Assembly: GCA_026388315.1 (NCBI GenBank) | Contig: JAPLKA010000037.1 | Span: forward strand, 34,259 to 98,258 | Source of the DNA: Pseudomonadota bacterium | GTDB taxonomy: Bacteria > Desulfobacterota > Syntrophorhabdia > Syntrophorhabdales > Syntrophorhabdaceae | DNA: 64,000 bases | Reading direction: 5' to 3' | Shown here: positions 1 through 64,000 of the stretch, in pieces | How the letters are laid out: every line of letters begins with the position of its first letter | Position numbering within the stretch: position 1 is the stretch's first letter | Made by a program: the position numbers and the translations under genes | The notes under the pieces: generated by a model | Seen by the model: the letters and a program-made list of their open reading frames with translations, nothing else | Database searches by the model: none | What the model was told of the DNA's origin: nothing

Positions 1-2
1 TC

Positions 3-1019
3 ACGGGTGGTTCAAGACGCGAGCGATTAAGTGTTGCCATCGATATTATCAGCCGCTTTCCCAAACTGTTCTTGAATCTGATGGTTGCCAATACAGAGAG
101 ACTATCTCTCCCTGCAATTAACGACGTCGCCGTGCTCATCAGTCGAATTTCAAAGAGAAGTAATAATGGGTTCGATAACTTTCGCGTCGGCACATCTTGC
201 GGCTGTCCACCCAATGCACCTTTTTTCCCTTTCTCCCGTCATGAAGGTGGCGAGGTTGCGTTCAGCTTTGCACTTGAGACCACCGGTGTCGCACTTGCAG
301 TTGCAAATGAATTGGGGCCGTATCCAAACATAGACAGCTATCGCGATAACCTTGTAGCCCGGCTTGCACCTATTTTATTTGATATTCAGCGATTAGGAGA
401 GCGGATCGCAAAGGATTCTGGTTGTGAGTTTCGCGGCATTGATGCCTCATTTTCACCATTCCCCGATGGGCATATGTCAGTTGCAACGCTTGTGGAAAGG
501 TTGAGTGGCGCACCAGTGGGGAGTCATGGCAGTGTATTTATTACCGCTATTTTAACTGATGTTATTCGAGCAGCGCTGCTGAAAAGCGGCGCACTTCCAG
601 TAGGATTCAATGGTGTCATGTACTCACTGCTCGAGGACAATGGTCTTGCATCCGCCAATAGCAGGCGCTTGATAAGTTTGGATGGACTCGTTGCCTTGGC
701 ATCCGTTTGTGCTTGTGGTGTTGACATGGTTCCCGTGCCTGGTAATAGTTTTCCTGAGGAACTTGCTGCTGTGATGATAGATATTGCTGCGATGTCTCTT
801 TCGTTGAAAAAACCGCTTGGCATCCGTTTGTTGCCGATTCCGGGGCGGTCAAACAACGAACTTACACAGTTCAATCTTGATTTTCTTTGTGATAGCCGTG
901 TAATGGGACTTAGCGCCACTGATCGCAGTTTGGAAAGTGCTGCTCATGCCTTTGGAATGTTGGCACCGTCAAGGCTCATTCCAACAAAAAAAACGTTTAA
1001 ATGGAGGTCCAAAATATAG
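3..1019 (+). CDS. UPF0210/DUF711 family protein, 5' end cut by window edge
   Basis: Frame 3 is open from base 3, with no stop before the listed TTG at 72. Blocks GIDASFSPFPDG, GSHGSVFITAILTD, VCACGVDMVPVPG and GIRLLPIPG match my recollection of DUF711 conserved blocks. Confidence 0.7.
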   Translation, partial: TGGSRRERLSVAIDIISRFPKLFLNLMVANTERLSLPAINDVAVLISRISKRSNNGFDNFRVGTSCGCPPNAPFFPFSRHEGGEVAFSFALETTGVALAVANELGPYPNIDSYRDNLVARLAPILFDIQRLGERIAKDSGCEFRGIDASFSPFPDGHMSVATLVERLSGAPVGSHGSVFITAILTDVIRAALLKSGALPVGFNGVMYSLLEDNGLASANSRRLISLDGLVALASVCACGVDMVPVPGNSFPEELAAVMIDIAAMSLSLKKPLGIRLLPIPGRSNNELTQFNLDFLCDSRVMGLSATDRSLESAAHAFGMLAPSRLIPTKKTFKWRSKI

Positions 1020-1718
1020 ATGATTGAAAAAGACAAAGTGAAACGATTTTGGGATGCACGTGCACAAACTTATGATTCATTGCCTTTTGAGAGCATCGCT
1101 AATTTAGAACAAGATGCTGATAACCTCGAATTAAAAATTCGTTTGGAAACAGAGAAAGTTTTTGCTTGGCTTCCACAGATCAAAGACCGAAACATTCTCG
1201 ACTTGGGCGCTGGGGTTGGACAATGGTCATTTCGATTTGTCGATTATGGCGCAAAATCAATTGTAGCTGTAGAATATTCCGAGCCGTTAAGCGAGATTGG
1301 TCGACTGGAAGCGCTATGTCGTGGTGTCCAGAATATAGAGTTTGTGGTATCACCAGCGGAGGATTACATTGCGGACCGATCATTCGATATTATCTTTATA
1401 TCGGGTTTGTTTGTTTACATGAACGACGACCAGGCAGCTAAATTGATGGCCAACTTTATTCAGGCATGTCATGCTGAAACGATAATTCTTCTGCGGGATG
1501 GAACGGGAATTGAGGGGCGATACGAAATCAACGACAGATTTTCGGAGCATCTAAATGTCCATTATTCGGCAACATATCGTAGTCGAAATGAATATCTTGA
1601 GATGTTCAATAAGGCCGGGCTCTCTCGTATTAAGGATGAGAATATGTTCGATGAGAGTTGTTCATTAAACAAATACCCTGAAACACGCCTGCGGGTATAT
1701 CTCTTCAAGGTCAAATAA
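1020..1718 (+). CDS. class I SAM-dependent methyltransferase
   Basis: Motif I ILDLGAGVGQWS, acidic loop VAVEYS and motif FDIIFISGLFVYM. The ATG directly abuts the upstream stop. Confidence 0.85.
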   Translation: MIEKDKVKRFWDARAQTYDSLPFESIANLEQDADNLELKIRLETEKVFAWLPQIKDRNILDLGAGVGQWSFRFVDYGAKSIVAVEYSEPLSEIGRLEALCRGVQNIEFVVSPAEDYIADRSFDIIFISGLFVYMNDDQAAKLMANFIQACHAETIILLRDGTGIEGRYEINDRFSEHLNVHYSATYRSRNEYLEMFNKAGLSRIKDENMFDESCSLNKYPETRLRVYLFKVK

Positions 1719-1722
1719 AACA

Positions 1723-2508
1723 ATGCCTGTTATTAAACCAAGTGGTGGTGAAGTAGATTGGCCCGAGAATGAAGGTGTGCTTGGAATTGTCGGCGTCGCA
1801 CCTTGGGCAACAATAGATTTCTGCAAAGTGCTGTATGAGCGAATCCGAGCAACGAGAGACTGGCATTACCCTCGTGTGATTGCGGATATCAATACAAAAT
1901 TGCCGAGCCGTGGCCGACATCTGCAGCTTGGAGAAATAGACCCATCCCCAGCTATTGCTGCGACCATAAGAGAGTTATACGCGCAAGGTGCAACTGTGGT
2001 CGTTGTTCCGTGCAATACAGCACATATTTTGTATGAAAGATGGTCTAAGGATTCACCCGTCCCGCTACCCCACATTGTGCGTGAAACGCTGGCGCTGGCA
2101 GAGCGTGCCGGTATCAAGAGTTTTACGCCTTTCACTTCCGCTTCCCTTGCATTACATGATCTCTATGGAAAATTAGCGGGAGAATTCAGCCTTCAGTGTC
2201 GTCGGCTGAACGCAGATGAACAAATGATGGTTTCGAGCATGATTGAAGATGTAAAAATACGCGGTGCAATTACCAATGCTAATCTCATTAAGTTTGATGA
2301 GTTGATCACACGGCTGTGGGCAGGTGGTGTTGAGGCGGCTATCTTGGGATGCACCGAACTTTCGTCCTTGCTGGACCGAAGCAAGAAGGATGGTCTTAAG
2401 GCGTTCGACTCCAATATCGCACTCGCACAGGCGGCGCTTAAAGAGCTCCACTTGTCACGACATTTGCTCGATCCTGATGAGATTTTTTTAAAACGGGGCA
2501 TTCGTTAA
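1723..2508 (+). CDS. aspartate/glutamate racemase family protein
   Basis: Two catalytic-Cys blocks, VVVPCNTAH and AILGCTELS, are typical of the Asp/Glu/hydantoin racemase family. N-terminal GIVGVAPWATIDF is also present. Confidence 0.8.
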   Translation: MPVIKPSGGEVDWPENEGVLGIVGVAPWATIDFCKVLYERIRATRDWHYPRVIADINTKLPSRGRHLQLGEIDPSPAIAATIRELYAQGATVVVVPCNTAHILYERWSKDSPVPLPHIVRETLALAERAGIKSFTPFTSASLALHDLYGKLAGEFSLQCRRLNADEQMMVSSMIEDVKIRGAITNANLIKFDELITRLWAGGVEAAILGCTELSSLLDRSKKDGLKAFDSNIALAQAALKELHLSRHLLDPDEIFLKRGIR

Positions 2509-2519
2509 ATGGAGCAGCG

Positions 2520-3764
2520 ATGAACGCTTTTGTTTGTATGGTACCATTGCACTACTACGTTTTTAGAAGCATTTACGAATCCCTGGAGGATTCAGTTTTT
2601 TTAATCCCCCCCCAAACGGATAAGCCAATAGTTGAATATGGTGGCGGTATGAGTTCGAGGGGCCTTTATGATTATGTGTATTCTTTCTTGAAACAGAAAC
2701 ATGTAAATGTTGTGGATTATGGACCTGCTGATATAGATAATTTTGCGGATTTTATTAAAAAAAATGTTCGTAATATCATATGTCCGCATATGTTTACCGG
2801 CGTCCATTTATTAGATAACGTAAGAATTTTTAAAATTGTCTATGGTATTCCCCGAAATATACAGGCGCAGTTTAAATATGAACTCAACTATTTAATGGAT
2901 TTCATCATAGCTTTCGGAGAGGAAGCGTCAGAGAGATATAAGAGCAGGGGGTATGATAACATATTTTATGCAGGCAACCCGATGTTTGATGATTGGTTTA
3001 ACGACAACATTGATGAAGTTCTGTTGGAGCAAATCGAGACAAGATTAGATCACGGCAAGCCGACACTGCTATACTTGCCAACGTGGAACACGTATTCTTC
3101 AATAAACACCTTCGCAGATGAAGTGCTCGGCTTAAGTAACGATTATAATATCATTATCAAGCTGCATCATTGTACGTTTAATGGGGAAATCGATAGACTT
3201 TGCAAATTCATGTCCTATCCCGAGATTAATGTTTTTGGGGACTATATGGACCCATTAGTTCTTTACAGGCTAAGTGATTTGGTTTTAACGGACGGATTAA
3301 GTGGCTCAACATTTGATGCGTTACTTTTAGGCAAACCAACGATTATGCTTGGTTCCTCTGTTGAGGAATATGGTATTGATATTTTTGAGAATGAGATTTT
3401 ATCATCCGATAATAGAGGCCAAAGATTAGTGGAAACCGTAACCATCCCCAAAGATCTTCCTCGCGCAATACAAAACAATCTTGGGAAACGGATACAGTTG
3501 AATGAGGAATTAGAAAGACAACTGTTTTTTAAAACAGACGGGAAGTCAGGAGAACGCATAGCGAAAATTGTTGTTGAGACCGACGATCGCCCGGTAACGC
3601 CATTACTGGAAAAGTACGACAAAGCATTAAAGTTAGTCTCTGACATAAAGCAGCGGGGTATTATCGAAGGGAGCAAAAATGACTTTTTACAACATTGCTA
3701 CCCGGAACAGACAAAAAAACTAGGCATAATTTCAAGAATATCTCACCGTTTATTCAGAAACTGA
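2520..3764 (+). CDS. CDP-glycerol glycerophosphotransferase family (TagB/TagF-like)
   Basis: PTLLYLPTWN, IIIKLHH and LTDGLSGSTFDALLLGKP resemble the C-terminal catalytic region of TagB/TagF enzymes. Confidence 0.65.
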   Translation: MNAFVCMVPLHYYVFRSIYESLEDSVFLIPPQTDKPIVEYGGGMSSRGLYDYVYSFLKQKHVNVVDYGPADIDNFADFIKKNVRNIICPHMFTGVHLLDNVRIFKIVYGIPRNIQAQFKYELNYLMDFIIAFGEEASERYKSRGYDNIFYAGNPMFDDWFNDNIDEVLLEQIETRLDHGKPTLLYLPTWNTYSSINTFADEVLGLSNDYNIIIKLHHCTFNGEIDRLCKFMSYPEINVFGDYMDPLVLYRLSDLVLTDGLSGSTFDALLLGKPTIMLGSSVEEYGIDIFENEILSSDNRGQRLVETVTIPKDLPRAIQNNLGKRIQLNEELERQLFFKTDGKSGERIAKIVVETDDRPVTPLLEKYDKALKLVSDIKQRGIIEGSKNDFLQHCYPEQTKKLGIISRISHRLFRN

Positions 3765-3873
3765 TATTAAATCCAAGCCATCGTGAAGTCTGGCATAACT
3801 GAGTATCCATACTTTCGGCAAAAGTAGAATTCCCCTGCTATATTCCATAAAATGATATGTCTCTTTCATTGAA

Positions 3874-5100
3874 ATGATAATAAACCGATGTGATGAACAT
3901 AAAATGACTTCAAGAGCACGGTTAAAGATTTTTCTTTTTTTGATTATCTTTTTTTTGATTATGTACACTTCTGTAGAGATATGTTCTTGGATTTTAATAG
4001 AATATTATTTAATCCCTTACAATAAAATAAAAATCATAACTGCATCAAAGATAAACGATGGCATAGCTAACTTTACAAAAGGTAATTTTCTATACGATTT
4101 CGATCCGGTTCTTGGCTGGATCATGGTGCCTTATAGTTCAAAGATATATGAGGATTGGAGTTATCATATTGATCATAATGGAGCGCGATCGAATAACAGT
4201 TCAAAGAACATGGCATATATTTCAACCTATGGCGATTCTTTTACTTTTTGTAATCAAGTTTGTGATGATGAAACATGGCAATATTATTTGTCTGATATGA
4301 CGAAGACAAGAGTTTACAATTTTGGAGTTAGTGGTTACGGGACAGATCAAGCATTACTGAAAATTGAAAGGCAATATGGTGATAGCCCCACAAAAATAGT
4401 CATACTTGGAATTTTAAGTGAGAATTTGGGTCGCAATGTTAACCGTTATCGAGCAGTCTATTATATGGGACGCTATGGAGTCGACCTTTGGGGTTCCACT
4501 AAGCCTATGTTTTTTCCTGCTAAGGACAACGAATATGTACTTCTTGAAAATCCAGTGAAGAAACCAGAAGATTTGTATAGGCTTAAAAATAGTGATTTTG
4601 TATCACAAATATGCGAAAAGTATGATTACTGGTATCCTTATTATAATTCCATTCCAAAATTCAAGTTTCCCTTCTTCTGGGCACTAGTGAAGGCCAATTT
4701 TATCAAGAAATCACCTCCCTTCGTAGTTTTAGACTACGATACTAAAGTTGCCGTTATTAATAAGAGTGGAATTGAAACAACAAAGCACATAATAAGAAGG
4801 TTCATAGATTATTCGAAAGAAAAACAGTTTATTCCGATAGTTCTTTTTTTTCCGACTAATCAGGATTTAAAGACTTATTATGAGTTTAACATTCATAACT
4901 TGAGCCAACTAAAAGATGCAATCGATTTTAAAGATTTGATTGTTATTGATATTTTCGATATTTTTCGTGAAACGCTAATAAAGAAGAAAATTAACGGTGA
5001 ATATTTATACATGGATGGAACTCATATAAGTCCTCAAGGTAACCATATTATTGCCAGAGCTATTTATAATGCTCTCCAAGAAAATAATCTTTTAAACTAA
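3874..5100 (+). CDS. SGNH/GDSL-type hydrolase or O-acyl-modifying enzyme, membrane anchored
   Basis: Block I YGDSFTF, block II GVSGYGTDQ and block V DGTHISPQGNH, plus an N-terminal TM helix. ATG 3904 is an alternative start. The gene is AT-rich. Confidence 0.6.
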   Translation: MIINRCDEHKMTSRARLKIFLFLIIFFLIMYTSVEICSWILIEYYLIPYNKIKIITASKINDGIANFTKGNFLYDFDPVLGWIMVPYSSKIYEDWSYHIDHNGARSNNSSKNMAYISTYGDSFTFCNQVCDDETWQYYLSDMTKTRVYNFGVSGYGTDQALLKIERQYGDSPTKIVILGILSENLGRNVNRYRAVYYMGRYGVDLWGSTKPMFFPAKDNEYVLLENPVKKPEDLYRLKNSDFVSQICEKYDYWYPYYNSIPKFKFPFFWALVKANFIKKSPPFVVLDYDTKVAVINKSGIETTKHIIRRFIDYSKEKQFIPIVLFFPTNQDLKTYYEFNIHNLSQLKDAIDFKDLIVIDIFDIFRETLIKKKINGEYLYMDGTHISPQGNHIIARAIYNALQENNLLN

Positions 5101-5104
5101 AAAA

Positions 5105-6352
5105 ATGAAAGTAATTACAAAATGGATTTTTTGCCTTGCTGTGGTGATTATTGCAATTTTCGTATTTTCTGAGAGCGCACTTTCAAAGGTAATTGTATGT
5201 TTCAGGTACGACTATGTATCTAATACTTCAGATCCGGTTGTTGATAATATGGTTATGAATGTATTCATGGAAAGAAACATACCCTTAACGGTTGCGATAA
5301 TCCCCTTTGAGAGGGACATTAAGACCCACAGACCGATTCCTTTTGAAATAAAGGAAAAGACTGCGTTGAAAAAAGCTTCTGATGCGGGAATTGTAGAAAT
5401 TGCTTTGCACGGTTTCCTGGATGAGGCAATAGCCTTTAATAAAAGCGGAGTAAAATTGGAGTATTCATTTATTCTAGCATCCGAGCAAAAGAAAGAAATA
5501 TTACATGGGAAGCAGGAATTAGAGAGTATTTTTAAAAAGAATGTAAAGATCTTTGTTTCCTCTAAAGAGTACGATCGAAACGCATTGGCGGCCTTAGAAG
5601 AAGCGGGCATAGAAATATTGTTGGCCAATAGAAATGGCGTAATTTCAAGAGATTCAAAGTTGAAGTTTCTACCTTCAACATGCACTACGATAGATCTGAT
5701 CAAAACTGTCAAAGAAGCAAAGAAGTACAATTTCTTAAATCCGATAGTGATTAATGTATTTAATCGATACGAGTTTATGGAATCAGATGTAGTCGATTAT
5801 GACATAAAAAAAAGATCGATGTCAGCGTTTAAATTGATTCTGAATGAACTAAAAAAGCAAGATGATGTTGAAATTATGAATATAGGTGGCGTTGCAAAGC
5901 AATATCCTTATACTACAGAAAGCCTGATGGCTCGAAACAAGCTCTATACCACTCTGTTTTTACCACAATTATTCTTGCCCCTTCCTTTCTTTAACCCCAA
6001 AGCCATGATTCCTTCTGATAAGCTTTACTATTTAGAAGCAGACAAGGCAATTTCAATAAAAAAAATCGCGAAATTGAAAGTAAATTTTGTCAATGCCCTC
6101 TCCTTTTTGTCTTTTGTTTTGGTAGGATTTCTAATCTTTCGATTCCTGATATTGAAAGTAATCTTAAGGAAATTACTTAAAATAAACATTTATCGAATAA
6201 CATCTGTTTCATTGTTTGCCCTTGCAATGCTTTACTCGATTAGAAACGGGAGGCTTGAGTCTATAGCTGGAATAATCGTAGCCTTTTTTGTCGGCCTTTT
6301 ATCCGGGGAATTAGTACGGTTTAACTGCGATACTAAAAAAACTGATTACTGA
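5105..6352 (+). CDS. polysaccharide deacetylase-like / DUF2334-like protein with C-terminal TM helices
   Basis: N-terminal signal/anchor. The VCFRYDY ... ALHGF pattern is reminiscent of DUF2334. There are two to three C-terminal TM helices. The family call is weak. Confidence 0.4.
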   Translation: MKVITKWIFCLAVVIIAIFVFSESALSKVIVCFRYDYVSNTSDPVVDNMVMNVFMERNIPLTVAIIPFERDIKTHRPIPFEIKEKTALKKASDAGIVEIALHGFLDEAIAFNKSGVKLEYSFILASEQKKEILHGKQELESIFKKNVKIFVSSKEYDRNALAALEEAGIEILLANRNGVISRDSKLKFLPSTCTTIDLIKTVKEAKKYNFLNPIVINVFNRYEFMESDVVDYDIKKRSMSAFKLILNELKKQDDVEIMNIGGVAKQYPYTTESLMARNKLYTTLFLPQLFLPLPFFNPKAMIPSDKLYYLEADKAISIKKIAKLKVNFVNALSFLSFVLVGFLIFRFLILKVILRKLLKINIYRITSVSLFALAMLYSIRNGRLESIAGIIVAFFVGLLSGELVRFNCDTKKTDY

Positions 6353-6416
6353 AATATTACGGTCACACTTTATAAGTAAGTAGGAAAAATATTCGTTTTT
6401 ATCTGTGAATCTATCC

Positions 6417-7631
6417 ATGGCCACTTTGAAGAAATTAAGAATATTGTGCATTGGATGGGCAAGTAGCATCCATGTAGAAAGGATGATGACCTGGATGGCA
6501 AGTAGGGGTCATGAGGTCTCGATACTAACAGATATACCCAAAGAAATACCTAGCGTTACAGTATATGACCTCCGGAGAAAACCTGACCTGAGGCCGCGCC
6601 TCGAGAGATATAAAGACGCTTATTCCAACGTACACTGGAAATGGCTCTTCAAACTGAATGAAATTATTCGTATTAGAAAAATTGTTAAGGAAATAAAGCC
6701 TGACATTGTTCATTCGTTTACCCTTTGGTACCCTGGATATCTTGGTGTTTATCTGAGTTTTCATCCTTATATGGTCACGGTTTTTAATGGTGACGTTTTG
6801 TGGAAACAAGAACATATAGATTTTTATACAAAGATAAGGACAAAATACGCAATAAAGAAGGCCGACTTAATAACTGGTGAGTCTCAGGCTTTGATAGATG
6901 CATGTGTGGTGCACGGTGCTGATAAAAGCAAAGTTCATGTTACGCGCAATGGAGGGGTTGACTTAAGAGTGTTTAATCCAAACGGAAACAAGGCAGAAAT
7001 TCGCCGTATGTTAAACCTTCAGGCAGACTCGAAGATTGTCTTAAGTCCTCGAAACACCGGTTTGTTCTACAATCTGGACAAGATCGTAAAGGCCATACCA
7101 AAGGTAAGAAAGTCTGTTGATGACATCGTTTTTGTCTTTATCTGGCATTCGCCTGCAGAAAAGGGAAATGAGTTACTTGGTTTGGCATCGAATCTGGGTG
7201 TGAAGGATGCAGTGAAAATAGTAGGTTATGTCAATCATGATGTAGTTGCACTGTACCATAGGGCTGCGGATGTAATGGTTTCAATCTCCGATAGGGATTC
7301 GGGACCGATGGCCTTGCAGGAGGCGATGGCATGCGGGGATGTCCCGGTGATAAGCGATTTGCCTTCTGTAAGAGAGTGGATACAAGATGGCTGGAATGGA
7401 TTATTGGTTGACATGAACAATGTTGATCAGGTTGCAGATTCCATTATTACACTGTTGGAAAATGATGAAATGAGGAAATCCTTTGCTGAAAGAAATTTGC
7501 AATTGATACAGGAAAAAGGCGACCAGGAATACTGGATGGGTAAAATGGAAGAGTTGTATTATTCTTTGGTGAAAGGTGGAAAAGACAGGCAAGGGGCAAG
7601 GGGATCAGGAAATGGTAAAAGTCAGAACTAA
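6417..7631 (+). CDS. GT4-family glycosyltransferase
   Basis: C-terminal block GPMALQEAMACGDVPVISDLPSVREWIQDGWNGLLV (EX7E type). I prefer ATG 6417 over the listed GTG 6405. Confidence 0.85.
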   Translation: MATLKKLRILCIGWASSIHVERMMTWMASRGHEVSILTDIPKEIPSVTVYDLRRKPDLRPRLERYKDAYSNVHWKWLFKLNEIIRIRKIVKEIKPDIVHSFTLWYPGYLGVYLSFHPYMVTVFNGDVLWKQEHIDFYTKIRTKYAIKKADLITGESQALIDACVVHGADKSKVHVTRNGGVDLRVFNPNGNKAEIRRMLNLQADSKIVLSPRNTGLFYNLDKIVKAIPKVRKSVDDIVFVFIWHSPAEKGNELLGLASNLGVKDAVKIVGYVNHDVVALYHRAADVMVSISDRDSGPMALQEAMACGDVPVISDLPSVREWIQDGWNGLLVDMNNVDQVADSIITLLENDEMRKSFAERNLQLIQEKGDQEYWMGKMEELYYSLVKGGKDRQGARGSGNGKSQN

Positions 7632-7693
7632 TGGAAATATCGAATCGCTGATTAACCAAAACTGTCTTTAAATCAAAAAAGTGGGGTTTGAAT

Positions 7694-8074
7694 ATGAGAA
7701 TTATAAGAATAACAGCAAGATTAACTAATTTAGAAAAAACAGGAGAGCCATACGAAGCAGATTTTTTAGTTGATACGGGAGCTATTGATTGTATGGCCCC
7801 TGAGTCTGAATTAATTAAAGCAGGTATAAAGGTTGAGGGAAAAGAAGTATATGAATTAGCCAATGGGCAGTCTGTAGAATACAAATTTGGATTTGCAAGA
7901 GTTTCATTCATGGGATCGGAAACAGTAACACAAGTAATATTTGGATCTGAAGATTCAGAGCCAATCCTCGGTGTAGTGGCATTAGAAAATACAGGCATAG
8001 GAGTTGACCCTGTTACAAGAACCCTCAAAAGAATGGCTGCAAAACCGTTGAAGTCCTTTACGACGGCAGGCTGA
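7694..8074 (+). CDS. retropepsin-like (clan AA) aspartic protease
   Basis: FLVDTGAIDCMAP (D-T-G active site) and ILGVVALENTGIGVDP, with a size near 125 aa. I prefer ATG 7694 to TTG 7688. Confidence 0.7.
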   Translation: MRIIRITARLTNLEKTGEPYEADFLVDTGAIDCMAPESELIKAGIKVEGKEVYELANGQSVEYKFGFARVSFMGSETVTQVIFGSEDSEPILGVVALENTGIGVDPVTRTLKRMAAKPLKSFTTAG

Positions 8075-8209
8075 TAATGGAAGCAGTAAGAGATATAATA
8101 GGCGATTCATCCAAGGGAAATGTAACCACAGATATAAATCTGATGTACACAGATGAATACAATGCGATAGTTTGCCCTGTGTCCTGCATTGTGATAAGCC
8201 GTCAATACA

Positions 8210-8320
8210 GTCCACACTCCATGCCCCTTCGGGGCACAAGTAAATTTTTAAGAAACATCTCCTCTCTGCGAACTCTGCGTCTCGAAGTAGCGTAAGCGAC
8301 TGGGCGAGAGGAAAGAATTT
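8210..8320 (+). repeat. dispersed structured repeat, family B copy 1
   Basis: Hairpin tgcccc-ttc-ggggca, then aagtaaattt, then cctctc (8261-8266) pairing with gagagg (8306-8311), ending in gggcgagaggaaa. The same layout occurs at 10561-10850 and 39618-39725. Confidence 0.7.
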
Positions 8321-8496
8321 AGAAGTAAATGTTTTTCAACTCATACGATTCAATCCCGACTGAGGAGGGACAACTCAACACACAACACTGCTTTTAAAAA
8401 GGGGAAATGAATGAGCCATAATTGAAAGATGAGGAAGTAACGAAGATTATAAATGTAATTAGTGGTAATTCATGGTAATTATTTTGGGGGTAACAT

Positions 8497-8844
8497 ATGA
8501 AAAAAGACCATCTTGAAATGATACTGGAAGATATTAAAGAGAAGTTTGACCTTGTCCTTGAGGGCCACGAAGTACTCCACAGGGAAATTCAAGATACCAG
8601 GCAGGAGCTTCGTGAAGAGATCGGCCTGGTGAATGGCAAGGTTGATGCCCTCAACCACAAGATTGATTCCGTGGATAAGAAACTCTCAGATAAGATTGAT
8701 TCCGTGGATAAGAAACTCTCAGATAAGATTGATGATGTGGAAAAATCCCTCAAACAGGAGATCAGGGCAGTAGCTGACGATCTTGCCGCCCACCGTGCTG
8801 ACACTGAATCACACGGGAAAGGTTACAAGGTTTCCGACAGTTAA
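8497..8844 (+). CDS. small coiled-coil protein with 11-residue repeats
   Basis: ATG with an upstream gggggtaaca. The sequence is charged and helical, with KIDSVDKKLSD repeated. Confidence 0.6.
   Translation: MKKDHLEMILEDIKEKFDLVLEGHEVLHREIQDTRQELREEIGLVNGKVDALNHKIDSVDKKLSDKIDSVDKKLSDKIDDVEKSLKQEIRAVADDLAAHRADTESHGKGYKVSDS
8659..8740 (+). repeat. 33-bp perfect tandem duplication (2.3 copies) inside the CDS
   Basis: aagattgattccgtggataagaaactctcagat occurs at 8659-8691 and again at 8692-8724, followed by a partial third copy. Confidence 0.9.
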
Positions 8845-8864
8845 AAAAAGCAGTTTTTGCCACA

Positions 8865-9005
8865 GATAAGATCGGATATAAATCTGATGAATGAGAGATG
8901 TATTGGTTTTGGTCAGAATTATGGATACCCCGCAAATTCTGCCCAAACAGCTCACCCTTCGGGTAACTGTAATATCCATTCAACAATAGCGCCTAAGGCG
9001 CTACG
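8865..9005 (+). mobile_element. MITE-like / IR-bounded module, family A copy 1
   Basis: The core 8907-8975 (ttttggtcagaattatggata...ttctgcccaaacag...cccttcgggta) is about 85% identical to 47542-47616 and to the reverse complement of 46138-46213. The left end gataagatcggat resembles ggataagagcggat of the other copies. Confidence 0.45.
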
Positions 9006-9179
9006 GAAGGTGTTGGTCATCTGAGAGTAACAAATTGAAATTACTTGGACAAAACTCAAGACCGCTTTTATGGCGTGGCCCGACACCAAGTAATAATCAC
9101 GACCCAATCAAAACAACCAACAACCAATTTTTTCTTGAAACATGCTATACTATAATAAGATTAATAAATGGAGGTGCAA

Positions 9180-9407
9180 ATGATCAGGGCGAGTTTTGTG
9201 GTGAAACTTAACGATCTTGATTCAAGCCTCATTGAAAAGCTGAGGAGTGTATTTAAAAACGATAATGTTGTTGAGATTAATATATCGGACAGTCTTGATG
9301 AAACAGAATACTTAATGTCAACTCCAGCAAATCGTGAATCCCTTGAAAGATCGTTGGAACAGCTCAAAAGACGGGAATTCGTATCGATTTCTGCCGGTGA
9401 ACTATAA
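9180..9407 (+). CDS. antitoxin with YefM/Phd-like C-terminal toxin-binding tail
   Basis: GGAGGTG lies 4 nt before ATG 9180. The C-terminus DETEYLMSTPANRESLERSLEQLK resembles the YefM EETAYLLRSPANARRL region. It lies 3 nt upstream of yoeB. Confidence 0.7.
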   Translation: MIRASFVVKLNDLDSSLIEKLRSVFKNDNVVEINISDSLDETEYLMSTPANRESLERSLEQLKRREFVSISAGEL

Positions 9408-9410
9408 GGC

Positions 9411-9662
9411 ATGATCAACTTCACAAAAGAGGCATGGGAGCAGTACACATACTGGCAAAATGTCGATAAAACCATGGTTAATAAAATTAATAATCTCATA
9501 AAAGACTGCACGAGAAGCCCCTTTAAAGGAATCGGAAAACCGGAGCCGCTAACAAAAAACCTCTCCGGGTTCTGGTCAAGAAGGATTGACGATGAACATA
9601 GACTTGTGTACAAATACGAAAATGGAGATTTGTTTATTATATCATGCCGGTTCCATTATTGA
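9411..9662 (+). CDS. yoeB: YoeB/Txe family toxin (mRNA interferase)
   Basis: Near-colinear with E. coli YoeB as I recall it: WEQYTYWQ, INNLIKD, PFKGIGKPEPL, LSGFWSRRIDDEHRLVY, RFHY. Confidence 0.9.
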   Translation: MINFTKEAWEQYTYWQNVDKTMVNKINNLIKDCTRSPFKGIGKPEPLTKNLSGFWSRRIDDEHRLVYKYENGDLFIISCRFHY

Positions 9663-9747
9663 TGTGTTAGTCGGCTCGCTTTTTTGACCCTTTCTTTAAA
9701 GGTGCCTTTTGTGCCTTGGTCCGACCCCAATTGTTAATACACATTTT

Positions 9748-9779
9748 ACCCGCAAGGGTGTGCGGGTTTGCCCTTTAAT
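9748..9779 (+). terminator. hairpin plus T-rich tail downstream of yoeB (possible terminator)
   Basis: acccgca-agggtg-tgcgggt followed by ttgcccttt. A near-copy of the hairpin is at 10678-10696. Confidence 0.3.
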
Positions 9780-9881
9780 CCCTAATCCAGCTACCATCTG
9801 TGGCTGAATAATAAGTTATCAATGAACGCTATTAACGCAAAAAAATGCAAAACTGTATTTCATAAACCAGGGAGGTAAAAT

Positions 9882-10097
9882 ATGAGCGGTACAACTTTAG
9901 ATAGATTGTTGGATGACTTTAAGGAATTGCCCATAGATGACAAAGAATACGCTCTTAATATTATAACCAAACAGTTTATAGAGACAAAGAGATTGGCAAT
10001 TGCAAAAAGAGCAAAGGAAGCAATGTCAAATTTGAAAAAAGGAGCAGTGAAAGCAGGAACCGTGAAGGATTTATATAAGGAACTGGAAAGTGATTGA
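9882..10097 (+). CDS. putative antitoxin of the RelE-like module
   Basis: A strong RBS agggaggt precedes the ATG. The protein is small and helical. It overlaps the downstream toxin start by 8 nt. Confidence 0.55.
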   Translation: MSGTTLDRLLDDFKELPIDDKEYALNIITKQFIETKRLAIAKRAKEAMSNLKKGAVKAGTVKDLYKELESD

Positions 10098-10360
10098 GCT
10101 TACCTGGGATCAGGGCTTTAAAAGAATTTACAAAAAGAAAGTTAAAAATAATCAGGAACTTAAAGAGAGATTCTGGGATGCTGTTGAGCTATTTTCAAAG
10201 GAACCTTTCAATCACAGCCTGAGAACCCATAAGTTGACGGGAAAGCTTGATGGTTTTTTGGGCTTTCAGTGTAGCATTTGATTGTAGAGTCATTTTTAAG
10301 TTTTTAAACAAGAATGAAGTTTTGTTGGTAGACATAGGTGGCCATGATGAAGTGTACTAA
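10090..10360 (+). pseudogene. RelE/YafQ-type toxin disrupted by +1 frameshift in a T6 run
   Basis: The ORF stops at 10281. Removing one T from the run at 10254-10259 restores ...KLDGFWAFSVAFDCRVIFKFLNKNEVLLVDIGGHDEVY*, a canonical RelE/YafQ C-terminus. Confidence 0.75.
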
Positions 10361-10560
10361 GAAAATATCATCCGTTCTTGTACATCATCTCTCACAGAGA
10401 CCACAGATAAAAGAAATTGCGGATTGCGAAATGCGGATTTAAATACAAAACTTGAAGTGCATGAAAAAGAATCTAAGGCCTTGTCTCTCACAGAGTACGC
10501 AGAGTTCGCAGAGAAAGATGAGATATAATGGTGGACAGAATTCAGAGACAGACGAATTCT

Positions 10561-10850
10561 GTCCACACTCCATGCCCTTACAGGGCAGAAGTAAATTAAA
10601 TCTCAAACCAACATTTAAAACCATGTTTCTCAACGGTGAGCGCACCCAAATAAATGACGCTGATAGAAGTAAATTTTACCCGCAGGATGTGCGGGTTTGC
10701 TGGAATGAATCTTTCTCCTCATTCCAGCAAAGATATCTCCTCTCAGTTTACCCCGTGTAACGCATTTGCTACTCTATTGCACTGGGGTGCCCTCTGCGGA
10801 CTCGAGTGATCCCGTCGATGACGGGAGAACGGGCGAGAGGAAAATGATTT
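10561..10850 (+). repeat. family B copy 2 (expanded by internal insertions)
   Basis: The 5' part gtccacactccatgccc..gggcagaagtaaatt sits at 10561-10598. The 3' part cctctgcggactcgag...gggcgagaggaaaa sits at 10790-10845. An acccgca hairpin copy lies between them. Confidence 0.6.
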
Positions 10851-11077
10851 AAAATCTTTATCTCTCACAGAGCACACAGAGTTAAAGTATCTTCTGGTAA
10901 CTATCCATTCAACAATAGCACCGAAGGCGCTGATTGTTTTACCTGATTTGCCGCTCTATCTCAAATCAGGTAAAGAAAAATAACATCCGCATTCATCCGC
11001 AGTTATCTGTGGCTAAAAAAAGCATTTATCACCTTGGTCAAGACCTGCTTCGCATGGTTTAGCAGGGCGTTATAAAT

Positions 11078-11110
11078 AAATTCTAAATTCTCATTTCTAA
11101 ATTCTAAATT
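11078..11110 (+). repeat. 33-nt AAATTCT-type heptamer module upstream of wecB
   Basis: 32 of 33 nt are identical to the reverse complement of 53210-53242, which lies inside a coding sequence. Confidence 0.9.
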
Positions 11111-11126
11111 GTACCCGATTAACGAA

Positions 11127-12257
11127 ATGAAATCACAAAAGATAATGCATATAGTCGGTGCGCGACCCAATTTTATGAAAGTTGCTCCCATCATGAGAGA
11201 GATGCGCAAATATCCCGACAGGTTCACCCAAATCCTCGTTCATACCGGTCAGCACTATGATGAAAGCATGTCGGAGGTATTCTTTTCTGATCTGGATCTG
11301 CCCAAGCCAGATATTAATTTGGGGGTCGGGTCAGGCACCCATGCGTATCAAACAGCGCAGATCATGCTCCGATTCGAATCAGTGCTGCTTGAAAATAGAC
11401 CCGACTGGGTGGTTGTGGTAGGTGATGTGAACTCAACGATTGCCTGTGCGCTGGTATGCAGTAAACTCGGAATTCGTGTTGCCCATGTGGAGGCGGGTTT
11501 ACGTTCTTTCGATAGAACCATGCCTGAAGAGATAAATCGTATTCTGACGGATCAGATTTCAGATGTTTTGTTCACAACAGAAGAAAGTGCCAATGAAAAC
11601 CTGTTGCGGGAAGGCATTCCAAAAGAGAAAATCTACTTTGTCGGTAATGTTATGATCGATACGCTGGTTCATTTGTTACCGAAAACTGACAACCGGCTAA
11701 TTCTGAAAGAACTTGGTTTGCTGAAAAGTGATGGCCAGGCTGAAACGAGAAGCTACATGCTTGTAACAATGCATCGCCCTTCAAATGTGGACAACAGTGA
11801 AACGCTAAAGGAAATTATAGGTACTTTGATTGAATTGAGTAAGCATATGCCGGTTATCTTTCCTGTTCATCCCCGCACCAGGGGACAAATAGCTGATATG
11901 GATTTACAAACATCGACCTCTCTCATTTTTTTAGACCCGCTTGGATATCTCGATTTCTTGACCCTTATGCGGCATGCGAAATTGGTGTTAACCGACTCTG
12001 GCGGTATTCAAGAGGAAACCACTTACCTTGGCGTGCCGTGTCTGACAGTGCGACCAAATACCGAACGACCGGTGACTATCTCCAAGGGCACAAATAGATT
12101 GGTGGAAAATGACAGCAGGCAAATAATAGAAGCTGTAAAAGATACAATGGACAATTTGTCCAAGGGAAGCATGAGAAGGAGCATCCCTGAACTATGGGAT
12201 GGCAGGGCATCTCAGCGAATTGTAGAGATCTTGGCAAACTTAGCGATAGGAGAATGA
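11127..12257 (+). CDS. wecB: UDP-N-acetylglucosamine 2-epimerase (non-hydrolysing), WecB/WbpI type
   Basis: MHIVGARPNFMKVAPI, HTGQHYD, GDVNST, HVEAGLRSFDRTMPEEINR and DSGGIQEE. I prefer ATG 11127 to TTG 11109. Confidence 0.9.
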   Translation: MKSQKIMHIVGARPNFMKVAPIMREMRKYPDRFTQILVHTGQHYDESMSEVFFSDLDLPKPDINLGVGSGTHAYQTAQIMLRFESVLLENRPDWVVVVGDVNSTIACALVCSKLGIRVAHVEAGLRSFDRTMPEEINRILTDQISDVLFTTEESANENLLREGIPKEKIYFVGNVMIDTLVHLLPKTDNRLILKELGLLKSDGQAETRSYMLVTMHRPSNVDNSETLKEIIGTLIELSKHMPVIFPVHPRTRGQIADMDLQTSTSLIFLDPLGYLDFLTLMRHAKLVLTDSGGIQEETTYLGVPCLTVRPNTERPVTISKGTNRLVENDSRQIIEAVKDTMDNLSKGSMRRSIPELWDGRASQRIVEILANLAIGE

Positions 12258-12262
12258 GTTAA

Positions 12263-13135
12263 ATGTTGCAGTTGGTGAAGAAGATAATTCGAGAAAAAGC
12301 AATTGATTCATTAAAATCAAGAGGCTATTTTGTCGCAAGACCTCATTTTTACAACCCCATTCCAGATAAAGAGTATATTAATGGGCAAGGCTATTGGAAA
12401 CAGCCATATCCTTGTCACGGCATAGAATTTAACGATACGGCACAACTAAGTTTATTGGAGGAAATATCATCTTTTGCAAATGAGATTAATGAATTACCCG
12501 AAGATGTTCTTAACCCCCAGAAGAATCAGAGTTTTCTTGATATGGATCTGGAGTTTTTGTATGGTATGATCCGATTAATAAAACCGAAAAAGTTCATTGA
12601 GATTGGCGCTGGGTGGTCTACGCTGGTCTCTTTGCATGCTATTGAAAAGAATAAAAAAGAGGATATGGATGTACGCATACGATAATAGAGCCATATCCTA
12701 ATCGTTCTCTCTTACATTTTATTAATAATGCAGATTGTTATATTCAAAAAACAGGTTCAAGAAATATCGCCTGATTTATTTGTTGGTTTGGGTCAAAATG
12801 ACATTTTATTTATCGACACAAGCCATGTTGCAAAGTATGGAAGTGATGTAAACTATCTTTATTTTCATATACTTCCTTTGATCGGATCGGGTTGCTGCGT
12901 CCATATTCATGATATTTTTCTTCCAAATGATTATTTTCATGATTGGGTTGTTAAAAATGATCTTTTTTGGACCGAACAATATGTTGTTACCGCTTTTTTG
13001 ATGTATAACCAAGAGTTCACAGTAAAGCTTGCAGCCCAGTATCTAAGCCGAAAGTACCGCAGCAAGCTTAATAACCTATTCCCACGGTTTAAACCATCTT
13101 TTTCACCGGGCAGCCTTTGGATCCAAAGAAAATAA
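12263..13135 (+). pseudogene. class I methyltransferase (Methyltransf_24-like) with two compensating frameshifts
   Basis: Two same-frame ORFs are separated by TAA TAG at 12683-12688. The expected motif IEPYPNRSLLHFINNAD is encoded in another frame between 12685 and about 12750. The return to frame coincides with an A6 run. Confidence 0.6.
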
Positions 13136-13212
13136 TAATAATGAATTTCACTACCCAGGTAAACAAAAGTAATAATGATATAAATCTAAACAACTTTAAA
13201 GAGGTGAGTCAA

Positions 13213-14145
13213 ATGGAAACAAACAGAATAAAAAGGATTCTTGTTACGGGAAGTAAAGGTACTCTTGGAGTTCCTCTTGTTGCGGAGCTGAAAAAGCGGG
13301 GTCACGAAGTGTGGCAGTGCGACCTGCAGCATCAGCGGGACGAAAACTATATTCGAGCAGACGTATCAAACCACCGTCAGTTGGAAAGAGTTTTCGAGGC
13401 AAATCAATACGACTATGTGTATCACCTTGCCGCTGAATTCGGACGTATCAATGGAGAGGAATATTACGATACATTGTGGGAGACAAATGTAATAGGGACC
13501 AGGAATATCCTTGAGTGGCAAAAAAGAAAAGGTTTCAGGCTCATATTCGCCAGTTCCTCGGAGATATATGGGGATAAACACGAGGAAATTCTTTCGGAGG
13601 ATATTCCTCTCAATAAATCCATCATTCAGCATAACGATTATGCGACCACAAAATGGGTCAATGAAGTTCAGATAATGAACTTTGAAAAAAGATACGGCAT
13701 TGAGACCGTCCGATGCCGGTTTTTCAATGCCTACGGCCCGGGGGAGCATTATCATCATTACAGAAGTGTGGTTTGTTTATTTTGTTACAGGGCGTTGCAT
13801 AATATTCCCTGGCAAGTATATGAAGGGTATCATAGAGTCTTTATGTATATTGATGATTTTATCCCCACTCTTTCTAATGTCTGCGAAAATTTCAAGGCAG
13901 GTGAGGTTTACAATATTGGCGGCGAAGAATTCAGGAGCGTTAAGGAACTCAGTAATTTAGTGTTGAAACATACGGGCGCAGACGAGTCGCTTGTGGAATA
14001 TCTACCTGAGGACAAGCACAATACGATGAATAAGAAACCTGACATATCAAAGGCAAAGAAAGACCTTGGACACAATCCCAGGATTATATTGGAGGAGGGC
14101 GTGCCAAAAACAATAGAGTGGATGAAAGCAACATACAGAGTATAG
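13213..14145 (+). CDS. NAD-dependent epimerase/dehydratase (SDR)
   Basis: RBS aaagaggtgag precedes ATG 13213. Motifs ILVTGSKGTLG, SSSEIYG and YATTKW (YxxxK). Confidence 0.85.
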   Translation: METNRIKRILVTGSKGTLGVPLVAELKKRGHEVWQCDLQHQRDENYIRADVSNHRQLERVFEANQYDYVYHLAAEFGRINGEEYYDTLWETNVIGTRNILEWQKRKGFRLIFASSSEIYGDKHEEILSEDIPLNKSIIQHNDYATTKWVNEVQIMNFEKRYGIETVRCRFFNAYGPGEHYHHYRSVVCLFCYRALHNIPWQVYEGYHRVFMYIDDFIPTLSNVCENFKAGEVYNIGGEEFRSVKELSNLVLKHTGADESLVEYLPEDKHNTMNKKPDISKAKKDLGHNPRIILEEGVPKTIEWMKATYRV

Positions 14146-14354
14146 GTATGAGAGTGAAAAAACTATTATGTTGGGACTATCAAACAGTATCTGACGATGA
14201 AAAAAAATAATTATAGTTACGAGGAATTTAGATTTAAATATCTGGGCACTCTTTTATGTGTAATATGGATGCTTTTCATTTTTGGTACTTATTTTATTAA
14301 ATATTCGAATGTAGCAGGTTATATAAAAAAATTAACGACTATACTATTCTCGTC

Positions 14355-16193
14355 ATGATTAATTTATTACTCTTATTCTTGTTTGTTGTTATATCTACAG
14401 CGCTGGGAGCTTATCTTATTGATTTGTTAAGAATTAAGAAAACATCTCTGTTTGATTCATTTGTTTTTTCATATGCTATTGGGATAGGGTTAATTTCGTT
14501 GCTCATATTTTATATCGCTTCATTTGGTTTTTTATATTCAACCTTTTTATATCCAATATTGTTTCTGCTGGTTATAGCTTCTATTCCAAAGATATTCGCT
14601 TTTTTGAAATCTTTAAATAAGTCATCATTAATGATAAAACAAATAAATTGGCCCTATTTAAATATCATTATTTTCACTATCATTGGAATATATATCCTTA
14701 TTCTAATGATCCAGGCATTATGTCCCCCAACCGAGTATGATTCCCTTGTGTACCATCTCGCCGATCCTAAAGCATTTCTTAAATATAAACAGCTTATTTA
14801 TCAACAGGTACCAGGAATAGACATACCTCTTGGTAAAATAATGCCATTTAACTTTGAGATGCTTTACATAATTCCACTTTTTTTTGGAAGAGATGCGCTT
14901 GCTCAACTGTTTCAATTAGGCTCAACAATGATTGCACTATTGGCTGTTTATAATTGCACTGCAAATTTGTTTTCGGCTCGTGTAGGACTGATGGCTATAG
15001 CAATATTATCGTTTCAGCCTGCGGTTGCTCCTTTCATGTCTTCAGCCAAACCGGATACAGCGCTTCTCTTGTATGCTGTTTTAGCTGTCTATTCTATCGT
15101 TAATTGGTTTCGACAAAATGATTCAAAATGGTTATTGCTTTGTGGCATTTTTTCCGGCTTTTATTTGGCCGGAAAATTATCGGGTTTAATCCTCGCCGTG
15201 TACTTGTTTATCCCTATTCTTTTTAAAAGTATTTATAGACACAGAATAAGAATTGGAAGGATATTATCAGAATCAGCTATTTTTTTGTTGCCCGTAGTAA
15301 TTATAGCGGGCCCATGGTTAATTAGAACCTGGTTCATAACCGGAGATCCGATTTATCCTTATTTAACTAAATTCTTTGGAAGATCATTTATTACAGAAAT
15401 AAGCCACCAAAAGTCTTTAATGGGATTTATCAAATATCCTTGGGATTTAACTTTTAATACGAATGTATTCTTGGCGGAAGGAGGTATAACACCAATTTAT
15501 TTGGCTATTTTCCCGGTAATATTTATTTTAAAAAGGATAAGCAAGCCTATAATTTATTTGTCACTATTTAGCATGATCTATATCTATACCTTTTATTTTC
15601 TCCATGTTCAAAGCCGTTATTTTCTTGTGGGTATTGTCGGCTTAGCCATAGTATGCGCTTATTTGATTGACAAAATATTAAGGAGTGATCATAAAATCTA
15701 TAAAATAATTACTTTAATATTACTTTTCTCATTCTTTTCTCAAAATCTATATGCTCTTGTCAAAGTGAATGTCCCCAAATTCAAGGTGGCGCTGGGATCA
15801 TTAAGCCGTCAACAATATCTAAGAAACAGTCTTCGAGATTATTATTTTATGGCAGAATATGTCAACAATAACTTGCCCATAAATTCAACTATTTTTTCTC
15901 CATGGGAAAATAGATTCTATTATTTTGATTGTAATTTTTTGAGCGGGAATTGGATGGTATCGGAAATGCTCAAAGTTGACTCTGTAGAAGAATGGAGGAA
16001 GATTTTAAAAGAGGAATATAAAGCAAATTATCTCCTGTTAGCCTGGGATTATCATCGAGTATTGATCCGGCTATATGAGAATGGACATTTGGGATATGAC
16101 CCGAGAAAAAATCTTTTATTCAGTAATGGGATGGAAAAATATTTGAGTTTAGTGCATTCAAACGGCGATTACGTGCTATATAAAATATTATGA
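14355..16193 (+). CDS. polytopic GT-C-like membrane protein (ArnT/PMT-like glycosyltransferase candidate)
   Basis: At least 12 predicted TM helices and a first-loop acidic motif PPTEYDSLVYH. The C-terminal domain is soluble. The gene is very AT-rich compared with its neighbours. Confidence 0.55.
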   Translation: MINLLLLFLFVVISTALGAYLIDLLRIKKTSLFDSFVFSYAIGIGLISLLIFYIASFGFLYSTFLYPILFLLVIASIPKIFAFLKSLNKSSLMIKQINWPYLNIIIFTIIGIYILILMIQALCPPTEYDSLVYHLADPKAFLKYKQLIYQQVPGIDIPLGKIMPFNFEMLYIIPLFFGRDALAQLFQLGSTMIALLAVYNCTANLFSARVGLMAIAILSFQPAVAPFMSSAKPDTALLLYAVLAVYSIVNWFRQNDSKWLLLCGIFSGFYLAGKLSGLILAVYLFIPILFKSIYRHRIRIGRILSESAIFLLPVVIIAGPWLIRTWFITGDPIYPYLTKFFGRSFITEISHQKSLMGFIKYPWDLTFNTNVFLAEGGITPIYLAIFPVIFILKRISKPIIYLSLFSMIYIYTFYFLHVQSRYFLVGIVGLAIVCAYLIDKILRSDHKIYKIITLILLFSFFSQNLYALVKVNVPKFKVALGSLSRQQYLRNSLRDYYFMAEYVNNNLPINSTIFSPWENRFYYFDCNFLSGNWMVSEMLKVDSVEEWRKILKEEYKANYLLLAWDYHRVLIRLYENGHLGYDPRKNLLFSNGMEKYLSLVHSNGDYVLYKIL

Positions 16194-16446
16194 GCGAAAA
16201 AGTGAGGTTTATGATATTGGTGGAAAAGAATTCAGGAGCGTGAAAGAACTCAGTAATTTAGTATTGAAACATACCGGTGCAGATGATTCGCTTGTGGAAT
16301 ATCTACCTGAGGACAAGCACAATACGATGAATAAGAAACCTGACATATCAAAGGCAAAGAAAGACCTTGGACACAATCCCAGGATTATATTGGAGGAGGG
16401 CGTACCCAAAACGATAGAGTGGATGAAGCAGGTGTATGGGAAATAG
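16194..16446 (+). pseudogene. duplicated 3' fragment (last about 80 codons) of the epimerase gene at 13213..14145
   Basis: 16201-16428 aligns with 13901-14128 at an offset of exactly 2300 bp, including a 116-bp perfect match (13987-14102 = 16287-16402). There is no N-terminal part. Confidence 0.85.
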
Positions 16447-16497
16447 AGAAGGCATGACACTCCACATTCTGATTGAATTACACACATCAGAAAAACT

Positions 16498-17715
16498 ATG
16501 AAAAGGACTCTAATAATTGCTGGTGTTTGTTTTCCTCCTGTGGTTGTGGGGCCCGCCGTATTACTTGGTAACTTGTTCAAATATTTTCCTCCTGACTCAT
16601 ATTGTGTATTAATGGGACGTTTAGATCATATATGGCAGTTTAAAGATATGGGCTCCGTTATGCCCTGCAAATATTACCACACCCGTTACCCGATAATAGA
16701 AGGCAAGGGATGGCGTCATATTCGTAGCATTTTCAGAGAACTCCTGGTAATACCCATGATCGTGTGGAAGGGAATACAGATTGTAAGAAAGGAAAAGATA
16801 GACCTTCTTTTTGCAGTTACTGATCGTGAAATGGAGATCGCAGCACTTTTTATACATTGGGCTACACGAAAACCATTGTACATCTATATGCCAGACCTTT
16901 ATTTTGTGAGAAGCCGCAAAGCGCCAGGTTGGACAACATTGCTGCAAAGGATAACAGAGCCAATTCTTGTGAGGGTTGCAAAAAGCATATTTGTTTGCAG
17001 CAAGCCTACCTGTGAATATTATCAGTTAAAATATGGGCGACATACAGAACTGATTCAACACTCCACGGATTTTAGTGCCTATTCGCCGGAACCACCGTGC
17101 AGTAAAAAACCACAAGAATATTTTAATATTGTATTTACCGGAGAGGCAAGTGCAGCTCAGTTAGATGCAATACTCAACATGGTAAAGGTGGTTAATGAGT
17201 TTCCGGATTTAAAAGTCAAGTTTACTGTTTATTCAAACAATTCACCAAAATATTTGAAAGAATTCGGGATAAATGGTCCAAATGTGGAATGTAAACAAGC
17301 TACCCGGAAAGAAATCCCCTTGATACAGCAGTCTGCAGATATTTTATTTCTACCGCTTGCTTTCGAGTGGGATTGTCCAGAGATCATTCGTACTGCTTCT
17401 CCAAGTAAGTTGCCCGAATACCTGGTAGCAGGCCGGCCTATCCTGGTTCATGCCCCTGGATACAGTTACGTTGCGGTATATGGGCGAGAAGAAGGGTTTG
17501 CCTTAGTCGTAGATCGTCCGGATATTGAGCTGTTAAGGCAGGCTATCTTGCAGTTGAAGACTGATGGTGTTCTTTGCGAGCGTATAGTAGCTAATGCTCT
17601 CCGTGTTGCAAAACAACATCACGATGCGGCCCGGGTATCGATGCAGCTTCAACGGTATATGGGGCTGTATGATGATCAGTCGCAAAGCAATTCATTAATA
17701 GAGGTTTTATCTTAA
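16498..17715 (+). CDS. glycosyltransferase (GT4/GT1-like)
   Basis: C-terminal ADILFLPLAF ... SPSKLPEYLVAGRPILVHAP pattern of a GT-B fold donor-binding domain. Confidence 0.65.
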   Translation: MKRTLIIAGVCFPPVVVGPAVLLGNLFKYFPPDSYCVLMGRLDHIWQFKDMGSVMPCKYYHTRYPIIEGKGWRHIRSIFRELLVIPMIVWKGIQIVRKEKIDLLFAVTDREMEIAALFIHWATRKPLYIYMPDLYFVRSRKAPGWTTLLQRITEPILVRVAKSIFVCSKPTCEYYQLKYGRHTELIQHSTDFSAYSPEPPCSKKPQEYFNIVFTGEASAAQLDAILNMVKVVNEFPDLKVKFTVYSNNSPKYLKEFGINGPNVECKQATRKEIPLIQQSADILFLPLAFEWDCPEIIRTASPSKLPEYLVAGRPILVHAPGYSYVAVYGREEGFALVVDRPDIELLRQAILQLKTDGVLCERIVANALRVAKQHHDAARVSMQLQRYMGLYDDQSQSNSLIEVLS

Positions 17716-18656
17716 TGAAGCAGAGTTGTTCGGTAGTAATTGCAACGAGGAACAGAACAGAAGAGCTTGCTGAATGTTTGAAATCAATCCACCTGCAAAC
17801 GATACCCCCGGATGAGATTATTGTGGTTGATTCAAGCGACAAACGAAGCAAACTCTATGAAAACTGCAATCCTACCGAGAAGATTCCAATAAAATATATT
17901 CATACGCTTGATCGCAGCTCGGCAAGACAACGCAATAAAGGGATAGATGTGTGCATTGGCGATATCATTTTCTTTTTCGATGACGATATTATTTTAGATA
18001 AAGACTTTATCGCAAACAGCTTGAAGGTCTATGAAGATGACAAATCTGGAGTTATTGGGTGTGTACAGGGCGTCGACTTGAATGTTACGAAGTCTTTCTT
18101 ATCAGGGAAAAGACGGTTGCTATTCTATCGTTTGTTTATGCTGGATCGAAATGATAGCCTCGCAAGATTGTTACCCTCTGGGATGACTGTCCATTTAGAT
18201 TATGCATCACCAGAAATCAGGCATTCTTCGAAAATAATCAGGGTCTATTGTGCACCGGGGGGAATAACGAGCTATCGAAGGGAGGCATTAGAGGAGTTCA
18301 GATTTGATGAAAACTACAATGGATATTCCCATGGGGAGGATGTAGAATTATCCCATCGAGTGTCACAAAAATATGAGATGTATTTCACTCCAGAAGCAAA
18401 GTTGTTTCATAATCAACCACCAAGCAAAATAGCATGGTATAGAACAGAGGCTTATATTCGATCCGCAATCAGCGCTCAGGTCTATATCTTTCGAAAATTA
18501 TTTAAAAAGAATCCATTGAATTATATTGCAATATTATGGTCTTGGTTTGGCTTACTGATTTGGAACGGAATAGTACATCCAAACAAGAAATATTTTGTTT
18601 ACTATCTGCGGTCCATGAAAAAAGAATTTTGGAACATATTTCGAAAAATCGCTTGA
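17715..18656 (+). CDS. GT2-family glycosyltransferase
   Basis: CSVVIATRNRTEELAECLKS, VVDSSD and FFFDDD (DxD), with a C-terminal TM segment. Confidence 0.85.
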   Translation: MKQSCSVVIATRNRTEELAECLKSIHLQTIPPDEIIVVDSSDKRSKLYENCNPTEKIPIKYIHTLDRSSARQRNKGIDVCIGDIIFFFDDDIILDKDFIANSLKVYEDDKSGVIGCVQGVDLNVTKSFLSGKRRLLFYRLFMLDRNDSLARLLPSGMTVHLDYASPEIRHSSKIIRVYCAPGGITSYRREALEEFRFDENYNGYSHGEDVELSHRVSQKYEMYFTPEAKLFHNQPPSKIAWYRTEAYIRSAISAQVYIFRKLFKKNPLNYIAILWSWFGLLIWNGIVHPNKKYFVYYLRSMKKEFWNIFRKIA

Positions 18657-18845
18657 TTTCTATCAATGTCATAGTTGTTCAAAATAACAAAACATATTAA
18701 TGATTTTATAAGATTATCAGTACTCTCACAGCATGTCGCAACTGAATATTTGACAAAGGATTATCATGAACGATGAAAGAATACTGTTGGTCATGCTCCC
18801 TTTTTACCGCCTTATGGGGAGTCCTTACAAACAAACCTCTCTATT

Positions 18846-19784
18846 ATGAAATATATAGTTACTGGTGGTGCCGGATTTATAGGGTCGCATTTAACAGAAG
18901 AATTGTTAAATATCGGTCATTCAGTTTGCGTGTACGATAATCTGTCAAGCGGTTATGAAAGCAATTTACCGATACATGAATCATTGGCTTTCATAAGAAA
19001 AAGAATACAAGACGTGAACCTCCAAGAAATTGGGAATTTAGACGGAATCTTCCATTTTGGGGCTCAGGCTTCAGTTCCGATTTCGATTGAGGAATTTTAT
19101 GAAAGCAGTAATAACAATTTAGCAAGTTCCTTAAAGGTTTTCGAAATAGCAAAAAATTACGCCATACCCGTTGTTTATGCTTCCTCATCAGCTATTTATG
19201 GAAATTTGCCTATCGGAGATGACGAAAGACCGATCTATGAGATTTTATCTCCTTATGCACAAGATAAATTGGTATTAGAACAATATGCAAAATTATTTTT
19301 TGAATTATATCAAATAAGCTCTATAGGGCTCAGATTTTTTAATGTCTATGGTCCAAAACAAGATCCGGCCAATCCTTATTCCGGGGTTATTTCTGTTTTC
19401 ATCGATAAGTTCTTAAATAAATTACCGGTTACCATCAATGGTGGTTATCAGACACGTGATTTTGTCTATGTTAAAGATATTGTAAAAACTTTAATTCGCT
19501 CAATGGACTTAGCTAAATCAAATAAAGTATGTGAGTTTATTAATGTTGGTACAGGATTATCTACAACTGTTGATGAATTATATCAGAAGTTGTGTAATAT
19601 ATTTAATTTTAAACCGGATGTAATATACAAACCCCTTCCTTTGGGTGATCCGGAAAAATCGAGTGGAATATTTAATAAACTTGATCAATTACTGCAAATC
19701 GATCAAGCAGAATTTTATTCTTTAGATTATGGGTTGAAACATACAGTTGAATACTTTAAGGATATTAATAATGAAAAAATTTGA
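18846..19784 (+). CDS. NAD-dependent sugar epimerase (GalE/WbpP-like SDR)
   Basis: VTGGAGFIGSHL, ASSSAIYG, YAQDK (YxxxK) and RFFNVYGP. Confidence 0.85.
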   Translation: MKYIVTGGAGFIGSHLTEELLNIGHSVCVYDNLSSGYESNLPIHESLAFIRKRIQDVNLQEIGNLDGIFHFGAQASVPISIEEFYESSNNNLASSLKVFEIAKNYAIPVVYASSSAIYGNLPIGDDERPIYEILSPYAQDKLVLEQYAKLFFELYQISSIGLRFFNVYGPKQDPANPYSGVISVFIDKFLNKLPVTINGGYQTRDFVYVKDIVKTLIRSMDLAKSNKVCEFINVGTGLSTTVDELYQKLCNIFNFKPDVIYKPLPLGDPEKSSGIFNKLDQLLQIDQAEFYSLDYGLKHTVEYFKDINNEKI

Positions 19785-21015
19785 GTGGGCTGTTATTGGT
19801 AGCGGTATAGCTGGAATAGTTGCTGCAGAAATTTTGACACGAGAAGGACATAGCACGGTACTGATAGAAAAAAATGAAAAGCTGGCCTCCGAGACAACAC
19901 GCGATTTTCATGAATGGATGCACACAGGTTCACTCTATACGCTAATTCCTGATAATTTAAAGACATTAAAATTTATACTTGGGGCTGTGGACGATCTATT
20001 AGAGTATTATGGTTCGTATGGGAATATGAATTTATTACCCACCGAAAAGGGTTTAGCGATTAGCCAAAAAGAAAGACCTTGGTTTGAGAATAATAATATT
20101 CATTTTAAGTTCCGTATAAAAAATAGAAAATGGACCTTACCTTGGGTTCTTGGTGTTGCAAGAGCGGTTTTCCTTATAGGCAAAATAAAAGAACATGACT
20201 GGCTAAGGAGGCGCGCAGGTGTTGTAGATCAATTCAAGCTAAAAAAGCGTGAATTGTATTTAATAATTCGAAATCTTCTAAAGCATAGAGAGAAATTTTT
20301 TGATTGTGAAACAACAGACTTTACAATGAACTCAAGAAATATCCTTAATGATCTAATATGTCAGTCAGTTAATAATGGTCTTCAAATCTCAACTTCCAAT
20401 AAATTTGTAAATTTTGAAGAAAAAGAAGGGAAAATTCTTGTTAATTGTTTAAAAAAGAAATTTGAAGTTGAAAGACTATTACTTTGTATTAGCGGCGATA
20501 TCGTTAAACATTTTGATTCAAGCGTAAAGATAAGTTATGCCCCATTGGCAGTTGTGAAGAATATCCATCCTGACACAAATTCATTTGTTGAATTAGATTA
20601 CTTCCCCGAAAATTGCATTAACATCATAACCAAAAGTGATGGTATTGGATTAATTGGCGGAATATCATTTTCAAATATCAACAGATGTGATTCTTACATC
20701 AAAGAGGTTATCGAAAAGCACAAAGAATATAATCCCGAGCTAAAGGTATTGCATACTTATAACGGAGTAAAAAGTGAAATTACCTTTAAGGATCAACCCA
20801 GAAATTACTTATATCATATATTAAAATTACGACAGAATATTTGGGGAATAATTCCGGGTAAGTTTGCTTTAGGGTTCAGCATTGCGCCCGAATTTTATAG
20901 ACAAGTATATAAAAAGAATCCGAGAAAATATTTTAACTCTTCAAATGACAATAAATTTAATTCTCAATTAATTTCAAATACAGTTTGGTATGATACATAT
21001 CATCAAAATAAATAA
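19771..21015 (+). CDS. FAD-dependent oxidoreductase
   Basis: Dinucleotide fold WAVIGSGIAGIVAAEIL..VLIEK. I prefer ATG 19771 (MKKFEW), which overlaps the upstream stop by 14 nt. Confidence 0.65.
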   Translation: MKKFEWAVIGSGIAGIVAAEILTREGHSTVLIEKNEKLASETTRDFHEWMHTGSLYTLIPDNLKTLKFILGAVDDLLEYYGSYGNMNLLPTEKGLAISQKERPWFENNNIHFKFRIKNRKWTLPWVLGVARAVFLIGKIKEHDWLRRRAGVVDQFKLKKRELYLIIRNLLKHREKFFDCETTDFTMNSRNILNDLICQSVNNGLQISTSNKFVNFEEKEGKILVNCLKKKFEVERLLLCISGDIVKHFDSSVKISYAPLAVVKNIHPDTNSFVELDYFPENCINIITKSDGIGLIGGISFSNINRCDSYIKEVIEKHKEYNPELKVLHTYNGVKSEITFKDQPRNYLYHILKLRQNIWGIIPGKFALGFSIAPEFYRQVYKKNPRKYFNSSNDNKFNSQLISNTVWYDTYHQNK

Positions 21016-21029
21016 ATGGAGGTTCTGCT

Positions 21030-22097
21030 GTGGGAATGATTAAGATTCCTCAAAGTGCTGTTGAATTCTTTAAACAAAACATTGATGAAATATTCTTTAC
21101 TGGTAATCTTGCCGAGGGAAAGTGGAATAAAGAATTATCAAACCACGTTTCAGAATATTGCGGTGTAAAGCACGCTACGCCTACATCTTCAAACGGCAGC
21201 GGATTAGTTGCGTTGATGCTGATTTACAAGGAATATTTTAATAGATCGGAAGTGCTACTGCAATCGAATACGATGTATGGTGTAAAGACCATGGTTTATT
21301 CTGCCGGTTGTCATTTATCCGGTTTTATTGGCTGTACTTTAGATACTCTCATGCCATCTTTCGAACAAGTAAAACAAGCAGTGGAAGACTTTGTTGGTGA
21401 TAAAAAAAAGATGATTATATTACTCAGTCATATAGGGGGTATAATAAACCCTGATATTGAGAGAATTGCTGAATTCTGCCGATCTGAGAATATTATTCTT
21501 CTTGAAGACTGTGCCCATAGTTACGGAGCTACAATAAATGGTAAACATTCAGGTACTTTTGGAGACGCGGGAGCTTTCAGTTTCTATGCAACCAAATCTG
21601 TTCCAGCCGGAGAGGGAGGAATTGTTATCACTAAACATGATGATATTGGGGAATACATTAAACGCTTTATTATATATGATAGATTCGAACAGAAAATGAA
21701 GATTGGTAATAATAATAGACCTTCAGAAATTCAAGCGTTGCTCATTTATGCAGTTGTAAAATGTACTGATGAAATTATTAAAAATAAAAAGGGAATAGCT
21801 GATAAGTATATTGCAGTGTGTAATGAATTATCTATTCCTTACATTAAGCAAAATGCAAAAACTTCTTTGGGCAATTATTATAAATTTATCGTTTATAATG
21901 CAAAAATACCGATAAGTGAATATTTACCTACCTTAAAAACAAAAACTTCCGGTGTATATGATTATTCATTGGGGAACTCGAAATCAATTACTACCCATCA
22001 TGCTTGTTTGCCTATTTGGTATGGACAGGAAAATGAAGTAACAGAAAAAGTTATTAGTGAACTGTATGCATCAAGATTGTTAGTTGATAAGGTTTAG
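21030..22097 (+). CDS. DegT/DnrJ/EryC1/StrS-family aminotransferase
   Basis: LEDCAHSYGA and FSFYATKSVPAGEGG (PLP lysine). Confidence 0.8.
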   Translation: MGMIKIPQSAVEFFKQNIDEIFFTGNLAEGKWNKELSNHVSEYCGVKHATPTSSNGSGLVALMLIYKEYFNRSEVLLQSNTMYGVKTMVYSAGCHLSGFIGCTLDTLMPSFEQVKQAVEDFVGDKKKMIILLSHIGGIINPDIERIAEFCRSENIILLEDCAHSYGATINGKHSGTFGDAGAFSFYATKSVPAGEGGIVITKHDDIGEYIKRFIIYDRFEQKMKIGNNNRPSEIQALLIYAVVKCTDEIIKNKKGIADKYIAVCNELSIPYIKQNAKTSLGNYYKFIVYNAKIPISEYLPTLKTKTSGVYDYSLGNSKSITTHHACLPIWYGQENEVTEKVISELYASRLLVDKV

Positions 22098-22100
22098 ATT

Positions 22101-23264
22101 ATGAAGATTGCTTATCTTTCTACTGGCGTAAGCATACATGATTATCGCTTTTTATCTAAAATGGTTGAGTATGGCCATGAGACATTTCTTATATCATATT
22201 TTGGTAACAACCTTGTTAATGTCGAGGGTGTTAAAGTTTACAAGTACAACTATTATAGAAGGCTATATGCTTTTAATCGTTATATAGCTCCTTTTTTAGG
22301 ATTTCAGTTTGCAAAAATAACATGGACTTTTCAGATAGCATTTCATCTTAGAAAACTATTAAAGAATATTAAACCGGACATTTTGCACACTAATTTTATA
22401 CAATATGACGGATTCTATGGTGCACTTGCAGGTTTTAAGCCGACAATCTCTATGCCATGGGGTTCTGATATTTTGATTAATCCTGAGCGATCGAAGTTTG
22501 ATAATTTTGCTACAAAATTTACCTTGAAAAAGGCTGACAGAATAGTTTGTGATTGTGAGTTGGTGAAACAGAAAATTATCCAATTAAGTCATTGTTCATC
22601 CGACAAGATAACCAAGGTATTGTGTGGCGTTAACCAAAATATATTCAATAAAAATGCCTCCGGGCGTAACGTTAGAGCAAGAATGGGGTTGGAAGAAAAA
22701 ACAATCTTGCTTATGAATAGGAATTTCATGCCTGTTTATGGCAATGAGTATTTTATTAAGGCGTTACCAACAATAACAAAAAAGTTTCCTAACGTATATG
22801 TGATTTTAATAGGGGATGGGCCAAATAGAGGTGATTGTATTACACAAGTCGCCAATTCAGGTATTCAAAATTTTGTACATTTTGCCGGGTCAGTTACAGA
22901 GACAGAAATGGCAGAATATCTTAATGCTGCTGATATATATGTATCAACATCCTTGAGTGACGGGTCATCGGTATCTCTTCTTGAGGCATTTGCGTGTGGT
23001 AAACCTGTTGTGGTAACAGATATACCAGCGAATCGGGAGTGGGTAGAAAATGGAATTAATGGTTTCCTTGTTCCGCCACGAGATCCGGAAACGACTGCAA
23101 AAGCTATTATAAAGTTATTAGAGAATAGTCAATTGGCGAGTTCATTCGGCGAAAGGAACCTGAAGATTGCAAAAGATAAGGCGAACTGGGACAGGGAATA
23201 TGAGAGGTTAAATAATTTGTATGTTGAATTGATTGGCAAAAATAGTAAGCTTATAGGAGATTAA
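22101..23264 (+). CDS. GT4-family glycosyltransferase
   Basis: SVSLLEAFACGKPVVVTDIPANREWVENGINGFLV. It is a paralogue of 24750..25853 over its full length. Confidence 0.85.
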   Translation: MKIAYLSTGVSIHDYRFLSKMVEYGHETFLISYFGNNLVNVEGVKVYKYNYYRRLYAFNRYIAPFLGFQFAKITWTFQIAFHLRKLLKNIKPDILHTNFIQYDGFYGALAGFKPTISMPWGSDILINPERSKFDNFATKFTLKKADRIVCDCELVKQKIIQLSHCSSDKITKVLCGVNQNIFNKNASGRNVRARMGLEEKTILLMNRNFMPVYGNEYFIKALPTITKKFPNVYVILIGDGPNRGDCITQVANSGIQNFVHFAGSVTETEMAEYLNAADIYVSTSLSDGSSVSLLEAFACGKPVVVTDIPANREWVENGINGFLVPPRDPETTAKAIIKLLENSQLASSFGERNLKIAKDKANWDREYERLNNLYVELIGKNSKLIGD

Positions 23265-23424
23265 AATAATAGTGGCAACTGCCCCCCCAGTACTGGATCA
23301 CTGCGCGAGAAAAAATTTATGGATTTTTGGAGTATGATAAAAATCTATGTAATTATATTTGGCCAAAAGCCTTCATGATTATTAGTATAGGGGAAAGATC
23401 AGCGGAAAAGGATGGTGAAGGCAG

Positions 23425-24753
23425 TTGAAGATTGGCTATCTATGGACAGATGGATCTAGCAGGGTGGTGGGGAATACTGCCGAAGCCGTGCACGTTCAAT
23501 CAATATGTCTGGCGCTGAAAAAGCTGGGACACCAGATTTTTATCGTGTCAGGTGAACTGGAAACAACTGGTGACTCGCAGGGTACACTGTGTCCATTTCC
23601 TCTAAGTGTGATTCCATCCCCCAACCCATTGCCGGTTACTTCTTGGCTCTACCAATGGGCTAATAAGCATAAGCGTCACTCAACGTCTCGGTCAGCTCAA
23701 GGGCCTGGATCTGAAGCACCCAGGCCGGCTGTTGGCTACGTACCTACCTGGCAATTACATCCTTTGTGGAGCGATCTTGAACAGAGGATATCAGCCTTGC
23801 GCTATCAGCAACATTTCTACCATCAGGCGCATCCTTTGTTGGAGCAGGAGCGCCCCGATGCCCTCTATCAGCGCTATACGCGATATGGATTGTCTGGGAT
23901 TCGGCTGGCAAGGGACCTACGGATTCCGCTGATCGTGGAAATGAACGCTTCTTTCACAGAACCACGGGAATGGTTCCGGCAGCCGAGCCCTCTTTATCCG
24001 TGGATGATTGAGCAGAGCGAGCGCTATCTTTGCCTTAATGCTACAGCGGTGGTAATAGTGTCTGCCGCGCAAACGCCTTACCTTCAAAGATTAGGGGTGT
24101 CTGAGGATCGGACTTTAGTCCTCCCCAATGCAGTGAACCTTGAACTATTCAAACCCAATAAAGAAGCAGCCTTGGCCATCCGGCAAAGGTATGGGTTGTT
24201 AGGTAAGTTTGTGGTGGGATTTATTAGTTCTATGAGGCCTTGGCACGATGTGGAGACCTTGCTGGAGGCTATCAAACTGGTAAAGCAAAGCCCGTTAGAC
24301 ATTTGCGCTTTGATTGTCGGTGATGGACCCGCTCGGCCCGCACTGGAGAGCAGGGTTAAAGAAATGGGGCTGGAGGGGATGGTAATTTTCGTTGGACATG
24401 TGCCCCATCCAGAGGTCTCCAGTTTCATAGAAAGCATGGATACTACGGCTGTGTTGTGTTCAGATTCTTTGGGTTCCCCTATGAAACTTTTCGAGTATCT
24501 TGCGATGTGCAAGCCGGTGATTGCATCTCGGTCCGGGCAATTGACTGAAATCATCCAGCATCGACAGAACGGCATGCTTGTAGATCCTCAGAATTCTCTG
24601 CATGTTGCCGAGGCATTATTGGAATTGGGAAACAACCCACACTTAAGGGAACGGCTGGGGAAAGCGGCGCGTCTGACCGTGGAGAGCAAGCACACCTGGG
24701 AACATAACGCTCAGGCAGTGGTTGATTTATTGGAGAGGTTTGGCGCAAAGTGA
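23425..24753 (+). CDS. GT4-family glycosyltransferase (higher-GC block)
   Basis: TTG start. GSPMKLFEYLAMCKPVIASRSGQLTEIIQHRQNGMLV. GC is clearly higher than in the flanking genes. Confidence 0.8.
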   Translation: MKIGYLWTDGSSRVVGNTAEAVHVQSICLALKKLGHQIFIVSGELETTGDSQGTLCPFPLSVIPSPNPLPVTSWLYQWANKHKRHSTSRSAQGPGSEAPRPAVGYVPTWQLHPLWSDLEQRISALRYQQHFYHQAHPLLEQERPDALYQRYTRYGLSGIRLARDLRIPLIVEMNASFTEPREWFRQPSPLYPWMIEQSERYLCLNATAVVIVSAAQTPYLQRLGVSEDRTLVLPNAVNLELFKPNKEAALAIRQRYGLLGKFVVGFISSMRPWHDVETLLEAIKLVKQSPLDICALIVGDGPARPALESRVKEMGLEGMVIFVGHVPHPEVSSFIESMDTTAVLCSDSLGSPMKLFEYLAMCKPVIASRSGQLTEIIQHRQNGMLVDPQNSLHVAEALLELGNNPHLRERLGKAARLTVESKHTWEHNAQAVVDLLERFGAK

Positions 24754-25853
24754 AGATAGCCTATCTTTCCCACGGATTAAGCGTGTATGACCATCGCTTT
24801 CTGGCTAAGATGGTAGAGCGAGGTCATAGGGCCTACTTGCTCTCCTGCTGGCCGGACAAAGCTAATATTGATATTCCAGGGGTTGATCACATCCATTATC
24901 GTCTTTCATTCCCCAGAGTAAAATTACTGCCAGCCATCTTGCATCTGAGGAGGACACTTAGCAAGATCAAACCCGATGTTCTTCACACCGGATTTCTCCA
25001 ACACCACGGCTTCTATGGGGCCTTAAGTGGTTTCCATCCTGTCCTTTCCATGCCGTGGGGGTCTGATGTTCTGATAGTGTCTGATGCGTCCCGGTACGAG
25101 CGATTGATCGCGCAATTTACCCTGAAACGGGCTGATATGATTACCTGCGACTGCGCCCTTGTGAAGAATAAGATTGTGGCGTTGACCGGCTATCCGGAAG
25201 AAAAGATTGTAATCTTTCCCTGGGGGATAGACCTTACTATTTTCAAACCAGCGACAAAGCCTTCGGCTTTACGAGATAACCTTGGTTGGACCGGCAAAAA
25301 GGTCCTGATCATGACGCGTCAGTTCAAACCAATATATGGCATTGAGTATTTCCTCGATGCCTTGGCGGTTGTGGTAAAAGCGGAACCGGATACACGGGTG
25401 ATTCTGGCGGGGGCTGGCCCTTTGGAGAGTGAGTATCGAAGACGCATAACGGAACTGGGAATGAACGGTATTGTATATTTCCCCGGATGGTTGGATGATG
25501 CCGGCACGAGTGAACATCTTAATGCCGCTGACATCTACATCACAACATCGCTTAGTGACGGCACCTCTGCTTCTATGCTTGAAGCTATGGCGTGTGGTTT
25601 GCCCGTGGTGGTGTCTGACGCTCCGTCCTACTTTGAGTGGGTACGGGATGGGGTGAACGGCTTTATTGTTCCACGCCGTAACGTGGAGCAGATTGCAACC
25701 TGCTTGATCGGGTTGCTTCAAGACAAAGATTTACAACAGGAGATGGGCACTCGCAACTTGGCTCTCGCTCGTGAACGTGCTGATTGGGAACGCAATTTCG
25801 ATACATTGGAAGGTATCTACGAACGTCTTGTAACACAGCGTAGACAAGGATAG
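24750..25853 (+). CDS. GT4-family glycosyltransferase (higher-GC paralogue of 22101..23264)
   Basis: MKIAYLSHGLSVYDHRFLAKMVERGH versus MKIAYLSTGVSIHDYRFLSKMVEYGH. Also TSASMLEAMACGLPVVVSD. Confidence 0.85.
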   Translation: MKIAYLSHGLSVYDHRFLAKMVERGHRAYLLSCWPDKANIDIPGVDHIHYRLSFPRVKLLPAILHLRRTLSKIKPDVLHTGFLQHHGFYGALSGFHPVLSMPWGSDVLIVSDASRYERLIAQFTLKRADMITCDCALVKNKIVALTGYPEEKIVIFPWGIDLTIFKPATKPSALRDNLGWTGKKVLIMTRQFKPIYGIEYFLDALAVVVKAEPDTRVILAGAGPLESEYRRRITELGMNGIVYFPGWLDDAGTSEHLNAADIYITTSLSDGTSASMLEAMACGLPVVVSDAPSYFEWVRDGVNGFIVPRRNVEQIATCLIGLLQDKDLQQEMGTRNLALARERADWERNFDTLEGIYERLVTQRRQG

Positions 25854-27092
25854 ATGGTTGGAGATAAGGTAATGATGTCTAATTACGATATTGTTTGCAT
25901 AGGACCACATTCCTGGTCTAATGGAATTGGCGGACAAATATGGCGGCGGCGTCATCATTTAATGACAAACCTCGCAAAAAAACATCGGGTTCTTTTTATT
26001 GAAACAGCTTATTTTTCACCTGTTCGTTTTTTGGAAAGTGTTTTTAATGTATCCGCTGTGGTTTCACCGGTGAAAAAAGTTCGTGCTAATTTATGGATAT
26101 TAACATTATATAGTCCCTTACCTTTCCAGGAAACTGCTTTGAGAAGAGGGATAGAAACAATTAAGCGAATTAACGATAAAGCATGTTTGTACCAGATAAA
26201 AAAGGCGTTAAAAGACATAGGTTTTAAAAGCAACTTTTTATTATGGGCTTATTATACACCCAGGACAACTTACCTTTTAGATAATTTTAAGTCTAATTTT
26301 ACTGTTTGCGATGTTTACGATAAATACACTGAGTATAGTACAACTGACGGCTGGAGCAAAGATTATATACCCGCTCAGGAAAAGATAATATTTAAAAAAA
26401 GTGACATAGTCTTTACGGCCTCTCAACCATTATTAGACTATAGTCGAAGATATAATAGTAATTGTTATTTAATACCAAACGGTGTTGACGAAATATTTTG
26501 CGCAACCGATATGAATACTACGGATGTCCCAAATGATTTAAAATCAGTTCCGTCTCCTCGGATTGGATATGTTGGAAGTATTTTTGATAAGCTGGATTAT
26601 GAACTGCTTCTCAATGTCATAAAGTCGTGTGAGAATTATTCGTTTGTATTTATTGGGCCTGTTAGAATAGTGATTAATCATAAACAACGACAGTATGGCG
26701 AATTGACAAAGTTGTCTAATGCATTTTTCTTGGGTCCGAAAAGCTTAAAAGAGCTTCCTGGATACTACAAAGGGCTTGATGTGTGCATTGCTCCATATGA
26801 TATATCTTTTGAGCAGTTGAACTGGGCCGATGTCTATGTTTGTAAGATGTGGGAGTACTTAGCTGTGGGCAAACCCATTGTGATTACTATAAACCGCGAT
26901 ATCGATCCAAGGCTTAGGCCTTCTATCGCGATAGCCAATAACTATACGGATTTTATCGGTGCCATTAATCGCGCAGTTAAAGAAGGTGGCAATATTGATA
27001 AAAAATTGAATGTCAGGCTTGCCGAAGATAACACTTGGCCAAAAAGAGTTGATGAGATGGAAAAAATAATAGCGCAGCACTTGAAGGAATAA
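25854..27092 (+). CDS. glycosyltransferase (TuaH-like GT-B)
   Basis: IPNGVD, PRIGYVGSIFDKLDYELL, FVFIGPV and WEYLAVGKPIV. Paralogue of 27952..29127. Confidence 0.6.
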   Translation: MVGDKVMMSNYDIVCIGPHSWSNGIGGQIWRRRHHLMTNLAKKHRVLFIETAYFSPVRFLESVFNVSAVVSPVKKVRANLWILTLYSPLPFQETALRRGIETIKRINDKACLYQIKKALKDIGFKSNFLLWAYYTPRTTYLLDNFKSNFTVCDVYDKYTEYSTTDGWSKDYIPAQEKIIFKKSDIVFTASQPLLDYSRRYNSNCYLIPNGVDEIFCATDMNTTDVPNDLKSVPSPRIGYVGSIFDKLDYELLLNVIKSCENYSFVFIGPVRIVINHKQRQYGELTKLSNAFFLGPKSLKELPGYYKGLDVCIAPYDISFEQLNWADVYVCKMWEYLAVGKPIVITINRDIDPRLRPSIAIANNYTDFIGAINRAVKEGGNIDKKLNVRLAEDNTWPKRVDEMEKIIAQHLKE

Positions 27093-27095
27093 AAA

Positions 27096-27911
27096 ATGCT
27101 TTTGTCGATCCCATACGGTAGTGAGCTAAAATACACAAAGCTTCTAAACGGGAAAGCGAGGATCGTTTACGCTCTCTTTGGCGAAGACTATCCCGGACAT
27201 CGGGTAAGATTTTACATAAATCGGCGATGTCTGGAAAGATACGCGGAAGGAGGAAACCTGAAGGTTCTCGAGATTGGGTCAAACAATGGCGCTTTCTCCT
27301 TCTGGCTCAGTAGAAACCCGCGTTTCAGGGTTGTTGGCCTTGAGAACGAAGAAAAATATGTTGTAGATTGCGAACGCATAGCGAGAAGGTTAGAACGAGA
27401 AAACATCCGTTTTATTTGCGCCGATGCTGCAAAAGAACCCATTGCGGAAGACCCTTTTGATCTAATATTTACGTCTCATGTGCTGGAACATATAAAAGAC
27501 GATACTATTGTCCTCGCTAACGCGTTCCGTCTCACAAAATATGGTGGTCATCTGATCATACAGGTCCCCTATGGTAACCCGGATAAAGCGCCTTCCTGTG
27601 CTGACTTGGCAAAGGGCCACGTCAGGGAAGGATACTCAGTGGATGATATCTGCAAGAAAGTACGCACCGCTGGCTTTGAAATCATAAGCGCGGGAGGCAG
27701 TGTTGGACGGATAGGACGGTTCGCATACCGGCTCGGGATAAAACTTTTGGACCTTCACCTTTTAGTACATTTTGGCATATTGTTATTGCCACTTGTCCAT
27801 TTTCTGATCTATTGCGAAGATTTGATGGCACGGGTAAGAAAACGAGATCCTTTACCGCAGAGCGGTATCCTTGTTGTGGCTCGCCGCCCTGATCATAAAC
27901 GCGAAGCTTGA
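27096..27911 (+). CDS. class I SAM-dependent methyltransferase with C-terminal hydrophobic tail
   Basis: VLEIGSNNGAFSFWL, VVGLENE and FDLIFTSHVLEHIKDD. Confidence 0.8.
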   Translation: MLLSIPYGSELKYTKLLNGKARIVYALFGEDYPGHRVRFYINRRCLERYAEGGNLKVLEIGSNNGAFSFWLSRNPRFRVVGLENEEKYVVDCERIARRLERENIRFICADAAKEPIAEDPFDLIFTSHVLEHIKDDTIVLANAFRLTKYGGHLIIQVPYGNPDKAPSCADLAKGHVREGYSVDDICKKVRTAGFEIISAGGSVGRIGRFAYRLGIKLLDLHLLVHFGILLLPLVHFLIYCEDLMARVRKRDPLPQSGILVVARRPDHKREA

Positions 27912-27951
27912 AAATAGAACACACACGGTTTTGTTCTTACCATAAATTATT

Positions 27952-29127
27952 GTGAAAAACTTTGATCTGATAGTTTATTTAGGCGGCGATTGGTTGGGCT
28001 ATCATCGACGCCAAATGCTTCTTGCGCTCGCCGCCAGGATAGGAGAAGGAGGCAAGATTCTTTGTGTTGAGCGTCCTGTTTGCCCATTCACCACGCCTGT
28101 TCTGCATCCGAAGAAGTTTAGGGAATGGTTGGCTGGGAAACGGGGTATAAGGAAGGTGACAAATAATCTTTTCATTTATACGCCATATTATTTGGTTCAT
28201 GATCAAATAGCTTCGCGTGTTCCGGGAATTGTTGTTGTGAATCGTGCTTTGCTTTCCAGGTTGCTAAAAAATGTTATCAGGAAGATATCTTTTGAGGAAA
28301 GAACACTTCTATCATGGATCTACAATCCTTTCCAGACTGACTACATAGGCTTAGTGGGTGAAATTGGCTACATTTATGAATGCCTTGATAATTATCCTGA
28401 ACTGATGAGAGGTAGTTTCTCAAAGGTCAAGATCGAGCAAATGGAGGAAGCCTTAGTCAAAAAGGCGAAGATTGTTTTTACAACTGCTCTTAAACTTTAC
28501 AATACTCAAAAAACGATGAGTCCAAACACATTTTATATACCAAATGGTGTTAATCTCTCTTTGTTTCAACATTTTTGCGAAAATGATCAAATCCCTGATG
28601 ATTTGAAGTCAATCCCCGAGCCCCGTTTTGGATTTGTCGGAAGATTAGACGAGGCATTCATAGATTGTGAGCTAATCGAGACTGTAGCTGTGAGCAATCC
28701 AACTTGGTCTTTCATTTTTATTGGGCCGGTTAATACCACGCTACAAACCAAGAGATTACAATCACTGCCAAACATCTTTTTTCTTGGAATAAAGACTTAT
28801 GAATTGTTGCCCCTTTATTTAAAACCCTTAGATGCTGGTCTCATTCCATTAAAAATAAACAAAATTACTGAATGTTTGAATCCGCTAAAGCTTTATGAAT
28901 ATATGGCTGCTGGTTGTCCTATTGTCTCTACTGACGTGCCTGAAATAAGGCCATATGCAGGTTTTGTCAGAGTAGCGCGAAGTATTGATGAGTTCACAAA
29001 CGCACTCCGGTCGGTACTCAACAATGATAGCTTCCAGTTACGCCAATCTTTGCGTGAGGAAGCAAAACAACATTCTTGGGAAGTTAGAGTGAAAGAAATG
29101 ATAAGGATTATACAGAATGCAATATAA
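27952..29127 (+). CDS. glycosyltransferase (TuaH-like GT-B)
   Basis: IPNGVN, PRFGFVGRLDEAFIDCEL, FIFIGPV and YEYMAAGCPIVSTDVPE. Confidence 0.6.
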   Translation: MKNFDLIVYLGGDWLGYHRRQMLLALAARIGEGGKILCVERPVCPFTTPVLHPKKFREWLAGKRGIRKVTNNLFIYTPYYLVHDQIASRVPGIVVVNRALLSRLLKNVIRKISFEERTLLSWIYNPFQTDYIGLVGEIGYIYECLDNYPELMRGSFSKVKIEQMEEALVKKAKIVFTTALKLYNTQKTMSPNTFYIPNGVNLSLFQHFCENDQIPDDLKSIPEPRFGFVGRLDEAFIDCELIETVAVSNPTWSFIFIGPVNTTLQTKRLQSLPNIFFLGIKTYELLPLYLKPLDAGLIPLKINKITECLNPLKLYEYMAAGCPIVSTDVPEIRPYAGFVRVARSIDEFTNALRSVLNNDSFQLRQSLREEAKQHSWEVRVKEMIRIIQNAI

Positions 29128-30247
29128 GATTCTTTATCTTAATCGAACGGCAGAAATAGCTGGAGCAGAGATTAGTCTGATAGAGCTTTTACAGAATTTG
29201 GATAGAAACAAATACTCTCCTTTAGTGATTGTTCCCTCGGTTGGCCCCTTTTGCGAAAGACTTAAGACTATCCAAGTACCGTTCATGATAGAGCAATTCA
29301 AGTTTTTTAAGACCACCCAGCCACTCTCCTTTTTAAATACGGTGGCAAGGCTTATCAGGCTTATCAGAGGGGAGAACATTTCCTTAATCCACGCAAATGA
29401 CTACATGGGCAACCAGTATGGCGTCATCGCTGCCAAGTTGACTAGAATTCCGATAGTTGTTCATACGCGCCTTATCCTTGGAGATCTTGCCTGCCGTAAT
29501 AGCTTTATTAAGTTTGCGAACCATATTATTGCCAACTCGAATGCGACCATGTCGGCTTTACAGAAAGCCCGGGTTCCTATAGAAAAGATATCTACAGTTT
29601 GGAATTGTGTGAATACGGACGTTTTTAGATCGTTTGCTGCCAAAGATGGCCATGAGCTAAGAGAGCATCTCGGAATACCGAGAGATGCATTTTTGCTCGG
29701 AGTGATTGGAAGAATCCACTTTTCCAAGGGACATGATACCTTCATTGCTGCTATGGAGAAAATTGCAGACAAGATACCAAAAATTATGGGGCTAATTGTG
29801 GGTGAAACAAAGATTGACAAAAGTGAGGAATATTTAAAGGGTCTTCAAAAACTGGTATCCGAACATGGTCTTGAAAAACAAATACACTTTATACCTTTTC
29901 AAGAAAACATTGTCAGGGTTTACGAAGCATTGGATTTATTGGTACTTCCCTCATTGTGTGAACCATTCGGGAGAGTTATTGTTGAGGCGATGGCTATGGG
30001 AAAACCTGTTGTTGCTACCGCGGCTGGAGGTGCGTTAGAGATAGTAGAGGATGGCATAACCGGTCTTCTTGTTCCCCCAGGCAATATAGATGCTATGGCT
30101 GAAGCCATTCTCAAATTAGCCGTTTCGCCCCAATCGATGCTGCATGATATGGGGGAAATGGGTAGGATAAGAGCTGAATCTTTATTTTCACCTAAGGAAC
30201 ATGCGGGCAAAATTGAAGAAATCTATCAGCGCCTCCTCATTTATTAA
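29117..30247 (+). CDS. GT4-family glycosyltransferase
   Basis: EPFGRVIVEAMAMGKPVVATAAGGALEIVEDGITGLLV. Confidence 0.85.
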   Translation: MQYKILYLNRTAEIAGAEISLIELLQNLDRNKYSPLVIVPSVGPFCERLKTIQVPFMIEQFKFFKTTQPLSFLNTVARLIRLIRGENISLIHANDYMGNQYGVIAAKLTRIPIVVHTRLILGDLACRNSFIKFANHIIANSNATMSALQKARVPIEKISTVWNCVNTDVFRSFAAKDGHELREHLGIPRDAFLLGVIGRIHFSKGHDTFIAAMEKIADKIPKIMGLIVGETKIDKSEEYLKGLQKLVSEHGLEKQIHFIPFQENIVRVYEALDLLVLPSLCEPFGRVIVEAMAMGKPVVATAAGGALEIVEDGITGLLVPPGNIDAMAEAILKLAVSPQSMLHDMGEMGRIRAESLFSPKEHAGKIEEIYQRLLIY

Positions 30248-30292
30248 GGAAATGGACGAATTGTCTGGAATTTTGAATAACCGGCCGATAAA

Positions 30293-31312
30293 GTGAAAGA
30301 GAAATTATTAACATCAATTTTTTGTAAGAATTGCGAAAAAGGCTTTTTGAAATTGGATAATGTTTTTGAGATTGACCAAAATGATGAAATTCGAAGTGGA
30401 ACGGTCAAATGTACGGGATGTTTGGCCACATATAGGATCCATAAAGGAATCCTCGATCTCTTAAAGGACAAACATGTTCAACAAGCATACCAACCCAATA
30501 AGGGGCGCCGCGACTCATTAATTAGAAAAGGTGGAGGCGTGTATTCCGAGTCAGACCTTGCCCAGAGAAAGAATTTGGATGAAGGTTGGGTTTTTGATAC
30601 TGCAACTAATTTTGATTATATTTTAACGAAATTAAATTTGACTGGGCGCGAAACGGTCCTTGAAGTGGGCGCTGGGACATGTTGGGCAACTCATCGCTTT
30701 GCTAAATTAGGATGTGAATGCGTGGCCCTTGATGTGTTTACCGATAATAAGTTAGAACTGGCAGATTTTTGGTTTCGAGAGCACAATGTTTACTTTGATC
30801 GAGTTCTTTCAGACATGAATAAACTGCAATTTTATAGAGGTAGTTTTGATCTCGTCTTTTTTTGCTCAACGTTATTCTGTACCCAGGATATTTTATCATC
30901 TCTCACCGATATAAACCGGATTCTAAAACCGGATGGCAGAGTTGTCCTTACTTCAGAGCCCGTCCTTGGTATCTTTCAATACAGGACAATGAATCAGTGG
31001 AAAAATCATGGTGCAGGGCGACCAAACACAATTCCAACATGGATAGATTTTGTTAAAAAAGCAGGTTTTGGAGATATACAGCTTTTCTTTCCTCAATCAC
31101 TGAATGAAAAACTACTCAATCAGGAATTGATCTATAAAAAAACTTCCTGGTACTACTTTGTGGTCAAAGCGATATCTTCCATTTGGAAAATAGTACATTT
31201 CAGACAATTTGTAATGCGTCATTTTACCTACTTGTTACTGCTTTTAACGCCCGTAGCCTTACCGCTGTTGCTTGTGGCCAGGAAAAAACCAGAGAAGGCA
31301 AATCTTATTTGA
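30293..31312 (+). CDS. SAM-dependent methyltransferase with N-terminal zinc-ribbon and C-terminal TM helix
   Basis: CKNCEKG ... CTGCLATYRIHKGILDL (Trm112-like ribbon), VLEVGAGTCWATHRFAKLG and VALDV. Confidence 0.75.
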   Translation: MKEKLLTSIFCKNCEKGFLKLDNVFEIDQNDEIRSGTVKCTGCLATYRIHKGILDLLKDKHVQQAYQPNKGRRDSLIRKGGGVYSESDLAQRKNLDEGWVFDTATNFDYILTKLNLTGRETVLEVGAGTCWATHRFAKLGCECVALDVFTDNKLELADFWFREHNVYFDRVLSDMNKLQFYRGSFDLVFFCSTLFCTQDILSSLTDINRILKPDGRVVLTSEPVLGIFQYRTMNQWKNHGAGRPNTIPTWIDFVKKAGFGDIQLFFPQSLNEKLLNQELIYKKTSWYYFVVKAISSIWKIVHFRQFVMRHFTYLLLLLTPVALPLLLVARKKPEKANLI

Positions 31313-31319
31313 GTCTTTT

Positions 31320-32534
31320 ATGATAAATCAAAGTGTACACCGTGGTTTGAAATGGTTAGTTGATTCAGATATAAGAATAAAAGATCAGTCATCTCCTCTA
31401 TTTGATTCGGTTTGCGGTTCATACAATACCAGAAATAGGAGCTACCCATTCGTATATTGCGAAATCACCGCTTACGCTATTCAATTCTTGCTTCGAGCCG
31501 CTAAATGGTTTCAGAACAAGGATTTAGTTTTGTTGGCTAAGGCGGGTGGCGATTTTTTGATGAGAACTCAACATAACGAAAGTGATTGTAACGTTTCGGG
31601 CGCAATCCCTTATGGCTTTAGTCTTCCTGACAAACAAAAGATTGAGAAATATTATAGCTTTGATTCTGCGATTTGTATGTCGGCATTAGTTGAACTGTAT
31701 GAAGTTCTCGGTGATGAATCATATTTGAAGAGCGCAATCAGAATATGCACATGGTTAGAGGTCTTGCAGGAGCAAAGCGGCTTTTTCCATTTTGGACATA
31801 CCAAAGATGGATATAAACCTAAACTGACGGACTGGTATGGAAGCGGCGGATGCCTTCATGCCAAGAACGCTATAGGGCTGTTGAAGTTATATAACGCCAC
31901 ACAGGAGCGTAGACTTGTTAATGCTGCCGAAAGAGTTCTCGAATGGGGTTTGACCCTCCAGCTTAAGAATGGGGCCTTTAGGGTTAATAAGGAGTGTAAT
32001 TACATTTTCACCCACGCTTGCTGTTATGCCATTGAGGGATTATTGTACGGGTATTCAGTATTGGGGAAACCTCATTATCTACGAGCATGTATCCATGCCG
32101 CATCCTGGCTTTTGGGTTCGCAAAATTCTGATGGTTCCTTATCCCAGTATTATGGCCCAAACATTGAATGCTATTTAGCCGACATTAAATGGCCTCTTAG
32201 AAAGCTACGCAAAGTTGTAGTTCCCAGGGAGACTGGCGCCACGGCGCAAGCAATGCGGATATGGCTTGCCCTTTATCGTGAAACTGGAGATAAGGCATTT
32301 GATGCAGCAGCTCACAAAGCTGGTCAATTTATCCTAAGGATGCAATCACAAGTCATGTCAGACCCCAATTCTTTTGGCGGTTTTCATTCAAGCTGCGATT
32401 CTCTGTGGCTTTTTCATCGCCTTTCCCACTATCAATATGCTTGGACTGACATGTTTGCCTGCCACGCCTTGAATGTCTTGGATGATAAAACGAATTATCC
32501 AAATTTTAATTCTATTGTTGATGAACTTTTTTAG
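31320..32534 (+). CDS. alpha/alpha-toroid repeat protein (prenyltransferase/squalene-oxidase-repeat-like)
   Basis: Five spaced Q...G-aromatic repeats: RTQHNE..SGAIPYGF, LQEQSGFFHFG, LQLKNGAFRV, SQNSDGSLSQYY and MQSQV..FGGFHSS. I prefer ATG 31320. Confidence 0.5.
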   Translation: MINQSVHRGLKWLVDSDIRIKDQSSPLFDSVCGSYNTRNRSYPFVYCEITAYAIQFLLRAAKWFQNKDLVLLAKAGGDFLMRTQHNESDCNVSGAIPYGFSLPDKQKIEKYYSFDSAICMSALVELYEVLGDESYLKSAIRICTWLEVLQEQSGFFHFGHTKDGYKPKLTDWYGSGGCLHAKNAIGLLKLYNATQERRLVNAAERVLEWGLTLQLKNGAFRVNKECNYIFTHACCYAIEGLLYGYSVLGKPHYLRACIHAASWLLGSQNSDGSLSQYYGPNIECYLADIKWPLRKLRKVVVPRETGATAQAMRIWLALYRETGDKAFDAAAHKAGQFILRMQSQVMSDPNSFGGFHSSCDSLWLFHRLSHYQYAWTDMFACHALNVLDDKTNYPNFNSIVDELF

Positions 32535-32651
32535 GATAACAACAAAATCGTTAATTTCGTTCATTAGCCTGGATGCCATTGTGATGGATCCTGTATGTTA
32601 CCGAACTCAGCACAGTTACGTTTTTCTGGGATAAGTTCATAATGAAGTACG

Positions 32652-32873
32652 TTGTCTGTATCCGCGGTACCCGGAATACGTCCTATCAATAGTTTGGTGC
32701 GTGTAGCTAAAGATATGGATGGATTCGAACGGTATATTACGGAGGCATTAGAGGAACGGAATGAGGACTTGCTTCAATGGCGACTGGCAGTTGCCCAAGA
32801 TAACTCGTGGGAGAGGCGTGCGGAAGCAGTGATAGGAATTATTGGCAACGCTCTGCAAGGCAAAAGACTTTGA
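32652..32873 (+). pseudogene. C-terminal relic of a TuaH-like glycosyltransferase
   Basis: VPGIRPINSLVRVAKDMDGFERYI aligns with VPEIRPYAGFVRVARSIDEFTNAL of 27952..29127. No upstream part is present. Confidence 0.6.
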
Positions 32874-33150
32874 AGATTTTGTTTATCCATCAGGGTTTGC
32901 AATCTTTTGTCCAGAAAGACTTGGACATCTTACGCTCTGCTCACGAGGTATGTGAAGTCTGGTTTGGGGGGCTTCGAAGTGTTCCCGCTATCTGTTCCGG
33001 CGCAAAATGGGCCGATGTTACCTTCTCATGGTTCGGAAAACTTCACGCTTTTTTTGCGGTTTTATTTTCAAAGTTATTGGGGGGGAAACCGTTGTGGTGG
33101 CAGGTGGAGATGATGTTGCCTGCGGTCCATCGGAAAGGGAGTTAGTGCTG
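32870..33150 (+). pseudogene. N-terminal relic (frameshifted, truncated) of the GT4 gene at 36665..37729
   Basis: KILFIHQGLQSFVQKDLDILRSAHEV...WADVTFSWFGKLHAFFAVLFSKLLG matches residues 23-100 of the intact gene. A frameshift at a G7 run near 33088 follows, and the relic ends at the start of the next gene. Confidence 0.75.
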
Positions 33151-33151
33151 C

Positions 33152-34840
33152 ATGGCTAATTTTCAGCCTTTGAAAGACCGTTTCATTAAGGTACTCGAAG
33201 AAAACTTGCGGGTATTCCAAATCGGGGGGGTTTTCTTCGATTACGGCTGCGGCCGCGGAGATGTTGCAGAGCACCTAATTTGCAATCCCGTATTCACGCA
33301 GGGCTATGCCTATGATTTGGCAGTGACAGAAGAGCAGATTCAATCCGGGGGGGTCAGGGCGGGTGGTGGGCATTTGACGTATTTGCGCAGGACGGACGAA
33401 CTGCCTGACAAGGCCGATCTGGCCGTCCTTCTTGACGTGATCGAGCATGTTCACGATCCGGAACGGGTGTTCCATGAGATTGCCGACCATGTCCGCAAGG
33501 ATGGATGGCTCATTCTGACAATGCCTTACAATCCCCATGAATGGGGTATTGACGATGAGTTCTACGGTCATCTTCGCCGGCTCAGTCTGCGCGGTTCGAT
33601 TTCCCTGTTGGAAAACAGTGGATGGAACGTTATCCGTCTCCTGGACCCCACCTTCCCAAGCTTTTGGTTCATTCGTCGGGGCTATCTGCTGCTTAGGGCC
33701 TTAACCAGTAGTAGCGTGCAACAACAGCCGGCAAAGCATATGGGCGATATCGAAAAAACCCTTAAGTCTGCACGTGACAGCGCCTGGGATTATGGTGGAA
33801 TTATCCCAAGATTACTGGCCAACAGCTTGGTGCCTTGGATGCTTGTCCGCAGATTCGACATCTATTTCGAATCCTTCTTCCGAGGATTCGAGCTTTTTGT
33901 CGTATGCCAGAAACGCTCAACTTCGCGGGATTGCAGCGTATGCCTAAATGGCCACTTTACCTTTCAAAGCTTCTTCCATCGATATAACCTTCAAAAATGT
34001 ACTTTTTGTGCTACGGAAAAGGTTCTCCCACGGGTTGAAGGTGACCTCCTTCCGCGCGACACAGACCACCTGCGCTCACGTCTGGCTAGACGCTTTCTGA
34101 CCGCTACACAAAACTCGCGCCTGCGTAATCTCCTCGGCCTGCCGGTCAAGGAAAAAACGATAATTGTGATATCGCGCGGTGCCCAGGCCTTGCAAACACA
34201 GGTAGTCCCAGCGGATTGGCACCTGACCCAGTGTCATGGTAACGATCTGCTGAATCAGAATCGCATGCTGCGCTTCCATCCCGACGGCGCACGCTATGGT
34301 GTTGTCGCCATGATCCACTTGATCGAGCTTTTCGAGGAAGTGAGCGACGCCATCCGCATTCTCGATGACATGGTTGCCCCCGGCGGCTACGCTTATCTCG
34401 AGTTTCCTAATAGCCGTTCTATACTTAAGAAGGTGCTACGTTGGCGTTGGTTTGGTTATGACCCACCAATGCACCGCTATGTCCTGGACCCGCTCAGTTT
34501 GGCCGATCAACTGGGCATGCGCAACTACCGTTTGATCCGGGAGTCCCATTTTGCGCCAGAGTATTCGTTTTACATTTTCGCCCAAATCATCATCAATACA
34601 GTGTTTCCTTTCCAGCGGGATGCATTGTTCGATTGGCTGCTAAATAAGGAAACGTCTGGGATTAAAGGTATAATGACTTTGCTGTCGTTGCTCCTAATGC
34701 CCTTGCTATTGCCGTTATTCCTCATGTACCAACCTCTGGCAAGCCTCTTAAGACGTGGGTGCGTGACATGCCAGCTCTACAGAAAAACCGACGTCCCGAA
34801 CCCGCACGCCTCCGGCATTCTGTCCACCGGAAGAGATTGA
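33152..34840 (+). CDS. tandem double methyltransferase-domain protein with C-terminal TM helices
   Basis: Domain 1: FFDYGCGRGDV ... LLDVIEHVHDPERVFHEIADHVRKDGWLIL. Domain 2: VVAMIHLIELFEEVSDAIRILDDMVAPGGYAYLEF. GC is distinctly higher than the surroundings. Confidence 0.7.
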   Translation: MANFQPLKDRFIKVLEENLRVFQIGGVFFDYGCGRGDVAEHLICNPVFTQGYAYDLAVTEEQIQSGGVRAGGGHLTYLRRTDELPDKADLAVLLDVIEHVHDPERVFHEIADHVRKDGWLILTMPYNPHEWGIDDEFYGHLRRLSLRGSISLLENSGWNVIRLLDPTFPSFWFIRRGYLLLRALTSSSVQQQPAKHMGDIEKTLKSARDSAWDYGGIIPRLLANSLVPWMLVRRFDIYFESFFRGFELFVVCQKRSTSRDCSVCLNGHFTFQSFFHRYNLQKCTFCATEKVLPRVEGDLLPRDTDHLRSRLARRFLTATQNSRLRNLLGLPVKEKTIIVISRGAQALQTQVVPADWHLTQCHGNDLLNQNRMLRFHPDGARYGVVAMIHLIELFEEVSDAIRILDDMVAPGGYAYLEFPNSRSILKKVLRWRWFGYDPPMHRYVLDPLSLADQLGMRNYRLIRESHFAPEYSFYIFAQIIINTVFPFQRDALFDWLLNKETSGIKGIMTLLSLLLMPLLLPLFLMYQPLASLLRRGCVTCQLYRKTDVPNPHASGILSTGRD

Positions 34841-34924
34841 AGAATATTTGCCAGAAGAGAGTATCAATGGCATTTTCCATCATCCTTATGAACCTGTTAA
34901 TATCTATTGCAGAGGAGTTTTGAA

Positions 34925-36487
34925 ATGTGGATACATAGGATTATGAATTTTATAATTTACTGGTATGACGAAGTCCATGCTGACACCAGACTTAGGTCGA
35001 TTTTCTACATTATTCCAACTCTTTTTTTACTAATGTTGATTGCCCTTATGATACTTCCCATCGGGATACCGGTCATTGGTCATGTCAGTAGTTATTGGTG
35101 GGCAGATGCTGTAAACCAAAAGTTTGTGGGTCAAGTCAATAAATGGTTTTGGTTAAGGAAATCTTTGTTGACCATTGCTTTCCTGCTACTCTTGGCAGCA
35201 GGGATATTTCTGTGGCGAAAGCTACTTAGTTCCAAGACGTCCACAATTGTTGCCTTAGCTGCGGCGTACTTAACATTTGTTGGAACGCCGATTTTCACCC
35301 AATACTTAATAATGGGTGATTGGCATACCCTTGGCGCAGAGGCTTTGCGGTCTCCGTGGGGAGGAAGTCCAAGTTATATGAACATTGCGAGTCGAATTGA
35401 CAGTGTGTCAAACTATCTTGCACATATAACCGACTATGTCGGTGTTGACGGGCAGCTGCTAGGGCCAATGATGAGTAAAGCTCCAGCCTTTGTACTCACG
35501 TATTACGGCTTTGACCAGGCAGGTCTTTGGGCTGCAAGCGCGCTTGGGCTGAAATCTACACTTGAAGAGCGAAGCGTGGTGGTGGCAGTGAGCTTCCTGC
35601 TCGTTACAGGTTTGTGTATTTTCCCCTTGTACTTTGTAATTAAACAAATTATGTCAAGAACCGCTGCGTTAATTGGGGTAATGATATTTTCGCTGAACCC
35701 TATGGTGTCGGCGGGCTTTACGTTTTCCATGGCGTGGAATTATCAACTCATGATACCAATAACAGCCCTGGTAATAATGTTTCTATTCTACGGACTGGAT
35801 CGACAATCCTGGCTGTGGACTTCGGCCGCTTTGTTGATAGCAATTGTTAGTACACTTTTTAACTGGGTGTCGTTGGCACTGCTCGTCTTCTGTATACTCT
35901 TCATGGTTGTTCGATTTTATTGGCTGACAGACACAGCCAACCGAAAAATGGCAAGGCAGGCCGTCAATGTGGCTATCGGCTTGTTTGTCATCAGCGTGGT
36001 TGCGATCTTCGTCATCCGTTTTGCTACCGGGCTCAACATGGTCATATTCTTCTGGGAAAAGTTTGTCATAAAGTATGTTGTCTGGATGTGGACAACGGTT
36101 ATGTGTGATATGGGCGGTACGAAGTTTCTAATATCACTGCCGACAAACGTGTTGGAGTTTTTTTTCTGGGTTGGCATTCCAATTTCCCTGCAGTTTCTGC
36201 TTGCCCTGACACGGTCAGTTAAACCTGCGAAGCAATCTGATATGAAACTATTCCCCGGTCGCCTGCTTGTAGTGCTGCTTGTATTCTATATTTTGCTTTT
36301 AGATGTAAGTGGCATTTCGCTTGAAACTCAAAGATTGTGGGCATTTCTTGCGCCGATATTTATAATTGGCGGTCTGTATGAATTAGAATCTATCCAGCAA
36401 GAAAAGGAAATGGTTTCGGCGGGGCTGATTCTATTTGGGTTACAGGGTCTCCAGGTTCTTGTTTGCAAGAGCGTGTTTTTCTGGTAA
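34925..36487 (+). CDS. polytopic membrane protein (candidate glycan polymerase or GT-C)
   Basis: At least 11 TM helices. RBS agaggag lies 8 nt before ATG 34925. I recognise no family motif. Confidence 0.55.
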   Translation: MWIHRIMNFIIYWYDEVHADTRLRSIFYIIPTLFLLMLIALMILPIGIPVIGHVSSYWWADAVNQKFVGQVNKWFWLRKSLLTIAFLLLLAAGIFLWRKLLSSKTSTIVALAAAYLTFVGTPIFTQYLIMGDWHTLGAEALRSPWGGSPSYMNIASRIDSVSNYLAHITDYVGVDGQLLGPMMSKAPAFVLTYYGFDQAGLWAASALGLKSTLEERSVVVAVSFLLVTGLCIFPLYFVIKQIMSRTAALIGVMIFSLNPMVSAGFTFSMAWNYQLMIPITALVIMFLFYGLDRQSWLWTSAALLIAIVSTLFNWVSLALLVFCILFMVVRFYWLTDTANRKMARQAVNVAIGLFVISVVAIFVIRFATGLNMVIFFWEKFVIKYVVWMWTTVMCDMGGTKFLISLPTNVLEFFFWVGIPISLQFLLALTRSVKPAKQSDMKLFPGRLLVVLLVFYILLLDVSGISLETQRLWAFLAPIFIIGGLYELESIQQEKEMVSAGLILFGLQGLQVLVCKSVFFW

Positions 36488-36664
36488 TAAGGTTATAAAA
36501 GGCAGGTGTGGAAACAGAACCTTTACAACAGCGTAGAAAAATTATTATGCTTCAAACTCCACGCAGGATTGACACTAAACCGAGGTTGTTGATCCGTTTT
36601 GTCGCGTACAACACTGAAAATACGATCAGCGACGTGCTTACAAAAATAACCTAACAACTGTTTG

Positions 36665-37729
36665 ATGAATATTCAATCAAGCTATTGTGATTTAATAGCA
36701 CTCGACCATAAAAAAGCGCGAAGCTTGCGGATACTTTTTGTTCATCAAGGTCTTCAATCTTTTGTCCAAAAGGACCTGGAAATCTTACGCTCTGCGTATG
36801 AAGTCCGTGAAGTTTGGTTTAGGGGGCTTCGAAGTGTCCACGCTATCTGGTCCGCTACACAGTGGGCTGATGTTACGTTCTCATGGTTTGGCAAATTACA
36901 TGCTTTTTTTGCTGTTTTATTTTCAAAATTATTGGGGAAAAAGGCCGTTGTGGTGGCAGGCGGTGATGATGTTGTATATCTACCAAAGCTTAAGTATGGT
37001 TTGTTTTGTTATTGGTGGAAGAAATGGTGTCCTTTGTTTGTTTTTAAGTACGCTGATCTTGTTCTTCCCGTATCGAGGTACAATGAACAAGAAACCATAA
37101 AGAATGCAAAGGTAGATCATCAGAAGATCAGGATATTGTACCATGGATTTGACTCGAATGATTTTCAGAATCTGTCCAGCATTGGAACTGAGCGGGTTGC
37201 CATCACAGTTGGAGGAGTAGACTGGGAGCGTGTGCAGCGCAAAGGGTATGAGAGGTTTGTTCGAAGTGCAAAGTATCTTCTTGATGTACAATTCATTTTA
37301 ATAGGGAAGTGGCACGATGACGCCATTGATTATCTTCGTAATATTGCCTCTGAGAATGTTGTTTTTACCGGCCAGGTTAGCGATGAGGAATTAATGAGAT
37401 GGTTGTCGTTGGCTAAGGTTTATGTACAGGTTTCGCTTCATGAGGCATTTGGCTGTTCGCTGGCAGAGGCAATGCTCTGTGAATGCATTCCTGTCGTGTC
37501 AAGAACTGCCGCAATCCCTGAAGTAGTGGGTGACACAGGCTTCTATGTTGATGATGTAACCCCTCAAAACCTTGCCAGCAAAATCAAATATGCAATGACG
37601 TTGCCCGACGATTATGGAAAAAAAGCAAGACAGAGAATTATAGAGGAATTTCCTCTTTACAGGAGAAGACAGCAAATATTGGAAGCTATGAAGGCAATGT
37701 CGGCTCAAGATACCGAGGCAAGTTCATAG
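36665..37729 (+). CDS. GT4-like glycosyltransferase
   Basis: EAFGCSLAEAMLCECIPVVSRTAAIPEVVGDTGFYV. Confidence 0.8.
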   Translation: MNIQSSYCDLIALDHKKARSLRILFVHQGLQSFVQKDLEILRSAYEVREVWFRGLRSVHAIWSATQWADVTFSWFGKLHAFFAVLFSKLLGKKAVVVAGGDDVVYLPKLKYGLFCYWWKKWCPLFVFKYADLVLPVSRYNEQETIKNAKVDHQKIRILYHGFDSNDFQNLSSIGTERVAITVGGVDWERVQRKGYERFVRSAKYLLDVQFILIGKWHDDAIDYLRNIASENVVFTGQVSDEELMRWLSLAKVYVQVSLHEAFGCSLAEAMLCECIPVVSRTAAIPEVVGDTGFYVDDVTPQNLASKIKYAMTLPDDYGKKARQRIIEEFPLYRRRQQILEAMKAMSAQDTEASS

Positions 37730-37750
37730 CGTAAGCTTACATTTAAGACA

Positions 37751-37906
37751 ATGGCATACTTTCTATTCTGGTTATTATTAGGGGTTGTAGCATACGTGTA
37801 TTTTGGTTATCCGATATTGCTTACTATCTTAACCAAATGGATGCCTACAATCAGCTCAGCTCAGCCAAACCATTTCCGTCTCAATAATGAATATCTTGTT
37901 GATTAA
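37751..37906 (+). pseudogene. possible N-terminal relic of a GT2 membrane glycosyltransferase
   Basis: MAYFLFWLLLGVVAYVYFGYPILLTILTKW resembles the N-terminal TM plus YxGYP motif of GT2 synthases. It has only 51 codons and overlaps the next gene. Confidence 0.3.
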
Positions 37907-39113
37907 CCACTATGCCGGGTCACCCCGTTACGGCATGGAATACCGACCCTACTACCTTGCCAGAGAATGGGTACGGCTTGGGCATAAGGTGACGATAACA
38001 GCAGCTTCATTTTCTCATATCCGTACAAATCAGCCAGTACTTTCGCGCGGTCTGACCGAAGAAGTGATTGACGGAATTCATTATGTGTGGCTCAAAACAC
38101 CTGAGTATCATGGTAATGGTGTTGGCCGTGTCCTCAACATAGGAGTCTTTGTTGGACAACTTTATAGGTTTTCCAGCCAGATTATAGAGATGAGCCAGCC
38201 AGATGCCGTGGTTGCATCATCGCCTCATCCCTTTATTATTTTTCCTGCTTACTATCTACGGAAAAAGGCAAGGGCTAAATTAGTTTTCGAGGTACGTGAT
38301 TTATGGCCACTCTCACTGGTAGAGCTTGTGGGGATATCAAAGAGGCATCCGTTCATCATGGCAATGCAGCGTACGGAAGATTTTGCTTATCGTGCAGCGG
38401 ATAAAGTTGTTTCAGTTTTGCCGGGCACAGAGGAACACATGAAGATCCACGGTTTGGTCGATGGGAAGTTTGCATATATCCCGAATGGAATCGACATAAC
38501 TGGATGGGGAAAAGGGATTAATGAGCTTCCAGAAATGCATAAACAGGCACTGGATGTTCTCAGAAGTGAGCGAAAATTCATCGTGGGGTATACAGGTGAG
38601 CACGGTATTGGTAATGCTCTCAATTCACTTGTTGAAGCCTCTAATCTACTGAGGCAAGAGAATGTTGCGTTTGTTCTTGTTGGAAAAGGAATTAAAAAGG
38701 CTTACCTTCAGTCCAAGGTGTCTCGAATGGAATTGCAGTCTGTCACATTCCTTCCGGATATTCCCAAATCGGCGATCCCCTCCCTCCTTGATATGTTTGA
38801 TGTATGTTTTATAGGATGGCAGAACAAGCCCATATATCGGTTTGGAGTAAGTCCTAATAAGCTTATGGACTATATGATGGCGGCAAAACCAGTTATTCAT
38901 TCAACTGGTGCTGTTAATGATGTTGTTGCCGAAAGTGGATGCGGTTTATCTTGTTCGCCAGAGGACCCTGGTATGATTGCTAATGCGGTTATTCAGTTGA
39001 TGTCGTTATCCGAGGAAGATCGTAGGGATATGGGGTTGCGGGGCAGAGAGTATGTTTTGCAAAATCATGACTACAGGACGTTTGCTAAGAAATATTTGGA
39101 TATAATTGGGTGA
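37887..39113 (+). CDS. GT4-family glycosyltransferase, WbuB-like
   Basis: MNILLINHYAGSPRYGMEYRPYYLAREW is the characteristic WbuB-type N-terminus. PNKLMDYMMAAKPVI is also present. Confidence 0.85.
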   Translation: MNILLINHYAGSPRYGMEYRPYYLAREWVRLGHKVTITAASFSHIRTNQPVLSRGLTEEVIDGIHYVWLKTPEYHGNGVGRVLNIGVFVGQLYRFSSQIIEMSQPDAVVASSPHPFIIFPAYYLRKKARAKLVFEVRDLWPLSLVELVGISKRHPFIMAMQRTEDFAYRAADKVVSVLPGTEEHMKIHGLVDGKFAYIPNGIDITGWGKGINELPEMHKQALDVLRSERKFIVGYTGEHGIGNALNSLVEASNLLRQENVAFVLVGKGIKKAYLQSKVSRMELQSVTFLPDIPKSAIPSLLDMFDVCFIGWQNKPIYRFGVSPNKLMDYMMAAKPVIHSTGAVNDVVAESGCGLSCSPEDPGMIANAVIQLMSLSEEDRRDMGLRGREYVLQNHDYRTFAKKYLDIIG

Positions 39114-39381
39114 AACAACGATTGGGGCAATAAAGGAGTTTTATGATATCATCGCTGGAAAACTACTGGACCGCGATTAGCGGCTATTTCAATTCAAAAA
39201 ATAATGTTTTTCTTTTCTGAAAAGGCCAGGCTTCCGTACGGATGGGCACAAAGATGGCAACAAAAAGGCAAGAACTCTCTCAATTATATCTGGGAATTGC
39301 CCTGGTATAGCCCAAACCATCTTGCCCATATCCCCTTGCCGTTAGCAGCTTCCGGAACTTTATTTTGGTAAGAAATTAAAG

Positions 39382-39510
39382 CTGAGTTATCGGGATTCCC
39401 TGATTATCACCGCTGCAACGAACAACCGTTGCTCAGTTTTATATACGGAAGAATTACAGGATGGGCTGGTCATCGAAAACAGCATGCAGGTCATAAACCC
39501 CTTTAAATGA
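39382..39510 (+). pseudogene. C-terminal fragment of a PIN-domain (VapC-like) toxin
   Basis: LSYRDSLIITAATNNRCSVLYTEELQDGLVIENSMQVINPFK* is a typical PIN C-terminus. No N-terminal part is present. Confidence 0.6.
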
Positions 39511-39617
39511 ACAAGTGCACTGTCCCGGTTCCTAACCTTATGAACCCTATAAACTTTTCCATTGTTGTTAATTGCTTAATAATATCAATCACATTACCTA
39601 TGCCTGAGCTCCTGCAT

Positions 39618-39725
39618 ACCCCCAAAAAATGGGGGTCACCACACATGAAACAACATCGAAGTAAATTTGCCCGCAACCCTCTCAGTAATCTCGAACGACC
39701 GTGGGGAGCGGGCGAGAGGAAAAAT
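39618..39725 (+). repeat. family B copy 3, 46 nt upstream of wbpB
   Basis: Hairpin accccc-aaaaaat-gggggt, aagtaaattt, ccctctc (39677-39683) pairing with gagagg (39714-39719), then gggcgagaggaaaaa. Confidence 0.65.
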
Positions 39726-39770
39726 TAAGTTCGAATTTTATAGAGCTAAAATAAACTCAAAGAGGACGAA

Positions 39771-40757
39771 ATGAAAAACTTTGTTTTACTGGGTGCGGCT
39801 GGATTCGTTGCACCACGCCACATGCGGGCAATAAAAGATACGGGTAACAAACTTGTTGCTGCAATGGATAAGCATGATGCGGTTGGAGTCATCGATAACT
39901 ATTTCCCTGAATCTGCTTTTTTTGTCGAGTTTGAGCGTCTTGACAGACATGTCGAAAAGCTGAGGCGCATGGGAGAAGAGAAAAAGGTTCATTATGTTAG
40001 TATAGCTTCTCCGAATTATCTTCATGATGCACATATTCGCTTTGCGCTCCGGGTAGGTGCTGACGCCATCTGCGAAAAGCCCCTTGTTCTAAACCCATGG
40101 AATATTGATGCACTGAAAGAAATTGAGAAAGAATCAGGCAAGAAGGTTAATACAGTTCTTCAGCTACGCCACCACCCTTCCATCATAGCCCTCAAGCAGA
40201 AAGTTGATGCCGTTGCACTTAGCCATTTGTCTTTAGCCTCAAACGCCCCTCGCCCAAAATATGACATTGACCTCACCTATATCACCTCCCGCGGCCGTTG
40301 GTATCTTGTGTCCTGGAAAGGCGATTTAGCAAAATCCGGTGGGTTGGCTACAAACATAGGCGTCCATTTCTTCGACATGCTCCAGTGGATATTCGGGGAT
40401 GTTCAATCAAATATCGTACATATTTCAGAACCCATGAAAGCCGCAGGATTCCTTGAATTGCAGAAGGCAAGAATAAGATGGTTTTTGTCAATAGACAGCA
40501 ATGATCTTCCCGTTTCCGCAAGGGATGCGGGCAAACCAACATATCGTTCAATAACAATTGACCAGGAAGAATTAGAATTCTCTGAAGGCTTTGCAGACCT
40601 CCATACAGTTACTTACCAAGAAATCCTGAAGGGTAATGGTTTTGGTCTGGATGATGTAAAACCTTCAATCGAAATCGCACATGAGATACGGAATGCAAAG
40701 CCAGTAGGACTTAAGGGAGAGTATCACCCGTTTTTGAAAGCCGTGGCTGGTGGATAG
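39771..40757 (+). CDS. wbpB: UDP-GlcNAcA 3-dehydrogenase-like Gfo/Idh/MocA oxidoreductase (WbpB/WlbA type)
   Basis: MKNFVLLGAAGFVAPRHMRAIKDTGN, SPNYLH, ICEKPL, LQLRHH, DLTYITSRGRWY, TNIGVHFFDML and PTYRSITI are colinear with WbpB as I recall it. Confidence 0.75.
   Translation: MKNFVLLGAAGFVAPRHMRAIKDTGNKLVAAMDKHDAVGVIDNYFPESAFFVEFERLDRHVEKLRRMGEEKKVHYVSIASPNYLHDAHIRFALRVGADAICEKPLVLNPWNIDALKEIEKESGKKVNTVLQLRHHPSIIALKQKVDAVALSHLSLASNAPRPKYDIDLTYITSRGRWYLVSWKGDLAKSGGLATNIGVHFFDMLQWIFGDVQSNIVHISEPMKAAGFLELQKARIRWFLSIDSNDLPVSARDAGKPTYRSITIDQEELEFSEGFADLHTVTYQEILKGNGFGLDDVKPSIEIAHEIRNAKPVGLKGEYHPFLKAVAGG
40212..40256 (+). repeat. in-frame 45-nt repeat island in wbpB (encodes VALSHLSLASNAPRP)
   Basis: cttagccatttg and gcccctcgccc are the same module types as those in wbpE at 43101-43254. 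The island interrupts an otherwise WbpB-colinear sequence. Confidence 0.6.
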
Positions 40758-41177
40758 TGGCTGGTGGATAGTGAAGAAATGAAAGATTTTAAAGAATTAG
40801 AGGTTTGGCAGAAAAGCGTGGATTTTGTATTAAATATTTATGAGACTTCGAAAAGCTTTCCCCATGAAGAAATGTTCAGCCTGACCAACCAGATGAGGAG
40901 ATCGGCAGTATCAATACCGTCCAATATTTCAGAGGGATTCTCAAGAAACAGCACTAAAGAATTCATACAGTTTCTCTATATAGCGCTTGGCTCATCAGCA
41001 GAATTAGAAACACAAATTTTAATCTCACATAAATTAGGATATCTCATTGATCCAACTAAACTGATCGATAACCTCACAACAATTAAGAAGATGCTGAATG
41101 CCCTCGTTTCATCATTAAAAGGAAAAATAAAACAGTCATGATTGACCAACCACCAGCCACCAGCCACCAGCCACTAT
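40754..41177 (+). mobile_element. IVS-like cassette: four-helix-bundle gene bracketed by a perfect 14-bp inverted repeat
   Basis: atagtggctggtgg (40754-40767) is the exact reverse complement of ccaccagccactat (41164-41177). Both arms sit inside longer arrays: the left is a 14-nt unit x2, the right is ccaccag x3. Confidence 0.45.
40779..41141 (+). CDS. four-helix-bundle protein (23S rRNA intervening-sequence protein / Avd-like family)
   Basis: ELEVWQKS, FPHEEMFSLTNQMRRSAVSIPSNISEGFSR and YIALGSSAELETQ. Confidence 0.9.
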   Translation: MKDFKELEVWQKSVDFVLNIYETSKSFPHEEMFSLTNQMRRSAVSIPSNISEGFSRNSTKEFIQFLYIALGSSAELETQILISHKLGYLIDPTKLIDNLTTIKKMLNALVSSLKGKIKQS

Positions 41178-41776
41178 ATTTCGTTCATGAAAGCAGCTTC
41201 ATTGATCCCGATGTCGAAATAGGAGAAGGCACGAAGATCTGGCATTTCAGCCACATTCTGAGCGGAGCGAAAATTGGCAATAACTGCATTATTGGCCAAA
41301 ACGTTTGTATAGAACGGGATGTTATCATAGGAAATAGATGTAAGATTCAAAACAACGTTTCAGTATATAAAGGTGTGACACTTAAAGATGAGGTTTTTTG
41401 TGGTCCTTCATGTGTGTTCACAAATGTCTATAACCCGCGTGCATTCATTGAACGAAAGACAGAGTTCCGGCCAACATTAGTGAAAAGAGGCGCCACTATC
41501 GGTGCCAACGCAACAATACTCTGTGGTGCCACTATAGGACGGTACGCCATGATCGGTGCTGGAGCACTCGTCAGATCTGATGTTCCCGATTACGCTATCT
41601 TCGTCGGCGTCCCTGCAAAGCAGGTAGGGTGGGCATGCAAGTGTGGAATGACAATAAAGACGGGCAAGGGGCAATGGGCAATGGGCAAGGCTTCTTCGGA
41701 CCCCTTAGTCTGTAGCTATTGTGGTAATCAGTATTGTATTGACGGTGATAGCCTAACCCCAATAATTGAAAAATAG
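41138..41776 (+). CDS. wbpD: UDP-2-acetamido-3-amino-2,3-dideoxy-glucuronate N-acetyltransferase-like (WbpD/WlbB type, hexapeptide repeat)
   Basis: IWHFSHI, CKIQNNVSVY, VFCGPSCVFTNVYNPRAFIERK, GATIGANATILCG and VGVPAKQVGW. The first 12 codons are encoded by the repeat arm. Confidence 0.75.
   Translation: MIDQPPATSHQPLYFVHESSFIDPDVEIGEGTKIWHFSHILSGAKIGNNCIIGQNVCIERDVIIGNRCKIQNNVSVYKGVTLKDEVFCGPSCVFTNVYNPRAFIERKTEFRPTLVKRGATIGANATILCGATIGRYAMIGAGALVRSDVPDYAIFVGVPAKQVGWACKCGMTIKTGKGQWAMGKASSDPLVCSYCGNQYCIDGDSLTPIIEK
41662..41692 (+). repeat. in-frame G-rich repeat island in the wbpD C-terminal zinc-ribbon loop
   Basis: gggcaaggggcaatgggcaatgggcaagg. Bases 41663-41679 are complementary to 42208-42224 (16 of 17). 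Confidence 0.7.
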
Positions 41777-41808
41777 AAAGCAAGCGGTAGATAATAGACA
41801 AAGGTAAA

Positions 41809-42177
41809 ATGGGAAAAGAAGGGTTTAAGGAGTTGAAGGTTTGGGAAAAAGCTAAAGATTTAGCTGTGGATATCTATAAACTTACGATGCAGGGGGAAAT
41901 AAGTAAAGATTTTGGCTTACGTGACCAGATTCGACGCAGTGCGGTAAGCATCGCAAGTAACATTGCTGAGGGTGATGAACGAGATACGGATAAGGAGTCT
42001 GTCAGATTCTTTTACATTGCTAAAGGATCTCTTGCAGAACTGCAGACACAAATGCAGATTGCCTGTGAAATAGGATATTGCAGTATAAGTATTTACGATG
42101 GAATCGATTTGAAATGCATAGAATTGGGTAAAATGATCGGTAAGCTAATAAAAGCCCGTCAAGAGACGAGGATATAA
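41809..42177 (+). CDS. four-helix-bundle protein (23S rRNA IVS protein / Avd-like family), second copy
   Basis: ELKVWEKA, GLRDQIRRSAVSIASNIAEG and YIAKGSLAELQTQ. Confidence 0.9.
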   Translation: MGKEGFKELKVWEKAKDLAVDIYKLTMQGEISKDFGLRDQIRRSAVSIASNIAEGDERDTDKESVRFFYIAKGSLAELQTQMQIACEIGYCSISIYDGIDLKCIELGKMIGKLIKARQETRI

Positions 42178-42194
42178 ACATGAACTTTATCCTT

Positions 42195-42224
42195 CCTATA
42201 GCCTATAGCCCATTGCCCCATGCC
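42195..42224 (+). repeat. C-rich repeat arm (cctatag x2 + cccattgcccc) downstream of the second four-helix-bundle gene
   Basis: A 23-nt identity with 54404-54426, and complementarity to 41663-41679. Confidence 0.7.
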
Positions 42225-42234
42225 AGGTGAATAA

Positions 42235-43503
42235 ATGAAAATTCCCATGCTCGATCTTAAACTCGAATACGAATACATGAAAGCTGATATTGATGCTGCC
42301 ATTGCCCGTTGCCTTGAGCATCAGCATTGGATTCTTGGTCCTGAAGTAAAGGAATTTGAAGACAAAGTTTCAGATTATCTTGGTGTTAAATACTGCATAG
42401 GTACTTCATCGGGCACCGACGCTCTTGTCCTTGCCCTCCGCGCTCTAGCAATTAAAACGAAAGGCCAGGAATATTTTGACCGCTCCGATTTGATCATCAC
42501 CACTCCATTTACTTTTACTGCCACTGGCGATGCTATCCTCCGCGCTGGCGCCACCCCCTTTTTCGTCGACATCGACCCCATCACCTATAACCTCGATCCA
42601 AATCAAATTAGAGAGTATTTAACTCAAAACTCAAAACTCAAAACTCAAAACTCCACCCACGTAGTGGGTGTCGTGCCGGTTCATTTATATGGTCAATCTT
42701 GCCAGGTGGATAAAATCATGAGTATCGCCAGCGAGCATAGCCTATTTGTTGTTGAAGACTGTGCCCAGGCGTTTGGGGCTGCCCGGGGAGGCAAGAGGCT
42801 CGGGGCAATAGGCGATGCAGGCGCTTTCAGTTTTTTTCCAAGTAAGAACCTCGGTGGGTTCGGTGATGCAGGGATGGTATCAACCAATGATGATGAACTT
42901 GCCGATCTTATCCGTATGCTCATCAAACATGGTGGTAAAGACAAATATAATGTTGACCACGTCGGCTACAATGCTCGTATGGATACCCTACAAGCAGCGG
43001 TCCTCCTTGCAAAGCTCCCCTACATAGATGAATTCAACTCCCGCCGCCAACGTATTGCTTCTATATATAATGAAGGTCTAAAGGACCTTCCCGGTCTTAT
43101 CTTGCCCTTAGCCCTTAGCCATTTGCCACAGGCCGGGGTTGATTCACCCATAGCCCATAGCCCATCACCTGCTTTCGCTCATGTTTATCACCAATACACG
43201 CTCCGCGTCCTCAGCGGTTCTTCATCTCTTGCCCCTCGCCCATCGCCCCTTGCCAATAGTTTTTCATCCACCAACAGGGACACGCTCCAGCGCTACCTGA
43301 AAGACGCTGGCATCGATAGCATGGTTTACTACCCTGTGCCTTTACATAAGATGAAGGTTTTTGGCGGAAGATGCATGGTTTATGACGAATTAATGGAAGC
43401 CGAAAAAGGAGCGCAGGAGGTCTTGAGTTTGCCTATTGAACCCTTACAAAGCGAAGATGTTATTCTCCATATAGCGGAGACCACTAAAGAGTTTTTCATA
43501 TAA
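42235..43503 (+). CDS. wbpE: UDP-2-acetamido-2-deoxy-3-oxo-glucuronate aminotransferase-like (WbpE/WlbC type, DegT family)
   Basis: ILGPEVKEFE, SGTDAL, VDIDPITYNLDP, VEDCAQAFGA, FSFFPSKNLGGFGDAG, GYNARMDTLQAAVL and HVYHQYTLRV. It carries three in-frame repeat islands. Confidence 0.75.
   Translation: MKIPMLDLKLEYEYMKADIDAAIARCLEHQHWILGPEVKEFEDKVSDYLGVKYCIGTSSGTDALVLALRALAIKTKGQEYFDRSDLIITTPFTFTATGDAILRAGATPFFVDIDPITYNLDPNQIREYLTQNSKLKTQNSTHVVGVVPVHLYGQSCQVDKIMSIASEHSLFVVEDCAQAFGAARGGKRLGAIGDAGAFSFFPSKNLGGFGDAGMVSTNDDELADLIRMLIKHGGKDKYNVDHVGYNARMDTLQAAVLLAKLPYIDEFNSRRQRIASIYNEGLKDLPGLILPLALSHLPQAGVDSPIAHSPSPAFAHVYHQYTLRVLSGSSSLAPRPSPLANSFSSTNRDTLQRYLKDAGIDSMVYYPVPLHKMKVFGGRCMVYDELMEAEKGAQEVLSLPIEPLQSEDVILHIAETTKEFFI
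42621..42653 (+). repeat. AACTCAA heptamer x4.5, in-frame in wbpE
   Basis: aactcaaaactcaaaactcaaaactcaaaactc encodes NSKLKTQNS. Confidence 0.9.
43101..43172 (+). repeat. mosaic repeat island in wbpE (cttagcc, catagcc types)
   Basis: cttgcccttagcccttagccatttgcc ... cacccatagcccatagcccatcacc encodes LALSHLPQAGVDSPIAHSPSP. Confidence 0.8.
43228..43254 (+). repeat. repeat island in wbpE (cctcgcc, catcgcc types)
   Basis: cttgcccctcgcccatcgccccttgcc encodes LAPRPSPLA, between the conserved HQYTLRV and NRD blocks. Confidence 0.8.
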
Positions 43504-43634
43504 TATGCAACCATACAAGCTATGGACAAACAGTATTTAAAAGAAATAAATAGTTTTTAATTTTATAAAAAAATCTGCTCGCTATGAGCCATCAGCTATT
43601 TCTGCAAGCCTGACCCCGATGGTATCCCGTTTAT

Positions 43635-46046
43635 ATGGAATTATCCATAAAACATAGAAGGACTCAAATTTATAGGTTTATCTGTGTGGCTGCTTGCCTT
43701 TTTCTTAACTCAATATTTTTATTAAGTTGTTCCACAGCCAAAGGAGCAATTAATGAAAATGCTTTTGATGAGCAGAATCTTGTTATGAATGGAGATGTAG
43801 AGGTTTTTGATAAAGGGGAACCTATCGGTTGGAAATATAATTCAGCATTTCCTCTTCAGAATCAGGAAAATTGTTCGGTTGGTTCCCCCGGCTTTCAGAG
43901 CGACCATGCGCTGATTATGTCCCTGAGAGGGTTGAATGCTCAAGCCGGATGGAATGGACTCCTGCACAACATTAAACCCCATGCAAAATATGTCCTTTCC
44001 TTTTGGTACCGTCTTCCCGAGAAGGGCGAAATGGAGGTAAATGTTTTTGGGAAACGTCTATCTGTAACGAAGATGTTCAGATATAATCCAATGCACTGGC
44101 TTCGTTATTCAGCGATAGTTGATTCGGGTGATACTGTCGGGGATGCCAAAATTGTTTTTGTGCCACTAAAGGGAACCGGACCATTCATGTTCTGGGTAGA
44201 TCAGGTTGAACTTTACGAAGGTGAATCTGCAATTGGTAAGAATTGTGCCCGTTTGGAGTACCAATATTATAATGTGGCATATGTTTCGCAGGATGTTGTA
44301 TCACCGCTTCCTTTTGCCTTTGAATGGACTTTTGATGTTGACAAAAAGCCAGGAGAGATTCAATACGTTGTTGAGCTTCCATCTGAAGTGGAGCTTGTGA
44401 ATGTTGCGCTGGGAAGGATGTGCAAGTGGCCCAAAGATGGATGGAAGGGAACGTGGACACGTCCGGATTACTCCAGTAAAGTGGAAACGCAACAAATAAC
44501 CGTGAATGACAAACCATACATCAGAGTCATCGCTCATGTTCCGTATGTCAAAGGCGACGAGAAACAATTTACGAATTACGTTGTTCCCGTGGGTATTCGT
44601 GATTACTGGGGGGAGACTCCGGGACGTTATTCGGGAATGGTTTCCATGACTATGTATGTACGAGCCAGGGCGTCAAAAGGATCATTCCCATTTTACTATT
44701 ATGCAAAGTGGGATAACGGTCAGGAAAAACTGAAAAAGCTTAACATGGAAATCACCGATATAAAAAAGGTGAAACAACCGGAGAAATTGCTGCTTATCTC
44801 GGATGTCCAGATGCAGGCAGGGGATAAAAACCCTGCGTTAGGAGAAGATTTCAGACATATCGGTCTTAACGGTATAGGCAACCTCGATATGCAAGGCGGC
44901 AATGAAACCCTCAAAGGGAAAATAGAAGCTTTACGAAAAAACGGGATGAAATACTTCAGCAACTGGATGAACATCGCTTCATATGGCGCTTCCGATGAAA
45001 AAGCAAAGGCTATGGACATAAACGGAAAAAGAACAGGTGAAGCTGGATGGTGCTTATCATACCGTGGACCTGACTGGACCAAAAAGATGGTGGAATATAA
45101 GAAGAAGCTGGGGACGGGGATCAATTTTTTTGCGTTTGATGATGCAAGCCCCGGTATGTGTTATTGTGATAAATGTAAGCACACCTTTGAGGAATTTTTT
45201 AGAAAGCATTCAAAGTTGCCGTACATTGACCCTGCAATATTTATGAAACAAGGCTGGGGAGGCAATGCAGAATACAAAATATTGTGGAATGACTTTGTTT
45301 TGTGGCACTATGGTAAAACCGCTCAGGATATGAAGGATGAGCTTGTTCAGCATGCAAAAAGAAAAAAGCTGAATGCTGATATTTTGTTTGGTGTGAGCTC
45401 GTGGCTTCCCTTTGATAAGGATTTCGCGGCAGAAACCATTAAAGCTTTTGATTTTGACATAAGGCAGACGTACATTAATTGGGCAGAATCCGGGTTTGGA
45501 GGTTCCCCAAAGCTCGTTGGGGATTCTCTCTACCATTCTCAAATGAAACTTGGAAATAATGCTTTACCTCTCGCCCCGACACTATCTCCCGGCCTGACCT
45601 ACATGCATCCCGCATGTGCCCTTGACCCCTATAGCCAAATGAAATACCAGATTATGGAAGCGATGATGGCGCCGAAATTTGCGGGATACTATATATATGA
45701 CGGGAAGGATATTGATCTCGGCGATATGAAATATATGGCAGAAGCAAACGCATTGATGGTTCGGTTTGAGAAAATCATAAGGAATGGGAAGGCGGAAAAG
45801 CCGATCGGGATCGACAGATGGTCCGGCGTTCGTATAAAAACATCAGGGGAAGAAGGATTGGTCCTTGTTTCCGATTACTCAACCTATGAGCCGGTGGGGA
45901 AAGGCATTTCGTTTTCTTCGCCAATATTATCAGGGCATACGTTAATTGATGTCGAAACAAATGAAACGATAAAGCCCATAAATGGCATATATAGCGTAAA
46001 AATAAGTGAAACCCGTGCCCGGTTATTCCATTTCGGCAAACCCTGA
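43635..46046 (+). CDS. exported lipoprotein with CBM4/9-like N-terminal domain and glycosidase-like (GHL-type TIM barrel) C-terminal region
   Basis: Lipobox FLLSC|S. N-terminal NLVMNGDVE...WVDQVELYEG jelly-roll pattern. FFAFDDASPGMCYCDKCKHTFEEFF resembles the CxCxxC motif of the next large gene. The function call is weak. Confidence 0.5.
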   Translation: MELSIKHRRTQIYRFICVAACLFLNSIFLLSCSTAKGAINENAFDEQNLVMNGDVEVFDKGEPIGWKYNSAFPLQNQENCSVGSPGFQSDHALIMSLRGLNAQAGWNGLLHNIKPHAKYVLSFWYRLPEKGEMEVNVFGKRLSVTKMFRYNPMHWLRYSAIVDSGDTVGDAKIVFVPLKGTGPFMFWVDQVELYEGESAIGKNCARLEYQYYNVAYVSQDVVSPLPFAFEWTFDVDKKPGEIQYVVELPSEVELVNVALGRMCKWPKDGWKGTWTRPDYSSKVETQQITVNDKPYIRVIAHVPYVKGDEKQFTNYVVPVGIRDYWGETPGRYSGMVSMTMYVRARASKGSFPFYYYAKWDNGQEKLKKLNMEITDIKKVKQPEKLLLISDVQMQAGDKNPALGEDFRHIGLNGIGNLDMQGGNETLKGKIEALRKNGMKYFSNWMNIASYGASDEKAKAMDINGKRTGEAGWCLSYRGPDWTKKMVEYKKKLGTGINFFAFDDASPGMCYCDKCKHTFEEFFRKHSKLPYIDPAIFMKQGWGGNAEYKILWNDFVLWHYGKTAQDMKDELVQHAKRKKLNADILFGVSSWLPFDKDFAAETIKAFDFDIRQTYINWAESGFGGSPKLVGDSLYHSQMKLGNNALPLAPTLSPGLTYMHPACALDPYSQMKYQIMEAMMAPKFAGYYIYDGKDIDLGDMKYMAEANALMVRFEKIIRNGKAEKPIGIDRWSGVRIKTSGEEGLVLVSDYSTYEPVGKGISFSSPILSGHTLIDVETNETIKPINGIYSVKISETRARLFHFGKP

Positions 46047-46116
46047 TAGCAATGCACAAAGGTTACTATTTACCTCTTCAAACCGCAGATAATCTTTTAT
46101 GTAACATGGATAAAGG

Positions 46117-46254
46117 CGGATAAGAGCGGATGTAAGATTTTGCATATATTTAGCTACCCGAAGGGTATGCTGTTTGGGCAGAATTTGTGATGTATCCATA
46201 ATTCTGACCAAAATCGGTATGCTTTCATCCGTGTGTATCCGATGTTATCCCTGT
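46117..46254 (-). mobile_element. family A IR-bounded module (MITE-like or invertible), inverted orientation
   Basis: ggataagagcggat (46117-46130) and atccgatgttatcc (46241-46254) are imperfect inverted repeats. The core 46138-46213 is the reverse complement of 47542-47616 at about 90% identity. Confidence 0.45.
46174..46202 (+). promoter_or_regulatory. sigma70-like promoter candidate inside the module, facing the aminotransferase gene
   Basis: TTGGGC, then 17 nt, then CATAAT, about 85 nt upstream of ATG 46287. The same sequence in the copies at 47542-47616 and 8907-8975 faces the opposite way. Confidence 0.3.
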
Positions 46255-46286
46255 TAAAAGAAGATTTTTCATTTACGTAAACAGCT

Positions 46287-47465
46287 ATGCACAAAGATTA
46301 TAAAGCCAATATTAAACATTATCTCGACCCGGAAAGTAGTGTGTTCCTCTTCTGGAAAGGCCGCGTTGCCTTGTATGCCATATTGCGAGCTCTCGGGATC
46401 AAAGAGGGCGATGAGGTTATACTGCCCGCGTTGACCTGTGTGGTTGTGCCTAATGCAATTATGTATATCGGCGCAAAACCCGTATATGTTGATGTTGATC
46501 CACGAACCTACAATATGGACCCCGCCAAGATTGAGGACAAGATTACTAAAAGAACAAAGGTAATCCTGGCCCAGAATACCTTTGGGCTTTCTTCCGACTT
46601 GGATGAAATCTGCGGTGTTGCACGGAAACATGGGCTCCGTGTTGTTGAGGACTGTGCGCACGGCTTTGGTGGTAACTATAAAGGCCGGCCAAACGGAACG
46701 ATTGTAGATGCGGCATTCTTTTCCACCCAGTGGAATAAGCCATTTTCCACTGGGATTGGCGGTTTCGCGGTGACAAGGAATCCAGAGCTTTCCCTGAGGT
46801 TGTCTGAGCTGGAAAAACAGGCCGCCCTCCCCTCTTTTGCCGAGACATTAATGTTGAAAATGCAACTTATTGCAAAGGACTATTTCCTCAACCAGACAAC
46901 ATACTGGACTGCCATAACTACATACCGGTTTTTAAGCCGGCATAACGTTGTAGTTGGGTCTTCGCAAGGCGAGGAACTGAAAAGCCCCCGAATGCCGAAG
47001 GGGTTTCTAAAAGGCCTGTCTGCCATCCAGGCTGCCCGGGGCATAAAAGAACTCAAACGTTTTGACTCGAATCTCAACCACAGAAAAGCGATTGCACAGT
47101 TGTATAAAAACATCCTCGGGGACCTGGGTATCGAAGTACCGTTTGAGCCTGATTATGCGGAGCATATCTTTACAAAGTTTCCCCTTTTGGTGAAAGATCG
47201 GGAGAAGTTTCTCGCAGACGCGGGAAAAAGCAAGATCGAGATTGGAGACTGGTTTCTATCTCCTATCCACCCGGTTACAGATGATGTCCATCGCTGGCAT
47301 TATCATTATGGCGAAAACCCCATTGCGGAAAAACTCAGTGCGCATCTTGTAAACCTGCACACGCATACAAAGATAGACAAGTATTATGTGGAAAAAATTG
47401 AGAGCTTTTTAAGAAGAAATCGGAATAATATCTTTGAATCCAGCGAACAATGCCTGAATTATTAG
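46287..47465 (+). CDS. DegT/DnrJ/EryC1/StrS-family aminotransferase
   Basis: FLFWKGRVALYAILRALGIKEGDEVILPALTC, VYVDVDPRTYNMDP and VEDCAHGFGG. Confidence 0.8.
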   Translation: MHKDYKANIKHYLDPESSVFLFWKGRVALYAILRALGIKEGDEVILPALTCVVVPNAIMYIGAKPVYVDVDPRTYNMDPAKIEDKITKRTKVILAQNTFGLSSDLDEICGVARKHGLRVVEDCAHGFGGNYKGRPNGTIVDAAFFSTQWNKPFSTGIGGFAVTRNPELSLRLSELEKQAALPSFAETLMLKMQLIAKDYFLNQTTYWTAITTYRFLSRHNVVVGSSQGEELKSPRMPKGFLKGLSAIQAARGIKELKRFDSNLNHRKAIAQLYKNILGDLGIEVPFEPDYAEHIFTKFPLLVKDREKFLADAGKSKIEIGDWFLSPIHPVTDDVHRWHYHYGENPIAEKLSAHLVNLHTHTKIDKYYVEKIESFLRRNRNNIFESSEQCLNY

Positions 47466-47502
47466 GAAAGTAGACTCATTAAAAAAATCTTTGTTTTAAC
47501 AA

Positions 47503-47700
47503 GGATAAGAGCGGATAAATTCTGATAAATGATATAATAATTTTTGGTCAGAATTATGGATAAACCGCAAATTCTGCCCAAACAGCATACCCTGCGGGTA
47601 GCTGAATATATGCGAAGCATGAGTATGGAACAGGGATTGCCGGTTTATCACAATGCCTGTTCCAAGAAAAACACATCCGCTGTTATCAGATTTTATCCCT
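47503..47700 (+). mobile_element. family A IR-bounded module, forward orientation
   Basis: ggataagagcggat (47503-47516) and atccgctgttatc (about 47687-47699) bracket the core at 47542-47616. The reverse complement of 47490-47541 also resembles 46214-46262. Confidence 0.45.
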
Positions 47701-47749
47701 GTTACACAAAAGAATCTGTGTTTTATCAAAGATAATCGGAGGAGATGCT

Positions 47750-48979
47750 ATGGTTAGTTGCAACGTGCCTTTTTATCGCCCGGAGATCTCTGATCTTGAG
47801 ATACAGGAAGTTGTTTCTACACTCAAGTCAGGATGGTTGACCACAGGCCCGCGGGTTCAGCAGTTAGAGAAAGACTTTGCTAAAATGGTAAGGGCAACTC
47901 ACACAGTGGCACTCAACTCGTGCACGGCTGCGCTCCATTTGGCCGTCGAAGCTCTTGGCCTTAAACGCGGCCAGGCTGTACTTGTGCCGACAATGACTTT
48001 TGCAGCAACAGCGGAAGTCGTTCGATATCAGGATGCCTTTCCGATCCTTGTTGATTGCGACAGCGCGACGCTCAACATAGACCTTGAGGATGCAGAGAGA
48101 AAGCTATTTGCAAGTTCAGAACTTGTGGACAAAAGATTTACCGAAGGCCTGAAAGTGGTGGGAATCATGCCGGTCCATGTGGGTGGGTTTATGGCAGATG
48201 TACAATCGTCAAAGGCTTTTGCTGCCAAACATTCTTTATGGATAGTTGAGGATGCTGCTCATGCGTTCCCCTCGGCCTGGAGGAGAAGCGAGACTGAAGT
48301 ATGGCAGCACTGTGGAGAAGGTACTGCAGATGTTTCCTGCTTTTCCTTTTATGCAAACAAAACGATCACTACAGGGGAAGGGGGGATGGCTGTAACAGAC
48401 GATGAAAAACTGGCTGAGCGGATCAGATTGCTCTCGCTGCATGGCCTGTCAAGGAATGCCTGGTCCCGCTATTCGACGGGAGGATGTTCGTGGGATTATA
48501 AAATAACAGCGCCAGGCTATAAATATAACATGACCGATATTGCTGCGGCTATCGGTATTCATCAACTCGCACGCGCAGAGGAGATGCACCAGCTCCGCGA
48601 AAAGATAGCATATCGATTCCTGGAAGCGTTTGCATCTGTGGATGAAATTGAGTTGCCCCCCTGTGATGTAAACAGGATTCACTCGTGGCATCTCTTTCCA
48701 ATAAAGCTTCGTCTCGAAAGACTCAAGATTGATCGAAACACTTTCATCAACCACCTCAACAGCCGGGGTATCGGCTGTTCCGTTCACTGGAGACCGCTCC
48801 ATCTCCATCCATACTATCAAGAAAGTTTCGGCTGGAAGCCGGAAGATTGTCCTGTGGCAACAAAAGTGTGGGAACGCCTCATCAGTTTACCCATTTTCTC
48901 TGATATGCGTGAAGAAGAAATTGACCATGTAATTTCCGTGGTTAGTGAATTATGCCGGGAACATGCAAAAATCATGTAA
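47750..48979 (+). CDS. DegT-family sugar aminotransferase (PglE/ArnB-like)
   Basis: VPFYRPEISDLEIQEV, GWLTTGPRV, VEDAAHAF and FSFYANKTITTGEGG. Confidence 0.85.
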   Translation: MVSCNVPFYRPEISDLEIQEVVSTLKSGWLTTGPRVQQLEKDFAKMVRATHTVALNSCTAALHLAVEALGLKRGQAVLVPTMTFAATAEVVRYQDAFPILVDCDSATLNIDLEDAERKLFASSELVDKRFTEGLKVVGIMPVHVGGFMADVQSSKAFAAKHSLWIVEDAAHAFPSAWRRSETEVWQHCGEGTADVSCFSFYANKTITTGEGGMAVTDDEKLAERIRLLSLHGLSRNAWSRYSTGGCSWDYKITAPGYKYNMTDIAAAIGIHQLARAEEMHQLREKIAYRFLEAFASVDEIELPPCDVNRIHSWHLFPIKLRLERLKIDRNTFINHLNSRGIGCSVHWRPLHLHPYYQESFGWKPEDCPVATKVWERLISLPIFSDMREEEIDHVISVVSELCREHAKIM

Positions 48980-49095
48980 CCTTTTTTTCCACAGACAAAG
49001 GCGGACAACTGCGGACAAGAGATTATGCTTTTTGCCCCGCCGACATTGGCGGGCCAAAACTCTCAGCCCTGACGGGCACGAGATAATGTAAAGCG

Positions 49096-49420
49096 ATGGA
49101 TATAAACGAGATTACATATATTATTAATGGTGCAGTATTTGAGGTGAACAGGGTTCTGGGCCCTGGTTATTGAACTTCATAAATTGGGTATTTCTGTTGA
49201 AGCTCAGGTTCCTGTTAAGGTCTACTACAAAGGCAATATAATCGGTGATTACATAGCAGATATCCTTATCGAAGAGAAAGTGATCATTGAACTTAAAACA
49301 GTAGAAAAAATTGATAAAATCCATGAAGCTCAGTTCATAAATTATTTAAAAGCAACAGTTACCAGTAGGACTACTTGTCAACTTCAAGCATCCGAAAGCT
49401 GAGATTAAAAGGATAGTATT
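49096..49420 (+). pseudogene. GxxExxY-family (PD-(D/E)XK-like) gene with internal deletion and frameshifts
   Basis: IINGAVFEVNRVLGPGY* comes first. ELHKLGISVEAQVPVKVYYKGNIIGDYIADILIEEKVIIELKTVEKIDKIHEAQFINYLKA follows in another frame. The expected tail LLVNFKHPKAEIKRIVF is in a third frame. Confidence 0.75.
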
Positions 49421-49558
49421 TACCTTGCCCGAAGGGCATGGGGGTTCCCTGCCGGCAAGGTCGCCGGCCGGGAAAGCATAAAACGTCCAGCTTTCGTCCA
49501 CTCTTGTCGAGCGAAGCGGGCGGCAAAAAACAGTCAGTAATGCAAGGACGGAACGTTT

Positions 49559-52500
49559 ATGAAAGAAAATCAAAGAGGCCTGCCACGATTCATTGAGGTG
49601 CCATCTGCGCTCGTTGGTCTTATCGCACTGTCTCCTCTTTTATGTTTTGGCGCTCTACTGGTTGCCTTATCTTCACCTGGCCCGATCCTCTTTCGACAGG
49701 TAAGGATTGGTCTTCATGGCAGAAAGTTCATGCTGTACAAGTTTCGAACCATGAAAGTAGCCGAATCTACATTGCAGATAACGGCGAAGGATGATGACAG
49801 GATCACCCGGCTTGGACGATTCCTCAGAAAGACAAAGATTGATGAGTTTCCCGGACTGTGGAATATCGTAAAAGGTGATATGTCTGTAGTCGGGCCTAGG
49901 CCGGAAGTCGAAAACTATGTGGATCTTAATGACCAGATCTGGAGGCAAATCCTTGCTGTTCGCCCTGGAATCACCTTTCCTATCACTCTGTTCCTGAGAG
50001 ATGAGGAAGAACTGCTTGCGCAGGTGAAAGGCGACAGAGAGGAATTTTACCTGAAAACCCTGCTGCCTCTCAAGTTACAATGCTATGTGGAATATATCAG
50101 GAGTAGAAGCGCCTGGAGCGATACCAAGGTCATTCTACAAACCATTCTTGCCGTTATCTTCCCCCATAGATCCTTCGATTTGCTGCAACACACAAAATTT
50201 GGAGAAAACAAAATACTTTTCCGAAAAGACAAAAAAGGGGGAAACGCATTATCCATACCCTCCACAATCAAACGGCCTATTTTTTGGGTGATGGTAGGGG
50301 CTGATACGTTATTGAGTATCGGGGCTTACTATATCGCTTATTGTATTCGTTTTGAAGGGTTTCCTCCCGCAGAGTATTTCTATGTGTTTGCGGTAACCGT
50401 TGTCTGGATAGTGCTGATCAAACTTATCTTTTTGCTTTACTTCAAGCTATATAGTGGCATGTGGAGGTACACAGGCGTACATGATCTGCTCAACCTTCTC
50501 AGGGCGCTAAGTATTAGTTCCGGTGTTATTTTGCTCGGTATGCTTTCGTTGTATAGGTTCGGCAGGTTTTCAAGAGCAGTTTTTCTGATCGATTTTCTTC
50601 TTAGCATAATTTTCCTTGGAGGCTACAGATTGGGAATGAGGCTCATGATCCCACACCTTGCGGATAAAGAGCTGAGAAATGAGCCCGAGATGCAAAAATC
50701 TCCGCAAAAAAGACTTGTTATTATCGGTGCGGGGAATGCCGGAGAAAAACTTCTCAGAGAGATCAATGAAAACCCGAGACTCAACTACGAAGTGGTGGGG
50801 TTCGTGGATGACAATGTATCAAAAATCATGCTAACTATCCACGGAGTACCGGTACTCGGGTCCCTTAAGATGCTCCCCTCTGTTGTAAGAGATTTTCGGA
50901 TCGATGAGATTATTATTGCGGTGCCATCAGCTTCTGCCAGAGAGATGCGGAAAATGGTCAGCTTCAGTAAGATTACCAATATGCCCTTCAAAACCATCCC
51001 GGGAATCGGGGAGTTTATTGAGGGCAAGGTGAGCGCAAGCGGAATAAGAGATGTTCGATATGAGGATCTTCTCGGCAGAGAACAAGTGGAAATCGACGCA
51101 AACGAAATTGGGCAGTATTTGACCGGAAAGAAGGTTGTGGTAACGGGTGCCGCCGGTTCCATTGGATCTGAGCTATGCAGGCAGATCGTAGCGTTTAAAC
51201 CCTCGTCTCTGATCCTTGTGGATCGAAATGAGTCAGGTCTTTATGAGTTGGAAATGGAATTCAAGGCTAACTTTCCAAAACTCAACATATTGCCGGTCCT
51301 CACTGCAATACAGAACAAACCTGTGATGCAAAAAACATTCGATCAGCACCAAGTCCAGGTAGTTTTCCACGCTGCAGCATACAAACATATACCCATGATG
51401 GAAGAACATCCCTGGGAAGCTGTCTTCAACAACATCATTGGAACACAGGTGTTATTAGAATTATGTATCGAGAACAACGTAGAGAGATGCGTCGTCGTCT
51501 CCACAGACAAGGCTGTGAGGCCATCGAATGTCGTGGGCGCGACAAAGAGACTTACCGAACTCCTCACTCAAGCATATGCGAAGAAAAACCATAGTAGATT
51601 CATTGTGGTGCGGTTTGGCAACGTGATAGGGAGCGCAGGTAGCGTTGTCCCCTTATTCAGGAAACAGATTGCTCAGGGGGGGCCGGTCACTGTCACTCAT
51701 AAGGATGCGACTCGTTACTTCATGACGATCCATGAAGCATGCAGGCTTATCCTTCAGACAGGGGCTATCGGGCACGGAGGAGAAATATTCGTCCTCAAGA
51801 TGGGCATTCCCGTTCGGATCGATGACCTTGCCAGAGACATGATTACTCTTTCCGGATTTAAGCCTGACGAGGATATCTACATCGAGTATACCGGGCTCAG
51901 GCCGGGTGAAAAATTTCATGAGGAGTCGAGAGCGGATGGTGAAGACGTTGTCCCGACGCATCACGAGAAAATTATGGTCCTTTCATCAGAAAAAGAAGTT
52001 AGCATCGGAAAATTGACCAGGGACATTGATGTACTTGTGCAACTTGCTGTTAGATGTGATGGACCTACTATAAAGAAGCAATTGGGTCAAATGATCGAAG
52101 AGTACAACCGTGAAGTTACGAAAAGCACTATTGTCCCTTCACCGAGTGATGAGATGAAAATCAGGGATGACCAGATGGCCGCATCTGACAGACACAGCGC
52201 ACGTATACTCGTGATAGACGACGAAAGAGAAATTGCCGACATGCTCGCCACATACCTTGATGCGGCTGGATACTCCACATGCACTGCATACAGTGGTACG
52301 GAAGGGCTTAGCGCAATAGTGAATGAACGGTTTGATGTCGTCATTACCGATCTCATGCTGTCTGATATGAGAGGCACGCAAATATTGGAAGCTGTAAAAA
52401 AGCAAAATAGAAAGACGGGCGTCATTATCATGACGGGATATACGACGATTGAATCAAATGCTGAAGCCATTCAAAAAGGCGCTCAAGATTTCATTTCCAA

Positions 52501-52573
52501 ACCTTTAAGCTTTGCCGAGCTGGAAACCATCATCGAAAGGACCCTTAGGGAGGCAGAGAGGGTTTATGAATAG
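49559..52573 (+). CDS. triple fusion: PglC-type phosphoglycosyl transferase + PglF/CapD-type 4,6-dehydratase + response-regulator receiver domain
   Basis: aa 1-200: PGPILFRQVRIG..KFRTM, DEFPGLWNIVKGDMSVVGPRPE and RPGITF (Bac_transf). aa 235-360: four TM helices. aa 390-860: VIIGAGNAGEKL, VTGAAGSIGSEL, STDKAV and RFGNVIGS (Polysacc_synt_2). aa 878-1000: ILVIDDE, VVITDLMLSD, IIMTGY and ISKPL (REC with all phospho-acceptor residues). Confidence 0.85.
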   Translation: MKENQRGLPRFIEVPSALVGLIALSPLLCFGALLVALSSPGPILFRQVRIGLHGRKFMLYKFRTMKVAESTLQITAKDDDRITRLGRFLRKTKIDEFPGLWNIVKGDMSVVGPRPEVENYVDLNDQIWRQILAVRPGITFPITLFLRDEEELLAQVKGDREEFYLKTLLPLKLQCYVEYIRSRSAWSDTKVILQTILAVIFPHRSFDLLQHTKFGENKILFRKDKKGGNALSIPSTIKRPIFWVMVGADTLLSIGAYYIAYCIRFEGFPPAEYFYVFAVTVVWIVLIKLIFLLYFKLYSGMWRYTGVHDLLNLLRALSISSGVILLGMLSLYRFGRFSRAVFLIDFLLSIIFLGGYRLGMRLMIPHLADKELRNEPEMQKSPQKRLVIIGAGNAGEKLLREINENPRLNYEVVGFVDDNVSKIMLTIHGVPVLGSLKMLPSVVRDFRIDEIIIAVPSASAREMRKMVSFSKITNMPFKTIPGIGEFIEGKVSASGIRDVRYEDLLGREQVEIDANEIGQYLTGKKVVVTGAAGSIGSELCRQIVAFKPSSLILVDRNESGLYELEMEFKANFPKLNILPVLTAIQNKPVMQKTFDQHQVQVVFHAAAYKHIPMMEEHPWEAVFNNIIGTQVLLELCIENNVERCVVVSTDKAVRPSNVVGATKRLTELLTQAYAKKNHSRFIVVRFGNVIGSAGSVVPLFRKQIAQGGPVTVTHKDATRYFMTIHEACRLILQTGAIGHGGEIFVLKMGIPVRIDDLARDMITLSGFKPDEDIYIEYTGLRPGEKFHEESRADGEDVVPTHHEKIMVLSSEKEVSIGKLTRDIDVLVQLAVRCDGPTIKKQLGQMIEEYNREVTKSTIVPSPSDEMKIRDDQMAASDRHSARILVIDDEREIADMLATYLDAAGYSTCTAYSGTEGLSAIVNERFDVVITDLMLSDMRGTQILEAVKKQNRKTGVIIMTGYTTIESNAEAIQKGAQDFISKPLSFAELETIIERTLREAERVYE

Positions 52574-52615
52574 TTCAATATCTGCGCCCTTAGGCAAGTA
52601 TTGGATAAATAGCTT

Positions 52616-55710
<3,095 letters not shown>

Positions 55711-55711
<1 letters not shown>

Positions 55712-55727
55712 TTGAGTAATTGAGTGA
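55711..55727. repeat. left arm of a perfect 17-bp inverted repeat (partner 57427-57443)
   Basis: attgagtaattgagtga is the exact reverse complement of tcactcaattactcaat at 57427-57443. Confidence 0.9.
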
Positions 55728-55784
55728 ATAAAAGCAAATATAATTCTGTGAGATATTATCAAAAAAGTTGAGAGCTGAAAGCTA

Positions 55785-58043
55785 ATGGTTAATTGCTATA
55801 TTTCAGAGTGGATTGATAAAATTATCCAGTACGGTATTCTGGCCGTGTGGGTTTTTCTCCCCCTTGCCTTTGGCTCTGTACATGTATGGGCCTATGTGTC
55901 GGCGGAGATTGCTGTATGGGTGCTGGTGGGATTGTCAGCTATCGGCTCAATGGTAAGAGCGCAGAGCGCAGGGCGCAGGGCGCAGGGCGCAAAAAGTATA
56001 CACACGCAGCGCGAAAGTGAATATTTCACCTTTCACCTTTCACCTTTCACCTTTCGCAATTTCTTCACCTGTCCTTTGCATATCTTCATGTTCATCGGGC
56101 TTGTGCTTGTGTTTATGCAAATCGTCCCCTTACCTTTACAGAAAATAAAGTTGCTTTCCCCGGAGGCCTTTGCATCCTATAAACGGGTATTTGATATTAT
56201 AGGCGGAAATATCCCTGAATGGATTCCATTGAGTCTGTTTCCCTATGCCACAAGGGTTGAGTGGTTTAAACTCCTCGCGTGTGTTGCCCTTTTTGAACTT
56301 GTCTTCTACAAGGTTACCGAAAGAAAAGATTTGCAGAGGCTCATCCTGGTCTGGGTTGTGATGGGAATATTTCAGAGTTTTTACGGCCTGCTGCAATCGA
56401 TTGACGCCGTTAAGGGTATCTGGTGGTGGAAAGACACTTTTGCTCAGGATCAATCAATTGGTACGTTTATCTATCGTAACCATTTCGGGACATATATGGC
56501 GATGCTGGTCCCGCTCTTTATCGGATTATTCTTCAGTGAAATAAACGGCGCCAGTCGTAAACTACGGCAAATACGCGAGGATATATCAAGGGATCAATTA
56601 ATTAAAACCTTGAGCGATATTTTGACAAAGACCATTCTTACAGGCCTTGTTGTTGTTTTTGTTGTAGTTGGTTTTGTTCTTAGCGGTTCACGCGGCGGAA
56701 TCATGGCATGTGCATCTGCATTTATCATTACCTCCGTGTTTTTGTGTTTCAGAAAAGATACAAGACGGTATGGTTTTGCCCTTTTGATCCTCTTCGGAAT
56801 GGTTGTTGCTTACAACCTCTATCTCACATTCGACCGAACTGTGGAGCGATTTTCATCTTCATCATCGGATGTGCAGGGCAGGATTGAATTTACAAAACAT
56901 GCATGGGAGATGTCGGAGAAGTTTCCGATAACCGGCAGTGGCTGGGGTACATTTGAGGAGTTATACAGACGTTATAAGCCGCCAACATCATGGAACAAAG
57001 CAGTTGACCATGCCCATAACGACTGGGTGGAGTTGCTTACAGAGACTGGGTGGGGAGGACCGGCCATTGCGCTCATAGCGTTCATTGTGTTCATCGTCAT
57101 TGTTTTTAAGAAATGGATGGAACAGGCGAACAGGCATTCACGGTGGTCAAAATGGGTAGGGTTCGGTTGTATAGTGGGTGTTATAACCCCGCTTATCCAT
57201 GCAACGGGCGACTTTGTATTACGCTGCCCGGCGGTTACTATGACATGGTTCGGGTTGATGGCAGTGACGTGGAATGTCGTTCATCTGAGAGAAGCTGTTC
57301 AAGGTTCAAGGTTCAAGGTTCAAGGTTCAAAGCAGGGAGCAGAAGCAGCGCATGGCGTAGAGCGCATGGCGCATGGCGCAACCACCAATCACTCAGTTAG
57401 TCAATCACTTAATCACTCTTCACCCATCACTCAATTACTCAATCACTCGATTACCATTATCTTGCTCATCGTGTTTGTAGCGTTTTATGCCTGGTGGGGA
57501 TGGTCGGTCATGAAGCATGGGATTGCACAGGCGTATGTGCCGACTGAAATAAATTCAACAATAAAAACCGAAAGGGTAATGGCAATTGACAAATTGCTGT
57601 ATGCATTAAATATGGAACCGGATAATGCAGAGTTATGGTTCAGGCTTGCAGAGGCTACTTCGATATTGCCGGACAAAACAGAACTTGACATGATAGATGG
57701 ATGGGTAAAAAAGAAAAAGATAGACATACATGGCGACAGGAATAACCTTGCCCTTTATGCAAATGCATTTCTCAGAGAGGCAATCACGAGGAATCCAACC
57801 AATCCGAAGCCTTTTGCCTATTTCGGTTGGATATATGGCTATTACGGAAGGTATGATTTTGCAGAAAGAGCTTTGTCCATGTCGATCTATTTAGACCCTT
57901 ACAATCCGGAGTGGTATTATCTGACAGGACTAATTGAGTATAACATGGGACTTACAGACATTGCGAAAACATTCTTCAAAATGGCAACAGAGATTGATCC
58001 GGAGTATAAGCGGAAAACAGTAATTGAGCAAGTAAGTGAGTGA
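55785..58043 (+). CDS. O-antigen ligase (Wzy_C) family membrane protein with C-terminal TPR domain and two in-frame repeat islands
   Basis: Multi-TM. SGSRGGIMACASAF, DHAHNDWVELLTETGWGG (Wzy_C signature). C-terminal TPR-like AELWFRLAEA, YFGWIYGYYGRYDFAERA and YYLTGLIEYNMG. Confidence 0.75.
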   Translation: MVNCYISEWIDKIIQYGILAVWVFLPLAFGSVHVWAYVSAEIAVWVLVGLSAIGSMVRAQSAGRRAQGAKSIHTQRESEYFTFHLSPFTFRNFFTCPLHIFMFIGLVLVFMQIVPLPLQKIKLLSPEAFASYKRVFDIIGGNIPEWIPLSLFPYATRVEWFKLLACVALFELVFYKVTERKDLQRLILVWVVMGIFQSFYGLLQSIDAVKGIWWWKDTFAQDQSIGTFIYRNHFGTYMAMLVPLFIGLFFSEINGASRKLRQIREDISRDQLIKTLSDILTKTILTGLVVVFVVVGFVLSGSRGGIMACASAFIITSVFLCFRKDTRRYGFALLILFGMVVAYNLYLTFDRTVERFSSSSSDVQGRIEFTKHAWEMSEKFPITGSGWGTFEELYRRYKPPTSWNKAVDHAHNDWVELLTETGWGGPAIALIAFIVFIVIVFKKWMEQANRHSRWSKWVGFGCIVGVITPLIHATGDFVLRCPAVTMTWFGLMAVTWNVVHLREAVQGSRFKVQGSKQGAEAAHGVERMAHGATTNHSVSQSLNHSSPITQLLNHSITIILLIVFVAFYAWWGWSVMKHGIAQAYVPTEINSTIKTERVMAIDKLLYALNMEPDNAELWFRLAEATSILPDKTELDMIDGWVKKKKIDIHGDRNNLALYANAFLREAITRNPTNPKPFAYFGWIYGYYGRYDFAERALSMSIYLDPYNPEWYYLTGLIEYNMGLTDIAKTFFKMATEIDPEYKRKTVIEQVSE
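55957..56056 (+). repeat. repeat island (GCGCAGG x4 ... CACCTTT x4) in the ligase gene
   Basis: Seen directly. It encodes RAQSAGRRAQGAKS..FTFHLSPFTF. Confidence 0.9.
57298..57450 (+). repeat. repeat island (GGTTCAA x4, GCGCATG, AATCACT, ATCACCC types) in the ligase gene
   Basis: Seen directly. It encodes QGSRFKVQGSKQGAEAAHGVERMAHGATTNHSVSQSLNHSSPITQLLNHS. Confidence 0.9.
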
Positions 58044-58267
58044 ATGTCATTCAACCCATAGGTTGGCAAATAACCAGAATCAGAGCAACAGCGAGGACAG
58101 TGATTATAGTCCCCCGCTCCCACTGGTGGAGTTTTACAGTATGCTTCCAGCCACAGTTACTGCAGTGGAATACCCTTCTCCCAAAATACTTTAGAAACCA
58201 TTCTTTAAAGCCCACCCAATTCTCATTGATTGCCAGTATTCATATATCTATTCCTGCTTTGCCCATC

Positions 58268-58798
58268 TTAATTTTCACCATCGTTCTTGAAATATTCATA
58301 ATAAATCTCACCAAGGGTATCGTGGAACCCCCAACCTATACCGTCAGTTTCTTCTACAATCTTCTCACAGCGTGTCATAAATCGTTCCTGAAGGCCGAGT
58401 TCAATAATATCCATCAATGCATCATCAAACATGTTTTCCATTTTCTCGTAAAATTCAGCATCAATATCGCCATAACTGTTAGTGAAGGCAACCCCAATCT
58501 CGACATAGAAAATCATCAGATCGAGGACCTGTTCATAGGGCACTTTCAGTTTCCTGAAATCAGATATGGCCTTTTCTGCTTTCGATAACCGGCACTTTCC
58601 AAACCCTCTGGTCGGAAAGAATTCATCATTTATCAGCTTCCGGTATTTTTCATATATCTCTAAAGTGCTCTCAGGGGTGAATTTCACCTGTAGATATTCC
58701 TGGACATCTTTGAAGGTTTTGTTCAGATCGAGGATTATTTCAATGAGTGCAGCTTCCGGTAAACCTTTCAAATGTTGCTTCAATGCGTTGATTTTCAT
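58268..58798 (-). CDS. hypothetical protein, DUF6155-like (recollection only)
   Basis: 176-aa acidic helical protein starting MKINALKQHLKGLPEAALIEIILDL. It is convergent with the glycan locus. Confidence 0.55.
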   Translation of the reverse strand: MKINALKQHLKGLPEAALIEIILDLNKTFKDVQEYLQVKFTPESTLEIYEKYRKLINDEFFPTRGFGKCRLSKAEKAISDFRKLKVPYEQVLDLMIFYVEIGVAFTNSYGDIDAEFYEKMENMFDDALMDIIELGLQERFMTRCEKIVEETDGIGWGFHDTLGEIYYEYFKNDGEN

Positions 58799-58851
58799 CT
58801 GGTTCTCCTGTTGGCGGCCATATATGTCTCACTTTTCCAGGTCTTGCAGAT

Positions 58852-59097
58852 TTATCCCTTTATCGTACATCCACATGATACAAGCCTCTTACCACAAAGG
58901 GCACATTGTTCCATATAACAGTCTTTATGATGGATTGCTCCGGGAACAACATGACATACCGAACACCTTTCTTTTTCATCTTCTGAATAAGGGGTTCGTG
59001 ATAATACTGCATGATTCTCGTATTCGATATAACCGTTAAAACAGGTTGTTGTTTTCAGGTCTTCTGTATCTTTACTACAATGTTTACATATGGGCAT
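58852..59097 (-). CDS. small Cys-rich putative zinc-binding protein
   Basis: 81 aa with CKHC, CSVC and CALC pairs plus CGC. It lies 53 nt upstream of the previous gene on the same strand. Confidence 0.5.
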   Translation of the reverse strand: MPICKHCSKDTEDLKTTTCFNGYIEYENHAVLSRTPYSEDEKERCSVCHVVPGAIHHKDCYMEQCALCGKRLVSCGCTIKG

Positions 59098-59543
59098 AGG
59101 GATTGTTCCTTGAGATATTTATCGGCAAGATTTGTTTACCTTACTGTAACGGTTTCAAAATAGCAAGACAGTTATTGTATATAGAAAAGATGTTTCTGAA
59201 AATGACAGTTCTATTTCTGTTTCTGGCCGGTGTATCCTGAAAAAGTTGGTTCCCTTCATGAAAATATACATATGAAATTATGCTAACTATACTATTAGTT
59301 AGTGGCAAAATCCATTAATTCCACATGGGTTTCATTATATTCTGCTCTGTTCTTCTGCGCCAGTTGCCGTTTCTGGTGAGAGGACTTTATTGCTCCAGTT
59401 GTTTCATATCCTGGTGAAGTTGTAATAGAAAGAGGAGAAATACCCGTCTCCATTCAAAAACAGGGAGAAAAACCGGGATATTAAAATTTTTATTGAATTA
59501 TTACCGCAAAAACTTGATAGGGCTTTGTTCATATCAGTATTGA

Positions 59544-60584
59544 TTATCGGCATAGACAAGATTTATATGTCGCAAAGTAAAAAATGCTCAATCCTTCTTT
59601 TTCTTTTATGTAAAAAATGGGGAAAGGAGATTTATATACCCCCCCTTCCAGTGATAGGGAGTGGGGGATTTTTTTACCAGCAAAACATACACTGAGTTTG
59701 GAGAAGATATCAAAAGCCCTGGTATCGGTTCCGGCCTGTGTAAGCGTGAGCAACTCCTCATAGTCGTTCAGAAGGGCCTCGTCCGATCTGTCGAATAGAG
59801 AAAGGCAGCATTGCGTGCTCACGCTTACCCGCTCGTTACTCACCCTGTCAGGATTGATTCGAGAAAGATCAAGCTGATCAAGGCCGAAAAAGGCGGAAAC
59901 CTCGTTCATTAACCCTTGCAGATACTTTAGCTCCCACTCTTTTTCGAAACCGCTCAGATAGATATGGCGGGGCGGCAGGTCTATTCTCCATTCCTTTTTT
60001 ATCTCTTCGGCATATTTCTGGCTCAAATACTGTATTGCCTTCGTATTAATAAGCAACACGGGATCGAACTCACAGGAAAATGAGCTTTCCGCCAGCTCGA
60101 CGCTGACAGAAATGTAGAAGAGAGGGTAGGCAGTTCTGTCATATGTGATGTCCAGCAGGTAGAGGGGAGATAGAAATCCTGTTTGTTCCATTACAAGCTT
60201 GTTCTTCCACAGTTCATACAACTCATCATGAAAACCGGGGAGTTGATACTATGGCGGAGAAGTGGCATTATCTTTTTCCCCGCGGGCATCTTGTGTAATC
60301 CTGTTGCCGTCATGTTCAGAAAAGGCGTCCTGAAAAGCACGGCCAAAGCCGATTCGTTTCACTTTTTTAAAGGGGTTCTTATGAAAACCGTCGGCGAGCA
60401 AGGCCAATGCTTTACGGTTAAGGTCAGGGTATCTGGACAGGTCGATACCTGTGAGCAGTCTATCGGTGTTGCGCAGCAGGATTTTTCTTGCCGGTAAACG
60501 CTTGTCTTTGAAATCGGTTTCGAGGAATTCCATATAGTACCGGCACAGTTCTGACAGAAAATGTTTTGGATCAAATGTCGGTTC
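59544..60584 (-). pseudogene. disrupted gene of unknown family (start-proximal frameshift, in-frame TAG, aberrant 3' end)
   Basis: ORFs 60533..60249 and 60221..59544 share a frame and are separated by one TAG (60251-60249). AAGGAG plus ATG at 60584 is out of frame by 1 with the protein-like reading NEPTFDPKHFLSELCRYYMEFLE. Confidence 0.45.
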
Positions 60585-60707
60585 ATTCGTGGGTATCTCC
60601 TTTTATTTTTAGTTGATGAAAAGACAAAAAAAGTGGGAATTTTATACCCGAGAATAATCCGTGTATGTAATATATATAGATGTGCACAAACTCGCACAAA
60701 ACTGGAT

Positions 60708-61406
60708 TCAAAAAAGTACAAGCTCTTCCCCCCTGGCCAAACGGTCCGCCTGACGGAGTAATTTGTCAAGGGCATAATTACTGTCCCTGTGGTGATTGAT
60801 AATGGACTGCAACACGGCATCTATCCATGGAACACCATAGCCCGCAAAACAATCCTTGACCACCCCGGCCCCGATAATGGGGTGGTCAGCCGAGGAATAA
60901 CTGTCCAGACTACCGAAGACATGAATCTTGCCCAAATCATGAGCTAAGCCTGCCGTTATATACATATCGATAAGGTCGAAATGGCTTTCGGGGTATTCTG
61001 CTGTCCTTAATGCAACTATGATCCTGGCGACACGGCGACTGTGGTCTTTGAGGGAGACCCTCGTCAGGACATCCCACTGCGATGTCCTGACGAATGAAGC
61101 CCGTCCGTTTGTGCGGACAGATGAACAGTCGCCATACTGTTCAAGGATGTTTATCAGTTTATGGACACCGGCCAGTGCATTCGCTAACACATATTCTCCT
61201 TTGTATGGGTCTACAAACTCTGCATATAAACTGCGGACTGGATTATTAACAACCTGCTCCGGCTTCCTTGGTGTAACTATGACCGGAGGAACACCGGGAG
61301 CAGGAGGTCTGGTTTCCGGGTGAGGTTCATTTATTGTGTTGCGGGAGCAAAGACCGTCCTGATGATTCTTAGCTTTTTTGAATATGTTTCGGATGATGCC
61401 AAGCAT
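60708..61406 (-). CDS. HD-domain protein
   Basis: SLKDHSRRVARI, ITAGLAHDLGKI, SADHPIIGAGVV, IINHHRD and LLRQADRLARGEE. Confidence 0.75.
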   Translation of the reverse strand: MLGIIRNIFKKAKNHQDGLCSRNTINEPHPETRPPAPGVPPVIVTPRKPEQVVNNPVRSLYAEFVDPYKGEYVLANALAGVHKLINILEQYGDCSSVRTNGRASFVRTSQWDVLTRVSLKDHSRRVARIIVALRTAEYPESHFDLIDMYITAGLAHDLGKIHVFGSLDSYSSADHPIIGAGVVKDCFAGYGVPWIDAVLQSIINHHRDSNYALDKLLRQADRLARGEELVLF

Positions 61407-61411
61407 GTACG

Positions 61412-62986
61412 TTAAGTTTCCTGATTAGATTTGTTTTTGTACACAGTGCTTACACGTTCAATCAGGCGCAGATACCCCTTTTTCTTCTTCTCGAACTCGG
61501 AAGGCAGGCCGAAGGACTCGATTTTGAGCGGCATGAGGTAAGCCGACCTGTTCGGGAAATCCTTTCTGAAAAACGTGATCTCATAGTTTCTCCCGAAGTA
61601 TCCGTCAGGAATATCGCCGACTATTAAGCCTCTTTCTTTGAGCATATGTGCTATTTTGACGAGCACTGTTCTCCGATCAGAGGAACGGAAGAGATTGATG
61701 TCAAAAACCTTTCGCTTCTCGGCAATTTTCCTGGCTGCGCTGATAAGAAAATCTGGCGTTGCATAAAGAATGCTGCCAGAAGTGAACGCTCCAAGTTTTC
61801 CTTCCCGGTATTCGTTGGTGTCGCAACTGATGATGTTCATATACCCGTAAACGTCGAACCATGCTTTCATCTCCGGGTAGCTGCGGGTACCAGCAATGGT
61901 TGCCATCTCCTGCTCCCTCGCCATCCCGTCGGCTTGTTTAAGTATCTTACCGAGACTGCTCCCGGGGGATTCATGATGCATGGATACGTCATCATACATG
62001 GAGTCCCAATTCATTCCTTTAGTTTCAATGAGGACCCTTAAAATGGATGAACTTGACCCTGGATGGTCGATCCTCGCGAATCTACCGCGTGCCCCGTAGA
62101 TCTTGGAGATGTCTGAGGCCAGGACCATAATAATCATAATGACTGCGGTCGACGTGCTCCAGAGAATTGGTTCTGATTTTAACAGTTTTAGGCCTATATC
62201 AAGGACGCGAAAGGTGTGCGCAATGAGGTTCACCTGTTGCAAGGCGTCTTTGACAAGCATATAATCCGAAGCCTCGCGGTCATATTTGCGATTGTTCAGG
62301 ACAGATGGACATTTGCCATATAATGCAAGAGCATCGAACAAAGCATATGCCACATTATAAAGACCCATCATTATCATTTCCTTCCTGAAAACAGCAATGT
62401 GCCTATTCCAATATTTGCCAGCTTCAGGATTTAGTGATGATGTGCCTATCATTTTGTCCACATATGATGGATCGTCTCTGATCTGAGAAAGTTTGAACTT
62501 GTTAGGATTTGCGTAACACGCTGCCCTTTCTGCCAGTGCGAGAGTTTGTCTGACTGCTTTAATTTCCGGTTGGGCCATATTTGCTTTTTCAATGATGAGA
62601 CTTCCTCTTTTCACTCTCATCCTGATCCGGTTTTTTACTTTCCGGGCCAAATTGAGCAGAAATCGAGTATTTTTTGAACGAATGTCGAATATTTTTCTGC
62701 ACTCGGATACCACACGTGATGGTGTGAGCGCTGGATTGTTCGCGAACCTGGCAATGATCCACTTTTCTATTTCATTTTTATATCCGCCATAACCGCTTTT
62801 TACGGTCTTTGGATCGATCCCGGTTGTGCCATAGAGGTGACACATACACTCGTCGACAATTCTTTCCAGTAATTCTCTATTATCTTTTGTGCTTGTGATT
62901 ATGTCTTTGACAAGAGACAACTTGTCTTCATCAGATTTTGAGGAATAAATTGACAATGGTGATTGGTTATCGGTATCGCTTTTCAC
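61412..62986 (-). CDS. large HD-like protein with degenerate HD dyad (SD) and extra N- and C-terminal domains
   Basis: The central region is colinear with the downstream HD protein: LIAHTFRVLDI, MVLASDISKIYG, IDHPGSS, VSMHHES and ILKQADGMAREQE. GTG start. The stop lies 5 nt before the next gene. Confidence 0.6.
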   Translation of the reverse strand: MKSDTDNQSPLSIYSSKSDEDKLSLVKDIITSTKDNRELLERIVDECMCHLYGTTGIDPKTVKSGYGGYKNEIEKWIIARFANNPALTPSRVVSECRKIFDIRSKNTRFLLNLARKVKNRIRMRVKRGSLIIEKANMAQPEIKAVRQTLALAERAACYANPNKFKLSQIRDDPSYVDKMIGTSSLNPEAGKYWNRHIAVFRKEMIMMGLYNVAYALFDALALYGKCPSVLNNRKYDREASDYMLVKDALQQVNLIAHTFRVLDIGLKLLKSEPILWSTSTAVIMIIMVLASDISKIYGARGRFARIDHPGSSSSILRVLIETKGMNWDSMYDDVSMHHESPGSSLGKILKQADGMAREQEMATIAGTRSYPEMKAWFDVYGYMNIISCDTNEYREGKLGAFTSGSILYATPDFLISAARKIAEKRKVFDINLFRSSDRRTVLVKIAHMLKERGLIVGDIPDGYFGRNYEITFFRKDFPNRSAYLMPLKIESFGLPSEFEKKKKGYLRLIERVSTVYKNKSNQET

Positions 62987-63480
62987 TGGGCTAACTATGA
63001 TATTCTGGAAAGATTGTTGAATCGTTTTTCAAAATGCAGAAACTATCGTATTCTTTAATGGCCGAAGGGGTTACACCTTGGATCCAATTGATTAAGGGAA
63101 GATGAGTATTTAAAATGCCAAATATTCAGTTCATACAGTACATGATAAAGCTATTAAATAGAGACCTTTGCAAAATCATAAAAATGCAGTCATACCGGTG
63201 AAAACCGGTATCCAGAACATATTGAATTTACTAAATGTTGCTTGCGCAAGTGAAGACGCCTGCTTTCGCAGAGCCTGCCCCTGTGAAAACGGGGGATGAC
63301 AAAAAAGGACAATCAGGGCACTTTTGCAAAAGGTCTTGTCTTTTAAAATGTAGCAAATTTGTAGCAGAATACATTGGAAAGTGTTGCATTTTATGGACTA
63401 CATCGGAAAACATGTAAACGTGATTACTTAATAATATCGAGTATATTCAGACCGGAAGCCCTGTTTGTAAAACCTCTAAA

Positions 63481-63525
63481 GTCAGATTTTGAGTCCGGCG
63501 CGTCTGCCTGTTCCACCACTTCGGC
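63481..63525 (-). tRNA. truncated tRNA-Leu(CAA)-like 5' half (acceptor 5' strand, D arm, anticodon arm only)
   Basis: The minus strand reads GCCGAAG TG GTGGAACAGGCAGACGC G CCGGA CTCAAAA TCTGA C. This closely parallels type II tRNA-Leu up to position 45. No T arm or CTTCGGC-ACCA 3' end follows. Confidence 0.5.
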
Positions 63526-63584
63526 ATGTCTTCTCTTATTTACCATATTGCTTTGTAGGTTTAAATAAAAAAGATGTGAGTTGA

Positions 63585-64000
63585 TTAGAGGTCGGTCAAT
63601 TTAACTATTGCATGAAAATCCTTGATACGCTCAAAGAACTTATAATCTGCTGTTACAAAGGCCTTGTTCAGTTTCATTGAGATCGCAAGGAAACTTGCAT
63701 CATACACTGTAACATTATATTTGAATGCAATTTCGATTGCATTATGTAAAATTTCTTTTTCAACTCCGACTGTATCGAATCCCATATCGTATAGACTTTG
63801 TAAAGCATCTTTGACGTCTGATTCTGTAAAATGAGGGTTGTACCGCAGGGCATTAGAAACTTCGCAAAACAAAAGATCGGGCACTGTGATGATGCATAAA
63901 CCCTCCTGTATGCTATTTCTCAAAGATAGCGCCTTATCAAGGTCATCCTCATCGTATTTGCTAAACCACTTTATCACTACGGATGTGTCTAAAACATATG
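63585..64000 (-). CDS. vapC: PIN-domain toxin VapC, 5' end beyond window
   Basis: The frame stays open upstream of the listed GTG and reads ..YVLDTSVVIKWF, a classic PIN N-terminus. Also VYDASFLAISM and FVTADYKF. Confidence 0.85.
   Translation of the reverse strand, partial: YVLDTSVVIKWFSKYDEDDLDKALSLRNSIQEGLCIITVPDLLFCEVSNALRYNPHFTESDVKDALQSLYDMGFDTVGVEKEILHNAIEIAFKYNVTVYDASFLAISMKLNKAFVTADYKFFERIKDFHAIVKLTDL

Follow-up and report, generated by a model that had tools for sequence, protein, structure and literature searches.

Two bracketed genes in a wbp operon

We found that, in the 64,000-nt stretch of DNA analysed here (the window), a wbpB-wbpD-wbpE operon carries two small genes of the four-helix-bundle (HB) family, HB1 and HB2, each enclosed by complementary arrays of tandem heptamers (Table 1). 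Both are probably members of a widespread type of small, selfish cassette that resembles intervening sequences (IVSs) and resides in operons as well as in rRNA. Cassettes of this type lie at operon gene junctions and point in the same direction as their neighbours, and their arms, about 30 nt long, often enter adjacent reading frames. From one cassette to another the arm unit varies, but the two arms of a cassette remain complementary and their unit follows the HB subfamily. Related cassettes are present in unrelated contexts, and one orthologous junction occurs in intact, decayed, empty-stem and arm-free states among relatives.

The locus was 100% identical across six independent Logan assemblies and is therefore not an assembly artefact; all Logan contigs containing HB2 were identical to the window, with no presence/absence variation among them. 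The wbpB gene shared 88% and 82% identity with Syntrophorhabdaceae orthologues, WbpD shared 65-77% identity with its orthologues, and wbpE contained more in-frame heptamer arrays at 42621-42653, 43095-43165 and 43225-43260 (TRF). No excess of promoters or terminators was found across 39100-43700.

Table 1. Genes and arms of the two cassettes and their surroundings (positions in the window).
Feature	Position	Strand	Evidence or remarks
wbpB-like GFO/IDH/MocA oxidoreductase	39771..40757	+	Pfam PF01408/PF02894
Left arm 1, G-rich array (GTGGCTGGTGGATA)x2.2	40743..40775	+	TRF, inverted-repeat search
HB1, four-helix-bundle gene, 120 aa	40779..41141	+	PF05635 E=4.9e-39; TIGR02436; NF008911
wbpD-like hexapeptide N-acetyltransferase	41138..41776	+	Pfam Hexapep
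Right arm 1, C-rich array (ACCAGCC)x4.3	41142..41177	+	TRF, inverted repeat; encodes WbpD residues 2-13
Left arm 2, G-rich array (GGGCAAG/GGGCAAT)x4.1	41662..41690	+	TRF, inverted-repeat search
HB2, four-helix-bundle gene, 122 aa	41809..42177	+	PF05635 E=2.6e-36; TIGR02436; NF008912
Right arm 2, C-rich array (CCTATAG)x2.3 then CCCATTGCCCCATGCC	42195..42224	+	TRF, inverted-repeat search
wbpE-like DegT aminotransferase	42235..43503	+	PF01041 E=1.9e-102

The first-pass annotation had described HB1 and HB2 as IVS-type four-helix-bundle genes, and both reading frames indeed matched, over their full length, PF05635 (133 and 124 bits, respectively; curated cutoff 33.8) and TIGR02436 (132 and 122 bits; cutoff 24). 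HB2 shared 43% identity with HB1 and 61% with the HB protein at the wbpD-wbpE junction of the relative L009, and the closest PDB relative of HB1 was XCC0516 (2GSC, E=1.2e-21). The R-x3-S-x3-N-x2-E-G core is present: in an alignment of 13 sequences including HB1 and HB2, residues Q38, R41, S45, E52, G53, R56, S72 and E75 were invariant and N49 was nearly so. The family is very common, structurally solved and related to Avd, the accessory protein of diversity-generating retroelements (DGRs), and we know of no function assigned to it outside DGRs. One minus-strand ORF of 122 codons, located between inverted arrays at 54744 and 55700, was also considered, and proved not to be HB-like.

Arms and rewritten gene ends

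The arms of cassette 1 (40743-40775 and 41142-41174) are 33 nt long and 85% complementary, and contain the perfect 14-bp inverted repeat already noticed in the first pass, at 40754-40767 (ATAGTGGCTGGTGG) and 41164-41177 (CCACCAGCCACTAT); right arm 1 pairs with 40743-40775 in both the MFE and centroid folds. That the arms reach into the adjacent genes, as had also been claimed, was borne out at both ends. Left arm 1, which has GG runs only and no longer G-tracts, encodes the last four codons and the TAG of wbpB (40743-40757), the 3' end of the gene reading gcc gtg gct ggt gga TAG (AVAGG*). On the other side, the ATG of wbpD at 41138 shares the sequence ATGA with the HB1 stop, and the first 13 codons, MIDQPPATSHQPL, read across right arm 1. 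Alignment of the termini showed that WbpD begins with M-x(1-6)-YFVHESS in orthologues of loci lacking HB, and that the WbpD described here has nine additional, array-encoded N-terminal residues. Cassette 1 thus replaces both the stop codon native to wbpB and the start codon native to wbpD. A 13-nt direct repeat around cassette 1 was considered as a target-site duplication and rejected, as it represents conserved wbpB/wbpD coding sequence and is also found, without a cassette, in L007.

For cassette 2, the proposed 16/17 complementarity between 41663-41679 and 42208-42224 was correct, and forms part of longer arms (41663-41686 and 42201-42224; 24 nt, 88% complementary) that likewise pair in the MFE and centroid folds. 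Right arm 2 stops 10 nt upstream of the wbpE ATG. Left arm 2 (GGGCAAGGGGCAATGGGCAATGGGCAAGG), which has four GGG tracts, falls within the coding sequence of wbpD, some 90 nt upstream of the stop, where it is in frame within the C-terminal Cys-x-Cys...Cys-x-x-Cys loop of WbpD and encodes KGQWAMGK. In array-free orthologues this loop has 9-11 residues, and different arrays were found at the same site in L007, L009, L010 and L012; in L010 the array belongs to a pair without HB. Left arm 2 therefore could not be retained as the cassette boundary that it had been taken for, and is instead an in-frame insert in the WbpD loop. Although both HB genes were confirmed as insertions bracketed by arms, the suggestion that the cassettes donate stop and start codons holds for cassette 1 (wbpB stop and wbpD start) and fails for cassette 2, which donates none.

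Bracketing of HB genes in the window and elsewhere

Complementarity was scored by local alignment of the 150-nt flank of a gene against the reverse complement of the opposite flank, and compared with three kinds of control; RNAduplex on 120-nt flanks with shuffles was dropped as too noisy, being dominated by long weak duplexes. The window contains about 40 heptamer arrays and two HB genes, many arrays being unpaired and within coding regions, and the GGGCAAN arm family of HB2 recurs as additional C-rich copies within wbpE, so that, in a genome saturated with arrays of a small vocabulary, two complementary ones might merely happen to surround each HB gene. The scores do not agree with this: HB1 and HB2 reached 41 and 33, whereas the best of 3828 intervals of equal span, placed at random in the window, scored 26. 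In the array-dense region 52600-58100, arrays resembled each other in the same sense (scores up to 58) but never in inverted orientation at the spacing of an HB cassette (maximum 22), and the HB1 arm unit is confined to its two arms, the GTGGCTGGTGGATA unit of left arm 1 being found nowhere else in the window. With bracketing also recurring at 56 of 66 unrelated loci, chance was rejected as an explanation, its probability being next to nil.

These 66 independent HB genes came from a metagenome scan, for which an alignment of 7 HB sequences served as query and which was limited to proteins 45-62% identical to HB1. A flank score of at least 24 was obtained for 85% of them, compared with 1.4% of 1237 random placements (Mann-Whitney p=4e-36) and 6.2% of 958 non-HB genes, and same-sense flank similarity showed no excess; the architecture of rRNA IVSs, pointed out in the first pass for this one mRNA operon, thus recurs as a rule. 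The same score was reached by 71% of 31 HB genes on viral contigs, and arrays were about 13-fold enriched beside HB genes at 80 genome loci. Bracketed examples were found in Verrucomicrobia, Bacteroidota, Aminicenantes and on Nostoc punctiforme plasmid pNPUN01, where the cassette of NPUN_RS33770 has (AGGAGTC)n arms, and HB homologues on plasmids were mostly from Nostocales, which are STRR taxa. In about 15% of the sampled HB genes the arrays were non-complementary or absent, as they were in the distant Bacteroidota HB genes L052, L055 and L072.

The most distinctive feature of the arms, given too little weight in the first pass, is that they are tandem heptamer arrays, with a period of 7 in 65 arms and of 8 in 26, and a median length of 31 nt. 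The 5' arm was G-rich in 53 of 56 cassettes; since an inverted pair has its G-rich arm 5' on both strands, this polarity says nothing about HB orientation, for which only co-orientation with the neighbours is informative. Neighbours were co-oriented with HB in 53/62 cases upstream and 53/66 downstream, with gaps of about 65 nt, and the arms extended into the neighbouring ORFs in 14 and 11 of the 56 cassettes, respectively. Mismatches of the G:U type (66) and of the A:C type (72) were equally frequent and hence give no sign of selection on a sense-RNA stem; this balance fits arms that were born complementary and then decayed, or a role at the DNA level, better than purifying selection on an RNA stem.

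Mobility and degeneration

The earlier suggestion of a mobile element gained support from homology limited to the cassette in unrelated contexts and from patchy presence at a single junction in relatives. Nucleotide homology extended over 497 nt between L108 and L110 and over 470 nt between L113 and L117, and the flanks of a 12-member HB subfamily were without similarity (tblastx). Pairs of HB proteins with at least 65% amino acid identity had arm 6-mers in common in 98% of cases, compared with 7-22% for distant pairs (permutation 0/500). At the wbpD-wbpE junction, the HB gene is intact in the window and in both L007 and L009, and in each of the three the complementary arms have a unit of their own; S. 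aromaticivorans retains an HB pseudogene; L010 has an empty stem, in which the WbpD-loop array pairs with the right arm with no HB between them; and L011, L013, L014 and L016 have neither HB nor arrays. The wbpB-epimerase junction of L009 carries a complementary array pair without HB, and HB pseudogenes occur in L008, L043 and L028. Arrays without the gene, which the first pass had named as counter-evidence if found, are common, as are empty stems, which counts in part against the proposal. HB is the only ORF of the cassettes, and searches for a transposase, an integrase, a target-site duplication or a conserved boundary motif associated with them found none.

Proposed element and its effect on the operon

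We propose that the cassette consists of a G-rich array of tandem 7-mers (in some cases 8-mers), a PF05635 ORF of about 120 codons and a complementary C-rich array, and that the ORF-bearing 23S rRNA IVSs may be one particular landing site for cassettes of this class. The genes wbpB-HB1-wbpD-HB2-wbpE would form a single transcript, in which each arm pair is predicted to give a stem of 24-33 bp with the HB cistron looped out. In cassette 1, ribosomes ending wbpB within the left arm may open the stem and so permit translation of HB1, and translation of wbpD may then follow by coupling, its ATG sharing bases with the HB1 stop at the base of the right arm; through stem opening and coupling together, the operon would remain unbroken by the insertion. 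By analogy with IVS stems, the duplex would be a likely RNase III substrate, and its cleavage would separate the cistrons. The simplest accounts of the spread would be that cassettes are copied, through recombination between arrays, to places already provided with arms of the same type, or that some activity involving the HB protein is responsible. Since arrays far outnumber HB genes and many are unpaired in coding regions, the arrays may be the primary phenomenon.

Alternative explanations

The heptamer hairpins might have come first, as host or selfish RNA or DNA elements of operon junctions (cf. REP/BIME) acting, for example, in mRNA stabilisation or segmental decay, with HB as a secondary cargo landing or retained in their loops. 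The HB-less pairs of L010 and L009 at the same junctions suggest this, as do the excess of arrays over HB genes in the window, an ATP synthase operon (L128) whose genes are separated by one array type, and the 70 convergent GGGAATC pairs of Xanthomonas, with loops of 20-70 nt, at groES-groEL, atpA-atpG, atpD-atpC and gltB-gltD (PMC4692102 supplement); short-loop array hairpins without HB were absent from the window itself. Such an origin leaves unexplained, however, why one protein family fills the loops, the flank score being reached by so many more HB genes than other genes, and why the arm unit changes along with the HB subfamily. Empty stems can equally be read as deletion derivatives, like the MITEs of transposons, and the three HB pseudogenes mentioned above show decay in place; we therefore consider this order of events rather unlikely. 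A role of the arms in DNA, where a strand hairpin or cruciform serving as a recombination or replication substrate (cf. attC and IS200/IS605 ends) would capture or move the cassette and the RNA stem would be a by-product, agrees with the balance of mismatches, with the G-rich 5' arm on both strands, a symmetric property of DNA, and with the occurrence of cassettes on viral contigs and conjugative plasmids. A symmetric DNA site, however, does not predict the co-orientation of about 80-85% with neighbouring genes, no recombinase gene linked to the cassettes was found in the window or the sampled loci, and for the homologues in rRNA IVSs processing has been demonstrated at the RNA level (PMC4990558), so that this explanation, too, has a low probability.

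If the HB genes were Avd accessory genes of a DGR, the repeats would be its template and variable regions (TR/VR). HB2 gives weak matches to bAvd PF22296 (22 bits) and NF033474 (28 bits), but these are far under the cutoffs (40 and 80 bits, respectively); each HB gene has wbp sugar-pathway genes on both sides, not a reverse transcriptase, and the repeats are inverted tandem heptamers rather than a direct TR/VR pair, making a DGR highly improbable. A selfish IVS-like cassette thus remains our preferred explanation for both genes.

Significance and comparison with known systems

Our literature search on the HB family and heptamer repeats revealed no paper linking the family to flanking arrays. 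Heptamer arrays such as the STRR of cyanobacteria, GGGAATC of Xanthomonas and TAACTGA of Beggiatoaceae have been catalogued for decades, to our knowledge without an origin. The association of an HB gene with complementary heptamer arrays, the unit of which co-varies with the subfamily, joins the HB family, the heptamer repeats and the ORF-bearing rRNA IVSs into one testable class, of which tractable carriers offer clear examples in plasmid pNPUN01 of Nostoc punctiforme and at the bccP-XCC0516 junction of Xanthomonas campestris. Annotators should be aware that the cassettes alter where adjacent genes begin and end, with stops encoded by arrays, N-termini extended and even HB and WbpD fused in frame, and HB genes in cas or polysaccharide operons should not be taken as functional partners.

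The cassettes most resemble in architecture the 23S rRNA IVSs of Leptospira, Coxiella burnetii and Haemophilus, in which a small ORF of the same family (S23p/PF05635) is located between terminal inverted repeats, with a stem of about 28 bp, a patchy distribution and proposed mobility. ORF-bearing IVS stems are cut by RNase III (PMC4990558). The IVSs, however, reside in rRNA helix 25/45, whereas the cassettes described here are in an mRNA operon (no rRNA or other Rfam RNA family was found in the window) and have arms that run into neighbouring coding sequences, their heptamer make-up being established on the cassette side only. Genes annotated as 23S_rRNA_IVP are similarly wedged into unrelated cas operons, for example between cmr3 and cmr2, but were interpreted as a functional CRISPR association in a study of which flanking repeats were not part (PMC3936711).

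Like the cassette arms, the GGGAATC repeats of Xanthomonas, the GGGGA[C/T]T repeats of Nostoc and the cyanobacterial STRR consist of 7-nt units in tandem at gene junctions and frequently overlap stops, and the 70 Xanthomonas pairs share the geometry of HB cassettes, with the G-rich arm first (PMC4692102). In addition, the start annotated for XCC0516, the closest solved relative of HB1, lies within reach of these repeats, being overlapped by a (GGGAATC)4 array (PMC4692102 supplement). These repeats differ in that the Xanthomonas loops are mostly short and without a gene, and in that the Xanthomonas and Nostoc repeats are described as G-quadruplex-forming simple repeats, with no origin given and no link to a protein family, whereas the HB1 arms lack G-tracts. 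Avd, of homologous fold and family, is a pentameric basic protein binding nucleic acid and reverse transcriptase (PMC10053308); the window, however, has no reverse transcriptase or TR/VR, and Avd model scores remained below cutoff. Insertion sequences and MITEs likewise have terminal inverted arms, but the arms described here are tandem arrays; integron cassettes have a single 3' attC instead of arms on both sides of the ORF, and no ORF of the operon stood out as integrase-like.

REP/REPIN elements are short palindromic repeats dispersed between operon genes, and the RAYT gene, encoding an IS200/IS605-type Y1 transposase that presumably acts in trans, is flanked by inverted cognate repeats. 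HB differs in being usually multi-copy and in having tandem arrays rather than single palindromes as its repeats, and we know of no catalytic activity of its four-helix bundle; the combination of HB-less hairpins and HB cassettes with matching arm types nevertheless looks analogous. On this analogy we tentatively raise the possibility, which we think has some merit but would not favour, that HB proteins act in trans as specificity factors of a REPIN/RAYT-like repeat system, each subfamily recognising its own heptamer and driving, or being needed for, the spread of HB cassettes and HB-less hairpins; arrays typically have 4-5 units, which suggests one heptamer per subunit of a pentamer. If so, a common origin would be shared by the STRR, the GGGAATC repeats of Xanthomonas, the rRNA IVSs with an ORF and the heptamers inserted in frame throughout proteins of the Syntrophorhabdaceae genome studied here.

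Complementary arrays around two four-helix-bundle genes

Four-helix-bundle (HB) genes are indeed bracketed by complementary arrays; the pattern is highly non-random and exemplifies a general architecture. Two such genes, HB1 and HB2, lie in a wbp sugar-pathway operon of the window (see table); they belong to the family borne by 23S rRNA intervening sequences (IVSs), and both proteins also passed TIGR02436 ('four helix bundle protein'). The nearest solved relative of HB1 is XCC0516 of Xanthomonas campestris (2GSC, E=1e-21), and HB1 and HB2 share 43% identity, which excludes a recent duplication. The top matches of WbpB were an uncultured Syntrophorhabdaceae MAG (88%) and Syntrophorhabdus aromaticivorans UI (82%). 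Six independent public read-set assemblies carry the identical locus. All six Logan contigs with the wbp-HB locus terminate at, or a few bases from, the (AACTCAA)x4.7 array of wbpE; such heptamer arrays evidently break short-read assemblies, and these breaks may conceal HB cassettes in MAGs.

Features of the wbp operon and its two cassettes (window coordinates unless a locus is named)
Feature	Position	Strand	Description
Operon	39771-43503	+	five genes: wbpB, HB1, wbpD, HB2, wbpE
wbpB	first gene of 39771-43503	+	WbpB-like oxidoreductase
HB1	40779-41141	+	PF05635 protein, 120 aa
wbpD	between HB1 and HB2	+	WbpD-like hexapeptide acetyltransferase
HB2	41809-42177	+	PF05635 protein, 122 aa
wbpE	42235-43503	+	WbpE-like DegT aminotransferase
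Arm pair 1	40743-40775 with 41142-41174/41177		33 nt, 85% complementary, perfect 14-mer inside
Left arm 1			period-14 alternation GGCTGGT/GGATAGT
Right arm 1			(ACCAGCC)x4.3
Arm pair 2	41663-41686 with 42201-42224		24 nt, 88% complementary
Left arm 2			(GGGCAAG)x4.1
Right arm 2			(CCTATAG)x2.3 then CCCATTGCCCC
WbpE array sites	42621-42653 and 43095-43260; L009 10012-10584; L010 3150-3673		first window array (AACTCAA)x4.7

All four arms are made up of tandem heptamer arrays, and the coordinates and sequence statements of the first-pass annotation all held for both cassettes. The long-range stems of both were present in predicted MFE and centroid RNA folds. When the 150 nt upstream of a gene were aligned locally with the reverse-complemented 150 nt downstream of it, HB1 scored 41 and HB2 33; the score was at most 26 when a span of this size was placed at random at 3828 other positions in the window. 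About 40 heptamer-type arrays occur in the window, many within ORFs; the array-dense region 52600-58100 gave inverted scores of at most 22 and same-sense similarity up to 58. The HB1 arm unit was confined window-wide to its two arms, whereas the HB2 unit family has additional C-rich copies within wbpE, making arm pair 2 somewhat less exclusive.

Cassette boundaries and junction states

Comparison with ten related operons bore out the proposal that cassette 1 replaces a native stop, spacer and start. Specifically, WbpB orthologues end in '...GEYHP[FL]LK' plus 3-9 variable residues and WbpD orthologues begin M-x(1-6)-YFVHESS, whereas the window WbpB end, V-A-G-G-stop, is supplied by the array, and WbpD begins MIDQPPATSHQPL-YFVHESS, its nine added residues being right arm 1 read in frame. 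Together with the overlap of the HB1 stop and the wbpD ATG (ATGA), this indicates that cassette 1 (about 40743-41177) took the place of the spacer together with the native stop of wbpB and the start of wbpD. The claim that the cassettes donate stop and start codons therefore stands for cassette 1 but fails for cassette 2, whose left arm is inserted in frame into the loop that separates the two Cys pairs of the WbpD C-terminus; native WbpD continues for 30 codons past it, and the stop of wbpD and the start of wbpE are both native. Other arrays occupy this loop in the related loci L007, L009, L010 and L012, whereas L013 and L014 have a short loop lacking arrays. In the closest relatives, the place of HB1 between wbpB and wbpD is taken by a UDP-GlcNAc 2-epimerase-like gene (L007 1635-2831; L009 7180-8370), itself with in-frame arrays such as (CCCAGTG)x4.3 in L007.

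We found four states of the wbpD-wbpE junction among relatives. An intact HB gene is present in the window, L007 and L009; the latter two HB proteins are only 35-61% identical to HB2, while WbpD is 70-75% identical and the aligned part of WbpE 92% (L007) and 60% (L009). The complementary arm unit differs at each locus (GGGCAAT/ATTGCCC, GTAAGGA/TCCTTAC and AAGGCTA/TAGCCTT, respectively). A decayed HB fragment lies directly 3' of wbpD in the cultured type strain S. aromaticivorans UI (L008 7670-7930), where the WbpD loop still holds a residual array and a T/C-rich tract of partial complementarity precedes the next gene. L010 retains a stem without HB, its left array in the WbpD loop and its right array in a 75-nt spacer, and L011, L013, L014 and L016 have neither HB nor arrays. 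L009 also carries an HB-less hairpin between wbpB and the following gene, the left arm of which provides the wbpB stop. In two Bacteroidota genomes (L053 3535-4515; L059 3651-4640), the HB ORF lacks a stop and continues through the right-arm array into WbpD as an in-frame fusion (linker ...NHQSPITSH-YFAHE...).

Occurrence, anatomy and probable mobility of the cassettes

The wbp loci of Verrucomicrobia, Bacteroidota and Aminicenantes also contain HB genes, on the operon strand in 17/17. Across 886 kb of these loci, the density of arrays of period 6-9 within 120 nt of an HB gene end was about 13 times that in the remaining sequence. A metagenome sample yielded 80 independent HB loci, with 66 full-length HB genes scored on both flanks; 85% of these, versus 1.4% of 1237 random placements, had an inverted score of at least 24 (p=4e-36), an arbitrary threshold, although the contrast with controls persisted at every threshold tried. 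Same-sense flank similarity was not enriched around these 66 genes. Start codons were set heuristically. Among 958 non-HB gene-boundary controls, 6.2% reached an inverted score of at least 24, many of them having an element on either side, as in an ATP synthase operon. Complementary arms were also found at 22 of 31 HB genes (71%) in viral contigs. HB proteins in both samples were 35-62% identical to HB1; in the distant family members L055, L060, L068 and L072, arrays were non-complementary or absent. The overwhelming majority of plasmid-borne HB1 homologues came from heterocystous cyanobacteria: 22 records were from Nostoc and 4 from Calothrix, with others from Trichormus, Aulosira and Anabaena. 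It was in these taxa that STRR heptamer repeats were originally described. The HB copy on Nostoc punctiforme pNPUN01 has the arms (AGGAGTC)n/(GACTCCT)n.

In three loci (L128 497-2008, L141 1400-1957, L115 2977-4293), ordinary genes, including ATP synthase subunits, were preceded by a C-rich array and followed by a G-rich array with the same unit; several elements of one type are thus strung along an operon, as likewise reported for the Xanthomonas atp operon (PMC4692102).

Arms had a median length of 31 nt (range 14-122) and a period of 7 (65 arms) or 8 (26 arms), the left arm ending about 23 nt upstream of the start codon and the right arm starting about 7 nt downstream of the stop. The G-rich arm was the 5' arm in 53/56 cassettes, which by symmetry is true on both strands. 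Neighbours were co-oriented with HB in 53/62 cases upstream and 53/66 downstream, with gaps of about 65 nt; arms ran into the upstream ORF in 14/56 cassettes and the downstream ORF in 11/56. Stop trinucleotides were twice as dense in left arms (0.093 versus 0.045), fitting termination of the upstream ORF there. Searches revealed no conserved boundary motif across cassettes and no matching Rfam family.

Sequence comparison gave evidence for the cassette as a unit that moves. Two pairs of loci shared DNA identity (L108/L110, 82% over 497 nt; L113/L117, 78% over 470 nt) limited to the HB gene and arms, with nothing similar beyond, and twelve HB genes with 66-80% protein identity, all with AAGGGGTC-type arms, had dissimilar flanks even by tblastx. 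Arm 6-mers were shared by 98% of HB pairs at least 65% identical versus 7-22% of distant pairs (permutation 0/500), so that HB identity predicts the arm unit.

Action in RNA or DNA

Stems of homologous IVSs are cut by RNase III (PMC4990558), and the window stems are long enough for this enzyme; a still unproven processing of the transcript at these stems may be envisaged by analogy. However, arm mismatches of the G:U type in the sense transcript were no commoner (66) than those of the A:C type (72), which reveals no selection on a sense-RNA helix; from these counts, the arms look as if they were made complementary and then drifted, or act in DNA. No excess of promoters or terminators was found across the operon. 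In cassette 1, a ribosome completing wbpB would halt within the left arm and melt the stem, allowing translation of HB1, which starts 4 nt past this arm; at the foot of the right arm, where the HB1 stop and the wbpD ATG overlap, wbpD would then be translated by coupling. The insertion may thus be nearly transparent to the operon, which would explain tolerance of cassettes even in ATP synthase and chaperonin operons.

Other arrays in the cluster

Dozens of in-frame heptamer or octamer arrays lie within genes for a GH42-like protein, a Wzy_C O-antigen-ligase-like protein and WbpE (52616-55711, 55785-58043 and 42235-43503), yielding low-complexity peptides such as SPITNYELPITNYQSPITHHPSPITNYE and HSSQFTVHSSQ; most have no complementary partner array. 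Three relatives have WbpE arrays at homologous positions (offsets about 386-440 and about 870-1020 nt) but of unlike units; the sites are conserved, and the array sequences turn over. The sole further complementary pairs in the window, 54744-54771/55700-55727 and 55707-55727/57427-57447, are (AATCACTT)n versus (AGTAATTG)n, 928 and 1699 nt apart with the C-rich arm first, and no HB-like ORF was found between them. A 75-nt inverted repeat, 92% complementary and not composed of heptamer arrays (46139-46213 and 47542-47616), brackets a DegT-family aminotransferase gene (46287-47465) adjoining a second DegT gene; the former is another stem-bracketed gene of this polysaccharide cluster.

Comparison with known systems

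The description of an IVS-like cassette in an mRNA operon was right in substance: HB cassettes have their ORF family and inverted ends in common with ORF-bearing rRNA IVSs but sit in a different host molecule. Rehm et al. catalogued Xanthomonas GGGAATC arrays, with 70 convergent pairs in operon spacers, and tabulated an array of four units, 6 nt past bccP, that overlaps the annotated XCC0516 start; they read the arrays as G-quadruplex repeats and did not link them to the HB family (PMC4692102). The G-rich-5' geometry of HB cassettes equals their 'convergent' geometry. Zhang et al. noted 18 HB genes wedged into cas operons and took this as functional association (PMC3936711). The literature searched, which is incomplete in coverage, yielded no description of HB genes bracketed by complementary heptamer arrays, and the architecture is apparently unreported so far. 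In cyanobacteria, heptamer hairpins lengthen helices of RNase P RNA and the tRNA-Leu intron. The closest functional analogy to HB cassettes is the REP/RAYT system, in which the RAYT gene has its own REP repeats on both flanks.

What the first reader, a model, noticed from the sequence alone, without database searches (positions are those of the whole stretch)
55785..58043. O-antigen ligase/TPR gene carries two in-frame heptamer-repeat islands
Two islands are translated without breaking the frame. The first, at 55957-56056, holds GCGCAGG x4 and CACCTTT x4. The second, at 57298-57450, holds GGTTCAA x4, GCGCATG and AATCACT/ATCACCC types. The second falls between the last TM region of the Wzy_C domain and the TPR domain.

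The terminal surface-glycan ligase is a classic target of phase variation. A one-unit change would truncate the protein before or after the catalytic loop.
Basis: partly seen in the sequence, partly recalled or inferred. Interest (0 to 1): 0.7.

Follow-up and report, generated by a model that had tools for sequence, protein, structure and literature searches.

The report
In-frame heptamer-repeat islands in ligase gene
A surface-sugar ligase-like gene carries two stretches of 7-base tandem repeats that are read through as floppy protein loops; they belong to a repeat family scattered through this bacterial lineage, change fast and sometimes break the gene, but do not look like a dedicated on/off switch.

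Summary
ORF 55785-58043 (752 aa, Wzy_C plus TPR) contains two in-frame islands of tandem 7/8-nt arrays. The window has 10 perfect period-7 arrays of 3 or more copies; 100 shuffles gave none.

The islands are not special to this gene. The same array types fill five islands in the upstream GH42-like gene. They also sit in a DegT aminotransferase and an acetyltransferase, and they flank two 23S-rRNA-IVP genes as inverted pairs. Loci from distant relatives (377 kb) have none.

Close orthologues carry islands at the same two sites, with different length and content (16-64 and 57-139 aa). The rest of the gene is under purifying selection (dN/dS 0.09-0.18). AlphaFold places both islands in the only long disordered segments.

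Near-clonal contigs differ only by whole-unit indels in arrays. Two relatives carry frameshifted ligase alleles inside the islands, against about 32 intact ones.

Best reading: these are translated, hypermutable low-complexity loops from a lineage-wide dispersed repeat family. They make the gene fragile and possibly switchable, but they are not a dedicated contingency switch. Read-level data are needed to settle this.

The parts
55785..58043 (+). WaaL/Wzy_C-like membrane protein with a C-terminal TPR domain (752 aa), intact
   Evidence: The ORF is. Pfam Wzy_C scores 72.7 bits (cut-off 31.7) at res 288-425, with weak TPR hits at res 600-741. AlphaFold gives pLDDT 88 and pTM 0.90. The best PDB fold match is WaaL 7tpg (E 1.9e-4, TM 0.57 over the target). 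dN/dS is 0.09-0.18 outside the islands.
55957..56056 (+). Island 1 (res ~58-91): GCGCAGG x4.7 (55959-55991), a 32-nt spacer, then TTTCACC x4.6 (56024-56055). Translated loop between TM2 and TM3.
   Evidence: It is absent from 60 distant homologues (occupancy ~0). pLDDT is ~52 at res 71-90. Length is 16-64 aa in orthologues.
57297..57450 (+). Island 2 (res ~505-556): GTTCAAG x4.9 (57297-57330), GCGCATG x4.7 (57348-57380), CAATCACT/ATCACCC x8 (57386-57448). Translated linker between TM12 and an extra TM13.
   Evidence: pLDDT is 42-66 at res 501-550. Length is 57-139 aa in orthologues. The left array is homogenised to GTTCACG in L001.
57423..57536 (+). Extra transmembrane helix (res 547-584) between island 2 and the TPR domain
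   Evidence: AlphaFold helix H547-584 with pLDDT 86-97. Hydropathy peak at res 551-569.
58021..58046 (+). Degenerate reverse-orientation array (AGTAAGTGAGTGA) that contains the ligase stop codon. It is the weak complement of the island-2 CAATCACT array.
   Evidence: 26 nt at 73%, 13 nt at 92% complementary. The same pair is strong in relatives: L002 33 nt at 94%, L001 43 nt at 79%, L105 54 nt at 81%.
55700..55727 (+). Reverse-orientation octamer array (AGTAATTG) that contains the stop codon of the upstream gene
   Evidence: 21 nt 95% complementary to 57427-57447; 28 nt 89% to 54744-54771..
52616..55711 (+). Upstream GH42-like gene (1031 aa) with five in-frame islands: 53159-53348, 53834-53995, 54365-54501, 54705-54800, 55340-55407
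   Evidence: The L007 orthologue has islands at the same sites with different arrays (A3). The composite module at 54360-54415 is 82% identical to the one at 55332-55387.
42235..43503 (+). DegT-family aminotransferase with in-frame arrays: AACTCAA x4.7 at 42621-42653, and GCCCTTA/CCCATAG at 43104-43165
   Evidence: Compared with PDB 7b0d there is a 10-aa gap at the first array. At the second array site the query has about 37 residues more than the structure between two aligned blocks (query 291-347 against chain 299-318).
40743..41174 (+). IVS-like cassette: a 23S_rRNA_IVP ORF (40764-41141) enclosed by inverted heptamer arrays
   Evidence: PF05635 E 5e-39. Arms are 33 nt and 85% complementary. 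The RNA fold has z -4.2, with 0 of 100 shuffles as stable.
41663..42224 (+). Second IVS-like cassette: a 23S_rRNA_IVP ORF (41809-42177) enclosed by inverted heptamer arrays
   Evidence: PF05635 E 3e-36. Arms are 24 nt and 88% complementary.

Best explanation
The two islands are members of a dispersed family of short tandem 7/8-nt arrays, each usually about 33 nt or 4-5 copies. The family is specific to a lineage labelled Syntrophorhabdaceae-like in one relative.

In the ligase-like gene the islands occupy two old, permissive sites. One is the loop between TM2 and TM3. The other is the linker between TM12 and an extra TM13 that leads into the TPR domain. Both are translated as hydrophilic, disordered loops. 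I infer that both face the cytoplasm.

The island content turns over quickly. The routes are unit slippage, homogenisation within arrays, and copying of composite modules between islands. Meanwhile the rest of the protein is held by purifying selection.

Because the unit is not a multiple of three, slips of 1 or 2 units, or odd duplications, throw the gene out of frame. Such broken alleles arise in nature and are mostly removed. The islands are therefore a source of mutational fragility and possibly of occasional, unprogrammed on/off switching. They are not a purpose-built contingency switch.

Shown here: the arrays, their excess over chance, in-frame conservation, hypervariability, unit-size indels, broken alleles in relatives, and disorder in the model.
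Inferred: translation, the cytoplasmic side, the mechanisms of turnover, and the lack of adaptive switching.
For: - Excess and periodicity.
- Lineage specificity: 0 perfect heptamer arrays in 77 distant-relative loci (377 kb). The window has 10 in 64 kb and L002 has 10 in 22 kb.
- Other hosts of the arrays: five islands in the GH42-like gene, plus arrays in DegT, the acetyltransferase, intergenic DNA and the flanks of IVP genes.
- Same heptamers in unrelated genes and genomes: GCGCATG, GTTCACA, AATCACTC, ATCACCC and CCTATAG recur.
- Composite modules are copied: 138 nt at 91% between islands 1 and 2 of L002, and 56 nt at 82% between two islands of the GH42-like gene.
- Orthologues keep the two sites but not the content, and in the full-length alleles compared the islands are in frame.
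- dN/dS is 0.09-0.18 outside the islands.
- The islands are absent from 60 distant homologues.
- They are the only long low-pLDDT segments in a confident model.
- K/R-rich even-numbered loops and helix parity put both on the cytoplasmic side.
- Island RNA is no more structured than shuffles (z -1.1 to +1.6).
- Unit-size indels are the only differences between near-clonal contigs.
- Broken alleles lie inside islands: L005, L017, and the GH2 gene of L105.
- About 32 ligase contigs are intact against 2 broken in an island.
Against: - No read-level data exist for the window's own organism, and assemblies report only the majority allele. Within-population switching could be hidden.
- All genes seen with internal islands (ligase, GH42-like/GH2, DegT, acetyltransferase, GFO-type oxidoreductase) belong to envelope-glycan loci. 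Contingency loci would cluster there too. Central-metabolism genes in L002 have arrays only between genes.
- Broken alleles were found in 2 of 8 ligase lineages and in a neighbouring GH2 gene. That is more than expected for an ordinary gene.
- The narrow array length (16 of 21 arrays have 4.1-5.3 copies) is not explained by simple slippage.
- The pairing of complementary arrays around modules is also not explained by simple slippage.
- Translation of the islands is inferred from frame conservation only.
Confidence: 0.6

Rival explanations
1. Adaptive phase variation. The heptamer arrays act as slipped-strand contingency tracts. They reversibly switch the ligase, and neighbouring glycan genes, between full-length and truncated forms, varying the cell surface under phage or other pressure.
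For: - The unit is not a multiple of 3, and changes of 1-2 units truncate before or after the catalytic loop.
- Whole-unit indels occur between near-clonal contigs.
- OFF alleles lie inside islands in L005 and L017, and in the GH2 gene of L105.
- All genes with internal islands are glycan-related.
- neuO shows that heptanucleotide tracts can work this way (PMC13001214).
Against: - Only 4.6-4.9 units per tract. In neuO the count ranges from 3 to 53 and the commonest is 20.
- About 32 contigs are ON and 2 OFF. The 806-aa allele is identical in 13 contigs from 10 or more samples, and the P0005 allele is identical over 13.5 kb in two samples.
- Up to 15 arrays sit in one gene, placed mid-gene and towards the 3' end, which is a poor switch design.
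- The same arrays occur in intergenic DNA and as IVP-cassette arms.
- More than 25 other glycosyltransferase and methyltransferase genes of the same cluster have none.
- One OFF allele is a 23-nt duplication, not a unit slip.
Confidence: 0.2
2. Selfish, copy-and-paste repeat modules. The islands are footprints or solo arms of a mobile element family related to the IVS-like 23S-rRNA-IVP cassettes. They insert in frame into permissive loops, as Rickettsia palindromic elements do. This rival concerns origin and is compatible with the best explanation for present-day behaviour.
For: - Three IVP ORFs are each enclosed by their own complementary heptamer arrays: GTGGCTG/CCACCAG, GGGCAAT/CCCATTG and GATGGTA/ATCTACT.
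- The closing stem is significant (z -4.2).
- Identical heptamers and composite modules recur at unrelated sites.
- The left edge A(A/G)GCTGTTCA is conserved in three islands.
Against: - No filled-versus-empty site polymorphism was seen. Islands are at the same sites in all close orthologues.
- There are no target-site duplications, no transposase, and no hairpin within coding islands.
- The TM13-TPR module bracketed by arrays is ancestral to the family, not an insertion.
Confidence: 0.25
3. Artefact or dead gene. The islands are assembly errors in a metagenome-assembled genome, or the gene is a decaying pseudogene.
For: Some relatives' contigs are clearly troubled at the islands. L006 joins another locus inside island 2. 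P0130/P0131 carry a frameshift outside the islands.
Against: - The same islands are reproduced base for base in independent samples and assemblers.
- The frame is kept in the intact allele of every lineage compared.
- dN/dS is 0.09-0.18.
- Catalytic-loop residues are invariant.
- The fold model is confident.
Confidence: 0.03

Closest known systems
Tandem heptanucleotide elements of Geobacter metallireducens (Gmet_H4 series; Aklujkar et al. 2009, PMC2700814) and long heptanucleotide simple-sequence repeats of prokaryotes (Mrazek and colleagues, as summarised in PMC4679880)
   Same: Four to five tandem copies of a 7-nt (also 8-nt) unit. Dozens of copies per genome. Found between genes and within genes, sometimes several per gene. 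The host is also placed in Thermodesulfobacteriota-type bacteria.
   Different: Here many different heptamers are joined into composite islands of 100-190 nt. The islands are shown to stay in frame, to be hypervariable between close relatives, to exchange modules, and to occur as complementary pairs. The Geobacter elements are one consensus (GGACCGG) and were proposed to be regulatory RNA. Their reading-frame behaviour was not read here.
neuO of E. coli K1 (heptanucleotide AAGACTC translational phase variation)
   Same: A 7-nt unit inside the coding sequence of a surface-glycan gene. The product is full length only when the frame is kept, and slipped-strand change alters the unit number.
   Different: neuO has one long 5' tract (3-53 units) with about two thirds of genomes OFF. 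Here there are five short tracts in two mid-gene islands, about 94% of contigs are ON, and the same tracts are scattered over other genes and spacers.
Rickettsia palindromic elements (selfish DNA inserted in frame in protein-coding genes; Ogata et al. 2000, from my own knowledge, not read here)
   Same: Repeated DNA of about 100-150 nt sits in frame in surface loops of otherwise conserved proteins and is translated.
   Different: RPEs are palindromic members of a few consensus families. These islands are direct tandem arrays with no internal hairpin, and no empty sites were seen.
TAACTGA direct repeats of marine Beggiatoaceae and heptamer repeats of cyanobacteria (MacGregor 2015, PMC4679880)
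   Same: Lineage-specific, abundant tandem heptamers of a few copies. Orientation relative to genes matters, and one orientation carries stop codons and sits at ORF ends.
   Different: TAACTGA repeats are mostly intergenic and upstream of start codons, and they are a single unit type. Here the stop-free orientation is embedded in coding sequence.
ORF-bearing 23S rRNA intervening sequences (Coxiella, Leptospira; PMC4990558 abstract)
   Same: This applies to the neighbouring cassettes only. A PF05635 (S23p/IVP) ORF is enclosed by complementary arms that form a long stem.
   Different: The cassettes sit inside a polysaccharide operon rather than in rRNA. The arms are heptamer arrays that double as the stop codon of the upstream gene and the N-terminus of the downstream gene.

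Membership tests
O-antigen ligase / Wzy_C superfamily (WaaL-like) | Pfam Wzy_C domain above the gathering score | tested here: met
   72.7 bits against a cut-off of 31.7, at res 288-425
O-antigen ligase / Wzy_C superfamily (WaaL-like) | Polytopic WaaL-like fold with a large loop after TM9 that carries conserved His/Arg | tested here: met
   AlphaFold pLDDT 88. The best PDB match is WaaL 7tpg (E 1.9e-4, TM 0.57 on the target). R303 and D413 are invariant, and R366, H411, N412 and H472 nearly invariant, in 67 sequences.
O-antigen ligase / Wzy_C superfamily (WaaL-like) | Ligase activity (rather than Wzy polymerase or O-oligosaccharyltransferase activity) | not testable with these tools
   Wzy_C covers all three activities, so only the genomic context (a glycan cluster) is available.
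Slipped-strand phase-variable contingency locus | Tandem repeat inside the ORF with a unit that is not a multiple of 3 | tested here: met
Slipped-strand phase-variable contingency locus | Unit-number polymorphism among otherwise identical strains | tested here: met
   Met in relatives only: a 14-nt (2x7) deletion in L005 and a 16-nt (2x8) indel in the P0003 lineage. It could not be tested for the window's own strain.
Slipped-strand phase-variable contingency locus | ON and OFF alleles both common in populations | tested here: not met
   About 32 intact contigs against 2 broken in an island. Assemblies hide minority alleles, so this is a weak test.
Slipped-strand phase-variable contingency locus | Long tract that gives a high switching rate | tested here: not met
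   4.6-4.9 units per tract. In neuO the count ranges from 3 to 53 and the commonest is 20.
Slipped-strand phase-variable contingency locus | Measured reversible switching with a phenotype | not testable with these tools
   This needs reads or culture.
Dispersed tandem-heptanucleotide elements (G. metallireducens H4 type / heptanucleotide LSSR) | Four to five tandem copies of a 7-nt unit | tested here: met
   16 of 21 period-7 arrays have 4.1-5.3 copies
Dispersed tandem-heptanucleotide elements (G. metallireducens H4 type / heptanucleotide LSSR) | Many copies per genome, both within and between genes | tested here: met
Dispersed tandem-heptanucleotide elements (G. metallireducens H4 type / heptanucleotide LSSR) | A single shared consensus unit | tested here: not met
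   About 35 different units occur in about 100 kb, though several recur.
In-frame selfish elements (Rickettsia palindromic element type) | In-frame insertion in loops of conserved proteins | tested here: met
In-frame selfish elements (Rickettsia palindromic element type) | Palindromic or hairpin-forming element | tested here: not met
   Island RNA folds have z from -1.1 to +1.6.
In-frame selfish elements (Rickettsia palindromic element type) | Presence/absence polymorphism of insertion sites among relatives | tested here: not met
   The same sites are filled in all close orthologues. Only seven lineages were sampled.

The most novel reading that the evidence does not exclude
The 7/8-nt arrays may be a lineage-specific 'bracketing' system rather than slippage debris. 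Complementary arrays are laid down in pairs around discrete modules.

The cases seen:
- Three 23S-rRNA-IVP/Avd-like ORFs, each with its own private heptamer and its complement.
- The TM13-TPR module of this ligase in 5 of 7 lineages, with arms 577-609 nt apart and up to 54 nt long. L002 folds at z -4.6. The pairing is decayed in the window itself (z +0.7).
- The C-terminal third of the GH42-like gene.

The stop-free arm is translated as a protein loop. The stop-rich arm supplies the stop codon. Such pairs would form long dsRNA stems, which are RNase III substrates, or DNA inverted repeats, which are substrates for intragenic inversion. Either would give module-level control of expression, with the ligase's island 2 as one arm of such a device.
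Probability: 0.15. Interest if true: 0.8.

Novelty: new variant of a known kind. Interest (0 to 1): 0.5.

Why it matters
Textbook expectation is that tandem repeats whose unit is not a multiple of three are kept out of coding sequence, except in contingency genes. Here a whole lineage tolerates them.

Conserved enzymes and membrane proteins carry composite 7-nt arrays that are read in all three phases as disordered loops. These arrays evolve far faster than the rest of the gene and break the reading frame now and then.

This gives a natural system for three questions. How do dispersed microsatellite-like modules spread? How do proteins absorb them? Is the resulting fragility of surface-glycan genes exploited?

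It also matters for annotation. Split ligase and glycosidase genes in MAGs of this group may be real island frameshifts, not errors.

Tried and rejected
- RNA hairpin or riboswitch-like structure within the islands: folds are no better than shuffles, and Rfam finds nothing in the window.
- tRNA genes: none.
- Intein, intron or other removal: no supporting feature. Frame conservation argues for translation.
- Proteome-wide census of island-bearing proteins, by searching an island peptide against 5.8 billion proteins: only 5 tiny hypothetical proteins came back, so it was uninformative.
- Viral-contig scans for GTTCACA and AATCACTC arrays: 3 and 2 hits, in contigs of 35-61% GC, with no sign of the composite islands. 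Not informative.
- Metagenome scan for more ligase alleles: only 3 close relatives, two already known. The other 77 loci served as an array-free control.
- Genome-collection scan: one relative, L001, labelled Syntrophorhabdaceae.
- Exact look-up of the window's own protein: not on record. No population data exist for this strain.
- Literature searches for in-frame heptanucleotide islands, or for heptamer repeats linked to IVS proteins: nothing beyond the Geobacter, Beggiatoaceae and neuO papers.
- Cassette origin of the TM13-TPR module: rejected, because distant array-free homologues already have it.
Full report
OBSERVATION

The ORF 55785..58043 (+) is uninterrupted and encodes 752 aa. Tandem Repeats Finder reports the following arrays, and the sequence shows them directly.
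- GCGCAGG x4.7 at 55959-55991
- TTTCACC x4.6 at 56024-56055
- GTTCAAG x4.9 at 57297-57330
- GCGCATG x4.7 at 57348-57380
- CAATCACT x8.1 at 57386-57448

The excess over chance is large. The window holds 10 perfect period-7 arrays of at least three copies. Periods 4-12 give 0-2, and all 100 dinucleotide-preserving shuffles give 0. Simulated gain or loss of one or two units truncates the product at 73-134 aa (island 1) or 522-592 aa (island 2). Three units keep the frame. The last array of island 2 has mainly an 8-nt period. A further transmembrane helix separates island 2 from the TPR domain.

THE GENE

Pfam finds Wzy_C at res 288-425 (72.7 bits, cut-off 31.7) and weak TPR matches at res 600-741. 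An AlphaFold model built on 67 homologues is confident (pLDDT 88, pTM 0.90). Its best match among solved structures is the WaaL O-antigen ligase 7tpg (E 1.9e-4).

The only long low-confidence stretches are res 71-90 and 501-550, which are the two islands. Sixty distant homologues have no residues opposite island 1 and most of island 2.

Hydropathy and the positive-inside rule bear on topology. The K/R-rich loops are 2, 4, 6, 8 and 10, and the Wzy_C catalytic loop comes after TM9. Together with the modelled helix 482-499 as TM12, this puts both islands on the cytoplasmic side. This step is an inference.

The whole window is a surface-polysaccharide cluster of about 58 kb. It contains GT4 and GT2 glycosyltransferases, methyltransferases, epimerases, DegT aminotransferases and a Bac_transf/Polysacc_synt_2 fusion.

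THE ISLANDS ARE NOT SPECIAL TO THIS GENE

The upstream GH42-like ORF (52616-55711) carries five islands built from the same units: GTTCACA, AATCACT, ATCACCC, CCTATAG and GAGCGGA.

A DegT aminotransferase (42235-43503) has AACTCAA x4.7 and further arrays. Aligned to PDB 7b0d, the first is a 10-aa gap, and at the second site the query has about 37 extra residues between two aligned blocks. An acetyltransferase has arrays at its N-terminus and inside a C-terminal Cys-rich loop.

Two small ORFs are 23S_rRNA_IVP (PF05635) proteins: 40764-41141 (E 5e-39) and 41809-42177 (E 3e-36). Each is enclosed by inverted heptamer arrays, 33 nt at 85% and 24 nt at 88% complementary. The first cassette folds with the arrays as a closing stem (z -4.2, 0 of 100 shuffles). 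A third case is in L002.

Arrays also fill intergenic DNA in relatives.

The phenomenon is lineage-specific. Seventy-seven loci around distant ligase homologues (377 kb) hold no perfect heptamer array at all. One relative, L001, is labelled uncultured Syntrophorhabdaceae. Other MAG labels disagree ('Proteobacteria', 'Burkholderiales'), so the taxonomy is tentative.

COMPARISON WITH ORTHOLOGUES

Seven close lineages (69-84% identity in the alignments) carry islands at the same two sites. Their length and content differ: 16-64 aa at island 1 and 57-139 aa at island 2. All full-length alleles are in frame.

Outside the islands dN/dS is 0.09-0.18, so the gene is functional.

Arrays evolve in concert. 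The left array of island 2 is GTTCAAG in the window and GTTCACG/GTTCACA in L001.

Composite modules are copied between islands. A 138-nt module is shared at 91% between islands 1 and 2 of L002. A 56-nt GTTCACA-CCTATAG module is shared at 82% between two islands of the GH42-like gene. The same heptamers recur in non-homologous genes of different genomes. This argues for propagation rather than independent local slippage.

The GH42-like orthologue in L007 has islands at the same five sites with different arrays.

POPULATION EVIDENCE

Stability:
- The 806-aa allele of the P0007 lineage is identical in 13 contigs from at least 10 samples.
- The P0003 allele is identical in four samples.
- Two P0005 contigs are identical over 13.5 kb.

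Change:
- Among these near-clonal contigs (0-1 substitutions) the only indels are in arrays. One is a 14-nt (2x7) deletion in island 2 of L005, which splits the gene into 594 + 173 aa. The other is a 16-nt (2x8) indel in the array at the ligase stop codon of the P0003 lineage.
- In-frame variants lacking 42 or 63 aa (126 or 189 nt) of island 2 also exist.
- The NCBI MAG GCA_026388255.1 (L017) has a 23-nt tandem duplication in island 1 that creates a stop. The gene is annotated as 73 + 633 aa, while a sister contig encodes the intact 725-aa protein.
- In L105 the neighbouring GH2 gene is out of frame inside its island.
- L006 joins another locus inside island 2 and is probably chimeric.
- One further frameshift lies outside the islands (P0130/P0131).

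The tally is about 32 intact ligase contigs against 2 broken within an island. In neuO, the known heptanucleotide switch, tracts hold 3-53 units and 65.6% of 64 genomes are OFF.

INTERPRETATION

The islands behave as translated, disordered, fast-evolving insertions from a dispersed repeat family. They sit at two permissive sites of an otherwise constrained protein. Their 7-nt unit makes them a hot spot for frame-breaking indels.

That satisfies the mechanical half of the phase-variation idea. The signatures of a dedicated contingency locus are missing:
- there is no long tract;
- OFF alleles are not common;
- the arrays are not restricted to particular genes or positions.

I put 0.6 on the by-product reading and 0.2 on adaptive switching. 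The caveats are that assemblies hide minority alleles, and that every gene seen with internal islands is glycan-related.

The origin of the arrays (selfish spread, possibly tied to the IVP cassettes) is a separate, open question.

A LEAD BEYOND THE FINDING

The CAATCACT array at the 3' edge of island 2 is complementary to an AGTGATTG-type array that contains the ligase stop codon, about 580-610 nt downstream.
- In the window the pairing is weak: 26 nt at 73%, 13 nt at 92%, and fold z +0.7.
- In relatives it is strong: L002 33 nt at 94% with fold z -4.6 (0 of 20 shuffles), L001 43 nt at 79%, L105 54 nt at 81%.
- L017 has a short 16-nt pair at 81%.
- L007 and L103 have none.

On the + strand of the window the AGTGATTG orientation occurs at the stop codons of the two island-bearing genes; the one other + strand match (24717) has three mismatches and looks like chance. 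With the three IVP cassettes, this suggests that arrays come in complementary pairs that bracket modules. I cannot tell whether this reflects RNA processing, DNA inversion, or shared family membership plus orientation constraints. The reverse orientation is full of stop codons, so it can survive only at gene ends.

COMPARISON WITH WHAT IS KNOWN

- The nearest described thing is the set of multicopy tandem-heptanucleotide elements of Geobacter metallireducens. These are four GGACCGG units at 49 sites, within and between genes. Behind them stands the general finding that heptanucleotide units dominate long simple repeats in many prokaryotes (summarised in PMC4679880).
- neuO is the model for heptanucleotide translational switching.
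- Rickettsia palindromic elements are the model for in-frame selfish DNA. This comparison rests on my own knowledge.
- The present case differs in four ways: the composite multi-unit islands, demonstrated in-frame hypervariability, module exchange, and paired complementary arrays.

I rate it a new variant of a known kind, with moderate interest.

Noticed in passing
window 40743-41174 and 41663-42224; L002 4164-4710: Each of three 23S_rRNA_IVP (PF05635, bAvd-like) ORFs is enclosed by its own pair of complementary heptamer arrays. This resembles an ORF-bearing rRNA intervening sequence, but it sits inside a polysaccharide operon. The G-rich arm holds the stop codon of the upstream gene. The C-rich arm is translated as the start of the downstream gene. 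The first cassette folds at z -4.2.
   Followed up: partly
window 57386-57448 with 58021-58046; L002 11772-11848 with 12426-12477; L001 2116-2158 with 2757-2799; L105 9687-9740 with 10326-10379: The 3' array of island 2 and an array over the ligase stop codon are inverted repeats that bracket the TM13-TPR coding module (577-609 nt). They are strong in three relatives (L002 folds at z -4.6), weak in L017 and the window, and absent in L007 and L103.
   Followed up: partly
window 55700-55727 with 54744-54771 and 53929-53956: The stop codon of the GH42-like gene lies in a reverse-orientation octamer array. That array is 86-89% complementary to CAATCACT arrays in two of the gene's own islands.
   Followed up: no
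L105 3384-7632 versus L002 5445-9674: The GH2 gene next to the ligase is 91% identical at the DNA level between two lineages. The exception is one island where all arrays are replaced. In L105 the island is out of frame and splits the gene into 587 + 831 aa.
   Followed up: partly
window 7688-11100: A 3.4-kb stretch inside the glycan cluster has no large gene. It holds small ORFs that look, by eye and untested, like toxin-antitoxin genes (a YoeB-like and a RelE/ParE-like ORF) and a retropepsin-like ORF. It also holds a coiled-coil ORF with a perfect 33-nt duplication (8659-8724) and several short dispersed repeats (8204-8246 ~ 10555-10597; 8973-9002 ~ 10902-10931; 8907-8969 ~ 47542-47604 at 90%).
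   Followed up: no
window 13901-14126 ~ 16202-16427 (93%); 32870-33082 ~ 36725-36937 (82%): Two pairs of direct repeats of 213-226 nt lie 2.3 and 3.9 kb apart within the glycan cluster. They may be duplicated gene ends or recombination scars. GC content drops to 33-35% at 14-22 kb.
   Followed up: no
L007 7080-7640: The intergenic region is packed with arrays in both orientations. It also holds repeated GTCATTCCGAATCCCCGCGTGAGCGGGGTGAGGAATC hairpin (REP-like) units.
   Followed up: no
window, all period-7 arrays: Array length is oddly uniform. Sixteen of 21 arrays have 4.1-5.3 copies (about 29-36 nt, often exactly 33 nt). Free slippage would not be expected to give this.
   Followed up: no
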